A DNA stretch of 64,000 nt. It comes from a virus. Taxonomy: Duplodnaviria; Heunggongvirae; Uroviricota; Caudoviricetes. Each line of letters starts with the position of its first letter. Positions within the stretch are counted from its first letter, which is position 1. The notes under the pieces were generated by a model. It was not told the origin of the DNA, ran no database searches, and was given only the letters and a program-made list of their open reading frames with translations. Both the position numbers and the translations under genes were made by a program. Shown piece after piece: positions 1-64,000 of the stretch. The stretch lies in IMG/VR virus record IMGVR_UViG_3300032322_001781. One strand, given 5' to 3'.

Positions 1-61
1 GATTTCAGCAAATAACAATCATCAAACTTTTACTTTGAATAGAAAACATCACTCTGTATTT

Positions 62-147
62 GGGGGAGCTGCTCAGATGGTGGATGGGCACCAGACTGTA
101 AATCTGGCACATAAGAAACGCAGGGGGTTCGAATCCCTCCTTCCCCA
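62..147 (+). tRNA. tRNA-Tyr (anticodon GTA), type II with long variable arm
   Basis: Manual cloverleaf: 7-bp acceptor gggggag/cttcccc, anticodon loop ctGTAaa, T-arm ggggg-ttcgaat-ccctc, 15-nt variable arm. Confidence 0.8.
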
Positions 148-205
148 CGTCTAGACTGTTATACTTTCATAGACGGTGAACAACCGTAGCATAGAAAGTT
201 AAAAT

Positions 206-277
206 GCCTCTGAAACATATATGGTGATGTGCTAGTCTTGTAAACTAGATAATCCGATTCGAGTTCGGACAGAGGCT
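206..277 (+). tRNA. tRNA-Thr (anticodon TGT)
   Basis: Acceptor gcctctg/cagaggc, D-stem acat/atgt, anticodon stem ctagt/actag with loop ctTGTaa, T-arm tccga-ttcgagt-tcgga. Confidence 0.85.
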
Positions 278-383
278 CAAAAGAATGAAAAGAAATCTCA
301 GAGATGGTTGACATGTGTTACGACTGAAGGCGGCACTAATAGGTTTTTTCCAACATGAAGTACAAGTGTTGGATAGTTCATAT

Positions 384-457
384 GCATCATTCGCCTAGTT
401 GGTATGGCACCACACTTCCAATGTGGAATAGGGTCGGTTCGAGACCGACATGATGCT
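384..457 (+). tRNA. tRNA-Gly (anticodon TCC)
   Basis: Acceptor gcatcat/atgatgc, anticodon stem ccaca/tgtgg with loop ctTCCaa, T-arm gtcgg-ttcgaga-ccgac. Confidence 0.85.
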
Positions 458-524
458 CTGTGGTTATGGGACTGTTTATGATTTTATCGACTTGGCATTT
501 CAAGGAACGTAAAAAATCAACAAT

Positions 525-598
525 GTCGGTGACGCATAATTGGTGGTGCACCACCTTGCCAAGGTGGAATAGAGTGGGTTCGATTCCCATTACCGACT
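525..598 (+). tRNA. tRNA-Gly (anticodon GCC)
   Basis: Acceptor gtcggtg/taccgac, D-stem gcat/gtgc, anticodon stem ccacc/ggtgg with loop ttGCCaa, T-arm gtggg-ttcgatt-cccat. Confidence 0.85.
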
Positions 599-979
599 CG
601 TAAGTCGCTGGGACCTTAACCGTGCGAAATTCAAATAAGACAGTGAAAGGTGACGGGTGCAGAGAGAGGCACATAACGGGAGGGTTGAAATGGTAGAACA
701 ATACATTTTGACTAAAAAATGTTTACAGCAAAAAACACAAAATTCAAACAAACAGTAAATTTGCGTAACGTAGGTGCGACTCCTACCCCTCCCAATCAAT
801 CAAGTTAACTCGCTTCCACGTAGCGATTGATGGAAACAGGTAAAGCTGGCTAAGAAGTTAAAAAAATTATTAATAAAAAATAAAAACTACATTATGAAAA
901 AGATGTCCTTCAAATTTAAACGAAAATCCAAACGTTAAAGGCATCTGTAGATAACCTACGGATGCTTAATATTATATAC

Positions 980-1053
980 TGGCGTGTATCCGTAAAGGCA
1001 TTCGGTCCTCCCTCTTAAGGAGATTTATGTGGGTTCAACTCCCATCACGCCAA
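980..1053 (+). tRNA. tRNA-Lys (anticodon CTT) by manual fold
   Basis: Acceptor tggcgtg/cacgcca, anticodon loop ctCTTaa, T-arm gtggg-ttcaact-cccat; starts with T and 4-bp anticodon stem, so moderate confidence. Confidence 0.6.
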
Positions 1054-1058
1054 CTAAT

Positions 1059-1146
1059 GACTCTGTTCCCGTAGTTGGCCGAACGGTCCAGCCTTTTAAG
1101 CTGATGTGTGCAAACACCACCGTGGGTTCAAATCCCACCAGGGTCA
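1059..1146 (+). tRNA. Type II tRNA (Leu/Ser/Tyr-like architecture, 17-nt variable arm hairpin gtgt-gcaa-acac); anticodon uncertain (my fold gives TTT)
   Basis: Acceptor gactctg/cagggtc, perfect T-arm gtggg-ttcaaat-cccac, long variable arm; anticodon arm ccagc-cttttaa-gctga. Confidence 0.6.
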
Positions 1147-1162
1147 CAAAATTTTATAAAAA

Positions 1163-1372
1163 ATGATAAACATAGAATCACAGCTTTTAGAGGCTTACCC
1201 TCAATTTAGGAGGATTTGGGTTCAATATTCAAATCATAGGGGTTATCATGTGTGTATAACGTTATTTCCACAAGGCCATGAGCGTTATAAAATGTTATTT
1301 GGTGAAGTTAATAAAATAACGTTTGAAGTAGTTGATTCTTTGATTAGAAAACATTTGGTTAATTCAAATTAA
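1163..1372 (+). CDS. hypothetical small protein
   Basis: ORF immediately after tRNA cluster; no recognisable motif. Confidence 0.3.
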   Translation: MINIESQLLEAYPQFRRIWVQYSNHRGYHVCITLFPQGHERYKMLFGEVNKITFEVVDSLIRKHLVNSN

Positions 1373-1389
1373 TTTAATACCTTTGTATT

Positions 1390-2106
1390 ATGATTTATAT
1401 TCAATCCGATTCTGAACGTTTAAGACCTCATCATTTTGATTGTGCTTGTGGCATGTTTGGTGCTATAGAAACAGATAATAAATATCGATTAACTTCTTTT
1501 GAAGAAGTTGTTAGTGGTAAGTTTGATAATTTAATTAGAAATAATTTATTTATTGGTTCGGTTGAATTTATGCGTGAAGTTTTTAAACGTATTGGTTTGA
1601 ATAACGTTAAGTTACCTAAAAATTCTAATAGGGAACATGAAATAATTACATTAGGTGAAGCTTTATCTCGTTCAAAATCTGGTGAAGAAATTTTCATTAA
1701 ACCTTTGGAAATTAAATTATTTACTGGTTTCGTGTTAGATAAGTCTATTTACACTTGTTTAAATGGTATACCTAATGAAACTAAAGTTATGGCGTATAAA
1801 CCATTTGAACAACCCTTAGAAACAGAATGGCGGTTTTATATTCATAATAATAAAATTGTTGATGCTAGAAATTATTCTGGTGATTTCTTTAAAATACCTT
1901 CTTCGGAATATGTGTTAAAATGCGTGGCTGAAAATAGAGAAAATTTTCCCATTGCTTATACTATAGATGTTGGAATTATGGGTAAAGAAATGGTTGTTAT
2001 AGAATATAATGATATGTGGTCTATTGGTAATTATGGGGTGGATAATATAACATATCTTAAATTATTAAAAGACAGATATTTTGAAATAGTTAGAAAAAAT
2101 TTTTAA
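1390..2106 (+). CDS. hypothetical protein, possibly ATP-grasp-like fold
   Basis: 238-aa ORF; weak resemblance to phage ATP-grasp-like proteins (IFIKP...WRFYI...VIEYNDMW). Confidence 0.4.
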   Translation: MIYIQSDSERLRPHHFDCACGMFGAIETDNKYRLTSFEEVVSGKFDNLIRNNLFIGSVEFMREVFKRIGLNNVKLPKNSNREHEIITLGEALSRSKSGEEIFIKPLEIKLFTGFVLDKSIYTCLNGIPNETKVMAYKPFEQPLETEWRFYIHNNKIVDARNYSGDFFKIPSSEYVLKCVAENRENFPIAYTIDVGIMGKEMVVIEYNDMWSIGNYGVDNITYLKLLKDRYFEIVRKNF

Positions 2107-2118
2107 AATTTTTAACCA

Positions 2119-2448
2119 ATGCAATGTACAACACTTGACAGGGTAGAAGAAAATGGAATTATGGTTATGAGACCAAAAAAACAATTTGACACATTAGATA
2201 AAGCAATTGCAGTTGCTAAGATTGAAAATGCTAAACCTGAGCATTTACATAAGGTTGTTGCTTATAAGTGTAATATTTGTTATAAGTACCATATTGGTAG
2301 AAATGGTAAACCTTTAACTGTTAAAGAGCGTAATAAGCGACAGCAAGAAATAAAACAATCTGTTGAGGTTAAAGAAGCTAAACATCAACATGCGTTGGAT
2401 AATTTAAAAGTTGTTGGTTATATTGATTTAAATAAAATAAAATATTGA
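2119..2448 (+). CDS. hypothetical protein
   Basis: ORF; Cys pair CNICYKYH; true start may be downstream Met. Confidence 0.4.
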   Translation: MQCTTLDRVEENGIMVMRPKKQFDTLDKAIAVAKIENAKPEHLHKVVAYKCNICYKYHIGRNGKPLTVKERNKRQQEIKQSVEVKEAKHQHALDNLKVVGYIDLNKIKY

Positions 2449-2451
2449 AAA

Positions 2452-2563
2452 GCTGTTATAGTTTAATTGGCTAGAACACCGCAAATCCCAGCGGAAAGAG
2501 AACCAAGTCACTTCTAGTGTGGCGTTAGGTGAAGTAATTTAGGTTCGAATCCTAATGACAGCT
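2452..2563 (+). ncRNA. tRNA-like element of atypical length (~112 nt) with canonical T-arm
   Basis: T-arm ttagg-ttcgaat-cctaa at 2539-2555 and acceptor pairing gctgtta/tgacagc, but intervening length does not fit a standard cloverleaf (possible insertion or other small RNA). Confidence 0.35.
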
Positions 2564-2579
2564 CAAAATTAATTACAAA

Positions 2580-3704
2580 ATGGAAACGAGTAATAATTTA
2601 AATATAGATAAGAAGATATTGGTAGCTCTTAGTGGTGGTATCGATTCAACCGTATCAGCCATACTTCTTAAAGAACAAGGTTTTGATGTAATTGGAGTCA
2701 CAATGAAGACTTGGGATTATACTAGTTCTGGTGTCGTTGAGTCTTCAAAGAAAACAACTGGTTGTTGCTCTTTAGATGATATAAATGATGCTAGACAAGT
2801 TTGTGTAGATTATGATATACCTCATTATATTCATGATATAAGAAATGATTTTAACGATTCAGTTGTAAATAACTTTATTGATGAATACATGGAAGGTCGA
2901 ACTCCAAACCCTTGTATTATTTGTAATACACATATTAAATGGGGTGCTTTATTACGTATTGCTGATAAATTAGATTGTAAATATATTGCAACTGGTCACT
3001 ATGCTAATATTCGTAAAGAAGATGACCGTTATATTCTATCGAGTGGTGTAGATGTAACCAAGGACCAATCTTATGTATTATGGGGTTTAACTCAAGAAGT
3101 ATTAGCTCGTACTATATTTCCAGTGGGTGGTTATGAAAAGACGCAAATAAGACAAATGGCTTTAGATAGAGGTTATGCTGATATAGCAAAGAAGAGCGAA
3201 AGTTATGAAATTTGTTTTATTCCAGATAACAATTACCGAGCTTTTTTATCAAGAAAGCGTGACATAACCAAGGGTAACTTTTTGGATACTGCTGGAAACG
3301 TTATTGGCACACATGATGGGTTTCCATTCTTTACTATAGGTCAAAGAAGAGGTCTTGGTATAACAAATTCCGAACCTTATTATGTAACAGACATCAACCC
3401 AATCACCAATGAAGTAACGTTGGGTTGTGAAGTTGACCTTATGAGACAATCAATGATTGTTTCAAATGTTAATATCATAAAGTATTCGTATGCTTTGTTG
3501 AATGGAATGGATGTTCTTGCTAATGTAAGATATCGTGGTAAGACAGTACTAGGTAATGTGACATGTTTGGGTGATAGAATGATTAGAATTGATTTTAATC
3601 ACCAAATTAGAGCAATAACTGCTGGTCAATCCAGTGTGTTTTATGACCCATCAAATCCATCCGATGTTATTGGTGGTGGGCATATTCACCAAGTAATATT
3701 ATAA
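2580..3704 (+). CDS. mnmA: tRNA-specific 2-thiouridylase MnmA
   Basis: PP-loop SGGIDSTV near N-terminus, conserved catalytic Cys region (CCS, CNT..KWG), full-length similarity to MnmA/TrmU. Confidence 0.9.
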   Translation: METSNNLNIDKKILVALSGGIDSTVSAILLKEQGFDVIGVTMKTWDYTSSGVVESSKKTTGCCSLDDINDARQVCVDYDIPHYIHDIRNDFNDSVVNNFIDEYMEGRTPNPCIICNTHIKWGALLRIADKLDCKYIATGHYANIRKEDDRYILSSGVDVTKDQSYVLWGLTQEVLARTIFPVGGYEKTQIRQMALDRGYADIAKKSESYEICFIPDNNYRAFLSRKRDITKGNFLDTAGNVIGTHDGFPFFTIGQRRGLGITNSEPYYVTDINPITNEVTLGCEVDLMRQSMIVSNVNIIKYSYALLNGMDVLANVRYRGKTVLGNVTCLGDRMIRIDFNHQIRAITAGQSSVFYDPSNPSDVIGGGHIHQVIL

Positions 3705-3729
3705 AGCCGACATATGTCGGCTTTTTTTG
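3705..3729 (+). terminator. rho-independent terminator after mnmA
   Basis: Hairpin agccgacat-atgtcggct followed by T7 run. Confidence 0.75.
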
Positions 3730-3772
3730 TTTATTTTATGTAAGTTTCAATTATATTTATTGGAAAAACATT

Positions 3773-4333
3773 ATGAATATCAAAAATAGATTAAGAATGG
3801 CGTTATTAGAAGCAAAACATAAAAACCATAAGAATGATTATGGTTGTATAATGGTTTATTTGAATGTGGACCAAGATAAATGGGATGCTATGCAAGATAT
3901 GATTGATGAAGAAGATTTATACCAACCAGAAGATGACCCAAGCTATGGCAAAGAAACTGAACCGCATGTAACAGTTTTGTTTGGATTACATAATGACATT
4001 CCAGATTCAGATATTGAAGATGAAATCAATAAAATAAAAGAACCTAAAATAAAATTTGGTGATATATCATCTTTCTCTAATCCAAAGTTTGATGTATTGA
4101 AATTTGATGTTGATAGCAAGGACATGCACCAGTTAAATAAGAAGTTTAGAGAATTTCCATATACCAGTGATTACCCAGATTACCATCCTCATTGTACAAT
4201 AGCTTATTTAAAGTCCAATATGTCCAAAAAATACATCAAAAAACTAAAAGATTTTGTTGATATTGATATGGAAACCAGCCATGTGGTATATTCTAAATCT
4301 AACGGAAAAAAAAAGTCCTATAAATTGCCCTAA
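3773..4333 (+). CDS. 2H phosphoesterase superfamily protein (LigT / 2'-5' RNA ligase-like)
   Basis: Two H-x-T/S-x motifs: EPHVTVLFG and HPHCTIAY, spaced as in LigT/CPDase. Confidence 0.65.
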   Translation: MNIKNRLRMALLEAKHKNHKNDYGCIMVYLNVDQDKWDAMQDMIDEEDLYQPEDDPSYGKETEPHVTVLFGLHNDIPDSDIEDEINKIKEPKIKFGDISSFSNPKFDVLKFDVDSKDMHQLNKKFREFPYTSDYPDYHPHCTIAYLKSNMSKKYIKKLKDFVDIDMETSHVVYSKSNGKKKSYKLP

Positions 4334-4364
4334 TTGGTAAATTTTTGATATTTATTAGTAAAAA

Positions 4365-5489
4365 ATGAAACAACTAATTAAAAAAATCTTAAACGAAAAT
4401 CTAAACATAATATATGAAATAGATTTGCAAGGAACGTTTAAAGATGTCTCCTTCAAACAATTGTCTATAGATGAAGCTAGAGAGTATCTAGAAAGAGTAA
4501 TATCTAATTGTGAGAAAAAACCAGCTGAAAGAGAAAAATTAGCAGCAAATAAACCATATATTCACGGAAAAGCTATACCTAAAAGCGAGGGTGGTGAAAT
4601 AGACATGGATGCTTTCATTCAAAAGATAACTTCTATGCCAAATGAAATTTTAAGTATAAATTCAAAAATGGCAAAATCGGCTGATGATAATTCATTTACT
4701 GTTAATATTGGTATACCAGCATTAAGAGGTTTGGTATATGATTTGGATGCTGGGGTTTTTTATATAGTCAATACTTGTCCAGGGGCTGGTGCCTGTGCTT
4801 TATTTTGTTATGCTAGGCAGGGTAGTTATGTTATGTTTCCAAATGTGTTTGTTAATCAAACCAGAATATTAAATTTGCTACTCAATTTCCCAGAAAGATT
4901 TGAAAAATTATTATTTAGGGAATTAGAATCAGTTGCTTTAAAAAATCCAAACATGTCCATAAAAATGAGATGGAACGATGCTGGTGATTTTTTCAGTGAA
5001 GAATATTTCAACATTGCTTTTAGAATTACCAAAAAATTAAAAGCGGATGGTTATAATGTAACATCATATGCTTATAGTAAAATGGCTAATGTTGCTAATT
5101 TAGAAGATGACGATTTCATTGTAAATGTATCTGGAGATATCAACGTTAAACAATCTAAACAGATAAAGGATATTGAAAGCAAAAAAACACAAGTAACGGT
5201 ACCTAAAGATTTGTTTGACGACTTATTATTAAAGGATAAAAGACAATATGCTGTAAATGAAAAGGGTAAAGTCATATTTAAGAATGGTCAAGATGGTATA
5301 GATGCCTTGAAAAAGAGAATATCTTTAAAATATGACGTACCAGTTGAAACATTATTAACTTACGATGAGATGATGAAAACACCAAAAGGTGAGAAAAATC
5401 AATACAATGTAGTTATAATGCCAAGAGGTGATGGTGACATAGCTGCACAAAGAATGGATGTTAAAACTAGTTTTTTATTAATTCACTAA
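4365..5489 (+). CDS. hypothetical protein, Cys-rich motif CPGAGACALFCYA
   Basis: 374-aa ORF, no confident family assignment. Confidence 0.5.
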   Translation: MKQLIKKILNENLNIIYEIDLQGTFKDVSFKQLSIDEAREYLERVISNCEKKPAEREKLAANKPYIHGKAIPKSEGGEIDMDAFIQKITSMPNEILSINSKMAKSADDNSFTVNIGIPALRGLVYDLDAGVFYIVNTCPGAGACALFCYARQGSYVMFPNVFVNQTRILNLLLNFPERFEKLLFRELESVALKNPNMSIKMRWNDAGDFFSEEYFNIAFRITKKLKADGYNVTSYAYSKMANVANLEDDDFIVNVSGDINVKQSKQIKDIESKKTQVTVPKDLFDDLLLKDKRQYAVNEKGKVIFKNGQDGIDALKKRISLKYDVPVETLLTYDEMMKTPKGEKNQYNVVIMPRGDGDIAAQRMDVKTSFLLIH

Positions 5490-5595
5490 TCACTTACCTT
5501 GACCTTCATATTTTTTGGTTTTAGGACTGTATTTATTTGCTATTCTTTAAAAATTATCAATAAATAGTTGTTATTTTTAAAAAAATGTAGTACCT

Positions 5596-5886
5596 TTGAC
5601 AAAAATTACCATGAAAAATTTAATTATCATAGATATAGACACCGAAAGAGAACAAATAGTTCAGATTAACAAATCAGCTGATTTCGTATTACCGACAACT
5701 CCAGATGAAGCTAAAAAGATGATAATAAATGATATATCTTGTACTCTTGAGGCTTTATGTACTTTGATAAAAATTTCAGACGCAAATCATTACGCAAATA
5801 AAAAAGAACTTATTTCAACCTGTTTTAAATATTTAAACGATGTTTTAAACGAAGATAGTAATAATTTTAAAAACGGTAATTCATGA
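5596..5886 (+). CDS. hypothetical protein
   Basis: ORF. Confidence 0.4.
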   Translation: MTKITMKNLIIIDIDTEREQIVQINKSADFVLPTTPDEAKKMIINDISCTLEALCTLIKISDANHYANKKELISTCFKYLNDVLNEDSNNFKNGNS

Positions 5887-6058
5887 ACAGATTAAGAAAA
5901 GAAATTAAAGGTGATGAGCTTTATCTTTATAATGAAAAAAATGAATTAATATTTAAACGTTGGATAAAATTGGGTTATTCAAAAGTATTTGATGTAATAC
6001 CATATGGTAAAAACGACACGTATATATCTATTACAGATGAAGGAATTAAATATAAAAG

Positions 6059-6385
6059 ATGAGTTTAGATAGGAAAAAAGTTGATAAAAAACCGATAAAT
6101 TCAATAGTACCTAAAAAAAGAGAGATTGAAACACATAAAGAGGAGAAAAAACAAAATGATATCGGCTCAAATAACGATGAGTACTCATTATTACCAAAAT
6201 TTATAAAACAAAGTGTTTCTGAAACAAAAAACAGTTTAAAATTTATTAGAATTAGTTTAGATGCTGATATGGAAGAAAGAAAAAAAATTAGCGATAAACT
6301 TTCAAAAAATGAAATAAAACTTCAGTTTTTTGGTGTTGATGGTAATAAATCTTATCATTATTATTTAGAAATTAAAAAAAATTAA
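6059..6385 (+). CDS. hypothetical protein (Lys/Glu-rich)
   Basis: ORF. Confidence 0.4.
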   Translation: MSLDRKKVDKKPINSIVPKKREIETHKEEKKQNDIGSNNDEYSLLPKFIKQSVSETKNSLKFIRISLDADMEERKKISDKLSKNEIKLQFFGVDGNKSYHYYLEIKKN

Positions 6386-6386
6386 C

Positions 6387-6818
6387 ATGATGTTAAAAGA
6401 AAAAATAAACAATGATTTCATGGAGGCTTATAAAGCTAAAAACATGGAAAAGAAAAACTTTTTGGGTGTTCTTAAAGGGGCTATTCAAACACAAGAAGGC
6501 AAGATGATAGAATCTACCGATGAAAACGTTTTAAAAGTTATAAAAGCTTTAGAAAAAGGTTTGATTGAGACGATTGAAAGTAAAAATAGAATAGGTCAAG
6601 ACCCTAGTAAAGTAGAAACTGAATTGTCATACTTACAACCATATTTACCTTCGCTTATGAGTGAAGATGAAATTCGTTATGTTGTAAAAGAATTGTTAAA
6701 TAGAGAAGGTATTAACAAAAACCTAGGGTTTCTTATGGGTATGTTTAACAAAGAACAAAGAGGAAAGTCTTTTGATAACAAAGCCGTTTCAAAAATCATA
6801 AACGAAGAACTAGGATGA
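6387..6818 (+). CDS. GatB/YqeY domain protein
   Basis: Aligns along length with YqeY: N-term LKE.IN.D...A.KAK and C-term LMG...N.....S.D.K.VSK.I.E.L. Confidence 0.65.
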   Translation: MMLKEKINNDFMEAYKAKNMEKKNFLGVLKGAIQTQEGKMIESTDENVLKVIKALEKGLIETIESKNRIGQDPSKVETELSYLQPYLPSLMSEDEIRYVVKELLNREGINKNLGFLMGMFNKEQRGKSFDNKAVSKIINEELG

Positions 6819-7183
6819 GTTTAAGCGTAATTTTTTCAATTATTTTTATCCATTGGTTTTCTGATTTTGTTCTACAAACTCACTGGCAAGCAACGAACAA
6901 AAGCAAGGATAACAAAGCCCTTACTATGCATGTATTATCATATAGTGCTGTATGGTTTTTAACAGCAAATGTATATAGTATAATAACTGGTAATTATTTG
7001 GTTTTGGCTTTATTCACACCAATTACATTTATTTGCCATTGGATTACCGATTATTTTACCAGTAGATTAAATAGTAAATTATGGGCCAAAGGCGACATTC
7101 ATAATTTCTTCGTTAGTGTTGGTTTTGACCAAGTGCTGCATTATTTACAACTTTTCTTAACGTTTTACTTTTTAACAAAATAG
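6815..7183 (+). CDS. hypothetical membrane protein
   Basis: Multiple hydrophobic segments. Confidence 0.45.
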   Translation: MSLSVIFSIIFIHWFSDFVLQTHWQATNKSKDNKALTMHVLSYSAVWFLTANVYSIITGNYLVLALFTPITFICHWITDYFTSRLNSKLWAKGDIHNFFVSVGFDQVLHYLQLFLTFYFLTK

Positions 7184-7190
7184 AGTTTAT

Positions 7191-7781
7191 ATGAATCAAG
7201 AGCAAATTCACGCAAGTTTGGATAATATGCTTGCCAATCCTAAATCTAGAAATTTTTTGAACCACCTTGTTAGGTCTTACATGCCAATTTCAAATGTTGA
7301 AAAAGTTTGGGAAACACCAGAAAAAGATTTTAAATGTGTGATAACAAAAGACCAATTATTTTCGGCTTCTGATATTTTAAAAGGTATCCAAAGTGAAGAA
7401 TTTCAAAATGATTTTATGAATCATTTGAAATCATTATTCTCTGAAGATAAGGCAGAGTCTCCAATTGCTAAATTGATTGGTGAGAAGAAAATGGGTGTTA
7501 CTGGTAAAGACACCACGACTTATATGTCTTACCCAGCTTTTCAAGAGTTCTACAATTGGGTTGTTACCAAATCGCTTAAAGGAGATAAACATATTAACTG
7601 GCTTTTAGGTTCAATTAGACGGGCTTCATTTATAGAAAGAGCTGAGAAGATTGATGATAAGACTGTTCAAAAAAAGGTTGAAAACTTTAAAAAAACAACT
7701 GGTTCATCTTCAACTTATACTTTGGGTGATGCCAGTGATGCACTTTTAAAATTAAAAAATAAATTAGAAAATAAAGAATGA
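7191..7781 (+). CDS. hypothetical protein
   Basis: ORF. Confidence 0.45.
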   Translation: MNQEQIHASLDNMLANPKSRNFLNHLVRSYMPISNVEKVWETPEKDFKCVITKDQLFSASDILKGIQSEEFQNDFMNHLKSLFSEDKAESPIAKLIGEKKMGVTGKDTTTYMSYPAFQEFYNWVVTKSLKGDKHINWLLGSIRRASFIERAEKIDDKTVQKKVENFKKTTGSSSTYTLGDASDALLKLKNKLENKE

Positions 7782-8470
7782 GATTAAATGTAGATTTTAC
7801 ACAAGAAAATCGTAAAAATTTATTTTTCACATCCGACTTTCATTTGTTTCACAAGAATGTGTTGAAATTTGATAACAGACCGTTCTCAGATGTAAATGAA
7901 ATGCACATTGAGATTGAAAAAGGGTGGAATAAGGTTGTTAAACAAAATGATATTGTAATTTACCTAGGTGATTTGAGCTTTGCTAGAAATGAAGACAAAT
8001 CAAGTGTTCAAGCTATGTTAAATAGACTTAACGGTACCATTCATTTTGTTATGGGTAACCATGATAAATTGGACGATATAAAGAAAATGACACGATTCCA
8101 ATCAGTACAGGATTATTTGGAAGTAAGGGTTAAACACGTATTGGACTATAATGAAGTAGAAACATTGTTCTGTTGTATGCATTATCCAATATATTCATGG
8201 AATAAATCACATCATGGAAGTTGGTTAGTTCATGGTCATTGCCATATGAATTTACTTAATGAAGAATCAACATGGTTTTCAGAAATGAATAGTTTTTGTG
8301 ATTTTATTCCGTCAGACCAATTAGAAAAATTTAAATTGTTAATAGCTCAAAAAAATTATTATAATAGACGTGTATTTGATGTTGGTATTATGGGTCATGA
8401 TTATAAACCAGTATCTTATTTAGATATTTTAGCTATGACCAACAGTAAAACATTATCTAAGCATCATTAA
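7778..8470 (+). CDS. calcineurin-like metallophosphoesterase
   Basis: MPP motifs DFHLFH, GDLSF, GNHD, GHCH. Confidence 0.7.
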   Translation: MRLNVDFTQENRKNLFFTSDFHLFHKNVLKFDNRPFSDVNEMHIEIEKGWNKVVKQNDIVIYLGDLSFARNEDKSSVQAMLNRLNGTIHFVMGNHDKLDDIKKMTRFQSVQDYLEVRVKHVLDYNEVETLFCCMHYPIYSWNKSHHGSWLVHGHCHMNLLNEESTWFSEMNSFCDFIPSDQLEKFKLLIAQKNYYNRRVFDVGIMGHDYKPVSYLDILAMTNSKTLSKHH

Positions 8471-8492
8471 ACTATAAAAATATCTAAATAAA

Positions 8493-9782
8493 ATGAGAAA
8501 TAAAATGAGAAATAAAAAAAATATGTTAAGAGCCGAAAAAGCTCTTAGAAGCGTCAATGAAGCTATTGCTGAAGCGGAGCAAATGGGTATACCAGAACTT
8601 ATTGAAATAGATGAGGATGAAGAGTATAATGCTCATTCAAACACGTTTGAGATAAGTTTTATCGAATTTGCTATTATAAATATGTATCTTCATAATTCAT
8701 TTAAGGGTAAATATAATGATGTAATTGTTTCATCTTATGGTCAAGTAGATAGTTCTGGACGATTATCTTTTGGTGGTGTTTTTGAAAATACTGGTTCTTA
8801 TTGGTTTAGTGGTAGATTAAAAGATGTTGATAATGATTTTATTTTTCAAACCAAAATGTATCTTGATTCTAGGAATGAACTAAACATACAATTACATATA
8901 AGTGTTAAAAAAGCAATATCTTATGAATTATTTGATAAGTTTAAAAAAACAATTATGGAAATGGCTTTTAATAACTCTGAATATAAGGGTAAGTGTATTA
9001 AAGTAAAAATGAAAGATGGTCGTTTCAGAGGTATTGAAATCATAGACATCGAACAATCTAGAAATGAACTCATATTAAATGAAGTTCAAAAGAAATTTAT
9101 TGACCATTTTGTTTTTCGTGTTGAAAGAGGTGGAAATGCCAGATATTTGTTGAATGGGGAACCAGGTACTGGAAAGACCGAAAGCATACGTGATATTGCT
9201 CGTAGGCTTATACCTAAAGTAACATTCATAATTCCAGATTTTGACACAAGCGATGACCTTACATCAATTATGGAAGCTTGTGAAATTTTTAAAAATGGTG
9301 TTATTATTATGGATGATATTGACTTGTATTTGGGTTCACGTGACAATGGAAGTTACACCAAACTTTTAGGGCAATTTTTATCATTCTTTGATGGAGTTAA
9401 AAAACGTAAAATTAGTCTTCTAGCATCAACCAATGATAAAGGGTTGGTTGACAAAGCTGCCGAGAGACCAGGTAGATTTAATTTCACTTTGGATTACAAT
9501 TTCTTGGATGTTGAACAAATCGTTAAGGTTTGTAATATTCATTTGCCAGAAAAATGGAGAATTCAAGAAGTGTATAACGCACTTACTGAAAAAATAAATG
9601 GTAAAAAAGTGAACATTACAGGTGCGTTTATAGCAAACTTGGCTGAAAACATTAGAGAAATGTCGGAAGGTGATGATAACTGGTCGGTTGAAGATACAAT
9701 TAGTTTGATTAAAGAATCTTACAAAGGCTTCTATTCTAGCCAAATTGAGAAAGAAAAACAAAATTTAGGTTTTAAACTATAA
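8493..9782 (+). CDS. AAA+ ATPase
   Basis: Walker A GEPGTGKT, Walker B IIMDDID. Confidence 0.7.
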   Translation: MRNKMRNKKNMLRAEKALRSVNEAIAEAEQMGIPELIEIDEDEEYNAHSNTFEISFIEFAIINMYLHNSFKGKYNDVIVSSYGQVDSSGRLSFGGVFENTGSYWFSGRLKDVDNDFIFQTKMYLDSRNELNIQLHISVKKAISYELFDKFKKTIMEMAFNNSEYKGKCIKVKMKDGRFRGIEIIDIEQSRNELILNEVQKKFIDHFVFRVERGGNARYLLNGEPGTGKTESIRDIARRLIPKVTFIIPDFDTSDDLTSIMEACEIFKNGVIIMDDIDLYLGSRDNGSYTKLLGQFLSFFDGVKKRKISLLASTNDKGLVDKAAERPGRFNFTLDYNFLDVEQIVKVCNIHLPEKWRIQEVYNALTEKINGKKVNITGAFIANLAENIREMSEGDDNWSVEDTISLIKESYKGFYSSQIEKEKQNLGFKL

Positions 9783-9786
9783 AAAA

Positions 9787-9818
9787 TTTGGTAAATATAA
9801 AATTTTTTAATACCTTTG
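9787..9818 (+). promoter_or_regulatory. Bacteroidetes-type promoter (-33 TTTG / -7 TACCTTTG), drives nadM-like gene
   Basis: tttggtaa-N-tacctttg, 20-nt spacing. Confidence 0.6.
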
Positions 9819-9834
9819 GGTATAAATAAAAAAC

Positions 9835-10776
9835 ATGAGTAACATATTAAATATTAAACCAGATGTTGACCCATCAACAGCCCAAATTGGGGTGATAATG
9901 GCCCGTTTCCAAGTAGCTCAACTTCACGAAGGTCATAAACAACTTATAGATACTGTATTACACTATCATAAAAAAGTTATAATTTTTCTTGGGGTGTCTA
10001 AAAAATCTTCCGACAAGAATAGTCCTCTTGATTTTGCTAATAGAAGGGCTATGATTCATGAATCGTATCCAAACGTTATCGTGCTTCCTCAATTGGATGT
10101 GCGTGATGACCACAAATGGTCTGCAAATTTAGATGCACAGATTTCATTACCGTTTGGTGAGTTATCTGCTGTGATTTATGGTAGTAGAGATTCGTTTATT
10201 CCACACTACCATGGCAAATACAAGGTTATTGAAGTTTTGCCTAAAACACCAGTTAACGGAACTTCAGAAAGATTGGCTATAGCTAGAGAAGTTATCCCTA
10301 GTGTTGATTTTAGAAAAGGTGTTATTTACCAAACATTTACACAACGCCCAGTAACCTATCCAACTGTTGATGTGGTTGCTTACAATGACAATGGTCAAAT
10401 CCTTTTGGCTAAAAAACCCAACGAAATTCTTTATCGTTTTGTTGGTGGTTTTGTTGACCGTACTGATGAATCTTGGGAATCTGCCGCTAAACGTGAGTTC
10501 ATGGAAGAAAGTGGTGGATGCGAGATAGGTGATTTGAAATACGTTGCTAGTGCTAAAATCAACGATTGGAGATATGCCAAATCAGAATCTGGTATCATGA
10601 CAACATTGTTCTTGGGTAAATTCATGTGGGGCAATGCAAAACCATCAGATGACATTGCAGTTTTAGATTGGTTGAACCCAGAAGATATCAACCCAGAAAA
10701 AGACATCATGTTGGAACACCGTGAACTCTTCATCAAATTGATTGAGTTTATGAAAGCACAAAAGTTGATAAAATGA
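9835..10776 (+). CDS. nadM: bifunctional NMN adenylyltransferase / Nudix ADP-ribose pyrophosphatase (NadM-like)
   Basis: N-terminal nucleotidyltransferase H-x-G-H motif (LHEGH); C-terminal Nudix box GGFVDRTDESWESAAKREFMEESG. Confidence 0.8.
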   Translation: MSNILNIKPDVDPSTAQIGVIMARFQVAQLHEGHKQLIDTVLHYHKKVIIFLGVSKKSSDKNSPLDFANRRAMIHESYPNVIVLPQLDVRDDHKWSANLDAQISLPFGELSAVIYGSRDSFIPHYHGKYKVIEVLPKTPVNGTSERLAIAREVIPSVDFRKGVIYQTFTQRPVTYPTVDVVAYNDNGQILLAKKPNEILYRFVGGFVDRTDESWESAAKREFMEESGGCEIGDLKYVASAKINDWRYAKSESGIMTTLFLGKFMWGNAKPSDDIAVLDWLNPEDINPEKDIMLEHRELFIKLIEFMKAQKLIK

Positions 10777-10882
10777 AAGTAGCTGTAATAGGTAGTGGCA
10801 TTTTGGGACCAAAATAGTAGCGGTACGAAAGACTCAATTAAAAAAGCTGATAAGGCTGGTAAAAAAATATTGATAATTACAT

Positions 10883-10913
10883 TTTGATAATTCAAATATT
10901 ATTCGTACCTTTG
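10883..10913 (+). promoter_or_regulatory. Bacteroidetes-type promoter upstream of NAMPT
   Basis: TTTG ... TACCTTTG. Confidence 0.55.
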
Positions 10914-10943
10914 CACAAATAACAACAATTAAAAAATAAATAT

Positions 10944-12566
10944 ATGCAATCCGCAAGTCGTTTTTTAAAAAGAAAGCTAGGTCTTAAATCAGTGATTAAA
11001 GACCGCTTGGCTGAAGCCATCAAGAATCGTGATTGGGCTTCCATCGAAAATTTACAAGACCTTATTGCTAAGGCTTTGGATAAACCGTATAACCTTGTAC
11101 TTATGGGTGATGCTTACAAGTATTCACATCATAAGTTTTATGAGGACAATACTACCAAGGTTTATTCTTACATGGAGTCACGTGGTGGAAAATTCAGTGA
11201 AACCGTAGTTTACGGTATTCAAATGTTCATCAAAGAATTTATCGAAGGTGTTGCAATCACTCAAGAAGAGTTGGATGAAGCATACGAATACTTAGGTACA
11301 AAATTGGGTGTGTTCGGACGTGAAGACGTATTCGACAAATCCAAATTCCAATACATAATTGACGTTCACGGTGGCCGTCTTCCAGTTCTTATCAAAGCTG
11401 TTCCAGAAGGAACCGTTGTTGGTGTAAAGAACGTATTGGTAACTATTGAAAACACCGACCCTAATTGCTACTGGTTGACCAACTTCCTTGAAACTATCAT
11501 GATGCAAGTTTGGTATCCTATTACCGTAGCTACCTTATCTCACGAAGTTAAAAAAATTGTTCGTGAGTACTTCCAAAAAACATCAGACCTTCCAGAAAAT
11601 ATCATGGACACGGTTATTGAGTTCGTATTGAACGACTTTGGTTTCCGTGGTGTGTCTTCCGTACAATCGGCTGGTATCGGTGGCTCTGCTCACCTTGTAA
11701 ACTTCTTGGGTTCTGATACAACTTATGCTTCAAAACGTATCTGTGAATACTACAACTCTGACCGAGTATTTGGTTTGAGCGTACCAGCGACTGAACACTC
11801 TATCATGACAATGAGAGGTGAAGCTGGTGAAGTTGAAATGATGAGACGTACACTTGAAAAATATCCTACTGGTATTGTTGCTTGTGTATCTGACTCTTAC
11901 CACATCCTTCGTGCTTGTTCACAATATTGGGGAACTGAATTGCGTGACCTTATCTTGAGTCGCCCAGCAGAACCAGGTAACCAGTTGGTTATTCGCCCAG
12001 ACTCTGGCCACGTTGTGAATACACTTAAAGCTGTATTTGAAATCTTGTTTGACAAGTTTGGTTACACAACCAACTCAAAAGGATTCAAAGTATTACCTCC
12101 ACAAGTCCGTGTTATCCAAGGTGATGGTGTAAACATCGGTTCTATTGGTGAAATCTATGAAGAACTTTACAAGCTAGGTATTTCTGCTGAGAACATCGTG
12201 TTTGGTATGGGTGGAAAGTTGTTACAAGCTGACATCAACCGTGACACACAAAACTTCGCAACCAAAGCGTGTTTTGCAGTTGTTGATGGTGTTGAGCGTG
12301 ACCTTGTAAAATCACCAACAGAAGTTGATGAAAATGGTGACTTGAAACCTTCATTCAAGAAATCAAAACAAGGTCGTTTGAAACTTGTTAAGAATGAAGA
12401 TGGAACTTACCGCACTGTAACATCACGTGATGCTGACTTTGATAGCGTTAATGATGAATTGGTTCCAATATTCCAAGATGGTGAAATACTTGTAGAATAC
12501 ACATTCGAAGAAATCAGAGAAAGAGTTCAAGCTACTTTCAAAAAACAAGAATTGGAGGTTGCGTAA
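10944..12566 (+). CDS. nadV: nicotinamide phosphoribosyltransferase (NAMPT/NadV)
   Basis: Strong NAMPT-family similarity (DAYKYSHHKFY.., VVYGIQMFIKEF, GSDTTY motifs); about 48-aa N-terminal extension relative to canonical NAMPT. Confidence 0.85.
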   Translation: MQSASRFLKRKLGLKSVIKDRLAEAIKNRDWASIENLQDLIAKALDKPYNLVLMGDAYKYSHHKFYEDNTTKVYSYMESRGGKFSETVVYGIQMFIKEFIEGVAITQEELDEAYEYLGTKLGVFGREDVFDKSKFQYIIDVHGGRLPVLIKAVPEGTVVGVKNVLVTIENTDPNCYWLTNFLETIMMQVWYPITVATLSHEVKKIVREYFQKTSDLPENIMDTVIEFVLNDFGFRGVSSVQSAGIGGSAHLVNFLGSDTTYASKRICEYYNSDRVFGLSVPATEHSIMTMRGEAGEVEMMRRTLEKYPTGIVACVSDSYHILRACSQYWGTELRDLILSRPAEPGNQLVIRPDSGHVVNTLKAVFEILFDKFGYTTNSKGFKVLPPQVRVIQGDGVNIGSIGEIYEELYKLGISAENIVFGMGGKLLQADINRDTQNFATKACFAVVDGVERDLVKSPTEVDENGDLKPSFKKSKQGRLKLVKNEDGTYRTVTSRDADFDSVNDELVPIFQDGEILVEYTFEEIRERVQATFKKQELEVA

Positions 12567-13054
12567 TGGTTAAGAATAACATGGTCTTATTTTGGGGAGG
12601 AACATTCTCTCAGTGGTTCCCATCTGATTTCATCATAGATGGAATCAAATACGTAACAGCAGAACAATATATGATGGCTAGAAAAGCCAAACTTTTTGGT
12701 GATAATGATGCTTATCGTGAAATCATGAAATCAAAAGACCCAGCTTATCAAAAACGAATTGGCCGTCAAGTAAAAGGATTTGAAAAAAATGAATGGGAAT
12801 CTATTTGTCGTCAAATTGTTTATGATGGAAACTACGCTAAATTCAGTCAAAATCCAAGTATGAAAGCTGAATTAATGGCTACTGGTGAGTTGGAAATTGT
12901 AGAGGCTAGTCCATATGATAAAATTTGGGGTATTGGTCTTCACGAAACAGACCCACGTGCTTGGGATAAAGCAACGTGGTTAGGAACCAACTGGCTTGGA
13001 ATTGAAATTATGAAAGTAAGAAAAAAACTTAGAGAAGATGACGCAAATTCATAG
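12566..13054 (+). CDS. NADAR (YbiA/DUF1768) domain protein
   Basis: FWGGTFSQWFP...YVTAEQYMMARKA...SPYDKIWGIG matches YbiA-like N-glycosidase/NADAR family. Confidence 0.75.
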   Translation: MVKNNMVLFWGGTFSQWFPSDFIIDGIKYVTAEQYMMARKAKLFGDNDAYREIMKSKDPAYQKRIGRQVKGFEKNEWESICRQIVYDGNYAKFSQNPSMKAELMATGELEIVEASPYDKIWGIGLHETDPRAWDKATWLGTNWLGIEIMKVRKKLREDDANS

Positions 13055-13141
13055 ATACGAAGAAAGTGTAAGTGCATTTGTTTAAAGATGAATTTTTAGA
13101 CAAATTAAAACAAATAACAAATTTTTTAAAACTTAAATAAG

Positions 13142-13597
13142 ATGATTAAATATGTAGATGGTGATTTACTCAAACTTGCCGATGAGGGTTATTTCGATGT
13201 AATTGCGCACGGAGCGAATTGTTTTTGCAATATGGGTGCTGGTATAGCTCCACAAATTAAAGCTAAATATCCAGAAGCTTATAAAGTTGATTGTGAAACT
13301 ATTGTTGGTGATATAAATAAGTTAGGAACGATAACTTATACTAAAAATACAACACCTATTGTTGTTAATATTTATTCTCAGTTCGACACAAAAGGTCGAA
13401 GACAGGGTAAAATTGATTTAGACTATGAAGCTTTACGTTCTGGTATCAAAGCTATGAAAGAAAAATTTTCTGGTAAACGATTTGGACTCCCATACATAGG
13501 AACGGGTTTGGCGGGAGGCAATGAAGCTAAGGTTATAGCTATAATAGAGGAAGAAATGAGAGGTGAGTACGTAACTATGGTTAGATACGTACCATAA
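13142..13597 (+). CDS. macrodomain protein (ADP-ribose binding / ADP-ribosyl hydrolase)
   Basis: Macro motifs DVIAHGANCFCNMGAGIAPQI and GLPYIGTGLAGG. Confidence 0.75.
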   Translation: MIKYVDGDLLKLADEGYFDVIAHGANCFCNMGAGIAPQIKAKYPEAYKVDCETIVGDINKLGTITYTKNTTPIVVNIYSQFDTKGRRQGKIDLDYEALRSGIKAMKEKFSGKRFGLPYIGTGLAGGNEAKVIAIIEEEMRGEYVTMVRYVP

Positions 13598-13618
13598 TTC
13601 TTTAAAAAAGTATTAAAT

Positions 13619-13804
13619 ATGTCTAAACAAACGATTACAATTGGCGTTGCCAATGAAAAAGAAAAAAACATAGATGTTGAAGAATTAAAAACATGGGTAC
13701 CTAAAAATATTAGTTATTTTAGCGATACTGTTTATTTTAAACAGGATAAAGTTTATTATTCGATGAAAAGATTGGATTTTGATAAAATATTTCCTAAAAA
13801 ATGA
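13619..13804 (+). CDS. hypothetical small protein
   Basis: ORF. Confidence 0.3.
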   Translation: MSKQTITIGVANEKEKNIDVEELKTWVPKNISYFSDTVYFKQDKVYYSMKRLDFDKIFPKK

Positions 13805-14238
13805 GTGTAGTTAAAGCAATAGAAAAATTTTACCAAGATAAAGAAAAACGTGGTTGGGAAAAAGGGTTTTTTTTCTTTGATATTCATGGGACTATTCTTA
13901 AGCCAAATTATGAGTATGGTAATACACCAAAAGAATTCTATCCATATGCTAAAGAAGTTCTGCAACTTTTTAGTAAACGAAAAGATGTTTGTATGATACT
14001 TTATACTTGCTCACACCCAGATGAAATTGAAGAATATCTTAAACTTTTTGAGAATAATAACATAAAATTTGATTATGTAAATGAGAATCCAGAAGTTGTA
14101 ACTGATGTAAATGGTTATGGTTGTTACGATAAAAAACCATATATGAATGTCTTATTTGAAGATAAAGCTGGTTTTTATGGTGAAGAAGATTGGTTACCAG
14201 TTTTAAAGCTTTTAAAAGAAAAATACCCAGACGTGTAA
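13801..14238 (+). CDS. hypothetical protein
   Basis: ORF. Confidence 0.45.
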   Translation: MSVVKAIEKFYQDKEKRGWEKGFFFFDIHGTILKPNYEYGNTPKEFYPYAKEVLQLFSKRKDVCMILYTCSHPDEIEEYLKLFENNNIKFDYVNENPEVVTDVNGYGCYDKKPYMNVLFEDKAGFYGEEDWLPVLKLLKEKYPDV

Positions 14239-14318
14239 ATATAATTTGTCTTTTTTATTTATTAAACTTCTTGTTTTATTGAAAAATAACTAGTACTTTT
14301 GTGTAAATTAATTACATT

Positions 14319-14606
14319 ATGAAAAAACTAAACACAATTTTTGCCTTAGTCATATTAACATTTTTACTATATGGTTGTTTTCCACGTGAAATTCATTCTA
14401 ACAATACAAATGAGTTACCAGGTTTTTGGTTGGGTACGTGGCATGGTATGATAAGTGGTTTTTCATTTATAGGTAGCTTATTCGATGATTCGATTAAAGT
14501 TTATGCAATAAATAATAATGGACATTGGTATGATTTTGGTTTTGTTGGTGGGTTATTTTTTATTTTTAGAATATTTTTTAGTATGATAAATAGTAAAAAA
14601 GATTAA
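14319..14606 (+). CDS. hypothetical membrane protein
   Basis: N-terminal TM/signal, second hydrophobic segment. Confidence 0.4.
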   Translation: MKKLNTIFALVILTFLLYGCFPREIHSNNTNELPGFWLGTWHGMISGFSFIGSLFDDSIKVYAINNNGHWYDFGFVGGLFFIFRIFFSMINSKKD

Positions 14607-14607
14607 T

Positions 14608-14907
14608 ATGAGTTATAGGCCGCTACCAAGTTATTTAACGATAAAACCATCTATATTAGATGGTCTTGGGTTATTTGCAACCGATGATATTGATGAGAAT
14701 CATGTTCTTGGTATATCACATGTTTTTCATTCCAATTTTCAAGATGGGTATATCAGAACTCCTTTAGGTGGATTTTTTAATCATTCTGATTCACCTAATT
14801 GCAAAATAGTTGATAAGGGAGCTTATCTAATATTGCAGACGATAAGAAAAATAAATGCTGGTGAAGAAATAACAGCTTATTACACATTATATAAACTAGA
14901 AAAATGA
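14608..14907 (+). CDS. SET domain protein (putative lysine methyltransferase)
   Basis: GLGLFA, NHSDSPNC (NHSCxPN-like) and EEITAYY (post-SET-like) motifs. Confidence 0.65.
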   Translation: MSYRPLPSYLTIKPSILDGLGLFATDDIDENHVLGISHVFHSNFQDGYIRTPLGGFFNHSDSPNCKIVDKGAYLILQTIRKINAGEEITAYYTLYKLEK

Positions 14908-15269
14908 GCGTAATTAAATTTGAATTAAAAAAAGAACACGTGCTTTTGCTGAAAAATTTACGTTGGAGCGTAAACAGTCGGGGTATTATTAGTGGTGTTG
15001 CTGATGAAGGTGATGAAATAGCGCCTCCATTTGGTGAAACAAACATATATGATGCTATTAGTCTGATATTAAATGGAAAACCAGAAAATGTTGATTTGTT
15101 AACACATGATGAATTTTTTATTTACACAGATGAACAAAAAGCTGAATGGGATAAATTATATTCTGAGTTGCCAACAGCTCTAGAGATTATTCTTAGTAAT
15201 AATAGTTTTGATACTGGTATTTATAAAACAAAATATCATTTACGAGACTGGAAAAAAATTAATTCATAA
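14904..15269 (+). CDS. hypothetical protein
   Basis: ORF. Confidence 0.45.
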   Translation: MSVIKFELKKEHVLLLKNLRWSVNSRGIISGVADEGDEIAPPFGETNIYDAISLILNGKPENVDLLTHDEFFIYTDEQKAEWDKLYSELPTALEIILSNNSFDTGIYKTKYHLRDWKKINS

Positions 15270-15449
15270 AAATGAATAAGATAAAGTTTTTATCACTATT
15301 TTTTCTTATATTAATAGTGTTTGTCTCTATTAAAATTTTTTTAATATCCTTATCTATAATTTTTACTTTTTTAAAAATTGTAATTTTTAGTTTTTTAATA
15401 ACATGTGTTTTGTTTTTAATTATTTATTTTAAAAATAAGTTTAAATAAT

Positions 15450-15481
15450 TTTGTTAGTTATATATTTTTTTAATACCTTTG
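15450..15481 (+). promoter_or_regulatory. Bacteroidetes-type promoter
   Basis: TTTG ... TACCTTTG. Confidence 0.55.
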
Positions 15482-15496
15482 TAAAAATTCTATTAC

Positions 15497-15688
15497 ATGA
15501 CCTATAAAAAATCTTATGCGATTGTTAAAACCTTTAAAGAAAAGGGTAAAATAAAATCTATTTTATTAGTTGACACACATTCTGAAATATGGGAATTTGA
15601 TGATTTTAATGAAGCACAAGCAATTGCTGATGTTTTAACAAAAAATTCTGATTCTGGTTGGATGTATTTTGTAAGGTCTATTAATTAA
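15497..15688 (+). CDS. hypothetical small protein
   Basis: ORF. Confidence 0.35.
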   Translation: MTYKKSYAIVKTFKEKGKIKSILLVDTHSEIWEFDDFNEAQAIADVLTKNSDSGWMYFVRSIN

Positions 15689-15699
15689 AAATAACAATC

Positions 15700-16656
15700 A
15701 TGGAATCTATAATTTTTTCATTAGATGGTAGAGTAGATTTGATGAACTCTATTTTAGAACATTATAATAAAATTTCAGAAAACAAAAACACTATTATAGG
15801 TGAATTCAACCATCAAAAATTTTCAGATGGTGAATTATGTGGTGATTATAGCGTATCTGTAAGAGGTAAAAGAGTTTATCTTTTATCAAGTGCTAATGAT
15901 AGTGACAAAATTATTAGTCTAATTTTAGCAATTGATGCTGCAAAAAGGGCTGCTGCGTCCGAAATCATTCCAATACTCCCATATTTTCCTTATGCTAGAC
16001 AGGATAAAAAGGACCAAGTTAGAGGCCCTATTGGAGCTAAAGTTATTGCAAGTATGTTAGAAAATGCTGGTGCAACATCCATAATCACATTTGACTTACA
16101 CGCAGACCAAATTCAAGGTTTTTTTGATATTCCTCTTACGCACATAGAAGGTAAAAACGTTTTCGATGATTACATATATTCAATTTCTAACGAAAATACT
16201 GTTTTGTGTGGACCAGACGCTGGCTCTGGCAAGAGAGTTAAAAGAATGAAAGACCAATTATTAAATCATTATGGTTTAGATTTAAATTATGTTATGATGG
16301 ATAAAACCAGAAAAGTTGCTAATGAGGTTGATAAAATGGTTATAATTGGAGATGTTCAAGATAAAGATGTGATAATTTTGGATGATATGGTTGACACAGC
16401 TGGGACTTTATGTAAAGCTGCTAGTGTGATTATAGAAAACGGGGCTAAAAGTGTTATGGCTATAATTAGTCATGGTGTTTTATCTGGGAATGCTTATAAA
16501 AATATTAATTCTTCAGTTTTAAAAGAATTGGTAATAAGTGATTCACTACTTAAAAAAGATTTACCTAATAATATTATAACAATAAGTATTGATTTTCAAA
16601 TAGCGAAAACTATCGCTTCAATAAACAATAATTTAAGTTATGAATTAATAAAATGA
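15700..16656 (+). CDS. prs: ribose-phosphate pyrophosphokinase (PRPP synthetase) family protein
   Basis: Prs architecture: DGE..G.....VRGK.VYLL.S N-domain and PRTase-type C-domain (VIILDDMVDTAGTL). Confidence 0.8.
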   Translation: MESIIFSLDGRVDLMNSILEHYNKISENKNTIIGEFNHQKFSDGELCGDYSVSVRGKRVYLLSSANDSDKIISLILAIDAAKRAAASEIIPILPYFPYARQDKKDQVRGPIGAKVIASMLENAGATSIITFDLHADQIQGFFDIPLTHIEGKNVFDDYIYSISNENTVLCGPDAGSGKRVKRMKDQLLNHYGLDLNYVMMDKTRKVANEVDKMVIIGDVQDKDVIILDDMVDTAGTLCKAASVIIENGAKSVMAIISHGVLSGNAYKNINSSVLKELVISDSLLKKDLPNNIITISIDFQIAKTIASINNNLSYELIK

Positions 16657-16788
16657 GTGAAGAACAAATAAAACAGTTTGGGATTTTATGTTTACGAATA
16701 ATCCTAGCATTAGCCGCTTTTATTTTGGCATATAATAAAATAGAAGGATGGGGTTGGATATTAGTAATTTTATTTTTAACAATGTAAT

Positions 16789-17589
16789 ATGAGTAAAGAT
16801 TTAAATGTAAGAATGAAAGCTTACGAAGCTTGTTATGATTTCAAAGTTCCTTCTAGAACATATGTTATTATAAGGCTTGATGGGAAAAATTTTAGCAAAT
16901 ATACGAAAATGTTTAATAAACCATTTGATGATAATTTATCAAATGTTATGGATATTGCAACTATTGAACTTTGTAAATTATTTAACCCTAAATTTGCTTA
17001 TACGCAATCTGATGAAATTAGTTTGTTACTTACAGATATTGAAAATATTGAGTCTGAGCTTATTTTTGATGGGTCTGTTCAAAAACTTTGCAGTATATCA
17101 TCTTCAAAAGTAACAGCAGCTTTTAATAAAGCTATGTTGAAAACATTAGCCAGTACCAAATATAATCAAGAAAAATTATTTGAAAAAATTTTATCTGGTG
17201 ATTTCGCTGAAATTGATGCTGTATTTGATTCTCGTGTTTATATAATACCAGATTTTCGTGAAGTTTCAAATTATTTTATTTGGAGACAACAAGATTGCAC
17301 ACGTAACAGTATAAGTATGGCGGCTAGTGCTAATTTTAGTTCAAAAAAACTTGAAAAAAAATCTGGTAGTGAAAAACAAGAAATGCTTTTTATAGAAAAG
17401 GGTATTAACTGGAATGATTATTTAAGCAAATACAAAAGAGGTGTTGTAATAAAAAAAGAAAATGTTTTCGTTCAAGGTAAAAATGGCGATGTGGTTCAGA
17501 GGTCTAAATGGCTTCCAGATTATGAGACACCTATTTTTACTCAAGAAAAAGAGTATCTATATAATTTAATTCCAACTATATCTCTATAG
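16789..17589 (+). CDS. Thg1-like protein (tRNA-His guanylyltransferase / 3'-5' nucleotide polymerase family)
   Basis: Thg1 motifs: VIIRLDGKNFSKY (cf. RIDGRNFHKF), YTQSDEISLLL (cf. GQSDEYSF), IWRQQDC (cf. SWRQADC). Confidence 0.75.
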   Translation: MSKDLNVRMKAYEACYDFKVPSRTYVIIRLDGKNFSKYTKMFNKPFDDNLSNVMDIATIELCKLFNPKFAYTQSDEISLLLTDIENIESELIFDGSVQKLCSISSSKVTAAFNKAMLKTLASTKYNQEKLFEKILSGDFAEIDAVFDSRVYIIPDFREVSNYFIWRQQDCTRNSISMAASANFSSKKLEKKSGSEKQEMLFIEKGINWNDYLSKYKRGVVIKKENVFVQGKNGDVVQRSKWLPDYETPIFTQEKEYLYNLIPTISL

Positions 17590-17664
17590 TTGGGTTTTTA
17601 CTTGCAAATTTAGAGTTATTATAGTATATTTGCAATAAAATAACAGAGTTATAAACTAAATTTA

Positions 17665-19266
17665 ATGAGATTCAAAGAATTAACAAATGAAATAATTGAA
17701 AAAGCTAAGTCCATATATGTTGATAAAACGTTATCATGGGACGAAAGAATGAAATTACTTACAGAATTATTTGGACGTTCAGAACGTACTGTTCGTAGAT
17801 GGTGTAGTGAAAAACTTTCTTTTAAAGAAAAAGTTGATGTTGAACCTGAACAATATATAAAAGCCAAACAAAAACAAATTAATTTAGAGAAAAATAGATT
17901 TATTATTACTTGGGCTCAAAATAACACTCCAATTAATGTTAAATTTTTAAAAAATATTGAGGCGTATGCTGAACATATAAATGCGGATATTCATGTCATA
18001 GCTGGTAGATATAAAAATCCAACTAGTATTTGGACAAATGAACAAGAAAATGAAGAATTCTGGGATTCAAGAATTTTAAAATATTTGGATGCTAATAGAC
18101 ATGATGTGCATAAATTCTTATCAATCTTGTCAGATATCAAGATTCAACCAACAGCTGTTAATCCAATGGTTGGTATGCAAGCATTAAGTGGTATTAATTC
18201 TTGTGTTTTTGGTAGTCCAAAAGTTCAATTGGAAATGATTCCAGTTTTGGAAAATAACGTACCTAAAATGATGTTAACTACTGGTGCGATAACATTACAA
18301 AATTATACTGATTCTAAGTCTGGTAAAGTTGGGGCGTTTCATCACACATTTGGTTTTGCTATTGTTGAGATTAGTGATGAAAATGTTTTTCATGTTAGAC
18401 AAGTAACGGCTGATGATAAATCAGGTAATTTTTCTGATTTATTTTATAGGGTTGAAAATGGGAATGTAACTGAATTAAATAAAATAGAAGCTATTATATT
18501 GGGTGATTTACATTGTGGTCATCACGATGAAAATGTTTTGAAAGCTACGTTTAAATTAACTAGTAAGTTATCACCTACACACGTTGTGTTACATGATGTA
18601 TTCGATGGTGATTCTATAAGTCATCATCAGATGAAAGACCCATTTGTTCAATATGGAAAAGAAGTACAAGGAACCAATGATTTGGGTAAAGAAATTGATA
18701 ACATGATGGGTGTTTTAGATAATTTTATACATTTTGAAAACGTTGTTATCGTTCGTTCAAATCACGATGATTTTGTTGATAGATGGTTAAAAAATGAAGA
18801 TTGGAAGAAACAACCAACATTTAAAAACGCACCATTATATATGGAGTTAAGTGCCAGATTATTAAAACAATATGGTAAAGGTAATGAACATGTAATTGGT
18901 GTAATCCCAGAACTAATTAAAGAGCGTTTTCCTAAGTATATTACTTTAGATAGAAGTGCTTCTTATAAGGTAAAGGGTGGTTGGGAATTAGGACAACATG
19001 GTGATATTTCAGCTAATGGGTCTAGAGGGTCGTTGATTAATTTTAGAAAATTAAACACCAAAATCATAGTCGGTCACTATCATACGCCTGGACGAAAAGA
19101 CGGAGCTCTTTCAGTTGGAACCACTACAAAATTAAGAGTTGGCTATAATTTAGGCCCGTCATCATGGTTACAAAGTCACGTAATAATACATAATGACGGA
19201 CGTGCCCAGCACATTAATTTCATTCATGATAAAAATGGAATAGCTAATTTTACAACATTTATTTAA
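17665..19266 (+). CDS. large protein with C-terminal metallophosphoesterase domain
   Basis: GDLHCGHHD, SNHDDF, GQHGD, GHYHTPG motifs in C-terminal half. Confidence 0.5.
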   Translation: MRFKELTNEIIEKAKSIYVDKTLSWDERMKLLTELFGRSERTVRRWCSEKLSFKEKVDVEPEQYIKAKQKQINLEKNRFIITWAQNNTPINVKFLKNIEAYAEHINADIHVIAGRYKNPTSIWTNEQENEEFWDSRILKYLDANRHDVHKFLSILSDIKIQPTAVNPMVGMQALSGINSCVFGSPKVQLEMIPVLENNVPKMMLTTGAITLQNYTDSKSGKVGAFHHTFGFAIVEISDENVFHVRQVTADDKSGNFSDLFYRVENGNVTELNKIEAIILGDLHCGHHDENVLKATFKLTSKLSPTHVVLHDVFDGDSISHHQMKDPFVQYGKEVQGTNDLGKEIDNMMGVLDNFIHFENVVIVRSNHDDFVDRWLKNEDWKKQPTFKNAPLYMELSARLLKQYGKGNEHVIGVIPELIKERFPKYITLDRSASYKVKGGWELGQHGDISANGSRGSLINFRKLNTKIIVGHYHTPGRKDGALSVGTTTKLRVGYNLGPSSWLQSHVIIHNDGRAQHINFIHDKNGIANFTTFI

Positions 19267-19274
19267 TGTGAAAG

Positions 19275-19306
19275 TTTGTAAAATAAAAAAATATTTAGTA
19301 CCTTTG
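19275..19306 (+). promoter_or_regulatory. Bacteroidetes-type promoter
   Basis: TTTG ... TACCTTTG. Confidence 0.55.
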
Positions 19307-19353
19307 CAAACATGGGAAAGAAATTGAACGAGTTTTAGGTATAAAAAGAAGTA

Positions 19354-19908
19354 GTGTTAGTCAATGTGTTAAAGGTGGTATTAAAACCTCTGGTGGGTTT
19401 ATATGGAAATATAATAAAAATAAAGATTATGAGTAATTTAAAAAAAGAAAGTATCACAATCAATTGTGATTTTGACGGAACTGTTGTAACACATGACTAC
19501 CCAGAAGTTGGGAGGGATATAGGTGCTGTACCTGTTTTAAAAAGACTTGTGGCTGAAGGGCATCAATTAATCTTGTTCACTATGAGAAGTGATAAGGAAT
19601 TTGTTGAAAGAGATGGAAGTGTTACTACTCGTGGTCTTAAAGATGCGATTGATTGGTTTGTAAAGAATGATATTCCATTATATGGGGTACAAACAAATCC
19701 AACTCAACACACTTGGACTAATTCACCTAAAAGTTATGCACAATTAATGATTGACGATTCATCAATTTTTGCCCCATTAATTTTTGATGAAACTATTTCT
19801 AATAGACCATTTATTAATTGGGTTGAAGTTGAAAAAATATTAGAGGTTCGAGGAATATTAACACAAAAAACAAAAGAAAATGGAGAACAAGCAACAAATA
19901 ACGTTTGA
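19354..19908 (+). CDS. HAD-superfamily hydrolase (5'(3')-deoxyribonucleotidase-like)
   Basis: HAD motif I DFDGTVV near N-terminus. Confidence 0.5.
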   Translation: MLVNVLKVVLKPLVGLYGNIIKIKIMSNLKKESITINCDFDGTVVTHDYPEVGRDIGAVPVLKRLVAEGHQLILFTMRSDKEFVERDGSVTTRGLKDAIDWFVKNDIPLYGVQTNPTQHTWTNSPKSYAQLMIDDSSIFAPLIFDETISNRPFINWVEVEKILEVRGILTQKTKENGEQATNNV

Positions 19909-20224
19909 TGAATTCTTAGCTATTGAAGCTAAGTTAGAAATAAAGATTGGGCTTATAACTATGGCTGAAACCGTACCAAAAAGCTATGGTCTTAAATTGA
20001 CTGTTGATTTTGGTAATGGTGATTTACGCACCGTTTTCACCAATATAGGTAAAACACATTTACCAGAACAATTGATTGGTCTTACAATGCCTTTTATCAC
20101 CAACCTTGAACCAAGTGTTATCAAAGGTGTGAATAGTCAAGCTATGATTATGGTTGGTACTGGGACTGAAGGTCAGTTACAAGTTGGGTTAGATTTCATT
20201 GGAGTAGGTACTAGATTAATGTGA
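19880..20224 (+). CDS. tRNA-binding domain protein (Trbp111/CsaA/EMAP-II-like OB fold)
   Basis: FDEFLAIEAKLEIKIGLI...LKLTVDFG...RTV resembles Myf/tRNA-binding domain (F..LDLRVG.I). Confidence 0.6.
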   Translation: MENKQQITFDEFLAIEAKLEIKIGLITMAETVPKSYGLKLTVDFGNGDLRTVFTNIGKTHLPEQLIGLTMPFITNLEPSVIKGVNSQAMIMVGTGTEGQLQVGLDFIGVGTRLM

Positions 20225-20691
20225 TGAAAACAATAGCGGCTGGTTTATTTTTGGTTAATAAAGATGGTAAGTTATTAGTTTGCCACCCTACAAACCATAA
20301 ACCTGATTTTTGGAGTATCCCGAAAGGAAAAGTAGATGTTGGTGAGAATATTATAGACGCTGCCATACGTGAAACTTATGAGGAGACAAATTTAATTGTT
20401 CCTAAAGACTGTAATTTTATTGAATTACCAATGGTAAATTATAAACATGGAAAAAAAGCTATTCATGGTTTTTTAGTTTTAGAAGAACAAAACATGTCGT
20501 TAAATTTAATGGATGTGGTATTAAAATGTAATTCATTTGTGCCATTAGAAATGGGTGGGTTCCCAGAAATGGATAATTATAAATGGGTTGATTTGGATGA
20601 AGCTAAACCAATTCTACACGAAACTCAAGCACAATCAATAGATATTATAAAAAATATCATCAAAGATATTAAAAACACTTCTTTAATTTAG
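20221..20691 (+). CDS. Nudix hydrolase
   Basis: Nudix box GKVDVGENIIDAAIRETYEETNL. Confidence 0.75.
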   Translation: MMKTIAAGLFLVNKDGKLLVCHPTNHKPDFWSIPKGKVDVGENIIDAAIRETYEETNLIVPKDCNFIELPMVNYKHGKKAIHGFLVLEEQNMSLNLMDVVLKCNSFVPLEMGGFPEMDNYKWVDLDEAKPILHETQAQSIDIIKNIIKDIKNTSLI

Positions 20692-20709
20692 ATATTTATT
20701 ATAAAAAAT

Positions 20710-20892
20710 ATGAAGTTAACAAAAAAAATAGATTTCGGTGAGTATCTAATTATTGCAACTTACGATGATGTTAATGGTTCGTTAGAAGTTTCGGTTTTTG
20801 ATGAATTAGAAGATGTTATAGAGAGTATAAATATAACAAACGATAACGATTCTGACCAAAATGATTCGTTAATAAAACCTAGTTTAAATTAA
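20710..20892 (+). CDS. hypothetical small acidic protein
   Basis: ORF. Confidence 0.3.
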   Translation: MKLTKKIDFGEYLIIATYDDVNGSLEVSVFDELEDVIESINITNDNDSDQNDSLIKPSLN

Positions 20893-20895
20893 TTT

Positions 20896-21363
20896 ATGAG
20901 TAAAGGGATTGAAGTACAAGCACCAAAGCCGCTTGTTTTTAAAAATGACTATATAACCTTATTTTTAGGTGGTTCTATAGAAATGGGAAAAGCTGAAGAT
21001 TGGCAAAAAAAACTAATAAAATCGTTAAAAGACGAAAAAATTATATTTTTCAACCCAAGACGTGATGATTGGGATTCTTCTTGGGAACAAAAAATAACAA
21101 ATCCTGAGTTTAAGAAACAAGTTACTTGGGAACTAAAAGCATTGGAAAGTTCGGATGTTATAGTTATATATTTTGACCCAAAAACAAAATCTCCAATATC
21201 TTTACTTGAGTTAGGTCTTCACGCTAAAAGTGAAAAATTAATTGTTTTATGTCCAGATGAATTCTATCGTAAGGGTAATGTTGATATTGTTTGTGAAAGG
21301 TATGGTATAAAACAAGTAGAAACATTTGAAGATTTAGTATCAGAAATAAAATCTAAAATTTAG
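20896..21363 (+). CDS. nucleoside 2-deoxyribosyltransferase-like protein
   Basis: Rossmann-like pattern LFLGGSIEMG...FNPRRDDW...LESSDVIVIYFDP...LELG resembling Nuc_deoxyribosyltransferase-like family. Confidence 0.45.
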   Translation: MSKGIEVQAPKPLVFKNDYITLFLGGSIEMGKAEDWQKKLIKSLKDEKIIFFNPRRDDWDSSWEQKITNPEFKKQVTWELKALESSDVIVIYFDPKTKSPISLLELGLHAKSEKLIVLCPDEFYRKGNVDIVCERYGIKQVETFEDLVSEIKSKI

Positions 21364-21554
21364 TGATGAATAAAAAAAAAGAAAAACAACACAAACTAAA
21401 TTCATAAATTAAGCATCAAATTGTTCGTGTTGGCGAACATGGAGTTATGCCAATAAAAGAAGCCCAACAAATGGCTGATGACCAAGAATTGGTAATTATT
21501 GTAGACAAAAAGACCATACAAAAAATAAATTAGGTTTGATTTATAAAATAGATT

Positions 21555-22061
21555 ATGAAAAAACAAAATAGGAAAGAAAAATTAAATAAAGAAATTAAAA
21601 TTCAAAAAATAAGACTAGTTGGGGCTTTTAATGGTGAAATAGTTACTTTAAAAGATGCTTTAATTAAGTCAGAAGAAATGGGTTTGGATTTAGTTTTGAT
21701 TTCTGAAAATAATGATATAGGCGTTTGTAAAATAATGAACTATGAAAAGTTCTTATATGAGCAAATGAAAAAAGAAAAAGACAAACCTAAACCTTTGGAT
21801 GTGAAAGAAATTAAGATTGGTCCAAATACATCGGAAAATGATTTGGATTATAGGATAAAACACATGTCTGAATTTTTACAAAAAGGTCATAAAGTAAAAA
21901 TAACCATGCAATTTAAAGGTCGTGAAATGTCTTTTTCAACCAAAGGTGAAGAATTAATGTTAAAACTTATATTGAAGTTAACTGATTTCGGTTCAGCTGA
22001 AGCAATGCCTAAATTTGAAGGTAAAAAGATGTTTGTTACTATTAAACCAGTTAAAAAATAA
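21555..22061 (+). CDS. infC: translation initiation factor IF-3
   Basis: Near full-length alignment to bacterial IF3: IRLVG..GE...L..AL..AEE.GLDLV.IS.N....VCKIM.Y.KFLYE; C-domain VKEIK..P.T...D...K.....FL..G.K.KIT..F.GREM. Confidence 0.9.
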   Translation: MKKQNRKEKLNKEIKIQKIRLVGAFNGEIVTLKDALIKSEEMGLDLVLISENNDIGVCKIMNYEKFLYEQMKKEKDKPKPLDVKEIKIGPNTSENDLDYRIKHMSEFLQKGHKVKITMQFKGREMSFSTKGEELMLKLILKLTDFGSAEAMPKFEGKKMFVTIKPVKK

Positions 22062-22089
22062 GTATTAACCAACAACATTTATTTGGAAG

Positions 22090-22121
22090 TTTGTAAAGCT
22101 CAAAAATATTTATTACCTTTG
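22090..22121 (+). promoter_or_regulatory. Bacteroidetes-type promoter
   Basis: TTTG ... TACCTTTG. Confidence 0.55.
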
Positions 22122-22132
22122 CGAATATTAAT

Positions 22133-22471
22133 ATGAAAAATAAAACATACTTTACTAGACGTGGAAAACTGAAAAGTATTTTGGAGTTAAATTTCTTAAA
22201 TAAAAAAGTTGGGGCGACTGAAATAGAAGCTATCCTCAATATGGTTGATGAGTATGAAAAAGATAATCTAGACACCATTGAAAAATTAAAAAGACAAAAA
22301 AAAATTGAATTAAATAAAATCAATGGGGCTTTAAAACAAACCATAAATGTACATTCTAGTATTACTAAAGAGCTTATTGGCTCGGCCAGCAAACGCATTT
22401 ATGGGGCGTTGCTTGAAGATAAACCAAAACAAACTATTTTAAGTAGAATAATAACTTTTTTTAAATTATGA
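22133..22471 (+). CDS. hypothetical protein
   Basis: ORF. Confidence 0.4.
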   Translation: MKNKTYFTRRGKLKSILELNFLNKKVGATEIEAILNMVDEYEKDNLDTIEKLKRQKKIELNKINGALKQTINVHSSITKELIGSASKRIYGALLEDKPKQTILSRIITFFKL

Positions 22472-22989
22472 GAAATATTACCAAATTGGCTGTGTTTGAT
22501 TTCGATGGGACCTTAATTATGTCACCTTTGCCAGACACGGGTAAAAAATTATATCAAGAAAAAACTGGTAAACCTTGGCCATACCAAGGTTGGTGGGGGC
22601 GTGAAGAATCGTTGGATACAACTATCTTTGATATGCCATCTAATCCTAGTGTAATCGCTGATTACCAAAAGGAAAAAGCTGACACTAACACTGCTGTAAT
22701 CATGTTGACTGGACGTATGACAAAGTTAGCTGATAAGGTAAAAGATATTTTGGATTCTAAAGGGTTAACTTTTGACGGTTATTACTACAACAGAGGTGGT
22801 AGTACAGATGTTGAAAAGATTAAGACGTTAAATGAAATTTTAGAAAAAATTCCATCTATTGAAGTTGTTGAAGCTTGGGATGACCGTTTAGAACACATCC
22901 CAACGTTTGAACAATGGGGTAAATCTAAAGTTGAAGAGGGAAGATTAAAAGACTTTAAAATAAACGTGGTGTTCTCTGGACATCACTAA
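22468..22989 (+). CDS. HAD-superfamily phosphatase
   Basis: Motif I VFDFDGTLI. Confidence 0.5.
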   Translation: MRNITKLAVFDFDGTLIMSPLPDTGKKLYQEKTGKPWPYQGWWGREESLDTTIFDMPSNPSVIADYQKEKADTNTAVIMLTGRMTKLADKVKDILDSKGLTFDGYYYNRGGSTDVEKIKTLNEILEKIPSIEVVEAWDDRLEHIPTFEQWGKSKVEEGRLKDFKINVVFSGHH

Positions 22990-22993
22990 AAAT

Positions 22994-23020
22994 AAACCCA
23001 CTAAAAAGTGGGTTTTTTTA
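22994..23020 (+). terminator. rho-independent terminator
   Basis: aaacccac-taaaaa-gtgggttt + T run. Confidence 0.75.
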
Positions 23021-25039
23021 TTGCAAAAAGAAAAATTTGGTAGTATATTTGTAAAAATGATTAAAATAAACGAAATATTAGAAGGTAGATTAAGCATGAA
23101 CGCTAGTTGTTCAGCTTATTTGGTTAGCAACGATTTACCCAAGGACATTTACATTAGCAAAAACAACACAAATAAAGCTCTTCATTTAGATACCGTTAAG
23201 GTTAGAGTGATTGAAGGTAATGGCCGTTCAATTGAAGGTGAAGTAATTGAAATCATAGAACGATTTAGAAACGATTTTGTTGGTACTATACAAGTGTCAC
23301 CACGATATGCTTTCTTCATTCCAGATAGCAACAAGTTACCAATAGACTTTTTCATACCATTGGCCAAATCCATGGGTGCCAAAGATGGTCAAAAAGTTGT
23401 TGCCAGATTGGTTGAGTGGAAAGACGATGCCAAAAACCCCAATGGTGAAATCATTCGTATTATAGGGGATGCTGGAGAACATGAAACAGAAATACATTCG
23501 ATACTAGAAGAATATGGTTTACCATATGACTTTGATGGCGATGTAATAGCTGAATCAGAAGCCATTTCAGAAATCATCCCACAATCAGAGATTGACAAGC
23601 GTAGAGATATGCGTAATGTACTTACATTTACCATTGACCCAGCGGATGCCAAAGACTTTGATGATGCTTTGAGTGTTGAATGGGTGAACGGTGAATTGTT
23701 TGTTGGTGTTCACATTGCCGATGTATCGCATTATTTGCGTCCAGACACTGAATTGGACAAAGAAGCGTATGCTAGAGGTACTTCGGTATACCTAGTAGAT
23801 AGATGCGTTCCAATGCTTCCAGAAAGGCTTTCTAATGGCTTATGTAGTCTTAGACCAAACGAAGATAAGCTTTGTTTCTCAGCGGTTTTTAAATTGGACC
23901 ACAACGGCCATGTATTGGAAGAATGGTATGGTAGAACTGTAATTAACTCCAATCATCGTTTCACTTATGAGGAAGCACAAGAGGTTATAGAATGGAAAGA
24001 TTATAATGCTATGTCAAACCTATGTAAAAAAATTGGACTTGTTGATTTTAGTGTTGATGAAAAAGTAGATGAGGATTTAATAAAAGCTCATGGTTTAATC
24101 AACGCAATCAAGACACTTGACAAGATTGCCAAGAAGATGCGTAAGGTTCGTTTATCTAAGGGTAGTATATCATTTGATAAACAAGAAGTTAGATTTAAGT
24201 TGGATGAGAAGAACAAACCAATTGATATTATATTCAAGGTTGGCAAGGACTCAAACAAATTGATTGAGGAATACATGTTATTGGCAAACAGACATGTTGC
24301 ACAGTTCCTTAATTCAAAAGGAATACCTAGTGTTAATCGTGCACATGATAAACCCAACGAAGAAAAGCTTAACAGTTTAAAAGACTTTATCAAACAATTT
24401 GGTTATGACATAAAAACCCATGACCCAATTGAAATAACCAAAACACTCAATAAATTGCTTGAAGATGTAAAGGGAAAACCAGAAGAAAATATGATTAATA
24501 ATCTTGTTGTTCGTGCCATGCAAAAAGCAGATTACAGAACCAAGAACATTGGTCACTATGGATTAGGGTTTAAAGACTACACTCATTTTACTAGCCCAAT
24601 TAGACGTTATCCAGATGTAATTGTACATAGATTATTAGGAAGGTTATTAGAAAATAAAGTATCACCTAAGATAGAAAAATTAGAGGCTAAATGTGTTTAT
24701 TTATCAGAAAGAGAGAAGAAAGCTCAAAAGGCTGAACGTGATTCTATCAAGTATATGCAATGCATTTACATGACTAACAATGTTGGTAGAATATACAAGG
24801 GTATAGTTACGTCTGTTGCCGAATATGGATTATTTGTAGAAATGATTGATAACAAATGCGAAGGACTCGTTAGATTATCAGAAATTGGTGGTGACACTTA
24901 CATGGCTGATGTAAATAATTATTGTGTTAAGGGTTTTAATACTGGACAAATTATAAGGCTCGGTGATGAAGTTATGGTGGTTATAAAATCAGTTGATATT
25001 GAAAAGAAAAATATAAATTTGACGCTTATTAGACTATGA
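23021..25039 (+). CDS. rnr: ribonuclease R / RNase II family 3'-5' exoribonuclease
   Basis: RNB catalytic motif TFTIDPADAKDFDDALSVE, N-terminal cold-shock/OB region, C-terminal S1 domain; start may be internal Met (23054). Confidence 0.85.
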   Translation: MQKEKFGSIFVKMIKINEILEGRLSMNASCSAYLVSNDLPKDIYISKNNTNKALHLDTVKVRVIEGNGRSIEGEVIEIIERFRNDFVGTIQVSPRYAFFIPDSNKLPIDFFIPLAKSMGAKDGQKVVARLVEWKDDAKNPNGEIIRIIGDAGEHETEIHSILEEYGLPYDFDGDVIAESEAISEIIPQSEIDKRRDMRNVLTFTIDPADAKDFDDALSVEWVNGELFVGVHIADVSHYLRPDTELDKEAYARGTSVYLVDRCVPMLPERLSNGLCSLRPNEDKLCFSAVFKLDHNGHVLEEWYGRTVINSNHRFTYEEAQEVIEWKDYNAMSNLCKKIGLVDFSVDEKVDEDLIKAHGLINAIKTLDKIAKKMRKVRLSKGSISFDKQEVRFKLDEKNKPIDIIFKVGKDSNKLIEEYMLLANRHVAQFLNSKGIPSVNRAHDKPNEEKLNSLKDFIKQFGYDIKTHDPIEITKTLNKLLEDVKGKPEENMINNLVVRAMQKADYRTKNIGHYGLGFKDYTHFTSPIRRYPDVIVHRLLGRLLENKVSPKIEKLEAKCVYLSEREKKAQKAERDSIKYMQCIYMTNNVGRIYKGIVTSVAEYGLFVEMIDNKCEGLVRLSEIGGDTYMADVNNYCVKGFNTGQIIRLGDEVMVVIKSVDIEKKNINLTLIRL

Positions 25040-25779
25040 CAGACGAACAATTAGTTAAATCTTTTTTGGATAAAAATTACAGTTTAAAAGCCTCATTTGT
25101 AAGGTATTATGTTGTTGAAAAACAATCAGATAAAGAATTTAGTGAAAAATCTTTTAATGATGAAATATCTAACATTTTTGGTCACATAAATGGGTTAAAA
25201 AGTTACTTTGAAGAATGGTTTGATAACAAAAAAAGTGACTTATTAAAAGAAATCTATGATGAATTTGGTTTATTGGATTTTAGTAAAAGAAGTGTTGAGC
25301 TAATGGCAGTTCTATTCGAATTGGAGTTAAGTAAAAAATACGACAAGCCCTTTGTTGTACAAGTGTTTGAAGATTATTATTTTAATTATGTGTTAAAATA
25401 TAAACTTAAAAACTTTATCAAAGAAACTTATGAGGACAAAAAGACATGTAGTTCTGATTTGATTAGATTGGCGTTAGAACTATTAAACGGAGAAACACCA
25501 AGTATAGTTGAAAAGTCAGAGGCGATGATTAATGAATGGTATTTTGAAAACGTATTTTCAAAAAAAATAGATTTTTTCTTCAAAGAAGCTAAATTAGTTT
25601 TGGGACCGACTAATTGGATGGTTATACACCCATATTATGGAAAATTAAACACAGATAAATTAAGCAAACATTTTCCAGAAGAAACCATTTATCAAACATC
25701 TGTTTTAAATAAACAATATGATGATTGGTACAACGAAAAAATTTTGGAAGTCTCTGAAAAAATTATGAAAGAATTTTAA
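25036..25779 (+). CDS. hypothetical protein
   Basis: ORF overlapping rnr stop by 4 nt. Confidence 0.5.
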   Translation: MTDEQLVKSFLDKNYSLKASFVRYYVVEKQSDKEFSEKSFNDEISNIFGHINGLKSYFEEWFDNKKSDLLKEIYDEFGLLDFSKRSVELMAVLFELELSKKYDKPFVVQVFEDYYFNYVLKYKLKNFIKETYEDKKTCSSDLIRLALELLNGETPSIVEKSEAMINEWYFENVFSKKIDFFFKEAKLVLGPTNWMVIHPYYGKLNTDKLSKHFPEETIYQTSVLNKQYDDWYNEKILEVSEKIMKEF

Positions 25780-25791
25780 AACAAAACTTGT

Positions 25792-25819
25792 TTGGTTAAT
25801 TTTAATTATGTACCTTTGC
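25792..25819 (+). promoter_or_regulatory. promoter-like element (atypical spacing)
   Basis: TTTGG ... TACCTTTG with about 16-nt spacer. Confidence 0.35.
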
Positions 25820-26952
25820 TGAAAAAAATGAATTTAATAGATAAACTACTCAACAACACGCTTTATAGAAATAAATATAAAACGGATTCCGAGGCTGTTA
25901 TTATAGCCTGTTATTTCAACCCTCAGAATAATCCATATAGATTAAAAGCATTTAATATATTTTATGATTCCATAAAACATTTAAATCATAGAATTGTTGA
26001 GTGTACTATTAATAACTCTGAACCTGAATTACCAAAAACTAAATTCATAACTCATATTCACACTTCTAGTTTATTATGGCATAAAGAGGCTCTTTTGAAC
26101 AATATTATAAAAAATTTAGACCGAAAGTTTAAGTATGTTTTTTGGTTAGATGCTGATATAATTTTTACCGATAAACATTGGTTGGTAAATTCGGTTGAAG
26201 TGTTGAAATATAAAAATATTTTACAACCATTTGAATATTGTGTTCATCTAGAAAAAGATAAATTAACACCAACATTTAAAACTAAAGATTATCACCCAAA
26301 TTGTTTATTATCTGAGAAAAAACTTAGACACCCAAATTTATGGCGTAGTTTTTGTGCTAATTATGTTACCACAAACTTATCTGAATCTGAAAATTACGAT
26401 TTACATGGACATGTTGGTTTTGCTTGGGGTGCTAGAAGAGATGCTCTTGATAAGATACTTTTGTATGACCGTGCATTGATTGGTGGTGCTGACCATATTA
26501 TGGCACATGCCGCTGCTGGACATATAGGTCATACATGTATAACTAAATCATTCACAGATGATATTGAAGCTGTAAATGATTGGTCTAGAAAATTTTATTC
26601 TGTGATTGGTGGTAGCATCGGTTATGTAGAAGGTGAAGTTAGACATATTTGGCATGGTGATTTAACAAAGCGTGATTATTTGAATAGAATTAAAAATTTC
26701 ACAAATACTTCTAAAACAATTACAGAAAAAGACTCTAATGGTCTTCATATTACATCGGATGATTCATATGTTAAAAGATACTTTGAGCAACGTGAAGTTA
26801 AATCGGATAATGATGGTGATTTTTTAACTTCTATGGTTGTTGCTAATATGACTGATTCGGCTATTATTGGAAATGCTATTGGTGGTAACATGATGGGTTC
26901 TATTTTAGGTGAATCATTAAATGATGATAAAAATAATGAAAATTTTTCATAA
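25792..26952 (+). CDS. hypothetical protein, possible DXD-type glycosyltransferase
   Basis: YVFWLDADIIF resembles GT-A DXD region; weak. Confidence 0.45.
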   Translation: MVNFNYVPLLKKMNLIDKLLNNTLYRNKYKTDSEAVIIACYFNPQNNPYRLKAFNIFYDSIKHLNHRIVECTINNSEPELPKTKFITHIHTSSLLWHKEALLNNIIKNLDRKFKYVFWLDADIIFTDKHWLVNSVEVLKYKNILQPFEYCVHLEKDKLTPTFKTKDYHPNCLLSEKKLRHPNLWRSFCANYVTTNLSESENYDLHGHVGFAWGARRDALDKILLYDRALIGGADHIMAHAAAGHIGHTCITKSFTDDIEAVNDWSRKFYSVIGGSIGYVEGEVRHIWHGDLTKRDYLNRIKNFTNTSKTITEKDSNGLHITSDDSYVKRYFEQREVKSDNDGDFLTSMVVANMTDSAIIGNAIGGNMMGSILGESLNDDKNNENFS

Positions 26953-27365
26953 TGGAAGAAGAAAAAGAATTTAATATTGAGGAGTTTAAAAAACTTTTAT
27001 CAACGTTTATTAAACGTAACCTTAAAGGCTATCATTTTGTAGCTGAAGCTATTGATAAGGCTGAACCAACAGAACGTTCATTATTATCTAAATTAAAATG
27101 GTATGCTGAAGATTTATTTGAAGCTTTGGATGGTGAGTCTAAAGATTTAGAAGGTGAGATTTCAGACCTAGAAGACGATGTACGTAAATTAGAAGGTGAG
27201 ATTTCAGACCTAGAAGACGAATTGGAGGAGTCTAGGTTAACCATTGGTAGTACCTTAAATGATGAATATAAGATTAAATTCTTTAGAGAATATCATGAAA
27301 ATTATACTCCGTGGGAGATAGAGGAATTATTGATGAATGGTAAAAAATATCTTAATAAAACATGA
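26952..27365 (+). CDS. hypothetical coiled-coil protein with internal 42-nt tandem duplication
   Basis: Repeated LEGEISDLED[D/E] encoded by identical 32-nt stretches at 27147 and 27189. Confidence 0.45.
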   Translation: MEEEKEFNIEEFKKLLSTFIKRNLKGYHFVAEAIDKAEPTERSLLSKLKWYAEDLFEALDGESKDLEGEISDLEDDVRKLEGEISDLEDELEESRLTIGSTLNDEYKIKFFREYHENYTPWEIEELLMNGKKYLNKT

Positions 27366-28018
27366 AAATAGTTTGTATATCTGACACACACTCAAAACAT
27401 AATCAAATATCTAGCGAGTATATTGATAACAAAGACGGTTCAATAGACATGATAATTCACGCTGGTGATGTATCTAATCGTGGTTATGAAAATGAAATTA
27501 TAAATTTTTTATCTTGGTATAATGAATTAAATTATAAACATAAAATATTAATTGCTGGAAATCACGATTTTTACTTTGAAAAAACGAACCCAGAAACAAT
27601 AAAAAAATTATTTTCTGAATTTCCAAACATTACCTATCTCAACGACAGTGGTGTTGAAATAGAAGGTTTTAAAATTTGGGGTAGTCCTGTTCAACCATGG
27701 TTTTATAATTGGGCCTTTAATAGAACCTCATCAATGATTAATGAACATTGGGAAAGGATACCTTTAGATACCGATATACTTATTACACACGGACCAATGA
27801 ACGGATGTTTAGATTTAACTAATGGGGGTGAACCAGCTGGTTGTCCGCTTTTAAGGGATAAAATATATAAATTAAAAAATTTAAAATTACATGTCGTTGG
27901 TCATATACACGAAGCTTATGGAAGAATTGATGTTCAAGATGGACCTATATTTATTAACGCTAGTCTTTTAAATTTGAATTATATTATGAAAAATTTACCA
28001 ATAATTGTTGAACTTTAA
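27362..28018 (+). CDS. metallophosphoesterase (YfcE/MPP-like)
   Basis: CISDTHSKH, HAGDVSNRG, AGNHD, GHIHE motifs. Confidence 0.7.
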   Translation: MKIVCISDTHSKHNQISSEYIDNKDGSIDMIIHAGDVSNRGYENEIINFLSWYNELNYKHKILIAGNHDFYFEKTNPETIKKLFSEFPNITYLNDSGVEIEGFKIWGSPVQPWFYNWAFNRTSSMINEHWERIPLDTDILITHGPMNGCLDLTNGGEPAGCPLLRDKIYKLKNLKLHVVGHIHEAYGRIDVQDGPIFINASLLNLNYIMKNLPIIVEL

Positions 28019-28208
28019 AATAATAAAAAAAATGAACTTATACAAATACATTTTCTGGTATAATGAATATGAGGGCCTATGGTACGCTATTGAAAGAGAC
28101 GATGAAATTTTATTCTTTAATGGGAAAAGAAAAGAACTTAAAAATATTTTATCTAACAAAGATATAAATTTATTAATAAGAAAAGTTAATAGACTGTTTA
28201 AAAAATGA
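28005..28208 (+). CDS. hypothetical small protein
   Basis: ORF. Confidence 0.3.
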   Translation: MLNFKIIKKMNLYKYIFWYNEYEGLWYAIERDDEILFFNGKRKELKNILSNKDINLLIRKVNRLFKK

Positions 28209-28933
28209 GTAGAATAATAGCTATTGGAGACACCCACGGGCGCTCAACATGGAAAAGAATTTTAAAAAAAGAAACAGAATTCGATAAGTGTATATTCATT
28301 GGTGATTATTTTGATACTCATGACAATGATTGTACACCTGATAAACAAATAGTAAACTTCAAAGAGATAGTCGAGTTTAAAAAAGCGAATCCAGACAAGG
28401 TTATACTTCTTACGGGTAATCATGATTACCACTACATTAGGGGTGTTGGTGAAACATATTCTGGGTATCAAGCTTCGTATGCTTTAGAAATAGGTGAGCT
28501 AATCGAACAGGCTATCAACGATGATATTATGCAGATGTGTTATCTGCATAATGATTTCTTTTTTAGTCATGCTGGCCTCACAAAAACTTGGGTACAATCC
28601 ATATTAGCGCCTAATAACATTAACCCTCTGGTCGATGATGTTATGGTGCAAACAATCAATGATTACCTTAAATTTCAACCCAGAGTGTTTGGGTTTATGA
28701 TGGGTAACAACTTTGACCAAACTGGTAATGATATAACTCAGGGGCCCATATGGGTGAGACCACAATCTTTGGTAAAAGATATGGTGGAAGGTATAACATG
28801 TGTTGTTGGTCACACTCAAGTTCCTGAGCTAACGTATTTGCCAGATTATAAGCTTATACTTATTGATTGTCTAGGTAGTGTGGACGAATATTTTGTAATA
28901 GATAATGGGGTAACAAAAATTGGAAGAATTTAA
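28205..28933 (+). CDS. Ser/Thr protein phosphatase family (PPP / ApaH-lambda phosphatase-like)
   Basis: IAIGDTHGR, IGDYFDTHD, LTGNHDY, GHTQ motifs. Confidence 0.7.
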   Translation: MSRIIAIGDTHGRSTWKRILKKETEFDKCIFIGDYFDTHDNDCTPDKQIVNFKEIVEFKKANPDKVILLTGNHDYHYIRGVGETYSGYQASYALEIGELIEQAINDDIMQMCYLHNDFFFSHAGLTKTWVQSILAPNNINPLVDDVMVQTINDYLKFQPRVFGFMMGNNFDQTGNDITQGPIWVRPQSLVKDMVEGITCVVGHTQVPELTYLPDYKLILIDCLGSVDEYFVIDNGVTKIGRI

Positions 28934-28940
28934 CCAATTA

Positions 28941-28972
28941 TTTGGTAAATTAAAAACTATTATTTACCTTTA
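28941..28972 (+). promoter_or_regulatory. promoter variant (-7 TACCTTTA)
   Basis: tttggtaa-N20-taccttta. Confidence 0.4.
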
Positions 28973-29012
28973 TTAAAATTTTTAAAGATGTTAAAGGAAA
29001 AAATAGTAACCA

Positions 29013-29252
29013 TTGTTTTCATTTTATTTTTTTTTGGTAACTTTATTAGTTGTCTTTTTTTACGAACCACCTAATTGCAAATACGAGCTTAAACGAGTCA
29101 GAATTGATTCTGTGTCATGTAGAGATAGATATACTTTTTTACCTGACAAACTGTGGCTGTATTATACCAAATATGGTGTTGTGATTACCTCACGTAAAAA
29201 ATATAATGTTGGAGATTCCATAGAAATTAAAAAATTTAAAAACTTTGAATAA
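29013..29252 (+). CDS. hypothetical small protein
   Basis: ORF. Confidence 0.3.
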   Translation: MFSFYFFLVTLLVVFFYEPPNCKYELKRVRIDSVSCRDRYTFLPDKLWLYYTKYGVVITSRKKYNVGDSIEIKKFKNFE

Positions 29253-29724
29253 TAAAGAATTCATCATTGGAAAGTTAAAAGAAAAAGATTTTGCGAAGCT
29301 TTTTACTAATGTTGTTAGTTCGTCAACAATTGAAGATGTCTATGAACACTGGGACTTGTTAATTAAAACAAAAATTGATGTAAAATCTATAAAAAAAGAA
29401 TCTAGAGGTGATTTAAAACCAAACGAAAACTTTCATTGGGTTGAACTTAAAAACGTTAGAGGTAAATTGTCATGGCTTTATGGAAAAGCGGATTTTTTTT
29501 CTTTTGAAACTGAAGACTATTGGATTATTGTAGAAAAAGAGTCTCTTCAAAAATTCATTGAAGAAAAATGTAAAGGTAAACAAATTGGACCCTCTAAAGA
29601 CCCATATGAATTATATCAACGTATTGGTAGAAAGGATGTGATTGTAAAAGTTAAAACAATAGACCTTATTTATATTTCTATTACATTAATTAAAAAATAT
29701 GAGCAAACTGATAGTCAAAAATAA
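29245..29724 (+). CDS. hypothetical protein
   Basis: ORF. Confidence 0.45.
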   Translation: MNNKEFIIGKLKEKDFAKLFTNVVSSSTIEDVYEHWDLLIKTKIDVKSIKKESRGDLKPNENFHWVELKNVRGKLSWLYGKADFFSFETEDYWIIVEKESLQKFIEEKCKGKQIGPSKDPYELYQRIGRKDVIVKVKTIDLIYISITLIKKYEQTDSQK

Positions 29725-30145
29725 AAAAGCTTATTATGAATACAACATTTTAGAAAAAGTTATTGCAGGTGTTCAACTTAAAGGTTCTGAAGTTAAGTCA
29801 GTTAAATTAGGTAATGTGACTATAAGTGAGTCTTATTGTTTTGTTTTAGATAATGAGATATTCATAAAGAATATGCATATATCAGAACATAAACAAGGTG
29901 GTATTTATAATAATCATGAACCTTTGCGTGATAGAAAACTTTTATTAAGAAAAAAAGAGATTTTGACATTAAATGAAAAAGTTAAACAGAAAAGTTTGAC
30001 TATTATACCATTGGCTGTTTTTTTATCAGAAACTGGTTATATAAAAATCGAAATTGGTCTAGCTAAGGGTAAGAATACTTACGACAAAAAAATGTCACTT
30101 AAAATAAAGACATTAGAAAAAGAATTAAGAAAAGATTTAGATTAA
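29699..30145 (+). CDS. smpB: SsrA-binding protein SmpB
   Basis: Collinear with SmpB: KNKKAYYEY.I......G..L.G.EVKS...G...I..SY......E......HI.E...G.....NHEP.R.RKLLL.K.EI..L..K....GLT..PL......G..K.E..LAKGK...DK. Confidence 0.9.
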   Translation: MSKLIVKNKKAYYEYNILEKVIAGVQLKGSEVKSVKLGNVTISESYCFVLDNEIFIKNMHISEHKQGGIYNNHEPLRDRKLLLRKKEILTLNEKVKQKSLTIIPLAVFLSETGYIKIEIGLAKGKNTYDKKMSLKIKTLEKELRKDLD

Positions 30146-30157
30146 AAATTAACATAT

Positions 30158-31054
30158 ATGAAGCAACTTGTAATAACAAATAGACTTACTAATAGGGAAA
30201 ATGAATCATTCAAACAATATCTTAAAGATATCGCTGAAATTGATGTATTCACTCCAGAGGAAGAAACTATTTGTGCTGAAAAGGCTAGTCAGGGTGATGA
30301 AGAAGCGATAAAAGAATTGGTGAGAAGAAATTTACGTTTTGTAGTATCGGTAGCCAAACAATACGCAACATCTCAAAATCCATTGCAAGACCTTGTGAAT
30401 GAGGGAAACATAGGACTTATTATTGCGGCTGAAAAATTTAACCCAAAAATGGGTTTTAAATTTATTTCTTATGCTGTTTGGTGGGTACGTAAAATAATAA
30501 TGGAACACCTTTCAAAACATGGTCGTTTAGTTAGATTACCAGCAAATAAAATAAATAGTCTATCAAAATTAGATAAAGAAATGTCTGTATTAGAACAGCG
30601 ATTAGGAAGAACAGTAAGCGTTCAAGAAGCCATAGATGTATTAGCCAATTCTGGTAACTATGATTTAGTTTCTTTAAAGAAAAAGAGTGAAGAATATGAA
30701 TTTTTAGATGTTTTATCGTCTTATCATATGGATTCATTAGACCGTGATATAGGTGGTGATGATGGAAACGGAACGTTACTATCAGATACTATTTCAGACG
30801 ACAGCATATTTAAACCTACTGACTATGGTATTAACAATGCTGATGTAAAAAATGAAATAAATAAGTTATTAAACACACTGAAACCTAGGGATAGAAAGGT
30901 CATTGTTGCTTTATTTGGTTTGGATGGAAGTATACCTAGAACACTTAAAGATATTGGTGACGAAATAGGTGTTACACGTGAAATGGTTAGACAAATAAAA
31001 GAAAAATGTTTAACTAAAATGCGTAAAAAAATGGAAAACTCTGAAATAATTTAA
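30158..31054 (+). CDS. RNA polymerase sigma factor, sigma-70 family
   Basis: Region 2 (LRFVVSVAKQY, ISYAVWWVRKII) and region 4.2 HTH (LKDIGDEIGVTREMVRQIKEKCLTKMR). Confidence 0.85.
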   Translation: MKQLVITNRLTNRENESFKQYLKDIAEIDVFTPEEETICAEKASQGDEEAIKELVRRNLRFVVSVAKQYATSQNPLQDLVNEGNIGLIIAAEKFNPKMGFKFISYAVWWVRKIIMEHLSKHGRLVRLPANKINSLSKLDKEMSVLEQRLGRTVSVQEAIDVLANSGNYDLVSLKKKSEEYEFLDVLSSYHMDSLDRDIGGDDGNGTLLSDTISDDSIFKPTDYGINNADVKNEINKLLNTLKPRDRKVIVALFGLDGSIPRTLKDIGDEIGVTREMVRQIKEKCLTKMRKKMENSEII

Positions 31055-31371
31055 TGGAAGACTTAATTTTCAATTATTTAAATAAAAATTATAGATTTAC
31101 TTTAGATACTTATGAAAATTTTATTGTAAAAAATAAAATAACTGGTGAAGATGAAAAGTTGTCATCAGTTATTTCATCATTGCATACAATTTTTAACGAA
31201 GAGGAAAACTTTATTATGCGTATTTTTGATAGGTGGGCTGATTACCAAAATGCTTTTCTTTATAATAGAATAACAGACATAAGAGAAAACTTATTAAAAA
31301 ATGGTACTGAAATAAACCTTACTGTTGATGAAATTGTATCATACATACCACATGAAAACAATCAAGCATAG
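31054..31371 (+). CDS. hypothetical protein
   Basis: ORF start overlaps sigma gene stop. Confidence 0.4.
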   Translation: MEDLIFNYLNKNYRFTLDTYENFIVKNKITGEDEKLSSVISSLHTIFNEEENFIMRIFDRWADYQNAFLYNRITDIRENLLKNGTEINLTVDEIVSYIPHENNQA

Positions 31372-31450
31372 GTCATGTACACATTTGAGTACATAAACAA
31401 AATTAGAAGTTTTAAATATTTTCAGATATTTATTATTAAGTTTAAAACCT

Positions 31451-31798
31451 ATGGAAAAGAGTAAAATAAAAGAATTATTGAGAGAAACTTTTACACAACC
31501 TATTCTAGAAAAAGAAGAAAAGGATAGCAACAGTGAAAAGGAAAAATCAAAAGGTACCGAAAAAGACTACGGTGAAGTCACTAGGAAACTTGACGGAACC
31601 ATGTTAAAGGCTAGTCAAGTAATGGCGGCTGCTGGTTTGGGTAACCCAAAAAATGCAACAGATAGGTCTCTTTTCAGCAAAAAAGTAAGGCGTGAAAAGA
31701 ATGAAGAAGGGGGTGTTTACCAATTCAATGATGAGGAATTGGCAAAGATTGTGAAAATAATCAACAACCCAGCAGCTTATTTAAATGTAAAAGCATAA
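31451..31798 (+). CDS. hypothetical protein
   Basis: ORF. Confidence 0.4.
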   Translation: MEKSKIKELLRETFTQPILEKEEKDSNSEKEKSKGTEKDYGEVTRKLDGTMLKASQVMAAAGLGNPKNATDRSLFSKKVRREKNEEGGVYQFNDEELAKIVKIINNPAAYLNVKA

Positions 31799-31932
31799 CT
31801 ATAACCTCCATAAAAATATGGGTTTATTATTTTAATTAACTTCATACAATTTTTTAGAAGTCAAAGGTACGAATTATTTTTGATAAAAAAATATTTTGTA
31901 AAATTTTGTAGTTTGAAAAATTTTTACTACTT

Positions 31933-32535
31933 TTGTCTAAAATAATTAAAATGGCGATAGAGATTCAAAAGATTTACGAATTAGAATACAATGAAGTTTT
32001 AGCTATATCTGTAATTGAGTCAGATGAAGATTTGCGTTCAATATTTTGCGATGAAATAAAATTACCTTTTAACATGGTAAGGACATTATCAATTGAAAAC
32101 AAATTAAATGATGAGGCTAAAAACCTTATAAAACAATTATTTGACAAAATTATACTCACCAAAGAACAACTTTGCGAAAAGTATAAAAGATTATCTCATC
32201 AAAATATTGCTGAAGACAAGCAAATCGAAGTAGTCAAAGAGGTTGTTGTTGAAACAAAGACAGAAACACCAAAAAAAGTCAAAGCTTTACCTAGAAGATA
32301 CGGTAAAGTTCAAATAAACAAGGATGTTCAAAAACAAGGTGGGAAACCCACCAATGCTCAATTAACAGCTTTGGCTGTAAATGATTTGAAAAACTTGTAT
32401 GTTAATCTTAGTAATAAAATGATTCATGATATGTTGAGTGGTTCACCTTTGTTAAGCGATGAAGAATATAGAGAAATCAGGTCAACAATCACCATATTGA
32501 AAAATAAAATGAAACCCATACTTAAAAAAAAATAA
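31933..32535 (+). CDS. hypothetical protein
   Basis: ORF. Confidence 0.45.
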   Translation: MSKIIKMAIEIQKIYELEYNEVLAISVIESDEDLRSIFCDEIKLPFNMVRTLSIENKLNDEAKNLIKQLFDKIILTKEQLCEKYKRLSHQNIAEDKQIEVVKEVVVETKTETPKKVKALPRRYGKVQINKDVQKQGGKPTNAQLTALAVNDLKNLYVNLSNKMIHDMLSGSPLLSDEEYREIRSTITILKNKMKPILKKK

Positions 32536-32541
32536 TTTAAT

Positions 32542-32919
32542 ATGGGAAAAATTAAAGTTCGTTATAATCTAGGTAGGGGTGTTAATTATATGAAGTGGAA
32601 AATTTCCTATCCAGACGGAAAGGCTGAATATTATAATCCAACTGAAGTTCAATTGGTAATTAAAAAACCAAAAATTAAGAACAATAAGCGTCTTGCTAAT
32701 AAAATATTTGAAGGTGGTTCAAAAGTTGTATGTGCGTGGATTGTTTGTGAAGATATCCAAATTATAACTCAAAATTTTAATCAATCAGATTTACAAGGTA
32801 AACGAATTAGTTATAACCCACGTATTCACCCTAATTGGTCAATGGATGGGGTTAATATAGATGAATTTGAATTTAATCTGATTGAAAGTTTTGATTATGG
32901 GTTATATGTAATGGATTAA
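32542..32919 (+). CDS. hypothetical protein
   Basis: ORF. Confidence 0.45.
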   Translation: MGKIKVRYNLGRGVNYMKWKISYPDGKAEYYNPTEVQLVIKKPKIKNNKRLANKIFEGGSKVVCAWIVCEDIQIITQNFNQSDLQGKRISYNPRIHPNWSMDGVNIDEFEFNLIESFDYGLYVMD

Positions 32920-32924
32920 AATAT

Positions 32925-32955
32925 TTGGTAAATTAAAAAATAAATAGTACCTTTG
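32925..32955 (+). promoter_or_regulatory. Bacteroidetes-type promoter
   Basis: TTTG ... TACCTTTG. Confidence 0.55.
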
Positions 32956-32974
32956 TATAACTAAAAATAATAAA

Positions 32975-33253
32975 ATGGGAAAAACTACTAAAGAAAGTGA
33001 AAACAAACATTTGACCAAAATGTTGGAAACTATGAATAAAGCAATTGCAGATGGTCAAAAAAGTGTGATTGTTTTTACAACCAAAAGAAAACATTATAAA
33101 ACAAATAAATCTAGTCCATACGGTTTTAGTTCTGAGGACCTTAAGTCTAAGTTTTACGAAGCATATAAATACTTTTTATGCCAACATGATGTAACCACAC
33201 GTCTTTTAAATCCAAATGAGTTATCTGTTGAATGGGTGGTTAAATTGCGTTAA
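32975..33253 (+). CDS. hypothetical protein
   Basis: ORF. Confidence 0.4.
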   Translation: MGKTTKESENKHLTKMLETMNKAIADGQKSVIVFTTKRKHYKTNKSSPYGFSSEDLKSKFYEAYKYFLCQHDVTTRLLNPNELSVEWVVKLR

Positions 33254-33256
33254 AAC

Positions 33257-33589
33257 ATGGCAAAATTAAAACAATTCGACTTAACCCATTATTACAGAGG
33301 TATTGAACTTCGTGTAATTTGTGTTACAAGTTCGCAAAAGAAATTTGCCGAACTTACGAAAACTTCACCCAATAACATCAAGAACTACGCTCATTATTAT
33401 GAGCCAAGGAATCAAGAATGTATTGATAACCCAGACACCTTGTTTGCTGAAATAGGACTAGGTGGTGAGGGTATATATGTATTTGAACGCAACAAGATAT
33501 TACCATATACAGAGTATATGGCGATGATTGATAAGCACAGAGAAACATATGGTTCTTATCGTGATTATCTCGAAAAAACTGGTAAATAA
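33257..33589 (+). CDS. hypothetical protein
   Basis: ORF. Confidence 0.45.
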   Translation: MAKLKQFDLTHYYRGIELRVICVTSSQKKFAELTKTSPNNIKNYAHYYEPRNQECIDNPDTLFAEIGLGGEGIYVFERNKILPYTEYMAMIDKHRETYGSYRDYLEKTGK

Positions 33590-33599
33590 ATTAATTTAA

Positions 33600-34073
33600 A
33601 TGAAATTTTACAATACACGAAAAACTTCATCTGGGCAATATTGGACAACTGAGTTCTCTGCTAATGAAATGACAAATATAAATGTCATAACATTAGTTAT
33701 AGTGTCATGCATATTAGCTCCGTTAGCGGCAATAGCTTCAGGTATATTGGCTCTTGTAACCATTCATGATTTGGAAGATGAAGGGGCGGTCCCAAGCATA
33801 TTCGGGGTCTTAATAAGTGTGATATTTTTATTGGATATATATTATCATTTTATCATAAGGGTTATTCTCTATATCATGTTTGGTGAGCAATGGATTAAAG
33901 TATTTTATGATTTGAATGTTGCTTATATTGCGGCACATATATTTTTGATATTTTTTGGTCGATTTACTTATAATCGTACTGGAGAAAAAAGTGTATTGTT
34001 TATTATTTGTGCAGCTATTGGGGTTATAGTTTATTTTATATCCAGTGCATTGATTACAATAAAACCTTATTAA
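33600..34073 (+). CDS. hypothetical membrane protein
   Basis: 4 predicted hydrophobic helices. Confidence 0.45.
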   Translation: MKFYNTRKTSSGQYWTTEFSANEMTNINVITLVIVSCILAPLAAIASGILALVTIHDLEDEGAVPSIFGVLISVIFLLDIYYHFIIRVILYIMFGEQWIKVFYDLNVAYIAAHIFLIFFGRFTYNRTGEKSVLFIICAAIGVIVYFISSALITIKPY

Positions 34074-34085
34074 TAATTAAAAAAC

Positions 34086-34379
34086 ATGAAGATAAATAAA
34101 AGTATATTGGATATGTCTGATGTGTATTGTAAACTATCTCATTTTGAAACTATTTGTTTTTTAGATGAATTACTTATTATGCAATATGAGTTAGAAGATT
34201 TATTAGATGAGTTAACAAATGATATGAATAATTCATCATTAATTGTTGAAATTGAAGGGGAAATAGCTTATCTTAAAGAAAACATAAGAGTTGTTGAAAA
34301 CGCTTTATTATGTCATGAATCAAAAATAACAAAAAGGTTCAGTATATCTGGTGAAATTAATTATATTTTTTTTAATTAA
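34086..34379 (+). CDS. hypothetical protein
   Basis: ORF. Confidence 0.4.
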   Translation: MKINKSILDMSDVYCKLSHFETICFLDELLIMQYELEDLLDELTNDMNNSSLIVEIEGEIAYLKENIRVVENALLCHESKITKRFSISGEINYIFFN

Positions 34380-34389
34380 CGTTTTGCAG

Positions 34390-34416
34390 CTATGCGCTCG
34401 TTTTAATGGCGCATAG
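34390..34416. repeat. hairpin with conserved loop TCGTTTTAATG (stem ctatgcgc/gcgcatag)
   Basis: Member of loop-conserved/stem-covarying hairpin family (see 43023, 44621, 44949, 44352). Confidence 0.6.
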
Positions 34417-34470
34417 GTGCTGTTATAAGTAGTTGCGGATTATTAGTAAAAACTTCAAAATAAAAAGAAA

Positions 34471-34680
34471 ATGATAGAAAATTTAAAAGCAAGATTTAAA
34501 GCCCAAAAGTATAATATTTGGACTGAACAGATTGACCCCAAAAGAAAAGCCGATAGTTGGTTTACTGGTTATTGGTATGCAAATGGTAAATTATACTATG
34601 GGCATCCTTTACTCATTTTCTTTTTATCATCACAAAATGATTGGTTTAAAGACAAATGTCCAAACGGAGACAAATGGTAG
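34471..34680 (+). CDS. hypothetical small protein
   Basis: ORF. Confidence 0.3.
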   Translation: MIENLKARFKAQKYNIWTEQIDPKRKADSWFTGYWYANGKLYYGHPLLIFFLSSQNDWFKDKCPNGDKW

Positions 34681-34687
34681 CAATTAC

Positions 34688-34783
34688 TTATAACGGTTGA
34701 GTGTATGAGTAGTGTGGCTTTGCACATACTTTCAACTAACAGATAAACTTATTTAGCCACATTACTTATACACTTTGTTATAG
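34688..34783. mobile_element. MITE-like palindromic element (TATAAC...GTTATA termini, ~30-bp imperfect TIRs)
   Basis: Start ttataacggttgagtgtatgagtagtgtggct vs reverse complement of end acctataacaaagtgtataagtaatgtggct. Confidence 0.55.
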
Positions 34784-35195
34784 GTATGTAAAACAACCGA
34801 TATGAAAAAGAAGATAATAATTTCAATTTTAGGATTATGTTTATTAATGGCAATACACGCTTCAATAAATATTTTCTTATTACATAGAGAAATGGAAAAG
34901 ACTATGATAATGATGCCAATATTTACAATGGTTTATATTGGATACATTCAAATAGTAATAAGAAAATATTTAAAGTTGTAGGTTGTTTTATTACTTATAA
35001 CGTTTTGCGTGTATATGTCAGGTGGCGATTAGAAGCACTACGCTTGATTATACCACAAAAGTTTGATAGAATAACAAATGTTGAATAAACCACAGAACCG
35101 CCACTTGCATATACACGCTGTTAGTTGCAGTTGCGGATATTACCACAGAACTTCAATCGAAGCACTAAGACATTTTTATTCTTTTTGTGCGGTTA

Positions 35196-35474
35196 CTAAA
35201 ATGTATCCATTAATGCACCCCAATTAGGACCGCTTGATACTGGCTCAACCTTTATACTATTAATATCAAGATGTCTAAAATTAGGTGATTTAATATCAAT
35301 AGTATTTAAATGTTTTTCAGCTTCTTCTTTACTATTATATAATAAATCAGTTAAATATAATGTACCACCTCTCGTGTCCTTTCCTATAATCCACCATTTT
35401 TTGCTTTCTTCTTCCTTAATAATCTGTTTTACTAAAGTTCTTAATTCATTTAAAATATTTTTTTTTGTTGCCAT
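35196..35474 (-). CDS. hypothetical protein (only convincing minus-strand gene; divergent from integrase)
   Basis: 92-aa ORF in repeat-dense integrase-proximal region. Confidence 0.45.
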   Translation of the reverse strand: MATKKNILNELRTLVKQIIKEEESKKWWIIGKDTRGGTLYLTDLLYNSKEEAEKHLNTIDIKSPNFRHLDINSIKVEPVSSGPNWGALMDTF

Positions 35475-35671
35475 AATATTTTATATTTACATATAAATAT
35501 GCAGAAAATTTGTTTTTTCAAAATTTTTTTAGTAATTTTGTGGTGTGGGGATAAAAAAAAGAATAAAAATGTTTCCATAAATGTTAAATTGGAAGATGAA
35601 CTTAGCAATTGCAACTAACTATTATATAGATGTACCTTTTTAAAACCAATTAATTATCAATGTTTTAGAAC

Positions 35672-36472
35672 ATGGAAAAAACAAATTATTACGAAATTTG
35701 TAAACAAAAATTGAAGTATTTGAACTATTCAGAAAAGACAATAACAAATTATCTTTTCCATATAAATCAGTTTTTGAATAATTCCAACGTATCTCCAACC
35801 AGATTACAATCCAAGGATTTTCAGTCATATTTGGATAACTATAAATTCAGCTCCACATCTCAACAGAACCAAATAATAAACTCAATTCGTTTTTTATATA
35901 AATTTGGGTTGAATAAGAAATACGACAAGGTTTCTTTCAAGAGACCAAAATCTGAGAAGAAACTACCTAGAGTAATTGATGGTGATTGCATAAAAGAAAG
36001 ATTGAGTAAGATTGAAAATCTAAAACATAAATCAATCCTAACTTTAACATATTCTGTTGGATTGAGAGTCTCTGAGGTTGTAAATTTAAAGATTGATGAT
36101 ATTGATTCCAAAAGAATGTTAATTCACATTAAAAACGCTAAAGGTAGAAAAGATAGAATAGTTCCCTTATCACCAAATGTTCTTAATTTGCTTAGAGAGT
36201 ACTTCAAAGAATATAGACCTTCCGAATATCTTTTTAATGGCCAGTTTTCTTCCCAGTATTCGATAGGTAGTTGCCAGAAAATATATAAGAAATATATTGA
36301 GAACGATGGACATATCCACACTCTTAGACATAGTTGTGCAACCAATCTATTGGAAAAAGGTACTGACCTAAAATTAATCCAGAAGATTTTAGGTCATTCA
36401 AGTGTTAAAACAACTGAAATATATACCCACGTTTCAAATCAATTATTAAGTAAAATTGAACTTCCTGTATAA
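35672..36472 (+). CDS. tyrosine recombinase / phage integrase (XerC/D family)
   Basis: C-terminal catalytic region LRHSCATNLLEKGTDLKLIQKILGHSSVKTTEIYTH (R..H-x-x-R...Y), upstream R (GLRVSE) box. Confidence 0.85.
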   Translation: MEKTNYYEICKQKLKYLNYSEKTITNYLFHINQFLNNSNVSPTRLQSKDFQSYLDNYKFSSTSQQNQIINSIRFLYKFGLNKKYDKVSFKRPKSEKKLPRVIDGDCIKERLSKIENLKHKSILTLTYSVGLRVSEVVNLKIDDIDSKRMLIHIKNAKGRKDRIVPLSPNVLNLLREYFKEYRPSEYLFNGQFSSQYSIGSCQKIYKKYIENDGHIHTLRHSCATNLLEKGTDLKLIQKILGHSSVKTTEIYTHVSNQLLSKIELPV

Positions 36473-36476
36473 TTTA

Positions 36477-36508
36477 TTTGGTAATATCAAATATTCTTCT
36501 TACCTTTG
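36477..36508 (+). promoter_or_regulatory. Bacteroidetes-type promoter
   Basis: TTTGG-N20-TACCTTTG. Confidence 0.6.
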
Positions 36509-36531
36509 TATCCTAATCAAAAACAATAACT

Positions 36532-36942
36532 ATGGAAAACATGACAGAACAAGAAATGGAATTTGAACGTCAAGAACGTGAACACCAAAGACTTGAAAAA
36601 GAAATTCGTGATGCCAAAGAAGTAATTGACACACTCGGAAATTACGTTAACTATAGGAGGTCTAGCAAAGCCTTTGCTGAAGCATTCAAACGTGAGCATC
36701 GCACCCTCCAACAATCAGCCTTTAAAATGTTCTTGGAACTAATGGAAGAAATGGCTACCGAAAACTATCATACAGATGGTCGTAACGAAGATAGCAAGAA
36801 GATGGCTAAAACACTCTTAAAAGGATTTCAACTGGCTAAAAAACAAGAATACATCGAACAAGGTGTCTCAGAACAACGTGCTGAAGAATACGTTACATTG
36901 GGTGATGGTGGCAAACCTAGTAGATATATCCGACATATATAA
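36532..36942 (+). CDS. hypothetical protein
   Basis: ORF. Confidence 0.45.
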   Translation: MENMTEQEMEFERQEREHQRLEKEIRDAKEVIDTLGNYVNYRRSSKAFAEAFKREHRTLQQSAFKMFLELMEEMATENYHTDGRNEDSKKMAKTLLKGFQLAKKQEYIEQGVSEQRAEEYVTLGDGGKPSRYIRHI

Positions 36943-36947
36943 AAAAA

Positions 36948-37289
36948 ATGAATAAAACTTACTTTCGTGTGTGCCACAAAGATTCCCTACAGGGACTTTG
37001 GTATGCTTTTAATGGTGAATTTACTGGACTTATCCATGATAAATTTAAATTCTGTAAAAACACAGAACTGAAAATGGATTTTGATATAGAATTAGTTGGT
37101 TGGCTGTCAGCAGTTGATTCCTTAGAGAAATTATATCATTGGTTTACAGAAGACGATATTCGTAAACTACAAGAACATGGTTGGTTTATCCATGAGTTTG
37201 AAGCTGTGGAAACAAAATTTTATGATAGGTTTCAACATCTAGTTATAAAACAAGATTCTTCACGAGTTATTAACATAATAGAAATTTAA
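36948..37289 (+). CDS. hypothetical protein
   Basis: ORF. Confidence 0.45.
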   Translation: MNKTYFRVCHKDSLQGLWYAFNGEFTGLIHDKFKFCKNTELKMDFDIELVGWLSAVDSLEKLYHWFTEDDIRKLQEHGWFIHEFEAVETKFYDRFQHLVIKQDSSRVINIIEI

Positions 37290-37293
37290 TATT

Positions 37294-37653
37294 TTGACAC
37301 GTATAAATGTTGGGATTCCACCAAAAGAATTAACAAAAAAACACCTCATTGCTGAACATCGTGAGATAAAACGCTTACCTAATTGTGTTTCAAAAGGTAA
37401 ATATAATTTAAAAGGGCAACCAAAAGAATTTACTTTAGGTACTGGTCATGTAAAGTTTTTCTATACTCGGTTAGGTTATCTTAGACAACGATATGAAGAA
37501 TTATACCAAGAATGTGTTGAACGTGGTATAAATGTTCAATATTATGGTAATGCTTGGGATAATGTTCCTGAACATCTAATGGGTAATTATATACCTACAG
37601 AAGAAGATAAACGAATAATAAGAGAACGAATAGCTGAAAGATTAGGAAAATAA
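37294..37653 (+). CDS. denV: pyrimidine dimer DNA glycosylase, T4 endonuclease V homolog
   Basis: Very close to T4 DenV: MTRIN.......L...HL.AE.RE..R........G.......F.LG.GHV.FFY..L.YL..R..EL..EC..RG.N. Confidence 0.85.
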   Translation: MTRINVGIPPKELTKKHLIAEHREIKRLPNCVSKGKYNLKGQPKEFTLGTGHVKFFYTRLGYLRQRYEELYQECVERGINVQYYGNAWDNVPEHLMGNYIPTEEDKRIIRERIAERLGK

Positions 37654-37654
37654 A

Positions 37655-37686
37655 TTTGGTAATCTTAAATTTATTTAATACCTTTG
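37655..37686 (+). promoter_or_regulatory. Bacteroidetes-type promoter
   Basis: TTTGG-N20-TACCTTTG. Confidence 0.6.
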
Positions 37687-37690
37687 CATT

Positions 37691-38071
37691 ATGGAAATAA
37701 ATTTAACACTATACGCTGTTCAAAACGAGAAAGGTCAATTTTTCAGAGCCAAAGGTTATAATGCTTCTGGTAGCACATGGGTTGATGATATAAACAAAGC
37801 CAAAATATATCCTAAGATTGGTGGGGCTAGAGGGACCATAACATGGTTTGCTAACAACTACCCAAAATTTCCAACGCTCAAATTACTTAAACTAACTGTT
37901 AGCAATGTTGAAGAATTGGATGAAACTGAACGTGTAAACAAAGCCAAAGCCAAGAAAAAACGTGAGGAAGCTGAACGTATGAAACGTCAAGCTGAAAGAG
38001 AAATGGAACAAGCCAAAAGACAATTGGCTGAGGCACAGGCAAAAATAAATAAATTGAAAAATAATGGATAA
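37691..38071 (+). CDS. hypothetical protein with KR/E-rich coiled-coil tail
   Basis: ORF. Confidence 0.45.
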   Translation: MEINLTLYAVQNEKGQFFRAKGYNASGSTWVDDINKAKIYPKIGGARGTITWFANNYPKFPTLKLLKLTVSNVEELDETERVNKAKAKKKREEAERMKRQAEREMEQAKRQLAEAQAKINKLKNNG

Positions 38072-38396
38072 ATCACAAATTAAAAAAGGTACGTATGTTC
38101 GTTGGACTGCCGACAGAATGTTTAAATCTTGGGATACTTATGGAATTATTACCAAAGTAACTGATAAAGAAGCCACCATTAAAACCTTTGATGATTTAAA
38201 GGAAACTACTATTTGTATTGAAGGTGAAGCCATGACAGAAGAAGTTAGATGTGTTAGTAAAATAGAAGTTCAAAAGTATATTGATAAAGCTATAATGAAA
38301 CTTAAACATCGTATTGATGAACTTGAACTGGAACATAAGGGGACTATTAGTTCTCTAAATGAGAAGATAAAATTCTTGGAAGAAACTACCTTATAA
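38064..38396 (+). CDS. hypothetical protein
   Basis: ORF. Confidence 0.4.
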   Translation: MDKSQIKKGTYVRWTADRMFKSWDTYGIITKVTDKEATIKTFDDLKETTICIEGEAMTEEVRCVSKIEVQKYIDKAIMKLKHRIDELELEHKGTISSLNEKIKFLEETTL

Positions 38397-38397
38397 A

Positions 38398-38429
38398 TTA
38401 GGTAATGTCAAAATAATTATTTACCTTTG
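38398..38429 (+). promoter_or_regulatory. promoter variant (-33 TTAG, -7 TACCTTTG)
   Basis: ttaggtaa-N20-tacctttg. Confidence 0.45.
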
Positions 38430-38433
38430 CATC

Positions 38434-38832
38434 ATGGATAAACTACAACTATTAGATAAGGTTAAAAATTTACCTAATCTCCAACAATCAGAAAAAGATA
38501 AAATTTTAGGTTGGGTCCAAGCTATGCCTAGTGGAGTAAGTAAAGTAAAACCATCAGTTTATAAAATTGGTGACGTTTTTCTTCACCCAATTTTTTTACA
38601 CCCTTACATCCTGCTTCAAAAAAAAAGAAATGAATGGATTTGTGGGTTACTGACTTCTGAATCAGAATGTAGTGAAATATTAGAACAATGTGAAAGTAGA
38701 TTTTTTGATGTTAATTATTTCACTAAGGTTATTTTTACTGCCAAAGAACCTATAGGTGCTTTTATGGCATCGTATGATAATAACATTCATCTAAAAAAAG
38801 TTTATAAACAACTTAAAGGAATTTTTAATTAA
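38434..38832 (+). CDS. hypothetical protein
   Basis: ORF. Confidence 0.45.
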   Translation: MDKLQLLDKVKNLPNLQQSEKDKILGWVQAMPSGVSKVKPSVYKIGDVFLHPIFLHPYILLQKKRNEWICGLLTSESECSEILEQCESRFFDVNYFTKVIFTAKEPIGAFMASYDNNIHLKKVYKQLKGIFN

Positions 38833-38835
38833 AAT

Positions 38836-39783
38836 TTGGTTTATTTTGGCATTATGAAAAAACAAGAACAAATAGAAGCTAAGAAAAATAAACCAATTGA
38901 AGTTGGTGATTTGGTCAAAGTTTCAACAAATTATTTTAAAACCGTAACCGAAACGGTAAAGGTTGGAAGGAAGAGAGAATTCATTAATAAGGAAGTTGAA
39001 AAAAAATTTACCTTTGAAGGAACTGTTCTAAAAATAGAGAACGATAAATACTATGTTAAGTTAAATAGTAAATCTGTTCCATATGAATTAAACGAAAAAT
39101 TACCTAGTAAACATACGGATAAAAACGAGAAATATTGTATTGCTGATATTTCAATAATTACACCTACTGTTTATGAATGTGGTGCTAATCCGTTCTGTAA
39201 AGAGAAAAGACGTATTTCTTTTTATAACCAAGACATTTGGCAAATTCTATTCAAAGCTGGTTATGGTAAAATAACTGACGACTATTCTAAGCTTGAATCT
39301 ACCGAAGATTTTGGTTACGTAAACTTTAACCCATTCATTATTGATGCTAATGGAAATCGTCAATATTATCAACGTGACCTTGTATGGACACTTGAACAAA
39401 AACAATTACTAATTGACAGCATCTACCAAAATATTGAAATTGGTAAATTTTTATTCCGTTATAATTCTTGGGAAAGAATGCAACTAGAAAAAAAAGAAAC
39501 AGGTGTAGGTCATGGTTGGGATTGTGTTGATGGTAAACAACGATTCTTTGCTATTGTCGAATTTTTACAAAACAAATTCCAAGATAACTATGGTAATTAT
39601 TGGAAAGATTTGAGTGCTAATGCACAGCGTAGATTTCTAAACTTTCCGAATTTATCTTATGGAGAGTTACCAGAAACAGCAAGTGATGAAGATGTTATTG
39701 ATAATTTTTTAACACTTAATTTTACGGGCACACCAATGTCACGTGACCATATTGAGTATGTTAAATCATTTAACATGAAATAA
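38836..39783 (+). CDS. DUF262 (ParB/GmrSD-N-like nuclease domain) protein
   Basis: C-terminal half: YYQRDLVWTLEQKQLLIDSI ... VDGKQRFFAIVEF matches DUF262 FQR..VW...Q...L.DS / DGQQR signature. Confidence 0.6.
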   Translation: MVYFGIMKKQEQIEAKKNKPIEVGDLVKVSTNYFKTVTETVKVGRKREFINKEVEKKFTFEGTVLKIENDKYYVKLNSKSVPYELNEKLPSKHTDKNEKYCIADISIITPTVYECGANPFCKEKRRISFYNQDIWQILFKAGYGKITDDYSKLESTEDFGYVNFNPFIIDANGNRQYYQRDLVWTLEQKQLLIDSIYQNIEIGKFLFRYNSWERMQLEKKETGVGHGWDCVDGKQRFFAIVEFLQNKFQDNYGNYWKDLSANAQRRFLNFPNLSYGELPETASDEDVIDNFLTLNFTGTPMSRDHIEYVKSFNMK

Positions 39784-39784
39784 A

Positions 39785-39816
39785 TTTGGTAATATCAAAT
39801 TTATTTCATACCTTTG
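39785..39816 (+). promoter_or_regulatory. Bacteroidetes-type promoter driving ORF-free structured region
   Basis: TTTGG-N20-TACCTTTG followed by TCACGTTCATTGA. Confidence 0.6.
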
Positions 39817-39821
39817 TATCA

Positions 39822-40080
39822 CGTTCATTGATAAACAACTTTGGCTCGGTAAAGCCTCTTGCGAAAGCAACGTAACCGATGCCGTAGATATTAGGATAGG
39901 GGTTATGCTGGCTGATTACGTTATCTGCCCGATAATGAATGCTCAACCATAAGTTTCCAAACTTCCCCGATTCCTATTAACATGATTAGAGTTTGGAAAC
40001 CGAATACGTGCCAGTATTTGATTAGCGTTTGGTTGGGAAAAGGTAAAATCGGAAAGTGGGGAGGATAGACCTCCCCATAA
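39822..40080 (+). ncRNA. candidate structured ncRNA (~260 nt), unknown family
   Basis: No ORF; higher GC than flanks; internal stems (gtttccaaac...gtttggaaac); ends with GC hairpin ggggag-N-ctcccc. Confidence 0.5.
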
Positions 40081-40102
40081 TCCTTTAAAATTAAAAATTA
40101 AA

Positions 40103-40435
40103 ATGATAAATATGCAAAAAAATCCTACACTGGAGGATATGTTTATAGATAAATTACGTGATATTTTTTCTCTTAAGAAAAAGAAAATTAATGTTGGTGA
40201 TTATGGGGTTTATCAAGATGTATTATCTATAGATACAATAAACGATGGTACACATTCACTTAAATATGACATATACACCAAAGTTAAAGCCGTTGCTATC
40301 TATCAAAATTTGGTTGAAATAGAAATAGTTGAAATATTTACCATAAATTCTTGTAATCAAGATGTTAGGGAATTGATTGAAAAAAACATGCCAAAGTACA
40401 TTCACCCTAAATACATAAGATGGGAGATAAAATAA
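40103..40435 (+). CDS. hypothetical protein
   Basis: ORF. Confidence 0.45.
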   Translation: MINMQKNPTLEDMFIDKLRDIFSLKKKKINVGDYGVYQDVLSIDTINDGTHSLKYDIYTKVKAVAIYQNLVEIEIVEIFTINSCNQDVRELIEKNMPKYIHPKYIRWEIK

Positions 40436-40445
40436 GTTTTTAAAC

Positions 40446-40658
40446 ATGTTAATTCAATTCAAAAAATTAAAGTGTAATATATTTGGTCATTCGTGGCTTT
40501 ACAATTTCCCAGTTATGGCGAATAAAAGAATTTGTAAAACTTGTAATACAAAAATGGTGTTAAACTTAAAAGAAGCTAAGTGGTATGAAATAGATAGCTT
40601 CAACCCAATATTAGGGACTGATAAAGAAATTAAAAAACGTTGGATAAGTTTTAAATAA
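40446..40658 (+). CDS. hypothetical Zn-ribbon-like small protein
   Basis: C..H ... CKTC pattern. Confidence 0.35.
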   Translation: MLIQFKKLKCNIFGHSWLYNFPVMANKRICKTCNTKMVLNLKEAKWYEIDSFNPILGTDKEIKKRWISFK

Positions 40659-40678
40659 AATAATTTTTAAGTGTTACA

Positions 40679-40975
40679 ATGAAAACAAAGCTTTTAAAAA
40701 AACTTCATAAGACATATGATTGGTACTTTAATTCAGATGGGTTTCCAGTACTGATAAATCACGTTAAACAATCTGTTATATTATACGATGTGGAATACTT
40801 ATGCCAAAGAATGAAATATAAGGTGGAAGACCTACCAACGTTGGTAAAAGTTCATCATACCGAATGGGCATTGAGAATGATGAAATTGGATATCCTACAA
40901 GAATATGGCTGGGATATGTCACGTGTCAGATATAAACAAGCTATAAAAAGATTTAAACAAAAAAGAAACAAATAA
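40679..40975 (+). CDS. hypothetical protein
   Basis: ORF. Confidence 0.4.
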   Translation: MKTKLLKKLHKTYDWYFNSDGFPVLINHVKQSVILYDVEYLCQRMKYKVEDLPTLVKVHHTEWALRMMKLDILQEYGWDMSRVRYKQAIKRFKQKRNK

Positions 40976-41007
40976 TTTGGTAAATTCAAAATTTATTCGT
41001 ACCTTTG
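40976..41007 (+). promoter_or_regulatory. Bacteroidetes-type promoter
   Basis: TTTGG-N20-TACCTTTG. Confidence 0.6.
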
Positions 41008-41214
41008 TATCACTAAAATAAAAAAATATGGTATTAAAAACTAGTCTAAAAATTCTAGCTGTTTTGTTCCTTCTCTATGTGAGTTGGTATGTATTCAGTT
41101 TTTTCTCAGCATGGGGTGGAATAGCAATTATTGTTGCTACCCTAATAGGTGTCGGTGTCTACCTAGAAAATGTCATCAAAAATAATTTTAAATAAAAACA
41201 AAAAAAAAACAAAA

Positions 41215-42027
41215 ATGAAAAAAAGCATCCTATCGATTCTTAGCGTAATCACACTAGCAATGTTTATGCAATCATGTGACACCGTACAACCTAACTATGT
41301 TGGTGTACTAATGACAAATTTTGGTAAAAATGGAAAATCAGATTTCGAACTGGTCAAAGGAAGGGTACCCACATATTCGCCAGGGACACAACTCTATCAA
41401 GTGCCTTTGTTTGAACAACGTGCAAATTTTGGTGACCAAACGTTACATTTAAAAGCAGCTGACAATACAGAATTTACAGCAAAACCACTCTACTCTTATC
41501 AAGTAATTGAGGAACGTTCTGTAGACGTAGTATTTCAAAATGCTCGTTTGGGTAGTGGTTCTGAATTCATTAAATCATTAGAAGACAATGTACTTGAACC
41601 ACATATCTATGATATAATTAAAGAAGAAAGCCGTAAATACATTACTGATTCTCTAATGGCTAATGGAGGTTCGTTAAAATTTGAAGAAAGAGTACAAACT
41701 TTGGTTATTAAATCTTTTGAACAAAAGGGTTTGAAATTAATATCTTTTAGTTGTAACCTAGATTTTTCTGCTAAAGTAAAAGAAAAGATTGATAATCGTA
41801 ACGAAGTAAACACCAACTTATCAGTTCTGGACCAACAAATTCAAGAACAAAGAAAAAAGAACGAACTAGCAGAACTCAAAGCACAAGAAAATATCATATT
41901 ATCAAGAGGCTTGACAGATGAAATTTTAAGAAAAACAGCAATTGATGGATGGGTTAAAAATGGTTGCCCAACCCCTCAAGTTGTCGGAAGCGATTCAAAA
42001 ACGTTTTATAACCTTGTTACCAAATAA
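41215..42027 (+). CDS. lipoprotein, possible SPFH/band-7 domain
   Basis: Signal peptide + lipobox (LAMFMQSC); track ORF start 41170 is upstream of likely Met 41215; preceded by unlisted 55-aa membrane ORF 41029..41196. Confidence 0.5.
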   Translation: MKKSILSILSVITLAMFMQSCDTVQPNYVGVLMTNFGKNGKSDFELVKGRVPTYSPGTQLYQVPLFEQRANFGDQTLHLKAADNTEFTAKPLYSYQVIEERSVDVVFQNARLGSGSEFIKSLEDNVLEPHIYDIIKEESRKYITDSLMANGGSLKFEERVQTLVIKSFEQKGLKLISFSCNLDFSAKVKEKIDNRNEVNTNLSVLDQQIQEQRKKNELAELKAQENIILSRGLTDEILRKTAIDGWVKNGCPTPQVVGSDSKTFYNLVTK

Positions 42028-42047
42028 AACAAATATTAAACAAATAA

Positions 42048-42077
42048 AAAACCTTACCAATTGGTGAGGTTTTTTTA
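42048..42077 (+). terminator. rho-independent terminator
   Basis: aaccttacc-aatt-ggtgaggtt + T run. Confidence 0.7.
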
Positions 42078-42086
42078 CTATTTTAA

Positions 42087-42434
42087 ATGGAAATTAAAAA
42101 AATTGATTATGATTTGGTTCAAAAAGAATTTGCTGAATTAAAACCAGATTTATTAGATAATTATGCCACATATTATGGTTGTTTTATTAAAGATGAGTTA
42201 GTTGGCATTGTTTCTTATGTTGAACACCCACATGTGATTTATCTATGTCACGCTTACGTTAAAGATAGTTTTAGAAATAGAGGAATTTACAAATTACTTT
42301 GGAATTACCGAGATTCAAAAATTAAAGAAACGAATAAAATTGTTTATGCTCACTGTAATGTTGATAGTTTAAAATACTTCATAAACAATGGTTACTCAAT
42401 TGAAAAAGCTTTATTTAAAGTAGTTAAAAATTAA
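42087..42434 (+). CDS. GNAT-family acetyltransferase (putative)
   Basis: Motif A-like FRNRGIYKLL after beta-strand VGIVSYV. Confidence 0.5.
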   Translation: MEIKKIDYDLVQKEFAELKPDLLDNYATYYGCFIKDELVGIVSYVEHPHVIYLCHAYVKDSFRNRGIYKLLWNYRDSKIKETNKIVYAHCNVDSLKYFINNGYSIEKALFKVVKN

Positions 42435-42441
42435 AAAAAAA

Positions 42442-42639
42442 ATGGCATTAATTAGAAAGGAAATCTTAGTTGAAGTTAAAGTTGGTGACGTAGTTAAAGC
42501 ACCTAATACGATATATCGTGATGATTTAACACTATATGTTTGTCATATAGAAGATGATTTACTTTACATTTCTGATGAAATTAACACACCTAAAAAAGGG
42601 TGCGAAACATCATTTGTTGAAGATTGTTATTTAGTATAG
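42442..42639 (+). CDS. hypothetical small protein
   Basis: ORF. Confidence 0.35.
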   Translation: MALIRKEILVEVKVGDVVKAPNTIYRDDLTLYVCHIEDDLLYISDEINTPKKGCETSFVEDCYLV

Positions 42640-42660
42640 ACAATAATTTTTGTTTAATTG

Positions 42661-42812
42661 CCTATAACGTTTTGCAGATAGGCGATGTGGCGGATTTTGG
42701 AACACAAAACTTTCTGCAACCACTAAAATTAATTTGAAAACGAAAACTTAATATTAACCGAGAACCCCGCCTTATTGCCTATGTGCTGTTATAGGTAGGG
42801 CTTCTCACAAAT
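42661..42812. mobile_element. MITE-like palindromic element (TATAAC termini)
   Basis: gcctataacgttttgcagataggcgatgtggcgg vs reverse complement of end gccctacctataacagcacataggcaataaggcgg. Confidence 0.5.
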
Positions 42813-42821
42813 TTTTATAAA

Positions 42822-43004
42822 ATGACAAAAGCAGAATTACTCGAAATTATTAAAGATTATCCCGATGATGTGGATTTGGTTTTTACACAGGAAACGGAAA
42901 GACAAGCTGGCGATGTGTCAGATATGTATTTAGACCACTTGACTGAATGCAAGGCGTTCAATTATATCAATCTTTATTTCAAATGGACTGATGTTGGGGA
43001 ATAG
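42822..43004 (+). CDS. hypothetical small protein
   Basis: ORF. Confidence 0.35.
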   Translation: MTKAELLEIIKDYPDDVDLVFTQETERQAGDVSDMYLDHLTECKAFNYINLYFKWTDVGE

Positions 43005-43011
43005 CTTTACC

Positions 43012-43072
43012 TATAACGTCCGATGATAAACAATCGTTTTAATGTTGTTTATCATTTGTTATGTGTAGGTGT
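43012..43072. repeat. 60-nt intergenic repeat copy 1 (contains hairpin gataaacaa-TCGTTTTAATG-ttgtttatc)
   Basis: Near-identical copies at 44610 and 44937, each directly after a small ORF stop. Confidence 0.8.
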
Positions 43073-43103
43073 TTTTTTATTGCGAAAAATAAATATATAA
43101 ATT

Positions 43104-43424
43104 ATGGAAAGAAAAAGAATTAGAAATTTTGAAACATTTACAAATTCATCAATAATTAAAAGGATTAGAAATATTTATTCTAAATTTATGAATATTGAAC
43201 TTTTTGATATGAGTGATAGTAATGACTATGATATTATATGGGAAGGTGGTTTATTAACAGATGAAAAATATAAACAATTCATCAAAAAGTTAGAAGATGA
43301 ATTTGGAATATCAATACTTGATGAAGTATGGAATGATGAAGAAGGTTTCAAAGATTTAACAGATGATAAATATAGAACATTTAATGGGTTAGGAGAATAT
43401 ATTTATTCACAAACGAATTCTTAA
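43104..43424 (+). CDS. hypothetical protein
   Basis: ORF. Confidence 0.4.
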   Translation: MERKRIRNFETFTNSSIIKRIRNIYSKFMNIELFDMSDSNDYDIIWEGGLLTDEKYKQFIKKLEDEFGISILDEVWNDEEGFKDLTDDKYRTFNGLGEYIYSQTNS

Positions 43425-43435
43425 CACTTACACAT

Positions 43436-43563
43436 AACGGCTGACGCTATACGAAGGCAGGGGTTGGATGCACACCCTTTCAGCCTTACACAAATGATAA
43501 ATAGATGCACACCGCTTGTATTAGCAGTAAAGCCCCTGCTTTTGTATAGCGTATGTTATAGGG
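43436..43563. mobile_element. MITE-like palindromic element (TATAAC termini)
   Basis: ataacggctgacgctatacgaaggcagggg vs reverse complement of end ataacatacgctatacaaaagcagggg; overlaps spurious N-terminus of track ORF 43464. Confidence 0.55.
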
Positions 43564-43580
43564 CGTTTATTTTAGTTAAA

Positions 43581-43859
43581 ATGGAAATTAAAAACATACA
43601 CGAACACGCAGGGTGGTTTGCTTCATATATGAATGCTCCCGATGGCGGTAATGATGCACAAGGTGAGGCTCTTGTTAAATGTCAAATCAAAAAAATAAAA
43701 CAGTTGACCGAATTAATAGAAAATATTAAAGGTGAAATAGAACTCACTGACAATCCAAAGGAGTTTTCGGAAAGAACTGTTTTAAATTCAATTAAAGCAA
43801 TGATTGAACAAAAGAAAGAAGTTGAACATACGAGTGGTTATTTTAAGTGGGTTGGCTAA
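43581..43859 (+). CDS. hypothetical protein (start re-assigned to Met 43581)
   Basis: Track ORF 43464..43859 begins inside palindromic repeat; MEIKNIHEH start follows it. Confidence 0.4.
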   Translation: MEIKNIHEHAGWFASYMNAPDGGNDAQGEALVKCQIKKIKQLTELIENIKGEIELTDNPKEFSERTVLNSIKAMIEQKKEVEHTSGYFKWVG

Positions 43860-43910
43860 ATGCCCTATAACGGTCACAGATAAATGTAGTTTTAACAAAA
43901 ACTTAATAAA

Positions 43911-44126
43911 ATGGAAAAAGATAATAACAAAGTTGATAATTGGGATGAATATAATGAAAAATTACATTTATCTGATGTTATGTTTAGTATTTTCACACTT
44001 GATGAAATAAGGACAATTATAAAACATAGACAATTTAGAGGAATGAAAACTCTACAAATGTCAAAAGATAAACAAGATGAGTTTAGAGAAATAATTAAAA
44101 AAATCGAAGATATGTTTGATGTGTAA
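43911..44126 (+). CDS. hypothetical small protein
   Basis: ORF. Confidence 0.35.
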   Translation: MEKDNNKVDNWDEYNEKLHLSDVMFSIFTLDEIRTIIKHRQFRGMKTLQMSKDKQDEFREIIKKIEDMFDV

Positions 44127-44351
44127 AAATATTGAACATAACGGTTGCAAATATATGTTGTTTAATAAAAAATTAAAAATATGTTTATTACATTGAATTA
44201 CATTTGGAATAACTACTGGAAGACAGTAAAGCGAGGAAAACCTAATATGAGAGCATTTTTAATTTTTTTACGAATGCTTGGTTTGGAATTAAAATGTTTA
44301 TTATTAACGGGATATTCAACAGATGAAATACTTAAATAACATATATTTGCT

Positions 44352-44380
44352 GTTATAAAATCGTTTTAATATTTTATAAC
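44352..44380. repeat. hairpin gttataaaa-TCGTTTTAAT-attttataac followed by TATAACGGTTGCAAATAT box
   Basis: Same loop as 34398 and 43032 hairpins with a different stem; TATAACGGTTGCAAATAT also at 44136. Confidence 0.6.
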
Positions 44381-44609
44381 GGTTGCAAATATGAGAAGTA
44401 AAATTTTCCTTTAAAATTTTTTATTTCAAAATTTATTTCTTATATTTGTTGTTATAAATACGTAATTTAAAATACACACAATATGAAAAAAATTAATTCA
44501 ATTTACAAGAAATCAGTTTGAAACAAAACCTTTTGGTGGAATAGTTGGTATATCTATAATCTTAATTTTTTCACTATTAATGATTTTAGGTGTATTTTAA
44601 ATTATTGTT

Positions 44610-44660
44610 TATAACGTCCGATGATAAACAATCGTTTTAATGTTGTTTATCATTTGTTAT
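44610..44660. repeat. 60-nt intergenic repeat copy 2
   Basis: tataacgtccgatgataaacaatcgttttaatgttgtttatcatttgttat. Confidence 0.8.
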
Positions 44661-44726
44661 ACACAGTATTTTTGTGGGAGGGTTGATAAATTAGAAATAA
44701 ATTAGTATATTTGTAAAAAACTGAAT

Positions 44727-44942
44727 ATGGATAATAATAGAAATAAGGTACATTGTTTAGTATATGATTATACTGGTGACACTAATAATGTTTATGTAAG
44801 AGTTTCAAAAGTTCACGAAGTAGATGAAAATGTTTATCTTAAAATACAGAACCCTGTTGTGAATAAAGGGTTACTTCAATATCAACATAAAGATTTATGT
44901 GGTACTGGTTGGGATGAGGGTGAAAAAAAATATTGTGTATAA
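44727..44942 (+). CDS. hypothetical small protein
   Basis: ORF. Confidence 0.35.
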   Translation: MDNNRNKVHCLVYDYTGDTNNVYVRVSKVHEVDENVYLKIQNPVVNKGLLQYQHKDLCGTGWDEGEKKYCV

Positions 44943-44998
44943 CGTCCGATGATAAACAATCGTTTTAATGTTGTTTATCATTTGTTATGTGTAGGTGT
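44937..44998. repeat. 60-nt intergenic repeat copy 3
   Basis: Identical to copy 1 including gtgtaggtg tail. Confidence 0.8.
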
Positions 44999-45225
44999 GG
45001 ATTAATAATAAAAAATATAATAAAATAGAATAAAATGAATGAACAAGAAATGCGTGAATACTTAAAAGGTAAATCTCAAGAAGAAGTTAGGGATTTTATT
45101 ATTGATAGGTTAAAGAAAATCTGTGAAGAAGGTGAAAAATTATCTGTTAATGATGAAGATTACGAAAAGGCTGGTGAATTACTTAAAATTAAAAACAGAT
45201 TAAAGTGATGAATGTAACACTTACA

Positions 45226-45320
45226 CATAACGGTTGGGTGTATGAGAAGGTTTGCTTAGATGAACTTTCAAATTACCACTGAACTTAATAGCAAACTTTC
45301 TTATACACCTTGTTATAACC
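45226..45320. mobile_element. MITE-like palindromic element (TATAAC termini)
   Basis: ataacggttgggtgtatgagaaggtttgct vs reverse complement of end ataacaaggtgtataagaaagtttgct; same architecture as 34688 copy. Confidence 0.55.
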
Positions 45321-45474
45321 AGTACGGATAAATTAGCACTGAACTTGATACGAAGAACGAATAAAAACTTTTTAAAAATGTGCGGTGGAAAACTTGATTA
45401 ATTTAAAAATAAGTAGTATATTTGTAATATCATAATAATAAAATAATAAACTAATAAACTAAAAAATTAAACAA

Positions 45475-46068
45475 ATGGCAAAATTTATTGAAACAATTTA
45501 TCCAACTATTGAAGATAGAGTAAGTAGATGGGAAACAATGGGAATGTTACATATAGTTAAATCTGATGATTCTAAAAAATTGGTAGCGATGGCACTTGAT
45601 GCAACTGCAATATATCTTACAGAATTTAATTTTAAAAATTTTGATAACGATACAAAAACGGTTTTAATACCAGTAATTGTAAGAATTTTCAACGAAACAA
45701 ACAAAGATTTCACATTAGAAACATTAACTAAATCAGTTAGAAGAATAATTGAAGATTTTGTGGAAAAATATGAAGAAGCAAAACCTAAGTTTAACCCATT
45801 AACTTCCGAAAGAGATGATGATGCTGAATTTATTGCGTTATATTGCGAAAACTATTCTTTTGATGAAAACAAAATTAAAATTAAATTTAAAATTACATTT
45901 TGGAAAGATATTCCAGAAAGAACATTTATAATTGATGATACCAACTTCTTTCCAAAATATTTTATGGGGTTGGATGGTATTTTATATGAAAATTATGGAA
46001 CAGAGGAAAAACCAATGTGGGAAAATGTTTTTGATAGTGACTATGAGATTGAAATTGTTAATCTTTAA
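45475..46068 (+). CDS. hypothetical protein
   Basis: ORF. Confidence 0.45.
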   Translation: MAKFIETIYPTIEDRVSRWETMGMLHIVKSDDSKKLVAMALDATAIYLTEFNFKNFDNDTKTVLIPVIVRIFNETNKDFTLETLTKSVRRIIEDFVEKYEEAKPKFNPLTSERDDDAEFIALYCENYSFDENKIKIKFKITFWKDIPERTFIIDDTNFFPKYFMGLDGILYENYGTEEKPMWENVFDSDYEIEIVNL

Positions 46069-46195
46069 GGTGGGAAATTTTTAAAAAGTTTTCCTCACAG
46101 AACTTAAATATGGAACACGAATGTAGTATTGGTTATAACGTAAAAGTATTGGCGATGTTGGGGATTAAAGAGTACAAATGTTTAAATAACAACAA

Positions 46196-46621
46196 ATGAT
46201 AGTAAAAAGCACAAATGTTCAAATTAAGAACGAAAGCCCCAATATTGCCAATGCAGTGTTAGGTGCAGTTACATTCCCGAAGCGTAACACCCGTTTCAAA
46301 TTAAAAGACTTCTTTCAAGTGGAAGTTGATGATTTTCATAGTGGGGAATTTCTATTTTTGTCGGCTAAAAAAGTCAAAACAAAAAGTGATAAAAAGCTAT
46401 TTGATGAAGTAGAAAGTTTTGATGAATATGGATGGATAATAAGCACTTGGTGCTATGACCGTAAATATTACTACAAAATTTTTGTTTGCCAATACCGACA
46501 AAAAGCGTGGAAAAATCATTACCACATTGAAAGTATGTTGGCAGGATTAAACGGGTGTGATGGTTATGCAGTAAATAACACTATTGAGGAATTTGCTGAA
46601 TGGATGGAAGTGTCGCAGTAA
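46196..46621 (+). CDS. hypothetical protein
   Basis: ORF. Confidence 0.45.
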   Translation: MIVKSTNVQIKNESPNIANAVLGAVTFPKRNTRFKLKDFFQVEVDDFHSGEFLFLSAKKVKTKSDKKLFDEVESFDEYGWIISTWCYDRKYYYKIFVCQYRQKAWKNHYHIESMLAGLNGCDGYAVNNTIEEFAEWMEVSQ

Positions 46622-46765
46622 TTGCACCTAACGAGTATATATACACACCTATAGTCTAACCCATTTAAAATCAATATTTTGAACCAAAAAATTATAAAGA
46701 TTTGTGAACAAAAGTTTATATATTTAAACTAATCAGATAAGAGTATTAGGTTATATGCTTCTTAC

Positions 46766-46796
46766 TTTGAAATATCAAAATTTATTCGTACCTTTA
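46766..46796 (+). promoter_or_regulatory. promoter variant (-7 TACCTTTA)
   Basis: TTTG-N19-TACCTTTA. Confidence 0.4.
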
Positions 46797-46807
46797 TAAA
46801 AAACAAA

Positions 46808-47407
46808 ATGAAAATTAATTTTACAGAATCCTTTTCTAAATCATTAAAAACTTTATACTGGCAAAATACTCTTCCTTATAAAGTATATTCTTTTTTCAGA
46901 TATGATTTACCTAGATTTCTAAAAAACATTTGGAAATTTAGGAAAGCATTGTATAACCATTATTGGTTTGACCATCACGGAATTCTTATGTTTATGGAAA
47001 TAGGGTTAACTGACATAGCTAATAATATTGAAAAACATGGAATTGAAGTGGAAAGCTCTAGAATGAAAAAAGTTGAAAAAATGCGTAGAGTCATTCAATT
47101 TATTAAAAATTATAATGAGGACTTATATATTGAAATGGCTGAAAAAGAATTAGGTGAATTGATATTACATAAATTGGAATTTGAACCCGCTCCTGATTAT
47201 CCAAGCAGTTATCAGTTAGTTGATAAAGATACTCCTGAAGAAAAAGAACATAATAATAAAGTGTATACTAGAGCGAGAGAATTTGGAGAACAAGAATGGG
47301 CTGAATTGTGGAATATCATTAAAGGACAAGACTACTCAAAATTTGACGAAAATATTGATTTTGATAATCAATTTGATGGTTCAGGATTAAGAGGTTGGTG
47401 GGATTAA
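46808..47407 (+). CDS. hypothetical protein
   Basis: ORF. Confidence 0.45.
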   Translation: MKINFTESFSKSLKTLYWQNTLPYKVYSFFRYDLPRFLKNIWKFRKALYNHYWFDHHGILMFMEIGLTDIANNIEKHGIEVESSRMKKVEKMRRVIQFIKNYNEDLYIEMAEKELGELILHKLEFEPAPDYPSSYQLVDKDTPEEKEHNNKVYTRAREFGEQEWAELWNIIKGQDYSKFDENIDFDNQFDGSGLRGWWD

Positions 47408-47412
47408 TTTTA

Positions 47413-47444
47413 TTTGGTAAATTCAAAAATTATATGTACCTTTG
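47413..47444 (+). promoter_or_regulatory. Bacteroidetes-type promoter
   Basis: TTTGG-N20-TACCTTTG. Confidence 0.6.
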
Positions 47445-47475
47445 TCATAAGTTTAATTAGAAGAAAATTAATCAT

Positions 47476-47749
47476 GGAATTTGTTATAATAGAAATAGGT
47501 AGTAAAGAATGGGATTATATGTGGGAATGGTTATCAAATCACCCCATAAATAAAGACTTGGAAGAACCAAGTGTTGCTCTTAATGAAGGTGAAGCTTGGC
47601 AATATATGGGAAGTTATAAACAAAATGATAGCGTTATTCATTCTTTCCGACATAGGTCACATCCTTTAACCAATAGAATAGAACAAATTAGTCTATATTC
47701 ATCAAATGAATTCTCAACAGACCAAATAAAAAAAAGTTATAAGTTGTAA
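47476..47749 (+). CDS. hypothetical protein (start moved downstream of promoter to Met 47476)
   Basis: Track ORF start 47414 lies inside the promoter. Confidence 0.4.
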
Positions 47750-47763
47750 TTTTATTTAATACA

Positions 47764-48060
47764 ATGGAAAACTTAAAAGCAATACTGTTAGTGTTAGAAG
47801 AGCAAAATAAAAAACTAACTGAATTAAGTAAAACACTTGAAGAATGTACTTTAGACGAATGTACTAAATATTTACATTGGGGCCAGAATTATGATGCTGA
47901 TATGAATAAATTACCTAAAACTATATTTAAACCTATATGTGAGTTAAATACAGGTCATATAGAATCTATATTAGAAGGTAATTATTGTAAGAATGAGATG
48001 TATTTAAAAGTATTTGCGTATGAATTAAATAAAAGAAAAAATGAATTACACACTACATAA
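47764..48060 (+). CDS. hypothetical protein
   Basis: ORF. Confidence 0.4.
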   Translation: MENLKAILLVLEEQNKKLTELSKTLEECTLDECTKYLHWGQNYDADMNKLPKTIFKPICELNTGHIESILEGNYCKNEMYLKVFAYELNKRKNELHTT

Positions 48061-48688
48061 ACTAGAAACAGGATTTATTGTTGTTTCTGATGAAAAAATT
48101 AAAGTTGGTGATACTTGTATATCAGATAAAAATATTATTGATATAGGTAAAATTCACAACCAATGGACCATGTTTAAACCTTCTACACAAGAACATTTAA
48201 ATATTTTAAAATCTTGTAAAAAAGTAATAGCCCAAGAACCTAACATCATATTCTCAGACCTCAAAGAAGAGGAACAGAGAAGGATTGGATGGTTTGATGT
48301 TGATTTTATTGTTAAAGACGTTTGTGGATATGATAAAAATGTACCACTACCAGAAAATGATAATGAAGTAAATACTGCCTTAGATTGTTTAAAACGATTC
48401 CAAAAAGCCCAAGAACTTTTATCTGATAAAAGGTTTACTTTGGAAGATTTAAGAAAAGCGTTTAATGCTGGAGATGATTACAGGTATTACGAAAATGGTG
48501 GTTTTAGAAGTATTCCAAGTGATGTTTTAGATGAAGATGGATATATCCAATCGCTATCTCAACCTAAATCTTGGCCTGTTAAATTAGAGATGGAAGATTA
48601 CGATTTTAAAGTAAAAGATGCAAGAAATTATTTACCTATGAAACCAAAACTAACTGATGGTAAAGTAAGAATATTAAAAGTATTGTAA
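48041..48688 (+). CDS. hypothetical protein
   Basis: ORF. Confidence 0.45.
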   Translation: MNYTLHKLETGFIVVSDEKIKVGDTCISDKNIIDIGKIHNQWTMFKPSTQEHLNILKSCKKVIAQEPNIIFSDLKEEEQRRIGWFDVDFIVKDVCGYDKNVPLPENDNEVNTALDCLKRFQKAQELLSDKRFTLEDLRKAFNAGDDYRYYENGGFRSIPSDVLDEDGYIQSLSQPKSWPVKLEMEDYDFKVKDARNYLPMKPKLTDGKVRILKVL

Positions 48689-48777
48689 TATTTAAAAAGC
48701 GGTTAGGTAGCTCCTAAATGAACTTAGAGGGTCTTCGGGAAAATCTAAGAGAGATTGAAAAATAACCCGACCATTGG

Positions 48778-48844
48778 GGAGATACACTTAAAGTTGGCCA
48801 CAGGTAAAGTGATAAGATTGTAAGTTCGAATCTTACTCTCTCCA
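48778..48844 (+). tRNA. tRNA-like element (short, ~67 nt) with canonical T-arm gtaag-ttcgaat-cttac
   Basis: Acceptor-like pairing ggagata/tctctcc but D/anticodon arms do not fold canonically. Confidence 0.3.
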
Positions 48845-48895
48845 CAGAATTAACACAGGTATACATGTGCTTAATGGACTGCTAGAAATAGCAGA

Positions 48896-48964
48896 AGTAG
48901 AATCGTCTAATTGGTAGGGCGCATCAGGAAAGGTGAAATTTAGGTTCGACTCCTAGTTCTACTA
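48896..48964 (+). tRNA. tRNA-like element (short, ~69 nt) with T-arm ttagg-ttcgact-cctag and D-loop-like aattggtag
   Basis: Perfect 7-bp acceptor agtagaa/ttctact, D-stem gtct/gggc, but no canonical anticodon arm (loop ggaaagg lacks U33). Confidence 0.35.
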
Positions 48965-48980
48965 CTAAATTTTAAATAAA

Positions 48981-49337
48981 ATGAATGAAATAGAAAAAGA
49001 ATTTATACCATATAATTTGGCTGTAGAGCTTGATAAACTTGGGTTTAACAAACCTTGTTTTGGTTATTTTGATAAAGAAGATGAAAATAGTTTAAAATGT
49101 GATGTAGTTTATGACAATAAAAATTTATCAGCTCCTACTTATCGACAAGCGTTTAAATTTTTTAGAGATAAATATAAACTTTCTATCTGGATATATAATA
49201 GTGATTTAGATAAATACTTCTTTACAATATTACAAAATGGTAGAATTATAAAAGCTAATCAATCAACAAGTAGTTATGAAGAAGCTGAATCAGAATGTTT
49301 AAATAAATTAATAAAAATTTGTAAAAATGAACAATAA
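48981..49337 (+). CDS. hypothetical protein
   Basis: ORF. Confidence 0.4.
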   Translation: MNEIEKEFIPYNLAVELDKLGFNKPCFGYFDKEDENSLKCDVVYDNKNLSAPTYRQAFKFFRDKYKLSIWIYNSDLDKYFFTILQNGRIIKANQSTSSYEEAESECLNKLIKICKNEQ

Positions 49338-49728
49338 TATAGAACCACATTATGTAAGTTATGATTTTGCTAAATTCTTAAAAAGTAAAGGATTTAATGT
49401 GTTTTGTAGACAAGCTTTTTATGGTGATGTAGAAGATGAAGAAATAGAAAATAATGAACCTACTACAACGGGAGATGATTTTATTTTAGGTGAATATGAT
49501 TGTTATGCTCCTGAACACTGGGAAGTAGTTGACTGGTTATACAAAAATTATGGTATTTGGGTGCAAACTACTTGGGTTAAAGATAACACTTTCAGATGTG
49601 GTGTAATTGATACTGATAATAAAACAGAGTTCATTATTAGAACTAAAGATGAACAACTTTATCATAAAACACCAGAGGAAGCTTATTCAGCAGCGTTTGA
49701 TTACATAAAAACTAAAGGATTAATATGA
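49327..49728 (+). CDS. hypothetical protein
   Basis: ORF. Confidence 0.4.
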   Translation: MNNNIEPHYVSYDFAKFLKSKGFNVFCRQAFYGDVEDEEIENNEPTTTGDDFILGEYDCYAPEHWEVVDWLYKNYGIWVQTTWVKDNTFRCGVIDTDNKTEFIIRTKDEQLYHKTPEEAYSAAFDYIKTKGLI

Positions 49729-49798
49729 AAAAAGTAACTAAATATATCATAGCTTTTATTATGACTGTAGAATATTATTTTAGAAAAATATTTAAACT

Positions 49799-50134
49799 AT
49801 GACACAACAAGAAATACAAGATAGAAATGTTGAAATAGCAAGAATGCTTGGTTATAAAACTAATTGGTTAGACAAACTTTTCTACACTTGGAAGTGTAGA
49901 TTTTTGTATGACTGGAATCTTTTAATGGAAGTAGTTGAATTTATAAGATTAAAAAATTGGTCTTATGATATGTATTGCCCTTCAGATATTATGGATACAG
50001 ATGGTTTATTTGAATGTAATTTTTGGGATAAAATTAATCCTGAAATAGAAGGAAGAAGTAAAAATTCATTAAAAGAAGCAGTATTTATAGCAGTATCAGA
50101 TTTTGCTAAAAAATTTAATAATAAAGAATTATGA
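49799..50134 (+). CDS. hypothetical protein
   Basis: ORF. Confidence 0.4.
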   Translation: MTQQEIQDRNVEIARMLGYKTNWLDKLFYTWKCRFLYDWNLLMEVVEFIRLKNWSYDMYCPSDIMDTDGLFECNFWDKINPEIEGRSKNSLKEAVFIAVSDFAKKFNNKEL

Positions 50135-50300
50135 AAACTATTTCTACTGATAAACATACAAGCCTTTTTATAGATTGGGTGAAAGAACTTTTAACGGAAG
50201 AAGAAGGTCAAAATATCACTAGGCAGGGTTTAAATTATCTTGAAATTCTTTATAAAGAATGCACTGGTAAAGAAGCTAAAAAATTTAACAACAAAGAATT

Positions 50301-51260
50301 ATGAAAAATATATTTATATTACCAACGAATAAACCAAGTAGATTATATAAAGCTAGAACATTTGATTATGGACTTTATGAAAAACCTAAAACTTATACTG
50401 TAAAAAATCAAGGACAACATGTCTATATTACATCTGATGAAGAAATTAAAGAAGGAGATTGGATTTTGGATAATATATTGGTAAATAAAAAACCAATTAG
50501 AGTAACAAAAGAATTATTAGAAGATGGTTTTCTTAAAGAAGATAAAAAAATTATATTAACAACAGACCCAGATTTAATTGCAGATGGAATACAAAGTATT
50601 GATGATGAATTTTTAGAGTGGTTTGTTAAGAATCCAAGTTGTGAGTATGTTGAGGTAAAACAAAAACAACATTTTGAACCTAATAAAACTAAAAGAACTA
50701 ATCCTTTAAATGGTGTTTATTATTCTTACAAAATTCTAATTCCAAAAAAAGAACCTAAACAAGAATTACCAGGAACAAATATGACATCTTTTGAAATAGA
50801 ATTAGATAAAGATTGTTTTCCTAAAAATGTAGAAGTTGAATCAGCTAATGGTGAACATTTAGGAACAGTTAGTATTATACCTATACCTCATATAGATTAT
50901 ATTCCAAAAGAAGAAAAATGTACTTGTGAGAATCCTACCGATAATACTTGTGATTATTGTGAAAAAGAAAACAAGATTGAAATACTAGAAGAAGCTAAAA
51001 AAAGAGCTTTAGAAGAAGAATTGGAAGAAGCAGCTAATAGATTATTTCCTATATCTAAAGGAGGTTTAATGTGGATGCCTTCAACACATGATTGTAATCA
51101 AGCAAATAAACAAGAAGGATTTATTGTAGGTGCTAAATGGCAAGCTGAAAGGATGTATAGTGAGGAAGATTTATTAGTTGCATTTGAAGCAGGAATGATG
51201 TTTATTGGTGAGGATAAAGGAAGTTTTAGAGAATGGTTTGAACAATATAAAAAGAAATAA
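50301..51260 (+). CDS. hypothetical protein
   Basis: ORF; C-x-C...C..C cluster mid-protein. Confidence 0.45.
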   Translation: MKNIFILPTNKPSRLYKARTFDYGLYEKPKTYTVKNQGQHVYITSDEEIKEGDWILDNILVNKKPIRVTKELLEDGFLKEDKKIILTTDPDLIADGIQSIDDEFLEWFVKNPSCEYVEVKQKQHFEPNKTKRTNPLNGVYYSYKILIPKKEPKQELPGTNMTSFEIELDKDCFPKNVEVESANGEHLGTVSIIPIPHIDYIPKEEKCTCENPTDNTCDYCEKENKIEILEEAKKRALEEELEEAANRLFPISKGGLMWMPSTHDCNQANKQEGFIVGAKWQAERMYSEEDLLVAFEAGMMFIGEDKGSFREWFEQYKKK

Positions 51261-51523
51261 TGAAAAAAATTAACTTAATTAAATTAGAAACATTAACTAC
51301 TGCTGAGTATCCTCAAGAAAATAAATATCCTTCTGGTAATATTATAGCAAAAGGTTTAATGTTTAATTGGTCTAAACCTGAAATTGACAAATGTTTTTAT
51401 GTATATAAAGCTAAATTAAGACCAGTATTTGCAACTAGTTTAGTTCAAAATATTGAAGAAATTGAAGATGGATACATAATTACAACAATTAATTCAAAAT
51501 ATAAAATTGAAATTGTAAAATGA
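51260..51523 (+). CDS. hypothetical protein
   Basis: ORF. Confidence 0.4.
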   Translation: MKKINLIKLETLTTAEYPQENKYPSGNIIAKGLMFNWSKPEIDKCFYVYKAKLRPVFATSLVQNIEEIEDGYIITTINSKYKIEIVK

Positions 51524-51638
51524 AATAATATGAATAAATATGACACTCAACAACATATAATAGTATGGATAATGATACTAATACCTTTATTATGTTTGTT
51601 TTTATGTGATTAAGGTTTGAACAATTTAAAAAGAAATA

Positions 51639-52097
51639 ATGAAAAATAACTTATCCTTTAAATTTAGTAAAATGACACACAAAATAGAATTAAACTTTGA
51701 AGAATTATGTTTAGTAGAAAGAGCATTAGAGTTATATGGTAGGGTAGGTATGTATCAATTTGACTATTTAACTCTTAATTACAGCCTTCAAAAGCAAATA
51801 TGGGATAAAGACATATCTCAAGAATTTAGAGACAAAGCTGATGAATTAAAAGCTTTATTTAGTTATTCTAAAAATGCAAATCCAGGGATATTAAATAAGG
51901 AAGAAGTTGGTGATGACTGTAGGCTAGCAATTCATATATATCAGCAAATTAGATATCAAAGATATTTGGATAGAGCAAAAATAAATCCTCAAGAGGAGGC
52001 TGAACATCATGGTGTTGATAAATATCCAGCAGACACTTGTCAATTAGCAGATATGTCTTTACCTAATTTCAAAATAACAACTAATGACCAAACCTAA
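51639..52097 (+). CDS. hypothetical protein
   Basis: ORF. Confidence 0.4.
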   Translation: MKNNLSFKFSKMTHKIELNFEELCLVERALELYGRVGMYQFDYLTLNYSLQKQIWDKDISQEFRDKADELKALFSYSKNANPGILNKEEVGDDCRLAIHIYQQIRYQRYLDRAKINPQEEAEHHGVDKYPADTCQLADMSLPNFKITTNDQT

Positions 52098-52317
52098 TTT
52101 TGTTTTAGAAAGAACTAAAGCTATTTTTTCTGATGAATCTAATAGAGATATTCAAAATAAAATATATTTAGATTACATTAATAAAAGAAATAAAGAAACT
52201 TCAAAACCATGTTATTGTGGCAAAGTAACATTTTGTCTTTGTGGTAATCCATCATTTGAAGAATTTAAACATAACTTACTAAATAATAATATAAATGAAA
52301 GGAATTTATTTAACTGA
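52084..52317 (+). CDS. hypothetical small Cys-rich protein
   Basis: ORF. Confidence 0.35.
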   Translation: MTKPNFVLERTKAIFSDESNRDIQNKIYLDYINKRNKETSKPCYCGKVTFCLCGNPSFEEFKHNLLNNNINERNLFN

Positions 52318-52579
52318 AGAAGGTAAAAAAGAAATTGAAAATAAGATAGCTGATTATGAAAGAAGTGAAGCTTATGATGATGAATATTATGAAAGGGAAC
52401 TTCAAGGAAAATATAAAATTCATAAAGAAATCCTAGCATCAGCAATAATACTACCTGTTGAGGAAAGTTGGGAAAAATTAGAAGAGAATCTTTTAGAAGG
52501 ATTACATGAACATACAAGATTAGAACATGTAATTTCTATTGATTATCCAAATGGAGTTATAATACAACCTAAACAATAA
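52295..52579 (+). CDS. hypothetical protein
   Basis: ORF. Confidence 0.4.
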   Translation: MKGIYLTEEGKKEIENKIADYERSEAYDDEYYERELQGKYKIHKEILASAIILPVEESWEKLEENLLEGLHEHTRLEHVISIDYPNGVIIQPKQ

Positions 52580-52582
52580 AAC

Positions 52583-52762
52583 ATGGCACAAACTAAAAAA
52601 CAACAAGAAGAAGTTAAACAAGCCATGCAACAATCTCCACCAAAAGATGAAAGAAGTTATCTTTTTGATATTACTGGTTGTCCTAGATATGAAGGTTATA
52701 TACCTAAATCATTAGGACATGAAGTATGTAAATATTGTGGAAGACATAGTTATTATCATTAA
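52583..52762 (+). CDS. hypothetical 59-aa Zn-ribbon-like protein (not in ORF track)
   Basis: MAQTKKQQEE...GCPRYEG...CKYCGRH; below 60-aa track cutoff. Confidence 0.35.
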   Translation: MAQTKKQQEEVKQAMQQSPPKDERSYLFDITGCPRYEGYIPKSLGHEVCKYCGRHSYYH

Positions 52763-52843
52763 AATTTATTAAAATGCTAGACTTAAATAAATTGGAATAA
52801 AGAATAAGCGTCTTATAAAATGAAATAATTTTTTCAAAATAAA

Positions 52844-52875
52844 TTTGGTTATGTCAAAATTATTTCATACCTTTG
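52844..52875 (+). promoter_or_regulatory. Bacteroidetes-type promoter driving 900-nt ORF-free region
   Basis: TTTGG-N20-TACCTTTG followed by TCACGTTCATTGA (same +1 box as 39817). Confidence 0.6.
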
Positions 52876-52881
52876 TCTCAC

Positions 52882-53786
52882 GTTCATTGAAATACTAAAA
52901 AAAATTAGGCTTGATATTTGCCTTTGTGAATGAATTAGTCAGAGCCAGTAATGGACAAGAGCTTGAGAACTCTTATAATTCACATAAAAAGTTGTAGTAA
53001 TAAAAAGGTTGGTGGTTAGACTTTGATAGGTTGCCGAAGTCCTTAGAGATGAGTAGGAAGTTCTTAGTCGTTAAAGAAGAACACCAGTTATTACTACAAA
53101 TTGTGTTGTTTCTCTGATTTGAGATAAGAGAAATGCTAATAGATTCACATAAATAAACTGATAATAGTGAAAAGCTGAGTTATCGCAACACAAATATCAA
53201 TCTCAATCTAATTGTTTTGTAATAGTCTTGAAATATAGGGTAACTACTTATAATAAAAATAGCGATTTGAGAGTGCCGTAAGGTAACAGATTATGAGAGC
53301 TATTACAAAACATTAGAATATTCTATACCAATAAACTTGTTGTTAGTCAACATATAATAGTCAGAAAATATTGGTAGAAGATATAAATCACTATTGAAAA
53401 TAGTATGAATGTAGCTGCTCACGGCTACAAAGCTGGTAAAAACTTTGTAAAAAATGTGAGACTCCAAGCAAGAAATTGTGATGGTACAAAGAATTCAGGT
53501 GAATACTATATAACCTAAGTAAATAGTGACACATAATGGTGGCTGTAGTAATACAGTAGTGGCAGCATATTGTATAAGAAGGCATTAGTTTAACTCTTTA
53601 TTGTCAGAACATCTTATAGTATGCCTTAAACATAGTAATATGTTTATAGTAGTTTCTAATACGACATACATAGAAATATGTGTTTGCAAAATGAAACATT
53701 GTGCGAGCCTACTGTGGTGGTAGGAAAATATTAACAATTAAAACTTAACATGATGAATATGTTAGCAAAATTGCTTACTTTTACGT
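52882..53786 (+). ncRNA. candidate large structured ncRNA (~900 nt), unknown family
   Basis: No ORF >60 aa on + strand across ~900 nt in an otherwise gene-dense genome; numerous local and long-range complementary segments (tgtgaat/attcaca, attgtgttg/caacacaat, gtaatagtc/gctattac). Confidence 0.5.
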
Positions 53787-54533
53787 ATGAAAAAATTAAA
53801 CCACTTACAATTTTTAGAAAAATTAGAATTAAAAAATACCTATTACGCTAAAAAAGAATTTGTTGTAAGTGGTTTTTATGTTGATAGTAGAACAAAAATA
53901 GAAGTAGAAACACTATTTGGTAAATGTTTAATATTACCAACAAGTTTACTAAAAGGTTTTAATCCTACTATAGAAACAGCGATTGATAAAAATAATTATA
54001 TTATAGCACAATTTAAAAATGTTCATGGTGATAAATATAATTATGATTATGTGCATTATAAAAATATGAGAAATAAAGTCATTATTTTCTGTGAAAAACA
54101 TAACATGAAATTTTCTCAACTTCCTTCATGTCATTTATCTGGAAGAGGGTGTCCTTGTTGCGGAAAAAATATGATTAGTTTAAATAATCAAAAAAATTGT
54201 ACAACATGGAGTTATTCTGATTGGGAATCTATTGGAAATATATCTTTATATTTTGATTGTTTTAAAGTTTATATAGTAAAATGTTGGGATGAAAATGAGG
54301 AATTTTATAAAATTGGTAAAACTTTTACAAATATAAATAAAAGATTATCTAAAAATAATTTACCTTACAAATATGAAGTATTAAAAATATTTACAGGTAC
54401 AGCTTTAGAAATATCTAAATTAGAGAAAAAATTAATTGATATAAATAAAGAATATAAATATATACCTAAACAAAAATTCAAAGGTATGTATGAATGTTTT
54501 AACAATATAAATAATATAATATGGGAAATTTAG
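53787..54533 (+). CDS. hypothetical protein with Zn-ribbon (C..H...C.CCG); weak GIY-YIG-like stretch
   Basis: CHLSGRGCPCCG; VYIVKCWDENEEFYKIGKT loosely resembles GIY-(10)-YIG. Confidence 0.4.
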   Translation: MKKLNHLQFLEKLELKNTYYAKKEFVVSGFYVDSRTKIEVETLFGKCLILPTSLLKGFNPTIETAIDKNNYIIAQFKNVHGDKYNYDYVHYKNMRNKVIIFCEKHNMKFSQLPSCHLSGRGCPCCGKNMISLNNQKNCTTWSYSDWESIGNISLYFDCFKVYIVKCWDENEEFYKIGKTFTNINKRLSKNNLPYKYEVLKIFTGTALEISKLEKKLIDINKEYKYIPKQKFKGMYECFNNINNIIWEI

Positions 54534-54946
54534 CAAAAGCCATTCAAATAGCAGCAACAGCTCATTTGAATCAAACAGATAAAGGTGGTAAACCTTATAT
54601 TCTACACCCATTATGGGTAATGGATAGAGTAAGACATTTAGGAGAAGATTACATGATTGTAGCAGTATTACATGATGTAGTAGAGGATTCTGATTGGACA
54701 TTAGTACAATTGGCAAATGAAGGTTTTAATACAAAAGTTATTGGCGCATTATCATTATTAACTCATGATAAATCCCAATCTTATGATGATTACATTAAAG
54801 CCATTTCAACAAATCCTATTGCAAAAGCTGTTAAATTGCGTGATTTAGAACACAATACTAAAATTACAAGACTCAAAGGTTTAAGAAAGAAAGACTTTGA
54901 TAGGCTTGAAAAATACCACAGGGCATACACTTATTTACTAGATTAA
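54521..54946 (+). CDS. small alarmone hydrolase (RelA/SpoT-type HD domain, Mesh1-like)
   Basis: AATAHLNQTDKGGKPYILHPLWV...IVAVLHDVVEDS matches (p)ppGpp hydrolase HD signature (AH.GQ.R.SG.PYI.HPL.V...LHDV.EDT). Confidence 0.75.
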   Translation: MGNLAKAIQIAATAHLNQTDKGGKPYILHPLWVMDRVRHLGEDYMIVAVLHDVVEDSDWTLVQLANEGFNTKVIGALSLLTHDKSQSYDDYIKAISTNPIAKAVKLRDLEHNTKITRLKGLRKKDFDRLEKYHRAYTYLLD

Positions 54947-54958
54947 TAATTAAATCAA

Positions 54959-55153
54959 ATGATAAACTCAATTATATTAGCTCTAGATTTTATGTCAGAG
55001 CATAAAATCATAACTGCTGAATTAAAACAAAGAGCTGAAGATGAATATAAAGCTGCATTAAAAATGCCTAGAAAGAAGAAAAAACAGGCTAAAAAATCAG
55101 CAGAATTGTTATATTCAATAGCTTGTCATGGTGACAATTTACTAAATTTTTAA
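54959..55153 (+). CDS. hypothetical small protein
   Basis: ORF. Confidence 0.35.
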   Translation: MINSIILALDFMSEHKIITAELKQRAEDEYKAALKMPRKKKKQAKKSAELLYSIACHGDNLLNF

Positions 55154-55165
55154 CAATTAAAAACA

Positions 55166-55381
55166 ATGAAAAAAACAATAATTAAAACATTATTAATAGT
55201 ATTTTTATTTCTGATTACATTTGGTTGGGCGTTTATACCTGAAGATGTTTTATTTGTAAATTATCATGACAATGTGAAAACTCCATTTGGCAATATTATA
55301 TTGACTGTAAGTGGACTATTTTTAGGATTTTTTGCTGGAATGGGAATATTTCATGAAGTAAATAATTTAATGAGAGATTAA
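55166..55381 (+). CDS. hypothetical small membrane protein
   Basis: two hydrophobic helices. Confidence 0.4.
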   Translation: MKKTIIKTLLIVFLFLITFGWAFIPEDVLFVNYHDNVKTPFGNIILTVSGLFLGFFAGMGIFHEVNNLMRD

Positions 55382-55388
55382 AAATAAA

Positions 55389-55420
55389 TTTGGTAATCTA
55401 AATAATTTATCATACCTTTA
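55389..55420 (+). promoter_or_regulatory. promoter variant (-7 TACCTTTA)
   Basis: tttggtaa-N20-taccttta. Confidence 0.45.
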
Positions 55421-55440
55421 CATAAATCAATAAAAAAAAA

Positions 55441-56001
55441 ATGAAAAAACAAATTTTAATTCTATTTGCTGTATTATTTAATACAGCCATTTTCGCCAAG
55501 TCTTCAACAGAAACTGTTCTAGATAAGGTAGAACAAGTAGCTGACTCAGCTAAACAATCAGTGAAAAATGGTGTAACTGCTGTAGATACATCGTCTAATT
55601 TTCGCTTAATATATACCGATATGAAAGAAGGTATTGCTGCTTTAGCCACATCCCTAAAAGTAGGAGCCGAACATGTATATATTGTTATTGTTAAACAACA
55701 AGTTGTATATGCAATTACTTATACTATCTTAGATTTATTCTTATTATCATTTGCATTATTCTTCTTAATATCATTTTATAGATGTTATCGACATACTTTA
55801 GATAAAAAGCATGATTGGTATCGTCACGACTTACATGACCATTTTGGATTAGTAGGTAACTTAATAATTGGGATACTCATTTTAATTTTATCGTTTATCA
55901 TAATTAGTCATAATTTAACATATATAGTTACAGGTTTTGTTAACCCTGAATATGGCGCAATTCAAACCATTATTGATATTGTTAAAGACGCTAAAAAGTA
56001 A
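55441..56001 (+). CDS. hypothetical membrane protein with signal peptide
   Basis: N-terminal signal, 3 C-terminal TM helices. Confidence 0.45.
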   Translation: MKKQILILFAVLFNTAIFAKSSTETVLDKVEQVADSAKQSVKNGVTAVDTSSNFRLIYTDMKEGIAALATSLKVGAEHVYIVIVKQQVVYAITYTILDLFLLSFALFFLISFYRCYRHTLDKKHDWYRHDLHDHFGLVGNLIIGILILILSFIIISHNLTYIVTGFVNPEYGAIQTIIDIVKDAKK

Positions 56002-56004
56002 AAA

Positions 56005-56036
56005 TTTGGTAATCTAAATTATTTATCTTACCTTTG
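56005..56036 (+). promoter_or_regulatory. Bacteroidetes-type promoter
   Basis: TTTGG-N20-TACCTTTG. Confidence 0.6.
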
Positions 56037-56060
56037 CATAAACCAATTAAAATTTAAAAA

Positions 56061-56612
56061 ATGAAACACCTTAAACTAATCGTAATCTCAACCCTAATTT
56101 TTATTCCTCTATTGATAATCGGGATACAATTGATTTCTCTTTCAAATTCAGATACCCGCCTAAGAAATCAATTTAAACAAAAAATTGATGAACGGACCGC
56201 TTTTTACGATAATATGTGGAAAACACTTTCTCAGAAATCACAAATAGCTGTTAAAAATGATTCTAGTTTTTATAGAAACATTAATGCTATTATGTCATCT
56301 AGGAAAGATGCATCAGGATTATTTATGAAATGGATTACAGAATCTAACCCTAATGCCAATTACCAAGAAGTATCTAAGCTCTATTCAGATTTATCTAGAA
56401 CTGTAGAAAGTAAAAGAGATGAATTTTTTGAAAGAGAAAAAATGCTTCAAGATATAAAACTACAATCCGATAACTTGTTAACTTTATTCCCTAGCGGATG
56501 GATACTTAGAAACATATTTGGTAGAAAATACCTAGTATATAAACCTATAACATCAGATAGAACTGATGAAGTTATGACAACTGGAAAAGACAATAACGTT
56601 CAACTTTTTTAA
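56061..56612 (+). CDS. membrane-anchored protein, possibly LemA-like
   Basis: N-terminal TM then helical domain of LemA-like size; weak. Confidence 0.4.
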   Translation: MKHLKLIVISTLIFIPLLIIGIQLISLSNSDTRLRNQFKQKIDERTAFYDNMWKTLSQKSQIAVKNDSSFYRNINAIMSSRKDASGLFMKWITESNPNANYQEVSKLYSDLSRTVESKRDEFFEREKMLQDIKLQSDNLLTLFPSGWILRNIFGRKYLVYKPITSDRTDEVMTTGKDNNVQLF

Positions 56613-56614
56613 AT

Positions 56615-57775
56615 ATGATTATTTGGTACGCAATGATAATACCCCTACTAGCTGTAGGGGTTTTATATTTATTTTTTAAACATAAAACACATGTTTATGA
56701 AATATTAGGACTAATAAGCATCCCAGCAATAGTTATTCTTATATTTTATTCGATTGCCTCAAATTATGATATCCAAGACACTCAATTTAAAAGTGAACTT
56801 ATTACTAGAATAAGATACTACGAATCTTGGGAAACTTGGAAACATAGAACTTGTTCTTATACTACTTGCTCAGGCTCAGGTAAAACTAGAATATGTACAA
56901 CTCATTATTATGACTGTAGTTATTGTGATTATAATAAAGAACATTATACAGCAGTTACAATATCAGGTAAAGAATTTTCCCTTACTAGAGAAAAATATCA
57001 AGAACTCCTTAATAGATGGAAAGCAAAACCTAAATTCGTTGAATTAAATAGAAGTATAAATTATCATGGTGGTTGCGGTAAAGATGGTGATATGTATGAA
57101 TCATCTTGGAATTTTGATAAATTTACTACCGAATCAGCAACAATTGAAACTTCCTATGATAATCGTACTCAAGTAGCTTTAAGCGCATTTAATTACCCTA
57201 AGATTTCAAAAGAAAATGCCGATTCATTAGGTCTTTTTTCTTACCCAGAAATTGATGGTTATATTCAACCAAATATAGGCTTTAATTCCTATTGGTGGAA
57301 AAATAAATCAGATAAAAGATTTAATCTATATCAACACTTAAATGGTTTCATCGGACCAAATTATAAAGCTCATGTGTTCTTGTTATTCTTTAAAGATAAA
57401 GATGTAGATATCGCCTTTAAACAAGAAGCTTATTGGGCTAATGGTAATCAAAATGAAGTAGTTATTTGTATAGGTTATTCAGGTAATAAAATTAATTGGG
57501 TAAGACCTTTTAGTTGGTCCGAAAATAAAAGAACTTTGGTGGATTTAAGAGAAGATATATCTGAATTGAAAACAATAGATTTAAATAAGATATATCCATT
57601 AATCCTAAATTCAATAAAACTCAATTACCATTATAGAGACTTAGATAAAGATTTTGAATATTTATCTGTTGATTTAACTGAACATGAACTAATATCAGCA
57701 TATGTTTTAATCCTAGTCTTAACATTCGCCCTTTGTTATTATTTTGTAACAAACGATTTTGAACACGAAAAATAA
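56615..57775 (+). CDS. hypothetical membrane protein with Cys-rich segment
   Basis: 2 N-terminal TMs, CSYTTCSGSG..C..HYYDCSYCDY, C-terminal TM. Confidence 0.45.
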   Translation: MIIWYAMIIPLLAVGVLYLFFKHKTHVYEILGLISIPAIVILIFYSIASNYDIQDTQFKSELITRIRYYESWETWKHRTCSYTTCSGSGKTRICTTHYYDCSYCDYNKEHYTAVTISGKEFSLTREKYQELLNRWKAKPKFVELNRSINYHGGCGKDGDMYESSWNFDKFTTESATIETSYDNRTQVALSAFNYPKISKENADSLGLFSYPEIDGYIQPNIGFNSYWWKNKSDKRFNLYQHLNGFIGPNYKAHVFLLFFKDKDVDIAFKQEAYWANGNQNEVVICIGYSGNKINWVRPFSWSENKRTLVDLREDISELKTIDLNKIYPLILNSIKLNYHYRDLDKDFEYLSVDLTEHELISAYVLILVLTFALCYYFVTNDFEHEK

Positions 57776-57776
57776 A

Positions 57777-57808
57777 TTTGGTAATCTAAATTATTTGTCT
57801 TACCTTTG
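57777..57808 (+). promoter_or_regulatory. Bacteroidetes-type promoter (duplicated copy A)
   Basis: Near-identical to 56005 and 60235 promoters. Confidence 0.6.
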
Positions 57809-57823
57809 TATAAATAACTAATC

Positions 57824-58330
57824 ATGGAAATTAACCTAAACAAAAATTCGATTACAGCTAAGCTGTATCGCTGGTTCTACAATGTGGATACTTTACCACA
57901 AAACCTATGTCCCTACTTTTGGAAAGTAGTAATAATGTATTTACTATTACCATTTTTAGGTATCCCTGCCTTAATAGGTCAACTATTTGAAAAAGATTGT
58001 GATGCTTTTACTAAATCAATTCTTACAATTGCAGTGACAGTTTTTTTTACAGCTGGTTTAATAGGAATTGGTTCATTAATAGTAAGTCCAATAGTAGTGT
58101 TTAATTGGGTAGTACTAAACATAAAACCTAATCAAATGTATGAAAATATGATGGTAGGGGGTTTAACTGGATGGTTTTCCTTGTTTATATATGGATTTTG
58201 GGTTGGAGGCGTAGAATTATATAAATATCTGACCAATAAAAAAACAAATACCCCTAAAGAATCTAACATTATTTTAGCTTTTGTTAAGGCTAAATACCAT
58301 AAATATTGCTTACCAATTAACTGGAACTAA
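57824..58330 (+). CDS. hypothetical membrane protein, paralog A
   Basis: Closely similar to ORF 60286..60780 (MEINLNKNS.T..LY.WFYNVD.LPQNLCPYFWKVVIMY.LLPFLGIP). Confidence 0.55.
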   Translation: MEINLNKNSITAKLYRWFYNVDTLPQNLCPYFWKVVIMYLLLPFLGIPALIGQLFEKDCDAFTKSILTIAVTVFFTAGLIGIGSLIVSPIVVFNWVVLNIKPNQMYENMMVGGLTGWFSLFIYGFWVGGVELYKYLTNKKTNTPKESNIILAFVKAKYHKYCLPINWN

Positions 58331-58332
58331 TC

Positions 58333-58413
58333 ATGAAACCAATAGCTATGCGCTGCTCAAAAGAGCAATTTGAAGAAATTAAACCTATTTTAGAGAAAAA
58401 TAGAAGAAATTAA
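58333..58413 (+). pseudogene. truncated copy of gene 60783..61757 (26 codons then stop)
   Basis: MKPIAMRCSKEQFEEIKPILEKNRRN* vs full-length MKPIAMRCNEQQFEEIKPILEKNGLSVKYL... Confidence 0.6.
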
Positions 58414-58437
58414 AGAGTACGAAAATTTTATATAAAC

Positions 58438-58686
58438 ATGGAAAAACAAACTACCGAATACTTAATGAGTGTCCATTATAAAATTAGAGAACTTTTTGAA
58501 AGCGGAGACAGGACAGGCTTGGAAAACTACTTGAAATCTTTTTGTACAGAAGAAGCTACCGCTGGCGAGTTAAGAATAGCACTTGTGATTTGCAAGGACA
58601 TAAAAAAAATTTCTGATTTCATTCCAGAAGATACTTTTGAAGAAATGAAAAGATTACTATTTAGCAAAACCAATAGCAAATATTAA
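58438..58686 (+). CDS. hypothetical protein
   Basis: ORF. Confidence 0.4.
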   Translation: MEKQTTEYLMSVHYKIRELFESGDRTGLENYLKSFCTEEATAGELRIALVICKDIKKISDFIPEDTFEEMKRLLFSKTNSKY

Positions 58687-58687
58687 A

Positions 58688-59050
58688 ATGATTGATTTAG
58701 AAAAATTAGAAACGGAATCAAATAAAGTTTTAGAAAACGAAACCAAAGAATCATTAACCAAATTTATCATGGAGAAAAGAAAAAAGCAATTTCAGCCTTA
58801 TGAACAATTTGAGGTTGAACATGTAGCCTTCAAAGGAACGGGCGAAGGAACATTTAACTACGAATTTTCGTTTAACAAAAAGTTGAACAGTGAAGGTTAT
58901 TTTAAAGCTATCGAAAAAGCTTTGAAAAACCAAGACTACGTTTACTATTTGCACGATAAAGCAAAATGGAACAGGGAAAACAACCCGACACAAAAAGAAA
59001 AATTAGTTAAGTGGTGGAATAACTTAATCGGTAAATTTTTAATTAAGTAA
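58688..59050 (+). CDS. hypothetical protein
   Basis: ORF; shares 30-nt ENETKESLT-encoding block with 59491 ORF. Confidence 0.4.
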   Translation: MIDLEKLETESNKVLENETKESLTKFIMEKRKKQFQPYEQFEVEHVAFKGTGEGTFNYEFSFNKKLNSEGYFKAIEKALKNQDYVYYLHDKAKWNRENNPTQKEKLVKWWNNLIGKFLIK

Positions 59051-59052
59051 TT

Positions 59053-59331
59053 ATGGAAGATTTGAATAACTCTAAAGACCTCAAAGTAATCGCCAAAGGA
59101 ATTGATGAAATTCTTGCCAAGGAAACGCCTGAATCTTTTCAAAAAGGGTTTGAAAATGATTTTGAGGGCGAATTAACAGGATTTGAAATGCTTGAACTTG
59201 GCAAACGTGCAAGTGATAAGGCCGACCTGTTTATGATGGCAACTTATCAAATAAGAGAATCAATGAAACTGCACGAAATGAATAGGGAAATAGGCCCTAT
59301 TCTGTATGTAATTAATAAATTCAACCTGTAA
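59053..59331 (+). CDS. hypothetical protein
   Basis: ORF. Confidence 0.4.
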   Translation: MEDLNNSKDLKVIAKGIDEILAKETPESFQKGFENDFEGELTGFEMLELGKRASDKADLFMMATYQIRESMKLHEMNREIGPILYVINKFNL

Positions 59332-59490
59332 AATGGACGAAATAACCAAACGAGAATTAAAAGGCGCAATAATTATGCTATTAGGCGTTTTGGCTGTTGT
59401 AATATCGGAACATTGGGCGGCTAATACATTTGGGTTAATTATGGCCTTTATATCGCTAAGCTATTTTTCACATTTATTTAAGTAAAACGC

Positions 59491-59841
59491 TTGGACAAAG
59501 CACTTGAAAACGAAACCAAAGAATCATTAACTAATTGGATAAACAATAAACGAATGGAAAACAAAATATTTAAAATAGTAAACAAGCCGTTTAAATTAAG
59601 CTACTTATTTAAGCCAGTTTTTTGGAGGCTAATTAGGTACGCAATAAAAGTTAAGTGGACAAAGCTTTTTGTTATTATATCCCATGACAGGGATAACAGC
59701 TTAATGACCATAGGGCTTGAATACCCTCTTTCTGTTTTACTTGAAAAGGGATACACCCCATCTTACGGAGGTTATGTTCTATGGGAACCTATAATGATTT
59801 ATTTTCTTAAAAACAACAACACCAATGACAAAATTTTATAA
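59491..59841 (+). CDS. hypothetical protein
   Basis: ORF. Confidence 0.4.
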   Translation: MDKALENETKESLTNWINNKRMENKIFKIVNKPFKLSYLFKPVFWRLIRYAIKVKWTKLFVIISHDRDNSLMTIGLEYPLSVLLEKGYTPSYGGYVLWEPIMIYFLKNNNTNDKIL

Positions 59842-60058
59842 CATTCTTTTTGTATATTTTACCGTAAGCTATGTGCTTGGCATACTTTACATGATTTGGA
59901 AAACGTGTATTTTAGATGGACAATATTACAAAGACCCCTATCTTAGAAGGGATTGGTATTTTTTTATTTTTACGGGATACATTACAGCAGCCCTTTTAAT
60001 TATAGTAGCATTGGTGGAACTTCTTATTCACGACATTAAAAAAATAAAATGGAAATAA
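59825..60058 (+). CDS. hypothetical small membrane protein
   Basis: two TM helices. Confidence 0.4.
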   Translation: MTKFYNILFVYFTVSYVLGILYMIWKTCILDGQYYKDPYLRRDWYFFIFTGYITAALLIIVALVELLIHDIKKIKWK

Positions 60059-60234
60059 CATTAACTGAAATGCTCAAAGACTACTTTGCCAAAACACCAC
60101 TTGCACAAGTGAAAAAAGACTGGGAAAAATCACAAGAATATGACAAAGTTGGGCCAACCTTTGATGAATATATGAAATTCTTGGAGGAAAAGAAAGAACA
60201 TGGCAAAGGTGGTACTGAGAAAAAAGAAAAATAA
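60049..60234 (+). CDS. hypothetical small protein
   Basis: ORF. Confidence 0.35.
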   Translation: MEITLTEMLKDYFAKTPLAQVKKDWEKSQEYDKVGPTFDEYMKFLEEKKEHGKGGTEKKEK

Positions 60235-60266
60235 TTTGCTAGTCTGAATTATTTTTCATACCTTTG
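60235..60266 (+). promoter_or_regulatory. Bacteroidetes-type promoter (duplicated copy B)
   Basis: TTTG-N20-TACCTTTG. Confidence 0.55.
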
Positions 60267-60285
60267 TATAAATAAATAACTAATC

Positions 60286-60780
60286 ATGGAAATTAACCTA
60301 AACAAAAATTCCTTTACACCTAGACTATATAAATGGTTCTACAATGTAGATTATTTACCACAAAACCTATGCCCATATTTCTGGAAAGTAGTAATAATGT
60401 ATATATTATTACCATTTTTAGGTATTCCAATTTTAATAGGACAACTAGCTGAAAAAGATTCAAATGCTTTTGTGAAAACAGGTGTTGGAATCATTTTAAT
60501 CGTTCTTTCTATATTCTTAATATCTACAATAATATCTCCAATAGTATTATTTAATTACTTAGTTTTACATGTTAAACCTAATGAAATGTATGGGAAAATA
60601 ATGGAGTTAGGTTTAACTATATGGTTTCCTTTAATTGTATTTGGAATATGGACAGCATGTGAAAAATCATATGAATATATAACTAATAGAAAAAAACCTA
60701 TCCCTGAAGAATCTAATGTAGTAGTCGCTTTTGTTAAAGCTAAATTTCACCAAATTTGTCCATCAATAAATTGGAAGTAA
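60286..60780 (+). CDS. hypothetical membrane protein, paralog B
   Basis: Paralog of 57824..58330. Confidence 0.55.
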   Translation: MEINLNKNSFTPRLYKWFYNVDYLPQNLCPYFWKVVIMYILLPFLGIPILIGQLAEKDSNAFVKTGVGIILIVLSIFLISTIISPIVLFNYLVLHVKPNEMYGKIMELGLTIWFPLIVFGIWTACEKSYEYITNRKKPIPEESNVVVAFVKAKFHQICPSINWK

Positions 60781-60782
60781 AT

Positions 60783-61757
60783 ATGAAACCAATAGCTATG
60801 CGCTGTAATGAACAGCAATTTGAAGAAATTAAACCTATTTTAGAAAAGAATGGTTTATCAGTAAAATATTTAGATAATTTTAAAATTTGTCCATATTTAG
60901 TAAATAATATATCAGGTTATAGAGCTATTTCAAATGTTGTTCCATCTAATAAAACTAGTCATAAAAGAGAAATATTTGAAGAATGGGATATGAATACATT
61001 CCTAGAATATTGTGATATTAAACCTGAATTGCCTAAGTCGTTTGCCATTAAACACAAACCATGCAGATTGTGGTTTGAGTATATCAATTGGTTAAATTGT
61101 AAATATGAGTCAAATTATGCTGGAAATGCTAGGAATACACTTTATGGTGTCAATAGTTATGGTAAAGCTGACTATTTTAATAGAATAGAAGGTTTTGCTA
61201 GAGATGCAGTAGAACTAACCCTAGAACAATGGGATAAAATTGTAAACAATCAAACTAAACAACCAATGAATAAAACAGTTAAAGGAATAGATGTATTAAG
61301 AATACATGCTATCGTGTGTACAGAATGGAAAAACAAAATAGTTAACGACTATTTGCATAGAATTACTGTATCTGGTGAAATCACATTTACTCAAGAAGAA
61401 ATCAATGAAGGTTTTAAAGCTGCTAAAACAGCAAGCAATTCTAGTGAAGTAATAACCCTGCTTGAAGAAGTATTTGGTAAACAAGTAAAATCTATTGATT
61501 ATGATAAAATCAAAACTGGTTCTAAGGTAATGTTAAAATACACTGGTGATATTTGTGGTGAGCATTGGAATAATTGTATTATAACTGAACCATTTACTGT
61601 GGTATTTTATAAAACTGAGCATTATATAAATAACTCAAATACATTCTATAAACAAGGTACTTGTAGAAGTTATTGTACTTTTCATCAAGGTGGTAAATTT
61701 GTATTATTTGCTGCTAACTCGAATGTGGATTATATTGTAGAAGTTTTAGAATATTAA
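60783..61757 (+). CDS. hypothetical protein (start at Met 60783)
   Basis: Track ORF start 60756 overlaps upstream gene; MKPIAMRC start matches truncated copy at 58333. Confidence 0.5.
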   Translation: MKPIAMRCNEQQFEEIKPILEKNGLSVKYLDNFKICPYLVNNISGYRAISNVVPSNKTSHKREIFEEWDMNTFLEYCDIKPELPKSFAIKHKPCRLWFEYINWLNCKYESNYAGNARNTLYGVNSYGKADYFNRIEGFARDAVELTLEQWDKIVNNQTKQPMNKTVKGIDVLRIHAIVCTEWKNKIVNDYLHRITVSGEITFTQEEINEGFKAAKTASNSSEVITLLEEVFGKQVKSIDYDKIKTGSKVMLKYTGDICGEHWNNCIITEPFTVVFYKTEHYINNSNTFYKQGTCRSYCTFHQGGKFVLFAANSNVDYIVEVLEY

Positions 61758-61801
61758 AACCCCATCAAAAACGATATCATTAGAAAAAAAAATAAAATAA
61801 A

Positions 61802-61833
61802 TTTGGTATATTCAAAATTATTTCATACCTTTG
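61802..61833 (+). promoter_or_regulatory. Bacteroidetes-type promoter
   Basis: TTTGG-N20-TACCTTTG. Confidence 0.6.
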
Positions 61834-61857
61834 TCAAACATTAAAATAAAAACAAAA

Positions 61858-63015
61858 ATGAAAGAAAAACTAGAACAACATGAAATCGACTTAATGTCAG
61901 TTGTTAGTAATAAATGGATAAAATTAGCATTCGACAAATGCTCGGATGGTATTAATAAACCAGCCTTCGAAGAAGGTATTGCTTGGCTGTATAAAAGATT
62001 CCTAGACTTGGGCGCACCCCAAGTAGTTTATTGCGAGTCAATGCTGGATGCTGTAATTAAAATCACTCTTGTAAAAGATTATGGTAAAGAATTGTCAGAT
62101 TTCTCACCAAAAATCATGGATGACTTTCACAATGGTGAATTAGATGCTGATTTTGTCGCTAAAATAAAAGAAAACTATTCCCTAAAATCAACTTATATCG
62201 GTTGGTCTAACTATGGTTGGGTTAGTTTCTACGATTTCTTCACTCAAATTAACGTTCTCAATCACGAAGACTTCAACAACTATCAAAAGCTGATTGAATC
62301 AAATGTATTTGAATGTTTTGAATTTGAAAATGTGGTTTTCGCTGTTCAACCACCAAGCAAAGTCATTTACAATGAAGCATTGCTTCCACATAACCTAGAA
62401 GGCCCTTCTATCATCTTCAACGATGGTTCAGATTTCTACCATGTTAATGGGTTTTCAATATCTCATGAATTATTTGAAAAATTGAAAACCAATACCTACA
62501 CATTTCAAGACTTCATTAGTGAAGAAAATGAAGAAATAAAATCAGCCATTATTTCGTATTTGGAACTTAAAAACGGTCCAATCGGTGTATATGATTTTAT
62601 CAAAGATAATCTTAAAGAAGTGGATTCTTTCGTAGATAAAAAAGAAGACCGTTTTATGGAAGGTACTACCAAAAGCATGAATATAGGTGTGTATACCCTA
62701 TTCAAAGGGAATATCAATAACATTGATATAGCTTATGTTAGATGCTACTGCCCATCCACTGATAGAATGTTCTTCTTAGGCGTGGACCCAGAAAACACCA
62801 ACGCTAAAGATGCTATCGCCTCTCTATTTAGAGTACCAACTGTTTTGAAAAACAAAATCAAAACCATCTCAAGACAAGGTGAAAAATTTTCGATAGAATT
62901 TGATGAGGAAACTATCGCAAAATTACAAAACAATCAATTTTCACAAGAAGAATTAAATACTTATACAACAGTATCAGGTGATGAATACTTCTCCCTTATG
63001 AAATATGAATTTTAA
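61858..63015 (+). CDS. hypothetical protein (first ATG after promoter)
   Basis: Track start 61831 has no ATG and lies in promoter. Confidence 0.5.
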   Translation: MKEKLEQHEIDLMSVVSNKWIKLAFDKCSDGINKPAFEEGIAWLYKRFLDLGAPQVVYCESMLDAVIKITLVKDYGKELSDFSPKIMDDFHNGELDADFVAKIKENYSLKSTYIGWSNYGWVSFYDFFTQINVLNHEDFNNYQKLIESNVFECFEFENVVFAVQPPSKVIYNEALLPHNLEGPSIIFNDGSDFYHVNGFSISHELFEKLKTNTYTFQDFISEENEEIKSAIISYLELKNGPIGVYDFIKDNLKEVDSFVDKKEDRFMEGTTKSMNIGVYTLFKGNINNIDIAYVRCYCPSTDRMFFLGVDPENTNAKDAIASLFRVPTVLKNKIKTISRQGEKFSIEFDEETIAKLQNNQFSQEELNTYTTVSGDEYFSLMKYEF

Positions 63016-63056
63016 AAATTTCTATAACAATAACAATATCCTAAACTAAAACAAAA

Positions 63057-63293
63057 ATGGAACAAATGGAAAAAATGGTTAATGTTGCACCAACAAGCAC
63101 AAGCGGTCACTTTATTAAAGGGGCAAAAAATGTAGTTAACATCGACAATATCAACGATACGTATTTCGTTGATGGTGAAAGTGAATTGGTTACTCAAAAC
63201 CATACTACACTTAAACAAGATAATTCTTGCTTAATCACCACTCAAATGGTTTTTAACCCATTTTCAAAAATGTTTGAAAAAAGTCTCGACTAA
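63057..63293 (+). CDS. hypothetical protein
   Basis: ORF. Confidence 0.4.
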   Translation: MEQMEKMVNVAPTSTSGHFIKGAKNVVNIDNINDTYFVDGESELVTQNHTTLKQDNSCLITTQMVFNPFSKMFEKSLD

Positions 63294-63316
63294 ACAAACA
63301 TGTCTTGTTAATAAAC

Positions 63317-63352
63317 AAAAAGAGCATATTTTATACATATGCTCTTTTTTAT
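63317..63352 (+). terminator. rho-independent terminator
   Basis: agagcatat-tttatac-atatgctct + T6. Confidence 0.75.
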
Positions 63353-63362
63353 TTTAATCTAT

Positions 63363-63578
63363 ATGGAACTAGGTAATTCAGTATATAATTCAGTATGGAA
63401 TTCAGTAAGTGTTTCAGTATATAATTCAGTATGGAATTCAGTATATGATTCAGTAGAGAATTCAGTACGGAGTTCAGTATTGAATTCAGTAAGTGATTCA
63501 GTAAGTAATTCAGTATGGCTTTCAGTAAGGGATTCAGTAACCAGACAAATTCAAAATATAAAACATGAAACTAGGTAA
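63363..63578 (+). CDS. small ORF 1 of tandem array: (N/D)SVx tetrapeptide-repeat protein
   Basis: MELGNSVYNSVWNSV...; stop overlaps next ATG. Confidence 0.4.
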   Translation: MELGNSVYNSVWNSVSVSVYNSVWNSVYDSVENSVRSSVLNSVSDSVSNSVWLSVRDSVTRQIQNIKHETR

Positions 63579-63744
63579 ATCAATAAGTAATTCAGTAAGG
63601 AATTCAGTAAGGATTCCAGTAAATGATTCAGTAACTAATTCAGTATGGGGTTCAGTAAGGGATTCAGTATGGGATTCAGTAAGGGATTCAGTATGGAATT
63701 CTGTCATTCGACCAACTAGAAATATAAAAAATGAATATAGGTAA
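63565..63744 (+). CDS. small ORF 2 of tandem array (59 aa, not in track)
   Basis: MKLGKSISNSVRNSV...TRNIKNEYR*; overlaps ORF1 end and ORF3 start. Confidence 0.4.
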   Translation: MKLGKSISNSVRNSVRIPVNDSVTNSVWGSVRDSVWDSVRDSVWNSVIRPTRNIKNEYR

Positions 63745-63901
63745 TTCAGTTAAAAGCAAAGTAACTAATTCAGTATTGAATTCAGTAAATGATTCAGTAA
63801 GTAATTCAGTATGGAATTCAGTAAGTAATTCAGTATATTATTCAGTAAATGATTCAGTAACTAATTCAATAACCAGACCAACCAGAAATATAATAAAATG
63901 A
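63731..63901 (+). CDS. small ORF 3 of tandem array (56 aa)
   Basis: MNIGNSVKSKVTNSVLNSV...; stop TGA overlaps next start in ATGA. Confidence 0.4.
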   Translation: MNIGNSVKSKVTNSVLNSVNDSVSNSVWNSVSNSVYYSVNDSVTNSITRPTRNIIK

Positions 63902-64000
63902 ATATAGGTAAACCAATATGTAATTCAGTAAGGAATTCAGTAAGTAATTCAGTATATGATTCAGTAAGGGATTCAGTATTGGATTCAGTATGGGATTCAG
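63898..64000 (+). CDS. small ORF 4 of tandem array (partial, runs off window)
   Basis: MNIGKPICNSVRNSVSNSV... Confidence 0.35.
   Translation, partial: MNIGKPICNSVRNSVSNSVYDSVRDSVLDSVWDS

Follow-up and report, generated by a model that had tools for sequence, protein, structure and literature searches.

Why should a phage carry, in a single block, genes for initiation factor IF3, RNase R, SmpB and a sigma-70 family sigma factor? An earlier note had read these four genes from the letters of the window, a 64-kb stretch for which a carrier scaffold has 306,401 bp, and the observation is confirmed: all four open reading frames lie where it had placed them, on the + strand like every other feature given coordinates below. 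E-values of the family matches run from 1e-45 to 1e-202, which rules out chance matches. Three of the four proteins (IF3, RNase R and SmpB) pass curated family cut-offs, the fourth belongs to the sigma-70 family and is collinear with short Bacteroidota primary sigma factors, and each of the four falls in a PHROG family. The gene combination itself is not new, as the block is annotated in RTP_PHAGE_33_21 (Al-Shayeb et al. 2020 supplement), and phage IF3, SmpB/tmRNA and sigma-70 have already been discussed by the same authors (Al-Shayeb et al. 2020, Nature 578:425; PMC7162821).

The four genes and their neighbours

The IF3 gene (21555-22061, ATG start) encodes a full-length protein of 168 aa with N domain, linker and C domain (IF3_N, PF05198; IF3_C, PF00707). 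The protein reaches 152.6 bits in TIGR00168 (cut-off 60), matches phrog_9787 and aligns to residues 11-179 of E. coli IF3; identity is 91% in the metagenomic relative L010 and 63% in L003, with a dN/dS of 0.10. IF3 discriminates against non-AUG and leaderless starts. The suggestion that a phage copy would bias initiation towards just such starts runs contrary to this role, and starts here are nearly all ATG: what looks like a TTG start is in most cases a promoter -7 box, and leaderless-looking genes number three or four in the window.

Two remnants lie just upstream. The start coordinate of the earlier note, 21366, belongs to a further feature (21366-21500), a decayed fragment of an IF3 N-terminus, MNKKKEKQHKLNS*IKHQIVRVGEHGVMPIKEAQQMADDQEL, interrupted by an in-frame TAA (21405-21407). 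This fragment matches the IF-3 N-terminus of RTP_PHAGE_33_21 (50% identity over 40 aa, E 6e-14) and, weakly, the window's own IF3. What is left of a NUMOD-type homing endonuclease gene, a piece of its 3' end (21488-21571), overlaps the IF3 start, and its C-terminal peptide IGNYCRQKDHTKNKLGLIYKIDYEKTK* also ends an intact ORF upstream of IF3 in L010 and L012, whose NUMOD-like motifs were recognised by eye, without a profile search.

Between IF3 and rnr there is a conserved 112-aa protein with no family match (22133-22471; 52-73% identity in relatives), followed by a HAD-family phosphatase (22468-22989) with a DxDGT motif. Its matches to PF10307 HAD_SAK_1 (2.2e-11) and to phrog_415, 'polynucleotide kinase' (6e-10), suggest that it is probably a polynucleotide 3'-phosphatase. 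The HAD gene adjoins rnr upstream in most relatives whose locus covers that stretch; RTP_PHAGE_33_21 has two small genes between them. An intrinsic terminator marks the junction (22994-23015): its hairpin, AAACCCACT-AAAA-AGTGGGTTT, runs into a stretch of T, and L003, L004 and L010 have a hairpin at this position too. A -7-like box, TATATTTG (23044-23051), conserved in L003 and L004, stands 5 nt before the rnr ATG; with the rule of 4-5 nt from the -7 element to the transcription start (PMC6847099), the rnr mRNA is predicted to be leaderless or nearly so. The ORF was first listed as 23021-25039, and its real start is most likely the ATG at 23057, which gives 660 aa as in relatives (23057-25039).

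The RNase R has the order CSD1/CSD2/RNB/S1, with domain matches to OB_RNB, CSD2, RNB and S1, an intact catalytic motif (DPADAKDFDDA) and a phrog_13933 match. It scores 674.6 bits in TIGR02063 (cut-off 597.85), the profile being matched from position 68. The protein has neither the N-terminal HTH nor a tail after S1; its nearest homologues of 700-745 aa have about 80 more N-terminal residues, and they too end 2-28 residues past S1. Identity to the nearest representatives from outside the lineage is at most 50%, dN/dS is 0.05-0.06, and the best match among solved structures is 8cdu, in which B. subtilis RNase R was captured on ribosomes. The next gene (25036-25779), which begins within the stop codon region of rnr, encodes a conserved 247-aa protein with no family match and holds this place after rnr in L003-L005, L010, L012 and RTP_PHAGE_33_21 as well; the AF2 model of the protein is weak (pLDDT 63) and gave no fold match and no functional clue.

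Further downstream come a 374-aa protein with no family match (25828-26952; 63% identity in L006) and two metallophosphoesterases. The first (27362-28018) matches PF00149, PF12850, phrog_1649 and, at 257.7 bits, PADLOC PDC-S10; the second (28205-28933; PF00149; phrog_8238, 5.5e-08) resembles a phage 'RNA ligase' family in its phosphoesterase part. The gene of a 159-aa protein (29245-29724) shares 26 nt with the beginning of smpB; L006-L008 and L010-L012 have this protein at 55-65% identity, and L003-L005 lack it.

SmpB (29699-30145) is a protein of 148 aa that matches PF01668 (166.3 bits), phrog_6791 and, at 166 bits, both TIGR00086 and NF003843 (cut-offs 119 and 130), so that profile searches back its assignment as they do that of IF3. 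Its alignment to solved SmpBs runs through the C-terminal tail (GKNTYDKK...), and the tail motif needed on the ribosome is kept. The nearest cellular SmpBs are those of Bacteroidota, at 49-54% identity; the lineage forms one clade in a rough NJ tree, and dN/dS is 0.12.

The sigma gene (30158-31054) begins 12 nt after the smpB stop and encodes a 298-aa factor of the Bacteroidota primary-sigma type, in which regions 1.2, 2 and 4 are matched and region 1.1 is lacking. It passes the superfamily model TIGR02937 only, with no NCBIfam equivalog model above cut-off, and it matches phrog_351. Residues 1-289 are collinear with the 287-aa sigma of a Lentimicrobium MAG (41% identity); the orthologue in RTP_PHAGE_33_21 is annotated 'RpoD family' and has its best match in Flavobacteriales. 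In L003 and L010 the sigma gene has its own promoter, so the coupling to smpB is not strict.

Promoters, transcription units and host

The octamer TACCTTTG occurs 23 times in the window against 3.05 expected. Of these sites 21 lie on the + strand, and alignment shows the pattern TTTG-N20-TACCTTTG, giving 21 + strand promoters. A GGAG motif precedes only one of 96 genes, and 72% have an A at -3. This pattern agrees with the -33/-7 consensus and Kozak-like A-3 described for Bacteroidetes (PMC6847099), and from the promoters and the lack of Shine-Dalgarno sites the host is judged to be a Bacteroidota bacterium. The best cultured-phage homologues of a T5 A1-like protein in the window (phrog_1745, 486 bits) also belong to phages of Flavobacteriia, namely Flavobacterium and Maribacter phages, at 44-47% identity.

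IF3, RNase R and SmpB fall in separate predicted transcription units. The -7 box at 22114-22121 (TACCTTTG) marks a Bacteroidota-type promoter for the ORF at 22133 and the HAD gene; the rnr unit is preceded by the terminator described above and a separate promoter-like site; and smpB lies downstream of a full-consensus promoter (TACCTTTG at 25811-25818), in a predicted unit shared with the RNA end-healing enzymes. This promoter is the last recognisable one upstream of smpB and sigma: on the + strand no further TACCTTTG occurs before 32948.

Age of the block and its possible role in infection

Many metagenomic relatives keep the block collinear, with IF3, HAD phosphatase, RNase R, two metallophosphoesterases, SmpB and sigma in this order: the full block in L003-L005, L010 and L012, and the SmpB-sigma end also in L006-L008 and L011. 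Against L010, dN/dS across the block is about 0.05-0.13, values that are rough because dS is near saturation, and that indicate purifying selection. Of recent capture and an ancient phage lineage, it is the latter that is borne out for SmpB and RNase R, by identities of at most 54% to cellular or non-lineage proteins together with synteny and dN/dS. The same evidence supports the view that all four are working genes which the phage lineage has had for a long time. The block is part of a larger island of about 30 kb, which holds a tRNA array, tRNA modification and repair genes (MnmA, a Thg1-like enzyme, a tRNA-binding protein), the HAD 3'-phosphatase and both metallophosphoesterases, a 2H/LigT-like protein and NAD-salvage genes.

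We lean, without great assurance, towards the explanation that the block sits in the auxiliary region of a huge phage and consists of old phage genes, whose most likely role during infection is sustaining host translation and clearing damaged RNA. The region would hold auxiliary, probably early, genes of a ∼300 kb phage (Mahaphage clade, RTP-BML1 group; Bacteroidota host), in which IF3, the HTH-less RNase R, SmpB and a host-type primary sigma, all of Bacteroidota ancestry, would be old, vertically inherited and selectively maintained. The functional steps that we infer are these. Nucleases of the phage or the host, and defence systems too, would cut RNA during infection, leaving truncated messages on which ribosomes stall. 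Phage SmpB, acting on tmRNA supplied by the host (barring a phage copy outside the sequence read), would raise rescue capacity; the phosphatases would turn 3'-phosphate or cyclic-phosphate ends into 3'-OH, and the fragments would be removed by RNase R. With additional IF3, 30S subunits would stay free and initiation accurate on messages without Shine-Dalgarno sites, while the sigma factor would hold RNA polymerase to those promoters of the phage that follow the host's -33/-7 type.

There is a smaller but real chance that the phage brings along an entire rescue system, in which a tmRNA encoded elsewhere in the ∼300-kb genome pairs with phage SmpB, possibly with a phage-specific tag. Both tmRNAs and SmpB are reported in huge phages (PMC7162821), phage tmRNAs are known from Bxz1-like mycobacteriophages and Bacillus phage G (PMC4131195), and the scan covered about 64 kb of the genome. 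The earlier note had likewise raised a tmRNA of the phage's own, and none came to light: not in the window (ARAGORN; Rfam at gathering thresholds and at E<=5), not in the whole tRNA array, not within 10 kb of smpB in the close relatives L003-L008 and L010-L012, not in the viral loci L013, L014 and L016, and not near smpB in five other huge phages. The same tools did detect a tmRNA beside smpB in L015.

Somewhat more doubtful is a reading in which RNase R serves mainly host shut-off and nucleotide scavenging by destroying host mRNA and rRNA, with IF3, SmpB and sigma as independent accessories in a permissive region. The ribosome-captured structure closest to the phage RNase R, the reviewed role of RNase R in 30S turnover (PMC12320835), the terminator-bounded rnr unit and the nearby nucleotide and NAD salvage genes are consistent with it. 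In distant huge phages, moreover, the IF3, RNase R and SmpB genes are dispersed, hundreds of kb apart; given this scatter and the separate units here, the clustering may reflect shared timing or an accessory hot spot and not a shared pathway. However, the order rnr ... phosphoesterases ... smpB-sigma has been kept while protein identities dropped to as low as about 50%, and the HAD phosphatase remains beside or near rnr.

It is improbable that SmpB is a decoy, binding up host tmRNA so that trans-translation stops and, for example, a tagging-dependent host response fails. Titration is a known weak point of the tmRNA-SmpB system, because isolated tRNA-like-domain molecules can inhibit it by titrating SmpB (PMC4131195), and a decoy would suit the want of a cognate phage tmRNA in the places searched; a decoy would nevertheless be expected to lose the tail, whereas this SmpB is full length, matches the equivalog models end to end and keeps the ribosome-function motif. 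Least credible of all is a bacterial chromosome fragment, plasmid or mis-binned contig with ordinary housekeeping copies: the 64-kb window has no capsid, tail, terminase or other structural phage gene and similar translation genes occur on large plasmids (PMC7162821), but its organisation is phage-like (30% GC, almost all genes on one strand), it has many PHROG matches, IMG/VR relatives and homing endonucleases, the block has its orthologue in a Mahaphage-classed genome, and the phage SmpB shares only about 50% of its residues with the cellular copies found.

Comparison with known systems

The auxiliary block favoured here has its nearest described counterpart in RTP_PHAGE_33_21 (Mahaphage clade, RTP-BML1 group), with the same order of IF-3, HAD, RNase R, post-rnr gene, two phosphoesterases, SsrA-binding protein and RpoD-family sigma. 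Identity is 49-74% over seven annotated genes and 29% for the conserved post-rnr gene; the genome, at 338,752 bp, is similar in size to the 306,401-bp scaffold; both phages come from non-marine water samples, and the best matches of both point to Bacteroidetes. RTP_PHAGE_33_21 is nonetheless a different species-level lineage (SmpB 62% and sigma 57% identical). Its block has two 'undetermined' tRNA-like features and extra genes, whereas the window has the decayed IF3 fragment and the homing-endonuclease remnant upstream of IF3. More distantly, SmpB is present at 39-43% identity in the largest huge phages (LR756501-LR756504, LR745206) and in the Lak megaphages of Prevotella. The LR genomes also have RNase R (31-49%) and IF3 (39-41%); no RNase R from Lak records was among the matches listed. 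In all these phages the genes lie 100-300 kb apart, in contrast with their clustering in the window.

The sigma factor and its promoters recall the Bacteroidetes primary sigma, sigma-ABfr, which uses -33/-7 promoters (TTTG / TAnnTTTG): the window sigma is of about 290 aa and likewise without region 1.1, and the 21 + strand promoters fit TTTG-N20-TAnnTTTG. Identity to the one cellular Bacteroidota example examined is only 41%, however, and the phage promoters differ in a fixed CC at variable positions and in extra conserved flanks (AATTTGGTAA, TCAAA). The RNA-repair genes resemble the T4 Pnkp/Rnl healing and sealing system against anticodon nucleases, with a HAD phosphatase matching the 'polynucleotide kinase' phage family, phosphoesterases akin to RNA-ligase fusion proteins, and tRNA genes and a Thg1-like enzyme in the island. 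Neither a kinase domain nor an RNA ligase was identified within the window, and an exonuclease occupies the position where the T4 analogy would put the ligase.

In bacteria, rnr-smpB(-ssrA) linkage and non-stop mRNA decay coupled to trans-translation are known from E. coli and S. pneumoniae (PMC3534368, PMC12320835). The window shares with them the nearness of the two families, a complete SmpB tail and an intact RNase R catalytic centre; unlike them, it has the genes 4.7 kb apart in separate predicted units, with no ssrA nearby. In E. coli the S1 domain and K/R-rich tail of RNase R bind SmpB (PMC12320835), and the phage enzyme has neither the HTH nor this K/R-rich extension. Of the earlier proposal that an SmpB/RNase R pair tunes ribosome rescue, both identities stand, while joint action of the two finds no support, given the distance, the separate predicted units and the missing HTH and post-S1 tail. 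Finally, a 2012 RefSeq survey found no phage with smpB, and the mycobacteriophage Bxz1 group and Bacillus phage G have tmRNA genes without it (PMC4131195): those phages carry the tmRNA half of the tmRNA-SmpB pair, and the phage described here carries the opposite half.

Identity and architecture of the four genes

The earlier note claimed that four open reading frames encode IF3, RNase R, SmpB and a sigma factor, and this is borne out, with all four on the + strand: IF3, RNase R and SmpB score above equivalog cut-offs, so the profile searches uphold the IF3 and SmpB assignments, and the sigma factor is recognised by its regions. All four genes fall in existing PHROG families.

The IF3 gene (infC, 21555-22061, + strand) scores 152.6 bits against TIGR00168 (cut-off 60), and its N domain (PF05198, 70.7 bits) and C domain (PF00707, 99.3 bits) are joined by a linker. 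Alignment with the solved structure covers residues 11-179 of E. coli IF3, making the window protein full length. The E. coli infC gene begins with a non-canonical, autoregulatory AUU codon. In the window the codon directly 5' of ATG 21555 is ATT, itself preceded by TAG, and the ATG is also found in the close relative L010; the simple reading is that ATG 21555 is the start.

SmpB (29699-30145, + strand) reaches 166 bits with both equivalog models (TIGR00086 and NF003843, cut-offs 119.1 and 130), the match spanning profile positions 2-143 of 144. The functional tail of SmpB was defined as the basic C-terminal motif GK-x-x-[YH]-DK-[KR] that enters the decoding centre; the window tail GKNTYDKKMSLKIKTLEKELRKDLD (motif GKNTYDKK) aligns with the tails of solved SmpBs and carries it.

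The sigma-70 family factor (30158-31054, + strand) contains Pfam regions 1.2, 2 and 4, and no equivalog model passes its cut-off on this reading frame. Region 3 is undetected by Pfam, though alignments with SigA pass through it, and there is no region 1.1. Residues 1-289 are collinear over the whole length with a 287-aa sigma factor from a Lentimicrobium metagenome-assembled genome (41% identity), and the protein thus has the short architecture of the Bacteroidetes primary sigma factor that lacks region 1.1.

RNase R (23021-25039, + strand, most likely starting at ATG 23057) combines OB, CSD2, RNB and S1 domains. Its TIGR02063 score is 674.6 bits (cut-off 597.85); RNase II models give 187-223 bits, far under their cut-offs of 542-642. 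The RNase R core, taken as CSD1-CSD2-RNB-S1 with the equivalog passed and RNase II models well below cut-off, is therefore complete, and the catalytic aspartate cluster of RNB (D-x5-D-x-DD), TIDPADAKDFDDA (DPADAKDFDDA), lines up with its counterparts in B. subtilis and E. coli. The protein begins at CSD1, with TIGR02063 matched only from position 68, and the N-terminal HTH is absent; the nearest representatives of 700-745 aa have ~80 more N-terminal residues. It stops at the end of S1, with no C-terminal K/R-rich region. Since the nearest longer homologues likewise end 2-28 residues past S1, the absence of the tail is probably ancestral for this branch. A phage-specific loss of the tail was rejected on the same ground, and the loss of the HTH alone stands. 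The conserved gene that follows rnr (25036-25779) has six close homologues; its AF2 model has a pLDDT of 63 and finds no PDB fold match at E<=0.001.

Promoters, start sites and the host

The window uses a defined, strongly conserved class of promoter. The octamer TACCTTTG occurs 23 times in the window against 3.05 expected (shuffle maximum 8), with 21 of the occurrences on the + strand. The aligned sites have the form AATTTGGTAA..TCAAA..TACCTTTG, or TTTG-N20-TAnnTTTG, with examples at 1378, 9811, 22114, 25811, 37679 and 57801. A scan for E. coli-type sigma-70 promoters returned 87 sites versus 79.8 expected and the general pattern TANNTTTG 129 versus 120, neither of them enriched, so that enrichment is confined to the specific TACCTTTG class. 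The AATTTGGTAA-N-TCAAA-N-TACCTTTG promoters recur at 7-16 per 17-20 kb in the close relatives L003, L004 and L010 and are absent from the distant contigs L013 and L014. Bacteroidetes use a -33/-7 promoter, and the initiation signature of F. johnsoniae is the lack of a Shine-Dalgarno sequence together with an A at -3 (PMC6847099). By their sequence, the TTTG-N20-TAnnTTTG sites in the window are this Bacteroidetes -33/-7 promoter. A GGAG motif lies upstream of one of 96 gene starts; the upstream regions are A-rich, and 72% have A at -3. Among GTDB genomes the closest cellular SmpBs are from Bacteroidota, at 49-54% identity (Bacteroidales, Vicingus, Olivibacter, Lentimicrobium).

Transcription in F. 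johnsoniae starts 4-5 nt past the -7 element (PMC6847099). With a box-to-ATG distance of 4 nt at 1390, 37691 and 38434, and of 5 nt at the rnr start (23057), these messages are predicted to be leaderless. Nearly all starts in the window are ATG. The idea that a phage IF3 could bias initiation towards non-AUG or leaderless starts runs opposite to the known role of IF3.

An intrinsic terminator (22994-23015) stands 3' of the HAD phosphatase gene, and a -7-like box, TATATTTG, precedes the rnr ATG by 5 nt. Both are kept in L003 and L004, and together they make rnr and the overlapping reading frame downstream look like a separate two-gene unit whose leader is very short or absent. The next full-consensus promoter is at 25811. 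As there is no other TACCTTTG site on the + strand between 25811 and 32948, both phosphoesterase genes, smpB and the sigma gene are predicted to be co-transcribed. This coupling of smpB and sigma is not fixed, because the sigma gene has its own promoter in L003 and L010. For IF3 there is no convincing promoter of its own: the box that precedes it, TAGGTTTG, carries G at sites that are hardly ever G in F. johnsoniae promoters (PMC6847099).

The same promoter consensus heads two stretches on the + strand, 39817-40085 and 52876-53390, which hold no open reading frame and have their first 15 nt, TMTCACGTTCATTGA, in common. The first is 40% GC, against 30% for the genome, and folds at -82.4 kcal/mol (z = -3.78), with a GGGGAGG/CCTCCCC hairpin at its end. 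In L017 and L018, two further loci, the second is 90% conserved. Both are candidates for non-coding RNAs of the phage, and their reading as tmRNA was set aside as no Rfam model matches either of them.

Two further repeated elements, found again in part in relatives, occupy gaps between genes. An 80-nt element with an internal inverted repeat occurs three times at 78-90% identity (43012-43091, 44610-44689, 44938-45017), and a 42-nt element with the core ATAACGGTTG four times (34672, 43416, 44358, 45209). A long run of 12-nt periodicity extends over several small reading frames at 63336-64000.

The surrounding gene island and what it may do

The four genes are part of a ~30-kb island whose genes deal with tRNA, RNA ends, translation and the metabolism of NAD or ADP-ribose. 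The HAD protein has a DxDGT motif and matches a phage family annotated as 'polynucleotide kinase', a match taken to reflect the HAD-type phosphatase domain of that enzyme. For the two metallophosphoesterases, the match is to the phosphoesterase portion of a family of phage proteins called 'RNA ligase'. Farther upstream are MnmA, 2H/LigT-like, YqeY-domain, Thg1-like and tRNA-binding-domain proteins, and at 9835-16656 a NAD/ADP-ribose gene set of Nudix, NAMPT, NADAR, Macro and SET domain proteins with a PRPP synthetase.

The analysis establishes gene identities, conservation, gene order and signals, while the functions are inferred. In the reading with the best support, the phage keeps translation going and deals with damaged RNA while it infects the cell. 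SmpB would act with tmRNA, in the simplest case that of the host; the phosphatases would heal RNA ends and RNase R would remove RNA fragments. IF3 would help to keep subunits available and start-site choice accurate on messages that lack a Shine-Dalgarno sequence, and the sigma factor would direct the polymerase to host-type promoters.

The phage may instead supply its own tmRNA, as the earlier note proposed. ARAGORN and Rfam, run on the 64-kb window, detected none there, even at E<=5. On its far side the tRNA array gives way to protein genes, and it is almost all covered by a further locus, L009, in which there are tRNAs only. The 10 kb to either side of smpB are also free of tmRNA in the nine close relatives (L003-L008 and L010-L012), in the more distant viral contigs L013, L014 and L016 and in five other huge phages. 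The same tools have a positive control in the IMG/VR contig L015 (1497-2328), where a tmRNA of 79.4 bits, with a tag ending ...MAVAA, follows smpB by 12 nt near the contig end; L015 may be host sequence next to a prophage that inserted at ssrA. A survey of 2012 knew of phages with tmRNA and of none with smpB (PMC4131195), and tmRNAs are among the huge-phage genes reported by Al-Shayeb et al. 2020, together with IF1, IF3, SmpB and sigma-70 (PMC7162821). An element-encoded tmRNA is thus absent from the parts read, and a phage tmRNA in the other ~240 kb of the genome is possible but less likely than not.

The array itself includes a candidate HDV-like ribozyme (795-862, + strand), which has the conserved GGCUAAGA core and matches RF02682 at 42.8 bits, under the gathering score of 44 (local search E 1.3e-06). 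It directly follows a weak, long tRNA-like match (678-794, 23.5 bits) and by analogy resembles ribozymes reported beside phage tRNAs. Rfam also found tRNAs missed by ARAGORN, at 2452-2563, 48896-48964 and 980-1053; one Rfam-only tRNA, 112 nt long, may carry an insert and sits between protein genes outside the main array.

The pairing of SmpB with RNase R is the second point on which readings diverge. In E. coli, SmpB is bound by the S1 domain and K/R-rich tail of RNase R (PMC12320835). The claim that this pair lets the phage tune ribosome rescue is supported in part: both genes are present, but with the K/R-rich tail absent an E. coli-type link between the two proteins is not simply to be assumed. 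RNase R could be a host shut-off nuclease unrelated to SmpB; we consider this doubtful.

Speculative, and rather improbable, is a counter-defence module made up of the Mahaphage SmpB (without tmRNA), the HAD 3'-phosphatase, the two metallophosphoesterases and the pared-down, near-leaderless RNase R. Such a module would take over host tmRNA, free ribosomes stalled by RNA-cleaving abortive-infection systems, and heal and degrade the cleaved RNA. PADLOC gives no defence-system assignment for rnr or smpB. The first metallophosphoesterase (27362-28018) matches its phage-defence candidate PDC-S10 (257.7 bits, E 1.7e-77), so that this phage encodes a close homologue of a protein listed among the candidates for bacterial defence. 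That SmpB is a decoy is unlikely, since its tail is intact.

Directly downstream of the sigma gene, the close relative L006 has genes for Cas3, a Cas7fv-like protein and Cas6 (12368-19200; also in L007 and L008) and a CRISPR array of ~26 repeats with a 66-nt period. These Cas genes and the array are a phage-borne CRISPR-Cas system; the SmpB of L006 is 67% identical to that of the window.

Age of the block and its published relatives

A non-phage origin of the sequence is unlikely. There is no virion gene in the window and no terminase or capsid gene in the window or the flanks covered, so the case for a phage is built from indirect evidence and from orthology to a phage already published. At 30% GC, the window is ~89% coding; almost every gene lies on the same strand, many small reading frames lack a family match, and there are a tRNA array and homing endonuclease remnants. 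A T5 A1-like protein (phrog_1745, 486 bits) has its best matches, at 44-47% identity, in Maribacter and Flavobacterium phages. A 306,401-bp ENA scaffold also encodes the RNase R protein, and relatives of SmpB are found on IMG/VR viral contigs. By the position of rnr, base 1 of the window corresponds to base 255,872 of that scaffold (scaffold_2), which would end near window base 50,530; as the protein at 61858-63015 is not on the scaffold, the window comes from another assembly or a variant genome.

The earlier note left a choice between recent capture and an old phage lineage, and gene order, selection and phylogeny all favour the latter, identifying the genes as old residents. Metagenomic homologues of SmpB at 60-79% identity are very numerous, and their contigs keep the order (IF3), ORF, HAD phosphatase, RNase R, conserved ORF, metallophosphoesterase, small ORF, metallophosphoesterase, small ORFs, SmpB and sigma. 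Against L010, dN/dS is 0.06-0.13 for all seven genes tested, with dS near saturation. In a rough neighbour-joining tree the window SmpB lineage is one clade, whose sister is an IMG/VR contig with smpB also adjoining a sigma gene, and both are nested within a cluster of Bacteroidota and Bacteroidota phages.

Identities within the block are mosaic. In L003 they are 92% for RNase R, 68% for SmpB and 63% for IF3, and in L010 they are 91% for IF3, 86% for RNase R and 76% for SmpB. This pattern fits recombination, possibly driven by homing endonucleases beside IF3. Just 5' of IF3 lies a decayed N-terminal fragment of IF3 (21366-21500), interrupted by an in-frame stop. After it comes what is left of the 3' end of a NUMOD-type homing endonuclease gene (within 21366-21571), which is intact in L010 and L012. 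The arrangement suggests endonuclease-driven turnover at the IF3 locus, which would fit the mosaic identities of IF3 and RNase R. A view of the IF3-like stretch as a partial homing-endonuclease artefact was rejected, as the IF-3 sequence of RTP_PHAGE_33_21, a published huge phage, confirms 21366-21500 and both features are present.

Phage copies of rescue and initiation factors are relevant to the question, raised by Al-Shayeb et al. 2020, of how phages of very large size gain control of translation, and the block would be a candidate for experiments if a relative infecting Flavobacteriia were cultured. RTP_PHAGE_33_21 (338,752 bp, from a mine tailings impoundment, clade Mahaphage, group RTP-BML1; PMC7162821) already carries the block. 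Its supplementary GenBank record (PMC7162821) annotates IF-3 at 167092, a HAD-like protein at 169410, ribonuclease R at 170799, phosphoesterases at 174001 and 177356, SsrA-binding protein at 178293 and an RpoD-family sigma factor at 178790; RNase R appears in this supplement without discussion in the paper's text. Identity to the window is 74% for RNase R, 62% for SmpB, 58% for HAD, 57% for sigma, 56% and 49% for the phosphoesterases and 55% for IF3. Eight block genes are collinear in all, at 29-74% identity, which shows orthology and synteny with one member of the Mahaphage clade; the huge-phage clades themselves are defined by terminase or capsid phylogeny. The window therefore belongs to an already described group and does not reveal a new kind of system. 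To that group it adds a well-resolved example with a clear host phylum (Bacteroidota) and a defined promoter class, in which the companions of smpB are RNA end-healing enzymes and a sigma factor instead of a tmRNA, and in which the block is old and under selection.

Follow-up and report, generated by a model that had tools for sequence, protein, structure and literature searches.

The open reading frames of integron cassettes lie on the strand opposite the recombinogenic (bottom) strand and are transcribed away from intI from the platform promoter Pc. An insertion specific to integron integrases is thought to be necessary for their activity on folded attC sites (PMC7790495). According to Qi et al. 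2023, CALINs are also present in phage genomes, and IntI1 recombined five of six phage-borne sites delivered single-stranded, with attC bottom strands being more active than top strands in their assays (PMC9892861). The recombined sites included PH101 sites, with cores TATAACG..TTGTTATA, and P12002L 'attC2', in which the crossover was located at G|TT (PMC9892861). The study recorded only two sites in P12002L and described neither a recombinase nor a terminal site nor polymorphism within a population (PMC9892861). Repeated stem-loops of another kind, the PeSLs of T4-type phages, combine an early promoter with a terminator, and their recombination is believed to be homology-based (Arbiol et al. 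2010, PMC2839356; Comeau et al. 2014, PMC4122927).

The window analysed here is a 64,000-nt stretch of phage DNA. A purpose-built detector identified 13 hairpin elements on its + strand and none on its - strand; the + strand also carries two non-hairpin terminal half-sites, and all of these lie in two arrays, array 1 (34369-35629) and array 2 (42657-46645). The elements are probably attC-like recombination sites of an integron-like gene-cassette platform in a large Flavobacterium-type phage, whose lineage appears to use this system to swap accessory genes. The initial annotation had listed at least five palindromic copies in two hotspots; the hotspots correspond to the two arrays, but the count of 13 hairpins and two terminal sites is considerably higher. 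The palindromes also exceed what is expected by chance in this AT-rich background, since the spaced motif ATAACG-N20-50-TGTTAT was observed four times against 0.51 expected, and 2.0 Mb of related loci gave 651 detector matches on the recombinase strand and 179 on the opposite strand, compared with 92 in reversed-sequence controls. Within the 64 kb, 13 of the 23 + strand ATAACG words fall between 34.6 and 46.2 kb.

The elements share the grammar 5' ATTRCNYATAAC-GKTTG-stem…stem-T-GTTATRNGYAGT 3' and form a four-part imperfect palindrome: the outer box of 12 bp (ATTRCNYATAAC / GTTATRNGYAGT) always contains a T.G wobble, the internal loop is asymmetric, with about three additional bases on its 5' side (GKTTG), and an inner box and a variable stem-loop complete the structure. 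The 531 distinct elements profiled are 43-314 nt long with invariant AAC/GTT; the 3' half has canonical two-arm spacing, and the 5' half is about 3 nt longer. Hairpin interiors fall into 244 sequence families, the stems showing compensatory changes and the loop being conserved. The + strand fold is the more stable one in all 13 window elements. In the related loci, G.T exceeds A.C in the stems (891 vs 177) as well as in the outer boxes (51 vs 10, plus the invariant wobble), a bias that would equally fit a role at the RNA level. Hairpin segments are non-coding, with 10 forward and 9 reverse chance ORFs. A terminator signature (GC-rich stem plus T-run) was not found at any element; of seven terminator-like matches, one sits inside E6 and none corresponds to a whole element. 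Promoter-like matches in the elements occur at chance level, and the Rfam search returned only tRNAs, with nothing at E<=1 in array 2.

Array 1 opens with the short hairpin site E1 (34369-34433, +; 5' box variant ..TTAATTAAC, loop TCGTTTTAATG), followed by E2 (34683-34788, +; previously placed at 34688-34783) and the final hairpin E3 (34990-35131, +). A 69-aa cassette ORF (34471-34680, +) lies between E1 and E2 in a segment whose ends are mutually complementary, and a 59-aa membrane-like ORF (34802-34981, +) lies between E2 and E3. The last segment (35120-35619) contains a 92-aa ORF on the - strand (35196-35474), a rare case of reverse-oriented cargo, for which a family match was not found. 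The 3' box of E3, GTTAGTTGCAGT, pairs with the left arm of the terminal (attI-like) site (35608-35650, +; ATTGCAACTAAC|TATTATATAGATGTACC..), whose AAC ends 52 nt before the ATG of a 266-aa Xer/IntI-like tyrosine recombinase gene (35672-36472, +). The interval given for the integrase in the initial annotation, 34.4-35.2 kb, is array 1 itself.

Array 2 comprises ten hairpin sites, all on the + strand. It opens with E4 (42657-42799; previously 42661-42812), of which an 86% identical copy lies 3' of a DNA methyltransferase gene in Flavobacterium phage hattifnatt9-1. The short sites E5 (43006-43069; loop TCGTTTTAATG), E10 (44604-44667) and E11 (44932-44995) are identical, and the TATAAC of E11 contains the stop codon of ORF 44727-44942. 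E6 (43427-43566; previously 43436-43563) shares the extended 5' flank AACACTTACACATAACGG with E12 (45220-45323; previously 45226-45320), as noted in the initial annotation, which together with E2 and E4 had located these full copies accurately. It is also E6 that overlaps the N-terminus of a predicted ORF, namely a mechanical TTG-start ORF (43464-43859) for which the ATG at 43581 is the likely start codon. The start of ORF 43911-44126 lies in the loop of E7 (43860-43988), while the loop of the long site E8 (44131-44363) holds a 52-aa ORF (44181-44339). A 23-nt 'empty' segment, which recurs in six contexts, separates E8 from E9 (44369-44462); the supposed partial copies at 44136 and 44378 are present, but are the 5' ends of the complete E8 and E9. 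The final hairpin E13 (46128-46269; 3' box GTTAGGTGCAGT) was absent from the earlier list. The array 2 terminal site (46621-46660, +; ATTGCACCTAAC|GAGTATATATACACACC..) has a left arm that is the reverse complement of the E13 3' box with a T.G wobble, and no recombinase gene lies beside it. The cassette ORFs of array 2 (42822-43004, 43104-43424, 43581-43859, 43911-44126, 44727-44942, 45035-45208, 45475-46068 and 46196-46621, all +) gave no family matches, and two cassettes have their own Bacteroidota-type promoter outside the elements (44674-44716 and 45385-45427).

The sequence following GTTAT of one element pairs, across the ORF, with the sequence preceding ATAAC of the next in 11 of 11 window pairs, scoring 7-16 compared with 1.3 for an element's own flank and 1.4 for others (0 of 20,000 permutations reached the mean). 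The same pairing was found in 401 non-redundant segments elsewhere (6.8 vs 0.9 and 1.0). Such complementary ends across an ORF are the signature of an integron cassette. Each outer-box half is part of the ORF segment, which is why the ends of a cassette pair with one another, and the sequences on either side of a single element are unrelated; crossover within the core explains why half of the outer box goes with the adjacent cassette. Homologous ORF segments in other contigs have their breakpoints precisely at AACG or TTGTT. At AACG breakpoints (18 pairs), identity stays near 1.0 up to and including AACG and drops to 0.22 at the following base; at TTGTT breakpoints (6 pairs), identity begins at TTGTT and continues onward. 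Exchange is mostly within the invariant AAC and otherwise at GTT, both cores being used, and it is sharp even between sites with only about 6-12 nt in common. For example, the unit of E10 and ORF 44727-44942 recurs in three other contigs at 97-99% identity, and the match ends exactly at ..TATAAC|G.

The arrays are hypervariable, with 570 ORF segments representing 411 families; the earlier description of recombinogenic intergenic palindromes shaping a hyperplastic region was right in spirit, as exchange occurs at the palindrome cores. A cassette is usually one small co-oriented ORF between sites, and ORFs lie on the better-folding strand in 262 cases against 3 reverse, pointing towards the recombinase gene. 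Among the cargo are orphan DNA methyltransferases, an RNA ligase and numerous tiny ORFs; such a content suggests a pool of accessory or anti-defence genes that can be exchanged rapidly. Many indels are flanked by identical 52-nt hairpins, and those indels could be explained by simple homologous deletion.

The recombinase of the window, which possesses the catalytic R-K-HxxR-H-Y residues, best matches XerA/XerC/XerD. It scored 159.6 bits against the TIGR02249/intI models (cut-off 265), and it lacks the IntI-specific insertion of about 48 aa (I2 helix region); 31 of its residues stand opposite 79 of VchIntIA, and XerA aligned end to end. The end of each array is a non-palindromic terminal site of the form [cassette arm]-AAC|[constant arm]. 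Beside recombinase genes, this site is positioned at a fixed 51-52 nt from the start codon, with a constant right arm and 32 different left arms among 33. In nearly all of 80 viral loci the arrays stop just 5' of the recombinase gene; within the jumbo-phage clade, this adjacency could be inherited synteny.

Gain and loss are seen among near-identical isolates of Polaribacter phage Freya, whose recombinase is 38% identical to that of the window. Between 0 and 12 additional genes are present in these isolates, and their insertion point is exactly …AAC| of the single terminal site beside the recombinase gene, which is involved in every event. Five array states were distinguished, each junction reading ..AAC|ACCCCTATAAC.., and comparison of the empty site of Freya_1, an empty site of the kind the initial annotation had proposed to look for in relatives, with filled isolates showed that the unit gained or lost is a hairpin plus ORF(s), not the palindrome alone. 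Empty/filled polymorphism was also looked for in the window's own lineage and was not found. In Freya and Leef, elements lie directly 5' of recombinases 33-38% identical to that of the window; Ingeline and Leef encode a further integrase, of classical type, for lysogeny. The same grammar is carried by small virulent Flavobacteriia phages, by a 462-kb uncultured phage, and by some bacterial chromosomes beside short recombinases, while the short hairpin matches weakly in two uncultured phages of about 635 kb. The small virulent phages hemulen6-1 and P12002L have full arrays without such a recombinase, and some array phages without one encode NinB or RecT. Judged by its sequence, P12002L 'attC2' is a terminal site of the present element type, and P12002L_attC1, which HattCI called, is a hairpin-type member of the present family. 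IntI1 failed to recombine the latter, the only family hairpin in the assays of Qi et al. (PMC9892861).

If the elements are cassette recombination sites, the phage tyrosine recombinase would be the catalyst of exchange. Its substrate may be the folded + (coding) strand, presumably cleaved in the 5' AAC as the folded attC bottom strand is, and the partner would be the duplex terminal (attI-like) site or another hairpin, reached through circular cassettes, with a probably replicative resolution. Because arrays occur in phages without a recombinase and array 2 has none adjacent, the enzyme could also be a host Xer or that of another phage, or exchange could be driven by homology. The missing IntI-specific insertion, the use of both cores and the failure of IntI1 on P12002L_attC1 likewise count against the cassette-platform explanation.

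The initial annotation had favoured MITE-like elements, i.e. transposon-derived palindromes inserting on their own, on account of terminal inverted repeats opening with TATAAC in many clustered copies. This reading is now very improbable: flanking direct repeats are just 0-2 nt at all 13 elements and hence no target-site duplications are present, no transposase or homing endonuclease was found in or near the arrays, and the inserted unit is hairpin plus ORF. Moreover, the orientation is strictly single, the 244 interior families with compensatory changes differ from copies of one element, and one element's flanks are unrelated whereas those of an ORF segment pair. A regulatory or RNA-level role is better founded but still unlikely. 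The hairpins would then be conserved signals that stabilise the 3' ends of transcripts or are processed by an endoribonuclease between small early genes, as the RNase III sites in T7 are, and exchange would proceed by general phage recombination (NinB/RecT/Erf-type annealing or template switching) at these short homology islands with no site-specific enzyme. All elements are co-oriented with genes in tight intergenic gaps, the sense-strand excess of G.T over A.C is expected of RNA structure, and arrays with NinB or RecT in place of the recombinase, identical hairpins at indel borders and the PeSL precedent (PMC2839356, PMC4122927) agree with such a role. Nevertheless, a local RNA hairpin leaves the 10-20 nt of end complementarity across the ORF unaccounted for, and neither a terminator signature nor an Rfam family was found at the elements. 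Razor-sharp exchange between sites sharing so little sequence, the confinement of all Freya events to one terminal site, and the conservation of that site at a fixed distance from the recombinase start although it is not a hairpin also argue against it, and the two-box geometry with unequal spacers is of the tyrosine-recombinase type.

Hijacking of host Xer, in the manner of IMEXs or pdif modules, is slightly less probable still, and it overlaps the cassette-platform explanation, the main difference being which enzyme acts. The host XerC/D dimer-resolution machinery, or whatever Xer-like enzyme is present, would act on the sites, and the phage recombinase would be primarily a genome-dimer resolvase at the terminal site, with cassettes as passengers. 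The Xer-type matches of the recombinase, the arrays persisting in phages that lack it and the second integrase serving lysogeny in Ingeline and Leef are consistent with this, as is the 11-6-11-like geometry in the 3' half of each site (dyad identity 0.43 vs 0.29 background). Xer-dependent integration of ssDNA phages has also been proposed for Flavobacterium and Bacteroidetes (PMC9719478, PMC3091885). On the other side, E. coli dif, a reference that may differ from Flavobacterium dif, scored no better than shuffles against the sites; genes occupy only one of the two alternating segment types, unlike in pdif modules; and palindromic pairing with a 3-nt asymmetry is needless for duplex Xer sites.

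The action of IntI1 on phage-borne sites and the two P12002L sites were already known; the recombinase, the terminal site and the population polymorphism are added here. On a broader reading, held with about even confidence, this integron-like cassette system is widespread, operates with a short Xer-like recombinase that has no I2 insertion, and shows mirrored gene polarity, representing a sister or ancestral integron lineage or an independent reinvention. If so, it would be a main engine driving the flux of accessory and anti-defence genes through Bacteroidota phages that range from virulent siphoviruses of 38 kb to huge phages of more than 400 kb, and would also occur in bacterial chromosomes of several phyla, next to homologous recombinases.

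Compared with known systems, T4-type PeSLs are similar in that stem-loop motifs recur on either side of small novel ORFs in the hyperplastic regions of large phages, where they coincide with the borders of insertions, deletions and replacements between relatives. The PeSL analogy drawn in the initial annotation therefore describes the outcome, modular shuffling of small ORFs, but not the make-up or the homology mechanism: the phage elements lack a promoter/terminator signature. Their two boxes are arranged as in recombinase sites, the paired ends are specific to each cassette, and the arrays come with a dedicated terminal site and a tyrosine recombinase beside it. Xer-exploiting elements (CTX-phi folded attP(+), IMEXs and Acinetobacter pdif modules) share an Xer-family recombinase; as in CTX-phi attP(+), a single strand, once folded, could imitate a two-arm duplex site whose central region is irregular, and as in pdif modules, sites of alternating orientation delimit discrete modules. 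They differ in that the recombinase here is phage-encoded and many-cassette arrays occupy one platform site, and pdif modules also in that cargo here is confined to ORF segments (262 coding), with hairpin segments non-coding. With integrons, the phage arrays share imperfect palindromes that vary in length and sequence but keep an invariant AAC...GTT and two unequally spaced 'simple sites', crossover within the core with the outer box half going with the neighbouring cassette, mostly promoterless single-ORF cassettes, one better-folding strand with putative cleavage in the 5' AAC, and a non-palindromic platform site by a tyrosine recombinase gene that gains and loses units, as seen in the Freya isolates. 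Unlike integrons, they have a recombinase of 266 aa that lacks the IntI insertion of about 48 aa and falls under the integron-integrase cut-offs, ORFs on the favoured-folding strand transcribed towards the recombinase gene, an outer box that measures 12+ bp rather than 7 bp and has a fixed T.G wobble, asymmetry as a 3-nt bulge in the central region, exchange at both cores, and a distribution in virulent, jumbo and huge phage genomes.

The window is AT-rich (30% GC) and contains many small ORFs; its genome looks like that of a large Flavobacterium-type phage, given that the nearest relatives are viral contigs in IMG/VR reaching about 280 kb. The best-supported reading of its palindromic elements is an integron-like cassette platform. 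With AACG…GTTA flanking an adjacent stem as the search criterion, a detector found 13 elements (E1-E13), all of them on the + strand. Small ORFs and elements alternate strictly in two + strand runs, array 1 (34.37-35.63 kb, E1-E3) and array 2 (42.66-46.65 kb, E4-E13), and E5, E10 and E11 are identical hairpins of 52 nt each. All copies listed in the initial annotation were present when 34.3-35.4 kb and 42.5-45.5 kb were read, together with further ones. The integrase, which had been placed at 34.4-35.2 kb, is a tyrosine recombinase gene at 35672-36472, and the proposal of MITE-like elements is contradicted, with target-site duplication at 0 of the 13 elements.

Seven tRNA genes are clustered at the left end (62-2563), of which the one at 2452-2563, at 112 nt, may contain an intron or have a long variable arm; a lone tRNA gene lies away from this cluster at 48896-48964. 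An ORF of 148 aa (29699-30145), judged by eye to resemble the SsrA-binding protein SmpB, is directly followed by a sigma-70-like ORF of 298 aa (30158-31054), and Rfam reported no tmRNA within the window. A repeated motif of ~45 nt, TTGGTAAT..N..TACCTTTGTAT (families D1/D3), is found upstream of genes at 36470-36529, 37648-37707, 38391-38432, 39778-39837, 40969-41028, 45394-45445 and 46766-46817, and looks like a phage promoter family of the Bacteroidota -33/-7 type, separate from the cassette sites. One classical intrinsic terminator of the region, a textbook 13-bp stem with a T-run (42046-42075), is located just upstream of a GNAT-like ORF (42087-42434), which precedes array 2.

The site profile was built from 531 non-identical elements of the window and related loci, aligned on their cores; AAC and GTT were imposed by the detector, while the conserved positions around both were not. 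The 5' half of the consensus reads ATTRCNYATAAC-G-K-T-T-G…(TAT)…stem-loop, and the 3' half (A-T at -16/-15, T-A at -8/-7)…T-GTTAT-R-N-G-Y-A-G-T. The 12-nt outer boxes are mutually complementary apart from a fixed T·G wobble (T at 5' position -8 in 96%, G at 3' position +10 in 70%), a second, related box opens the inner stem, and the 5' side of the internal loop exceeds the 3' side by about 3 nt. Elements are 43-314 nt long (median 85). The 3' half is spaced in the manner of canonical two-arm recombinase sites (10-8-10, or 11-6-11); in the 5' half the arms are the same, with about 3 nt more between them. A similarity of the 3' half to dif was seen by eye, but in a profile test E. coli dif scored no better than shuffled dif; the two-arm geometry was retained and the sequence-level claim dropped.

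In the short class of hairpins, the apical loop TCGTTTTAATG is kept in 52 of 66 distinct hairpins, with stems varying by compensatory changes. It occurs in the window at 34398, 43034, 44632 and 44960, and in Polaribacter phage P12002L (L251) at 30026-30036 and 30926-30936. The loop is common to freshwater jumbo-phage contigs and this marine phage, its stems co-varying, which suggests a separate binding or structural role. No element of the window has the signature of a terminator tail. Rfam at the gathering threshold matched only tRNAs in the window and none of the elements, and a sensitive scan of array 2 returned nothing at E<=1, so identity with a known RNA family or ribozyme was dropped.

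The sequence after GTTAT of one element is the reverse complement of the sequence before ATAAC of the next element, across the intervening ORF, and complementarity to the element's own 5' flank is absent. Pairing was scored anchored at the core, as global alignment over 24 nt had diluted the signal. All 11 consecutive pairs in the window scored 7-16, against averages of 1.3 for own flanks and 1.4 for other pairs, and the observed mean was reached by none of 20,000 permutations. For 401 non-redundant segments of other loci, the scores were 6.8 (consecutive), 0.9 (own flank) and 1.0 (others); 71% of these segments lay above the 95th percentile of shuffled partners, and pairing reaches a median of 10 nt past the shared pentamer. 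Likewise, in integron cassettes the outer part of the core site is owned by the neighbouring cassette. No upstream pairing partners were found for the 5' arms of E1 and E4, the first site of each array, and the left ends of both arrays appear to be backbone. Between E8 and E9 (44352-44380), the ORF segment is an "empty" 23 nt, TTATAAAATCGTTTTAATATTTTATAA, which other contigs carry in six distinct hairpin contexts and which may represent a cassette devoid of cargo or the scar of a deletion.

All catalytic residues (R…K…HxxR…H…Y) are present in the recombinase (266 aa), which can be aligned with archaeal XerA over its entire length and scores under every curated NCBIfam cut-off. The integron-specific insertion is missing, since 31 recombinase residues face 79 of VchIntIA. 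Among 80 viral loci with a recombinase 59-81% identical, nearly all have a same-strand array ending just upstream of the gene, and almost no elements lie downstream. Alignment of the upstream regions revealed a conserved non-hairpin terminal site, [variable arm ATTG…T]AAC/TA(T or G)NATATAT… (the slash marks the junction between the arms), 51-52 nt from the start codon in most distinct sites; its right arm is constant and its left arms differ in 32 of 33. The terminal site of array 1 (ATTGCAACTAAC/TATTATATAG, 35608-35629) has a left arm that is the reverse complement of the 3' box of E3, GTTAGTTGCAGT, including the usual wobble, and array 1 therefore extends to this site; its last segment holds a reverse-oriented ORF of 92 aa. 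The terminal site of array 2 (ATTGCACCTAAC/GAGTATATATAC, 46621-46645) is the partner of GTTAGGTGCAGT of E13, and no recombinase gene lies beside it. In one related locus (L070), the terminal left arm TAGCAATTGCAACTAAC is identical to that of the window (35603-35619), and the recombinases are only 65% identical; judged from these arms, a last cassette end may be common to diverged platforms. The exact 24-mer of the window's terminal arm had no match in IMG/VR and JGI metagenomes.

The arrays are hypervariable, their 570 ORF segments grouping into 411 families and their 760 hairpins into 244. Exchange is precise at the cores. The unit of E10 and its ORF (44727-44942) is found at 97-99% identity in three other contigs, where homology stops precisely at …TATAAC/G and is followed by a different hairpin in each. 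In 18 homologous segment pairs with differing downstream hairpins, identity stayed at about 1.0 to the end of AACG and fell to 0.22 one base later; in six pairs with differing upstream hairpins, it was 1.0 from TTGTT onward. An intergenic element following a DNA methyltransferase gene in hattifnatt9-1, an unrelated 39-kb Flavobacterium siphovirus, shares 86% identity with E4; E2, compared with phage genomes by blastn, gave no match. A strict search between IMG/VR arrays found no clean single-cassette indels, and a relaxed comparison found multi-cassette indels bounded by identical hairpins, which fit both site-specific and homology-driven exchange.

Distant homologues of the recombinase (33-42% identity) are encoded by Polaribacter phages Freya and Leef and Cellulophaga phage Ingeline, those of Leef and Ingeline being additional to a classical lysogeny integrase. 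The two integrases are at 11729-12925 and 21703-22494 in Ingeline_1 (L163) and at 17391-17864 and 28136-28999 in Leef_1 (L165); in both phages the classical integrase lies in the lysogeny module and the small homologue is preceded by small same-strand ORFs. Directly upstream of the recombinase gene, Freya and Leef carry an element whose outer box is a variant (…CCAAC…GTTAG…); two detectors found no sites near the small recombinase of Ingeline.

The ten Freya isolates are 99-100% identical, and among the five compared, differences in the recombinase region are confined to the sequence immediately upstream of the gene. Freya_1 has an empty site, …ATTGTTTACAAC/ACCCCTATAAC…, followed by 44 nt and ATG. 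In Freya_10, the same left arm is followed by /GGATATGG…, with a hairpin and then 4.9 kb with 12 small genes, and the array ends at …ATTGTTGCTAAC/ACCCCTATAAC…. The junction …AAC/ACCCC… is found in Freya_5 and Freya_9, which end at internal AAC/ of Freya_10 (positions 902 and 3793, respectively), and in Freya_6, which has two different units past position 902. All junctions are thus [outer arm]AAC/[constant arm], and the arrays are nested, with variation at the recombinase-proximal end. This unit-wise gain and loss at the terminal site would be expected if a platform site recombined with the 5' cores of hairpin sites, and the paper that first described these phages does not mention the polymorphism. 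Freya_8 (L168) has a genome 902 bp shorter, and the first base of its GenBank record corresponds to the base that follows an internal AAC/ in the array of Freya_10 (position 903).

Matching arrays are also present in the early regions of small virulent Flavobacterium siphoviruses. Phage hemulen6-1 has 12 sites, with one site after every methyltransferase gene, and no such recombinase, and P12002L has at least nine sites. The "attC1" reported in P12002L by Qi et al. (2023) carries the TCGTTTTAATG loop and belongs to the family, and the sequence that they call "attC2", present twice (gene strand ATTGTG..TAAC/AACGGATAAAAC…), is a terminal site. According to their assays, IntI1 recombined attC2, at G/TT, and did not recombine attC1 (PMC9892861). 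Their Pseudoalteromonas phage sites, with TATAACG…TTGTTATA cores, were recombined (PMC9892861).

Several sites occur in a 462-kb uncultured phage, and the 52-nt hairpin has weaker matches (80-89% identity) in two uncultured phages of ~635 kb. Recombinases in bacterial genomes are only 40-51% identical to that of the window. Several of them, short like the phage enzyme, adjoin arrays of matching grammar, flank signature and wobble, as in the chromosome of Desulfitobacterium sp. Sab5 (L188, NZ_CP172056.1, 2382499-2403296), MAGs of Aequorivita and another Bacteroidetes bacterium, Ekhidna and a Flavobacteriaceae isolate; these arrays lie downstream of the recombinase gene, on the opposite strand. 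At five such loci (L188, L212, L219, L244 and L228), the hairpin sites are 64-226 nt long, e.g., ..ATAACGTCCCGAGG..CCTCTGTTATA.., and the recombinases share 42-46% identity with the phage enzyme.

When every mismatch is given the same score, the stems contain 891 G·T against 177 A·C, and the outer boxes 51 against 10 when the invariant wobble is left out. The + strand folds more stably in 13 of the 13 window elements with DNA parameters and in 12 with RNA parameters. The G·T excess and the stabler + strand therefore indicate that its single-stranded form is selected, ssDNA and RNA fitting alike. Cleavage would fall within the 5' AAC, on the strand that folds better, as on the folded bottom strand of attC; integrons differ in that here the ORFs are on the better-folding strand itself, pointing towards the recombinase gene.

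Cassette ORFs are almost uniformly oriented (262 co-oriented, three reverse). Their stop codons abut the 5' box, lying a median of 14 nt upstream of the C of AAC; in 63 cases they overlap the TAA of ATAAC. The start of 120 of 380 ORFs inside the upstream hairpin is partly a longest-ORF artefact and was excluded as evidence. A pdif-module symmetry, with both segment types as modules, was rejected, because hairpin segments are non-coding. The small cassette proteins of the window have essentially no PHROGs or Pfam matches; a scan of eight larger cassette proteins from other loci identified four DNA methyltransferases (C5 and N6/N4) and an RNA ligase. In hemulen and P12002L, the cassettes likewise include methyltransferase and Mom-like genes.

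In an integron-like platform, the hairpins would act as attC-like sites, the cassettes would own the outer box halves, the terminal site would act as an attI-like site, and the short Xer/IntI-like recombinase would be the fourth component. This enzyme would be the catalyst and the folded + strand its substrate, probably with circular intermediates and replicative resolution. It is possible that the host Xer or the enzyme of a co-infecting phage acts instead, or that exchange is driven by homology at conserved RNA-level signals, similar to the promoter and stem-loop motifs (PeSLs) of T4-type phages. These alternatives are kept because an insertion believed to be required for recognising attC is missing from the recombinase, and because full arrays exist in phages without such a recombinase. 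However, local RNA hairpins give no account of ends paired across an ORF, nor do self-contained palindrome insertions of the MITE type, and the integron-like cassette platform is favoured.

Integrons are regarded as bacterial devices, and PeSLs have already been reported in T4-type phages. Integrons and a few CALINs (attC arrays) were also reported in phages (PMC9892861), and a full-text literature search found no account of the recombinase-site-terminal-site system, its mirrored polarity, the Freya polymorphism or the prevalence in Bacteroidota phages. Phage CALINs are hereby recast as fragments of a far larger phage-native system, and the site grammar and terminal site let cassettes be delimited and mined from viral metagenomes. 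Integron integrases are thought to have gained the use of folded single-stranded attC through the I2 helix insertion (PMC4792948, PMC7790495). If the recombinase is the catalyst, the platform would be a testable case of attC-type recombination working or arising without I2, as well as a mechanism for the "hyperplastic" small-ORF regions of phages, and would account for the movement of orphan methyltransferase and counter-defence genes between unrelated phages. The system is of high interest, bearing both on attC-type recombination without I2, its working or origin, and on the exchange of phage accessory genes. The logic of integrons is present in full, including hairpin sites, cassette-owned core halves, a platform site by the recombinase gene and nested, isolate-variable arrays; unlike in integrons, the recombinase is without the I2 insertion and the system resides in phage genomes, including virulent, jumbo and huge ones.

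What the first reader, a model, noticed from the sequence alone, without database searches (positions are those of the whole stretch)
34390..44977. Hairpin family with conserved loop TCGTTTTAAT(G) and covarying stems
Five hairpins share the 10-11-nt loop TCGTTTTAATG but have three different, fully compensated stems. The stems are ctatgcgc/gcgcatag (34390), gataaacaa/ttgtttatc (43023, 44621, 44949; within a 60-nt repeat placed right after small-ORF stops) and gttataaaa/attttataac (44352). Loop conservation with stem covariation is the signature of a functional recognition element. It could be a sequence-specific protein-binding site in RNA (terminator, antiterminator or processing signal) or in DNA (cruciform target).
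Basis: seen in the sequence. Interest (0 to 1): 0.65.

Follow-up and report, generated by a model that had tools for sequence, protein, structure and literature searches.

The report
Phage gene-cassette junction hairpins, integron-like
The five hairpins are real and belong to a widespread family of folded junction sites that separate small mobile gene cassettes in Bacteroidota phages, in arrays that end next to a Xer-like recombinase gene, which looks like an undescribed phage counterpart of the bacterial integron.

Summary
TCGTTTTAAT occurs 5 times, all on the + strand (0.66 expected), capping three different compensated stems. The hairpins are part of something larger. A pattern scan found more than 120 viral-contig loci with the same invariant 11-nt loop on more than 30 different stems; 11 of 12 stem pairs covary. 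Each hairpin sits between two invariant boxes, (A/C)TAAC and GTTA(T/G). The decisive result: the ~11 nt before each TAAC pair with the ~11 nt after the previous element's GTTA, across the intervening ORF (4.0 of 5 complementary; own flanks 1.7, which is random). Homology between relatives breaks at TAAC (19 cases) and never at GTTA. In 80 loci the arrays lie directly upstream of a co-oriented 266-aa Xer/IntI-clade recombinase gene and stop at a conserved half-site, TAAC|TAnnATATA. The window holds two such arrays. Near-identical cultured Polaribacter phages (Freya_1 to _10) differ by cassettes bounded exactly by AAC boxes next to their integrase. Best reading: attC-like sites of an integron-like platform. 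The recombinase lacks the IntI insertion and ORFs point towards it, so this is not a canonical integron. Catalysis and the role of the invariant loop remain inferred. Main rival: RNA punctuation hairpins.

The parts
34377..34425 (+).
34691..34780 (+). Element B, 90-nt class: same TAAC-GGTT foot, 21-pair stem, 35-nt centre
34998..35123 (+). Element C, 125-nt class; starts the last cassette of array 1, which carries a minus-strand ORF at 35196-35474
35615..35640 (+). attI-like half-site 1: CTAAC|TATTATATAGATGTACC, 52 nt upstream of the recombinase ATG. Its 5' flank GCAATTGCAAC pairs with GTTGCAGTTGC after element C
35672..36472 (+). 266-aa tyrosine recombinase of the Xer/IntI clade, without the IntI-specific insertion
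42665..42791 (+). Element D, 125-nt class, first element of array 2
43014..43061 (+).
43435..43558 (+). Element F, 125-nt class, 22-pair stem
43868..43980 (+). Element G. Its centre holds the ATG of ORF 43911-44126, and its 3' arm and GTTA lie in coding sequence
44139..44355 (+). Element H. Arms ATAACGGTTGCAAATATAT / ATATATTTGCTGTTAT enclose the whole 52-aa ORF 44181-44339
44352..44380 (+). The loop here caps the inverted-repeat side of cassette H, between H's GTTA and I's TAAC
44377..44454 (+). Element I, 21-pair stem
44612..44659 (+).
44940..44987 (+). The stop codon of ORF 44727-44942 lies in its TAAC box
45228..45315 (+). Element L, 90-nt class
46136..46261 (+). Element M; its centre holds the ATG of ORF 46196-46621
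46628..46655 (+). attI-like half-site 2: CTAAC|GAGTATATATACACACC. Its 5' flank GTAATTGCACC pairs with GGTGCAGTTAC after element M
46681..46735 (+). Remnant of the 5' end of a second recombinase gene (..KIIKICEQKFIYLN*); it aligns with the start of the recombinase gene in L172 and L197

Best explanation
The hairpins are the central folded part of attC-like recombination sites that separate mobile gene cassettes in an integron-like platform carried by Bacteroidota phages.

Site anatomy. A full site reads: 5' box (..AATTGCnnA-TAAC), G plus 3-4 unpaired nt, an arm of 12 bp or more, an apical cap, arm', T, and the 3' box (GTTA-TnnGnAGTT..). The cap is either the invariant 11-nt loop or a longer centre.

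Exchange unit (shown). The unit runs from one TAAC to the next: TAAC|[G-hairpin-GTTA - inverted repeat - leader and ORF - inverted repeat' - TAAC]|. Its two ends are therefore complementary across the ORF.

Circular form (inferred). If a cassette circularises, the ends join into one rod of about 30 bp. One end of the rod carries the ORF loop and the other the 11-nt cap. This would explain why the same loop is found inside the hairpins and, in a few cassettes, between GTTA and the next TAAC.

Array ends (shown). Arrays end at a half-site, TAAC|TAnnATATA, placed 42-52 nt upstream of a Xer/IntI-clade tyrosine recombinase gene. Terminal cassettes turn over there.

Still inferred. That this recombinase catalyses insertion and excision, probably on folded single strands with one strand exchange inside TAAC. 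That the hairpin supplies the second recombinase-binding helix. What the invariant loop does is unknown.
For: Family and structure:
Covariation is formal.
- An element caller found 835 elements in three size classes (~50, ~90, ~125 nt), mostly with a 4x1 or 5x1 internal loop.

Cassette signature:
- The 5 nt before TAAC of element i+1 complement the 5 nt after GTTA of element i: mean 4.02 of 5, 222 of 468 perfect. Own-element flanks score 1.73, equal to random (1.71).
- The A/C:T/G position next to the boxes also pairs across the ORF (88%) and not within the element (58%).
- Complementarity runs over d0-d10, with an obligatory T opposite G (312 of 437) and never A at d6.
- Homologous ORF modules in different contexts break 8 + 11 times at TAAC and 0 times at GTTA.

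Link to the recombinase:
- In 80 recombinase loci, loops are 105 on + versus 3 on -, all 0-7 kb upstream of the gene and essentially none (2 of 105) in the 10 kb downstream. TAACGK density is 1.4-1.7 per kb upstream versus 0.1 downstream. Called elements are 409 on + versus 9 on -.
- The conserved half-site sits at a fixed distance from the ATG.
- Of 18 locus pairs with near-identical half-site and recombinase gene, 11 lose homology within 38 nt upstream of the half-site, 7 of them exactly at its TAAC.
- The arrangement holds at 45% recombinase identity.

The window: two arrays, each ending in a half-site with matched inverted repeats. One is followed by the recombinase gene, the other by a remnant of one.

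Cultured phages:
- Freya_10 versus Freya_1 is a 4942-nt insertion bounded by ..AAC| boxes.
- Freya_6 equals Freya_5 plus one 472-nt cassette inserted at the integrase-proximal AAC.
- Freya_9 lacks the last cassette.
- Danklef shares a 1.17-kb block at 99.6% identity, bounded by boxes.

Folding: reconstructed circular-form sites fold at -20.3 and -23.7 kcal/mol, versus -11.0 and -13.4 for the array forms.

Cap on the inverted-repeat side: 10 cases, 6 of them behind bodies of 217-449 nt that enclose ORFs.
Against: - No biochemistry and no circular intermediate has been observed.
- All 80 recombinase loci come from one broad lineage, so part of the association could be conserved synteny.
- Only about 20% of hairpin-selected loci have a recombinase homolog within 5-8 kb.
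- The recombinase may simply be a lysogeny integrase and the half-site its attP.
- In Freya the boxes abut (AAC|GTT) without a hairpin body, so the hairpin may not be needed for recombination.
- All elements are co-oriented with transcription, and conserved G.T wobbles would fit an RNA role equally well.
- The invariant loop is not explained by the model.
- Rare chimeric hairpins broken at the loop (L061, L116) need a second process.
Confidence: 0.6

Rival explanations
1. RNA punctuation. The hairpins act in the polycistronic early transcript as processing, stability or insulation signals. The model would be T7 RNase III sites or the T4 C(UUCG)G intercistronic hairpins. A phage or host protein would read the conserved loop. 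Cassette shuffling would be a by-product of homologous recombination between repeated regulatory modules, as proposed for T4-type PeSLs, and the integrase would be an unrelated lysogeny gene.
For: - Every element is co-oriented with the flanking genes and lies between a stop codon and the next ATG.
- G.T pairs outnumber A.C mismatches on the given strand, 144 versus 34, and there are conserved G.U-type positions.
- Some centres enclose start codons (G and M; the 125-nt class).
- The ~15-nt stems that enclose each ORF could be RNase III substrates.
- The phage encodes an RNase II/R homolog.
- About 80% of hairpin loci lack a nearby integrase.
- In Freya, recombination boxes work without hairpin bodies.
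Against: - An RNA role does not explain homology breaks exactly at TAAC and never at GTTA.
- It does not explain the TAAC half-site at a fixed distance from the recombinase gene, with flanks matched to the last cassette.
- It does not explain the Freya indels with only AAC shared at the joints; 3 nt is too little for homologous recombination.
- The last cassette of array 1 carries a minus-strand ORF, yet its sites keep array polarity.
- A solo copy lies antisense at the end of a TetR gene in a Winogradskyella chromosome.
- There are no T-runs and no Rfam match.
Confidence: 0.2
2. Single-strand transposition by an HUH (IS200/IS605-type) enzyme, or MITE-like elements. Units would be cut 3' of the tetranucleotide TAAC next to a guide hairpin and move as single-stranded circles. 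The tyrosine recombinase would be a bystander.
For: - Cleavage or joining happens 3' of a fixed tetranucleotide next to an imperfect hairpin, with strict strand polarity. From my own knowledge, this resembles IS608, which inserts 3' of TTAC.
- Solo copies occur in bacterial contigs.
Against: - No HUH transposase turned up among the window proteins scanned, although that scan was incomplete.
- The recombinase was the most recurrent of the window proteins with homologs in the element loci.
- Units have one hairpin, not two subterminal ones.
- Arrays are head-to-tail and end at a site tied to the recombinase gene.
Confidence: 0.05
3. Chance, or a recent local duplication with no function.
For: Three of the five window copies are one 60-80-nt repeat.
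Against: - 0.66 matches are expected.
- Hundreds of copies occur in unrelated contigs with an invariant loop and more than 30 compensated stems.
Confidence: 0.01

Closest known systems
Integrons (IntI, attI, attC gene-cassette arrays; CALINs)
   Same: - A tyrosine recombinase gene lies next to a primary site and a head-to-tail array of small, mostly ORFan cassettes.
- The sites are imperfect palindromes of 50-130 nt with only AAC and GTT invariant.
- They have an outer helix, an unpaired asymmetric spacer, an inner helix and a variable apex.
- The crossover falls inside the conserved triplet.
- Cassette ends are complementary across the ORF, and turnover is concentrated at the recombinase-proximal site.
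- Arrays without a recombinase gene are common.
   Different: - The recombinase lacks the IntI-specific insertion and aligns end-to-end with archaeal XerA.
- The RYYYAAC and GTTRRRY consensus pair is met in 4 of 653 sites.
- The crossover is at the box on the 5' side in ORF orientation, so the hairpin travels with the downstream ORF.
- ORFs point towards the recombinase gene, and the array lies upstream of it.
- The outer helix is about 15 bp with a fixed T.G position.
- The smallest site class has an invariant 11-nt apex.
- The host is a phage.
attC clusters reported in phages (Qi et al. 2023, PMC9892861)
   Same: Phage genomes, including one Polaribacter phage, carry attC-like sites and cassette-like ORFs.
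   Different: That study used IntegronFinder and HattCI to find canonical attC sites, and tested them with IntI1. It does not describe this box and hairpin family, the Xer-like recombinase or the half-site.
PeSL mobile regulatory cassettes of T4-type phages (Arbiol et al. 2010, cited from memory)
   Same: Repeated stem-loop modules flank small ORFs in hyperplastic phage regions and are linked to modular shuffling.
   Different: PeSLs are a terminator-like stem-loop plus an early promoter, thought to act through homologous recombination without a dedicated recombinase. Here the joints share only TAAC, and the arrays end at a recombinase-linked site.
Xer/dif and pdif modules of Acinetobacter plasmids (from memory)
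   Same: A Xer-clade recombinase is involved. Modules are bounded by short sites of alternating orientation. The Freya integrase-proximal site looks like an 11-7-11 dif-type core, ATTGTTGCTAA-CACCCCT-ATAACAACAAT.
   Different: pdif sites are 28-bp duplex sites used by the host XerC and XerD. Here the arms are separated by a 40-120-nt hairpin, and the enzyme is element-encoded.
T4 C(UUCG)G intercistronic hairpins and T7 RNase III sites (from memory)
   Same: These are phage intercistronic hairpins. The T4 type has a conserved loop on variable stems. The T7 type has an upper stem, an asymmetric internal loop and a lower stem.
   Different: Those act in RNA, have no boxes that mark DNA exchange points and have no recombinase link. 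An 11-nt loop has no special thermodynamic stability.

Membership tests
Integron | Integron integrase: a tyrosine recombinase with the IntI-specific additional domain | tested here: not met
   Versus IntI4 (2a3v), the query aligns in two blocks; query residues 178-208 stand where IntI4 has 181-259. It aligns end-to-end with XerA (4a8e) at 2e-37. TIGR02249 scores 159.6 bits against a cut-off of 265, split into 2 stretches.
Integron | Recombinase gene adjacent to a primary site (attI) at one end of the cassette array | tested here: met
   The half-site TAAC|TAnnATATA lies 42-52 nt upstream of the ATG in most of 68 distinct loci. The array is confined to the upstream side. Homology breaks at this TAAC in close relatives.
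Integron | attC sites with R'' = RYYYAAC and R' = GTTRRRY | tested here: not met
   AAC and GTT are invariant (by construction, since the pattern and the caller required them), but the full consensus is met on both sides in only 4 of 653 distinct sites. IntegronFinder and HattCI were not available.
Integron | Folded imperfect palindrome: R helix, unpaired spacer, L helix, variable terminal structure | tested here: met
   A 5-bp helix (15 bp in the circular form), a 4x1 or 5x1 internal loop, an arm of 12 bp or more, and an apex of 11 to about 180 nt.
Integron | Crossover within the conserved core triplet; the cassette start is complementary to its own site across the ORF | tested here: met
   Freya joints share only AAC.
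Integron | Promoterless cassette ORFs that read away from intI and are expressed from Pc | tested here: not met
   ORFs read towards the recombinase gene. Some cassettes carry Bacteroidetes-type promoter-like motifs.
Integron | Recombination of one folded single strand, resolved by replication | not testable with these tools
   Only indirect hints: 3-nt joints, fixed wobble positions, and folding energies.
Rho-independent terminator | G+C-rich stem followed directly by a T/U run | tested here: not met
   None of the elements was called in 42600-46800. Stems are A+T-rich, and the sequence after GTTAT is not T-rich.
Known RNA families (Rfam 15) | Match to a curated covariance model | tested here: not met
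   Only tRNAs at the gathering threshold. No hit at an element at E<=1.
T4-type PeSL | Stem-loop directly followed by an early promoter, flanking hyperplastic-region ORFs | tested here: inconclusive
   Some elements are followed by TTG..TAnnTTTG promoter-like motifs (J and L); others are not. Transcription was not mapped.
IS200/IS605 / PATE | Y1 HUH transposase and subterminal hairpins at both ends | tested here: inconclusive
   No HUH domain in the ~45 window proteins scanned, but the scan was incomplete. Units have one hairpin.
Xer/dif-type duplex core site | Two ~11-bp inverted arms around a 6-8-bp central region | tested here: inconclusive
   Visible at the Freya integrase-proximal site as 11-7-11. 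Not evident in the window's half-sites.

The most novel reading that the evidence does not exclude
Bacteroidota phages, from 40-kb siphoviruses to phages of several hundred kb, carry a previously unrecognised gene-capture platform that works like an integron but evolved around a Xer-like recombinase without the IntI domain. Cassettes would leave as single-stranded rods closed by an invariant 11-nt cap, and would be inserted at a TAAC half-site just upstream of the recombinase gene. This would give phages a dedicated machine for swapping small accessory genes, possibly anti-defence genes.
Probability: 0.45. Interest if true: 0.9.

Novelty: new variant of a known kind. Interest (0 to 1): 0.8.

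Why it matters
Integrons are the only established system that captures genes through folded single-stranded sites, and they are regarded as bacterial.

- A second platform, built on a different branch of tyrosine recombinases and resident in phages, would show that this solution evolved more than once, or spread far beyond IntI.
- It would offer a mechanism for the notorious plasticity of phage hyperplastic regions.
- It would supply a sequence signature (TAAC..GTTA sites with cross-ORF inverted repeats) for delimiting thousands of mobile phage ORFans.
- It is directly testable, because the Freya isolates and their Polaribacter host were cultured and described (Bartlau et al. 2021).

Tried and rejected
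- Chance or simple duplication: rejected.
- Host-wide repeat of the REP type: rejected. Only 21 single-copy hits in 185,579 species genomes, mostly MAG contigs.
- Intrinsic terminator or known RNA family: rejected.
- My first parse, 'ORF followed by its own hairpin, flanks extend the hairpin': rejected. Own flanks pair at the random level.
- Crossover at the loop, suggested by the chimeras L061 and L116: not the main route, since breaks fall at TAAC.
- Crossover at GTTA: 0 cases.
- Inversion between the inverted boxes: rejected. 105 versus 3 loops and 409 versus 9 elements are on one strand.
- A conserved accessory gene between array and recombinase gene: the minus-strand ORF 35196-35474 is not conserved.
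- Close cultured relative of the window phage: none; best recombinase identity is 42%.
- Cassette ORF function: no Pfam hit for 10 ORFs.
- Literature: four searches on the system and one on the loop sequence found no description of this system. The one hit on the loop string is a PCR primer.
- Gapless breakpoint mapping around loop-type elements gave few informative pairs.
- A loose regex for the half-site gave many chance hits.

Full report
**1. The observation**

TCGTTTTAAT occurs exactly five times in the window (34398, 43034, 44361, 44632, 44960), always on the + strand. Dinucleotide shuffles give 0.66 matches, and none of 100 shuffles reaches five. Three copies lie in one 80-nt direct repeat (D4), so the window contains three independent stems. 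The 44361 copy ends in A rather than G. Each hairpin is longer than reported: an outer ATAAC/GTTAT helix, a 4-nt bulge on the 5' side against 1 nt on the 3' side, a 12-bp arm, and the 11-nt loop.

**2. A large family outside the window**

I scanned IMG/VR with the pattern ATAAC G-N8-30-TCGTTTTAAT-N8-30-GTTAT.
- The loop is invariant, while the arms fall into more than 30 unrelated, mutually compensated pairs.
- On 34 distinct 50-nt members, 94.6% of cells pair (70.5% in shuffles), 144 cells are changed on both sides (44 expected), and 11 of 12 arm pairs show compensatory change. One T-A pair in the arm never varies.
- In 185,579 bacterial and archaeal species genomes the pattern occurs only 21 times, as single copies and mostly on MAG contigs of Bacteroidota. 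It is a phage element, not a host repeat.
- Copies also occur in 460-636-kb uncultured phages.

The window itself looks like a large Bacteroidota phage. It has tRNAs, MnmA, NAMPT and an RNase II/R homolog, all genes are on one strand, and its promoter repeats are of the TTTG / TAnnTTTG type.

**3. The hairpins are one class of a composite junction element**

Nine further sites in the window share the same foot, (A/C)TAAC-G-NNN-arm ... arm'-T-GTTA(T/G). In place of the 11-nt loop they have centres of 35 to about 180 nt.

An element caller applied to 221 loci plus the window found 835 elements (593 distinct). Sizes fall at about 50, 90 and 125 nt, mostly with a 4x1 or 5x1 internal loop. The longer centres are family-specific. 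Some contain the start of the downstream ORF. One, element H, encloses a whole 52-aa ORF.

**4. The cassette signature**

The sequence outside the boxes does not extend the local hairpin. The 5 nt before TAAC and the 5 nt after GTTA of the same element are complementary at the random level (1.73 versus 1.71 of 5).

Instead, the 5 nt before TAAC of element i+1 complement the 5 nt after GTTA of element i, across the intervening ORF.
- The mean is 4.02 of 5, and 222 of 468 pairs are perfect.
- The polymorphic A/C and T/G bases that touch the boxes behave the same way: 88% Watson-Crick across the ORF, 58% within the element.
- Complementarity runs for about 11 positions. At position 6 a T always faces G (312 of 437), T or C, and never A.

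The flanks were not used to call the elements, so this result is independent of the caller.

When the same ORF module occurs in different contexts, homology ends 8 times at the TAAC of the preceding hairpin, 11 times at the TAAC after the module, and never at GTTA. The exchange unit is therefore TAAC|[G-hairpin-GTTA - repeat - ORF - repeat' - TAAC]|.

This logic is what I recall being used to define integron cassettes and their crossover point (from memory, not checked here).

**5. The recombinase link**

ORF 35672-36472 is a 266-aa tyrosine recombinase (phrog_1, 3.3e-46).
- It aligns end-to-end with archaeal XerA. It aligns with IntI4 only in two blocks, because it lacks the IntI-specific insertion. 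The catalytic motifs are present.
- It is the most recurrent window protein in the hairpin loci, where it is always co-oriented with the array and downstream of it.

In the reciprocal test, 209 viral contigs encode relatives. In the 80 loci kept:
- 105 loops lie on the recombinase strand and 3 on the other.
- All lie 0-7 kb upstream, and essentially none (2 of 105) lie in the 10 kb downstream.
- TAACGK density drops from 1.4-1.7 per kb upstream to 0.1 per kb downstream.

Every array ends 42-52 nt before the recombinase ATG in a conserved half-site, (A/C)TAAC|TA-nn-ATATA. The 5' flank of this half-site matches the repeat of the last cassette.

Among 18 locus pairs with near-identical half-site and recombinase gene, 11 lose homology within 38 nt upstream of the half-site; 7 of these break exactly at its TAAC. 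Terminal cassettes therefore turn over at this site.

The window contains two complete examples:
- Array 1: elements A-C, half-site at 35615, and the recombinase gene.
- Array 2: elements D-M, half-site at 46628, followed by only the first ~18 codons of a second recombinase gene.

Such remnants are frequent elsewhere.

**6. Cultured phages**

The nearest cultured relatives carry recombinases that are 33-42% identical. [quoted passage not shown] The paper describing them treats the gene only as a marker of a temperate lifestyle (PMC8776804).

Freya_1 to Freya_10 are about 100% identical except for 0-4.9 kb of small ORFs directly upstream of the integrase.
- Freya_10 versus Freya_1 is one 4942-nt insertion. 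It is bounded by TTGTTTAC-AAC| and TTGTTGCT-AAC|, with only AAC shared.
- Freya_5 joins box TTGTTACC-AAC directly to the integrase-proximal sequence.
- Freya_6 is Freya_5 plus a unique 472-nt cassette inserted at exactly that point.
- Freya_9 lacks exactly the last cassette.
- Danklef shares a 1.17-kb block at 99.6% identity, bounded by boxes on both sides.

Three nucleotides of identity are too few for homologous recombination. In Freya the boxes abut (AAC|GTT) without a hairpin body, which cautions against assuming that the hairpin is essential for recombination.

**7. What the hairpin and its loop may do (inferred)**

If a cassette circularises, its two ends and the hairpin form one continuous rod. 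Reconstructed circular-form sites fold at -20.3 and -23.7 kcal/mol, against -11.0 and -13.4 for the array forms. The rod has two apices.
- In most cassettes the ORF occupies the apex on the repeat side and the 11-nt loop caps the hairpin.
- In 10 cases the loop caps the repeat side instead (GTTAT-nnnn-loop-nnnn-ATAAC).
- Six of those ten follow bodies of 217-449 nt that enclose ORFs. Only 5% of other bodies reach 150 nt.

This accounts for the loop appearing in two contexts. It also suggests the loop works as an autonomous cap, not at a fixed distance from the crossover. Why it is invariant is not explained. Possibilities include a loading or priming signal on the single strand, a polarity mark in an otherwise near-palindromic site, or a separate RNA role.

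**8. Rivals**

An RNA punctuation role is the main alternative, at about 0.2.
- For it: co-orientation with genes, conserved wobble pairs, centres that hold start codons, and many hairpins far from any recombinase gene.
- Against it: it does not explain the TAAC-only breakpoints, the half-site tied to the recombinase gene, the 3-nt joints in Freya, the minus-strand ORF inside a correctly polarised cassette, or an antisense solo copy in a Winogradskyella chromosome.

The two roles are not mutually exclusive.

An HUH-type single-strand transposon remains formally possible but has no candidate enzyme.

**9. Comparison and novelty**

The system works like an integron but fails membership on three tested defining features:
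- the IntI domain;
- the RYYYAAC and GTTRRRY consensus, met on both sides in 4 of 653 sites;
- cassette orientation relative to the recombinase gene.

Qi et al. 2023 reported canonical attC clusters in some phages, but not this family. Five literature searches (four on the system, one on the loop sequence) found no description of it. I class it as a new variant of a known kind.

**10. Caveats**

Everything rests on comparative sequence analysis. The 80 recombinase loci belong to one broad lineage. Catalysis by this recombinase, use of single strands, and any function of the loop are inferences.

Noticed in passing
window 32925, 36478, 37656, 38393, 39786, 40977, 45394, 46766, 47414 (+ strand): A strongly conserved ~50-nt repeat, TTTGGTAAATTCAAAATTTATTCGTACCTTTGTATCAC, sits in front of many genes (families D1-D3). 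It matches the Bacteroidetes -33 TTTG / -7 TAnnTTTG promoter layout but is conserved well beyond it, which suggests a phage-specific promoter class.
   Followed up: no
window 980-1053, 2452-2563, 48896-48964: Rfam calls three tRNAs that ARAGORN does not. The one at 2452-2563 is 112 nt long and may contain an intron or a long insertion.
   Followed up: no
window 23021-25039, 10944-12566, 2580-3704, 37294-37653, 38836-39783: The phage encodes an RNase II/R homolog (RNB, 1e-112), NAMPT, the tRNA thiolase MnmA, a pyrimidine-dimer glycosylase and a protein with a GmrSD N-terminal domain.
   Followed up: no
L135 4576-4626 (Winogradskyella aurantia contig2): A solo 51-nt loop-type element lies in a bacterial chromosome with no recombinase in the 6 kb held. 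It is antisense to both neighbours, and the stop codon of a TetR-family gene lies in the reverse complement of its loop. This hints that the bare hairpin unit can insert on its own.
   Followed up: partly
L061 6297-6346, L116 974-1023, L012 ~2868-2930, L115 ~4950-5010: Rare chimeric elements have 5' and 3' arms from different families, joined at the 11-nt loop, or combine a cap-type left half with a hairpin-type right half. This points to occasional recombination or template switching at the loop itself.
   Followed up: partly
L142-L221 (table): Many recombinase genes lie within 0.1-2 kb of a contig end, on the side where the array should be. This suggests that assemblies break inside the repeat-rich arrays, and that array sizes are underestimated.
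   Followed up: no
L205 1233, 13621, 18351; L011 2835; L057 758: Several half-sites are followed only by a short remnant of the recombinase 5' end (..TTTAAAGATTTGT..). Three occur in one 19.5-kb locus that also has a full gene. The half-site plus gene start seems to be duplicated or moved with cassettes.
   Followed up: partly
window 34430-34470, 35125-35170, 45317-45365, 46080-46135; many loci: A conserved leader module follows the sites, GTTAT-AAGTAGTTGCGGATTATTAAC-(N)-AAACTTAAT-(4-25 nt)-ATG. A related AACTTTCAA..AACTTAAT motif sits in the centres of the 90-nt class. Part of it is the cassette inverted repeat. The AACTTAAT part is unexplained and may be a promoter or a translation signal.
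   Followed up: partly
L222/L226-L228 (Polaribacter phages Freya_5, 6, 9, 10), just downstream of the integrase: In Freya and Danklef an HNH endonuclease gene directly follows the integrase gene. No counterpart was found after the window's recombinase gene.
   Followed up: no
window 44484-44600: A short hydrophobic reading frame (..KPFGGIVGISIILIFSLLMILGVF*) has no in-frame ATG, GTG or TTG start, and follows a 12-codon ATG ORF in another frame. It may be a frameshifted or decayed cassette gene.
   Followed up: no
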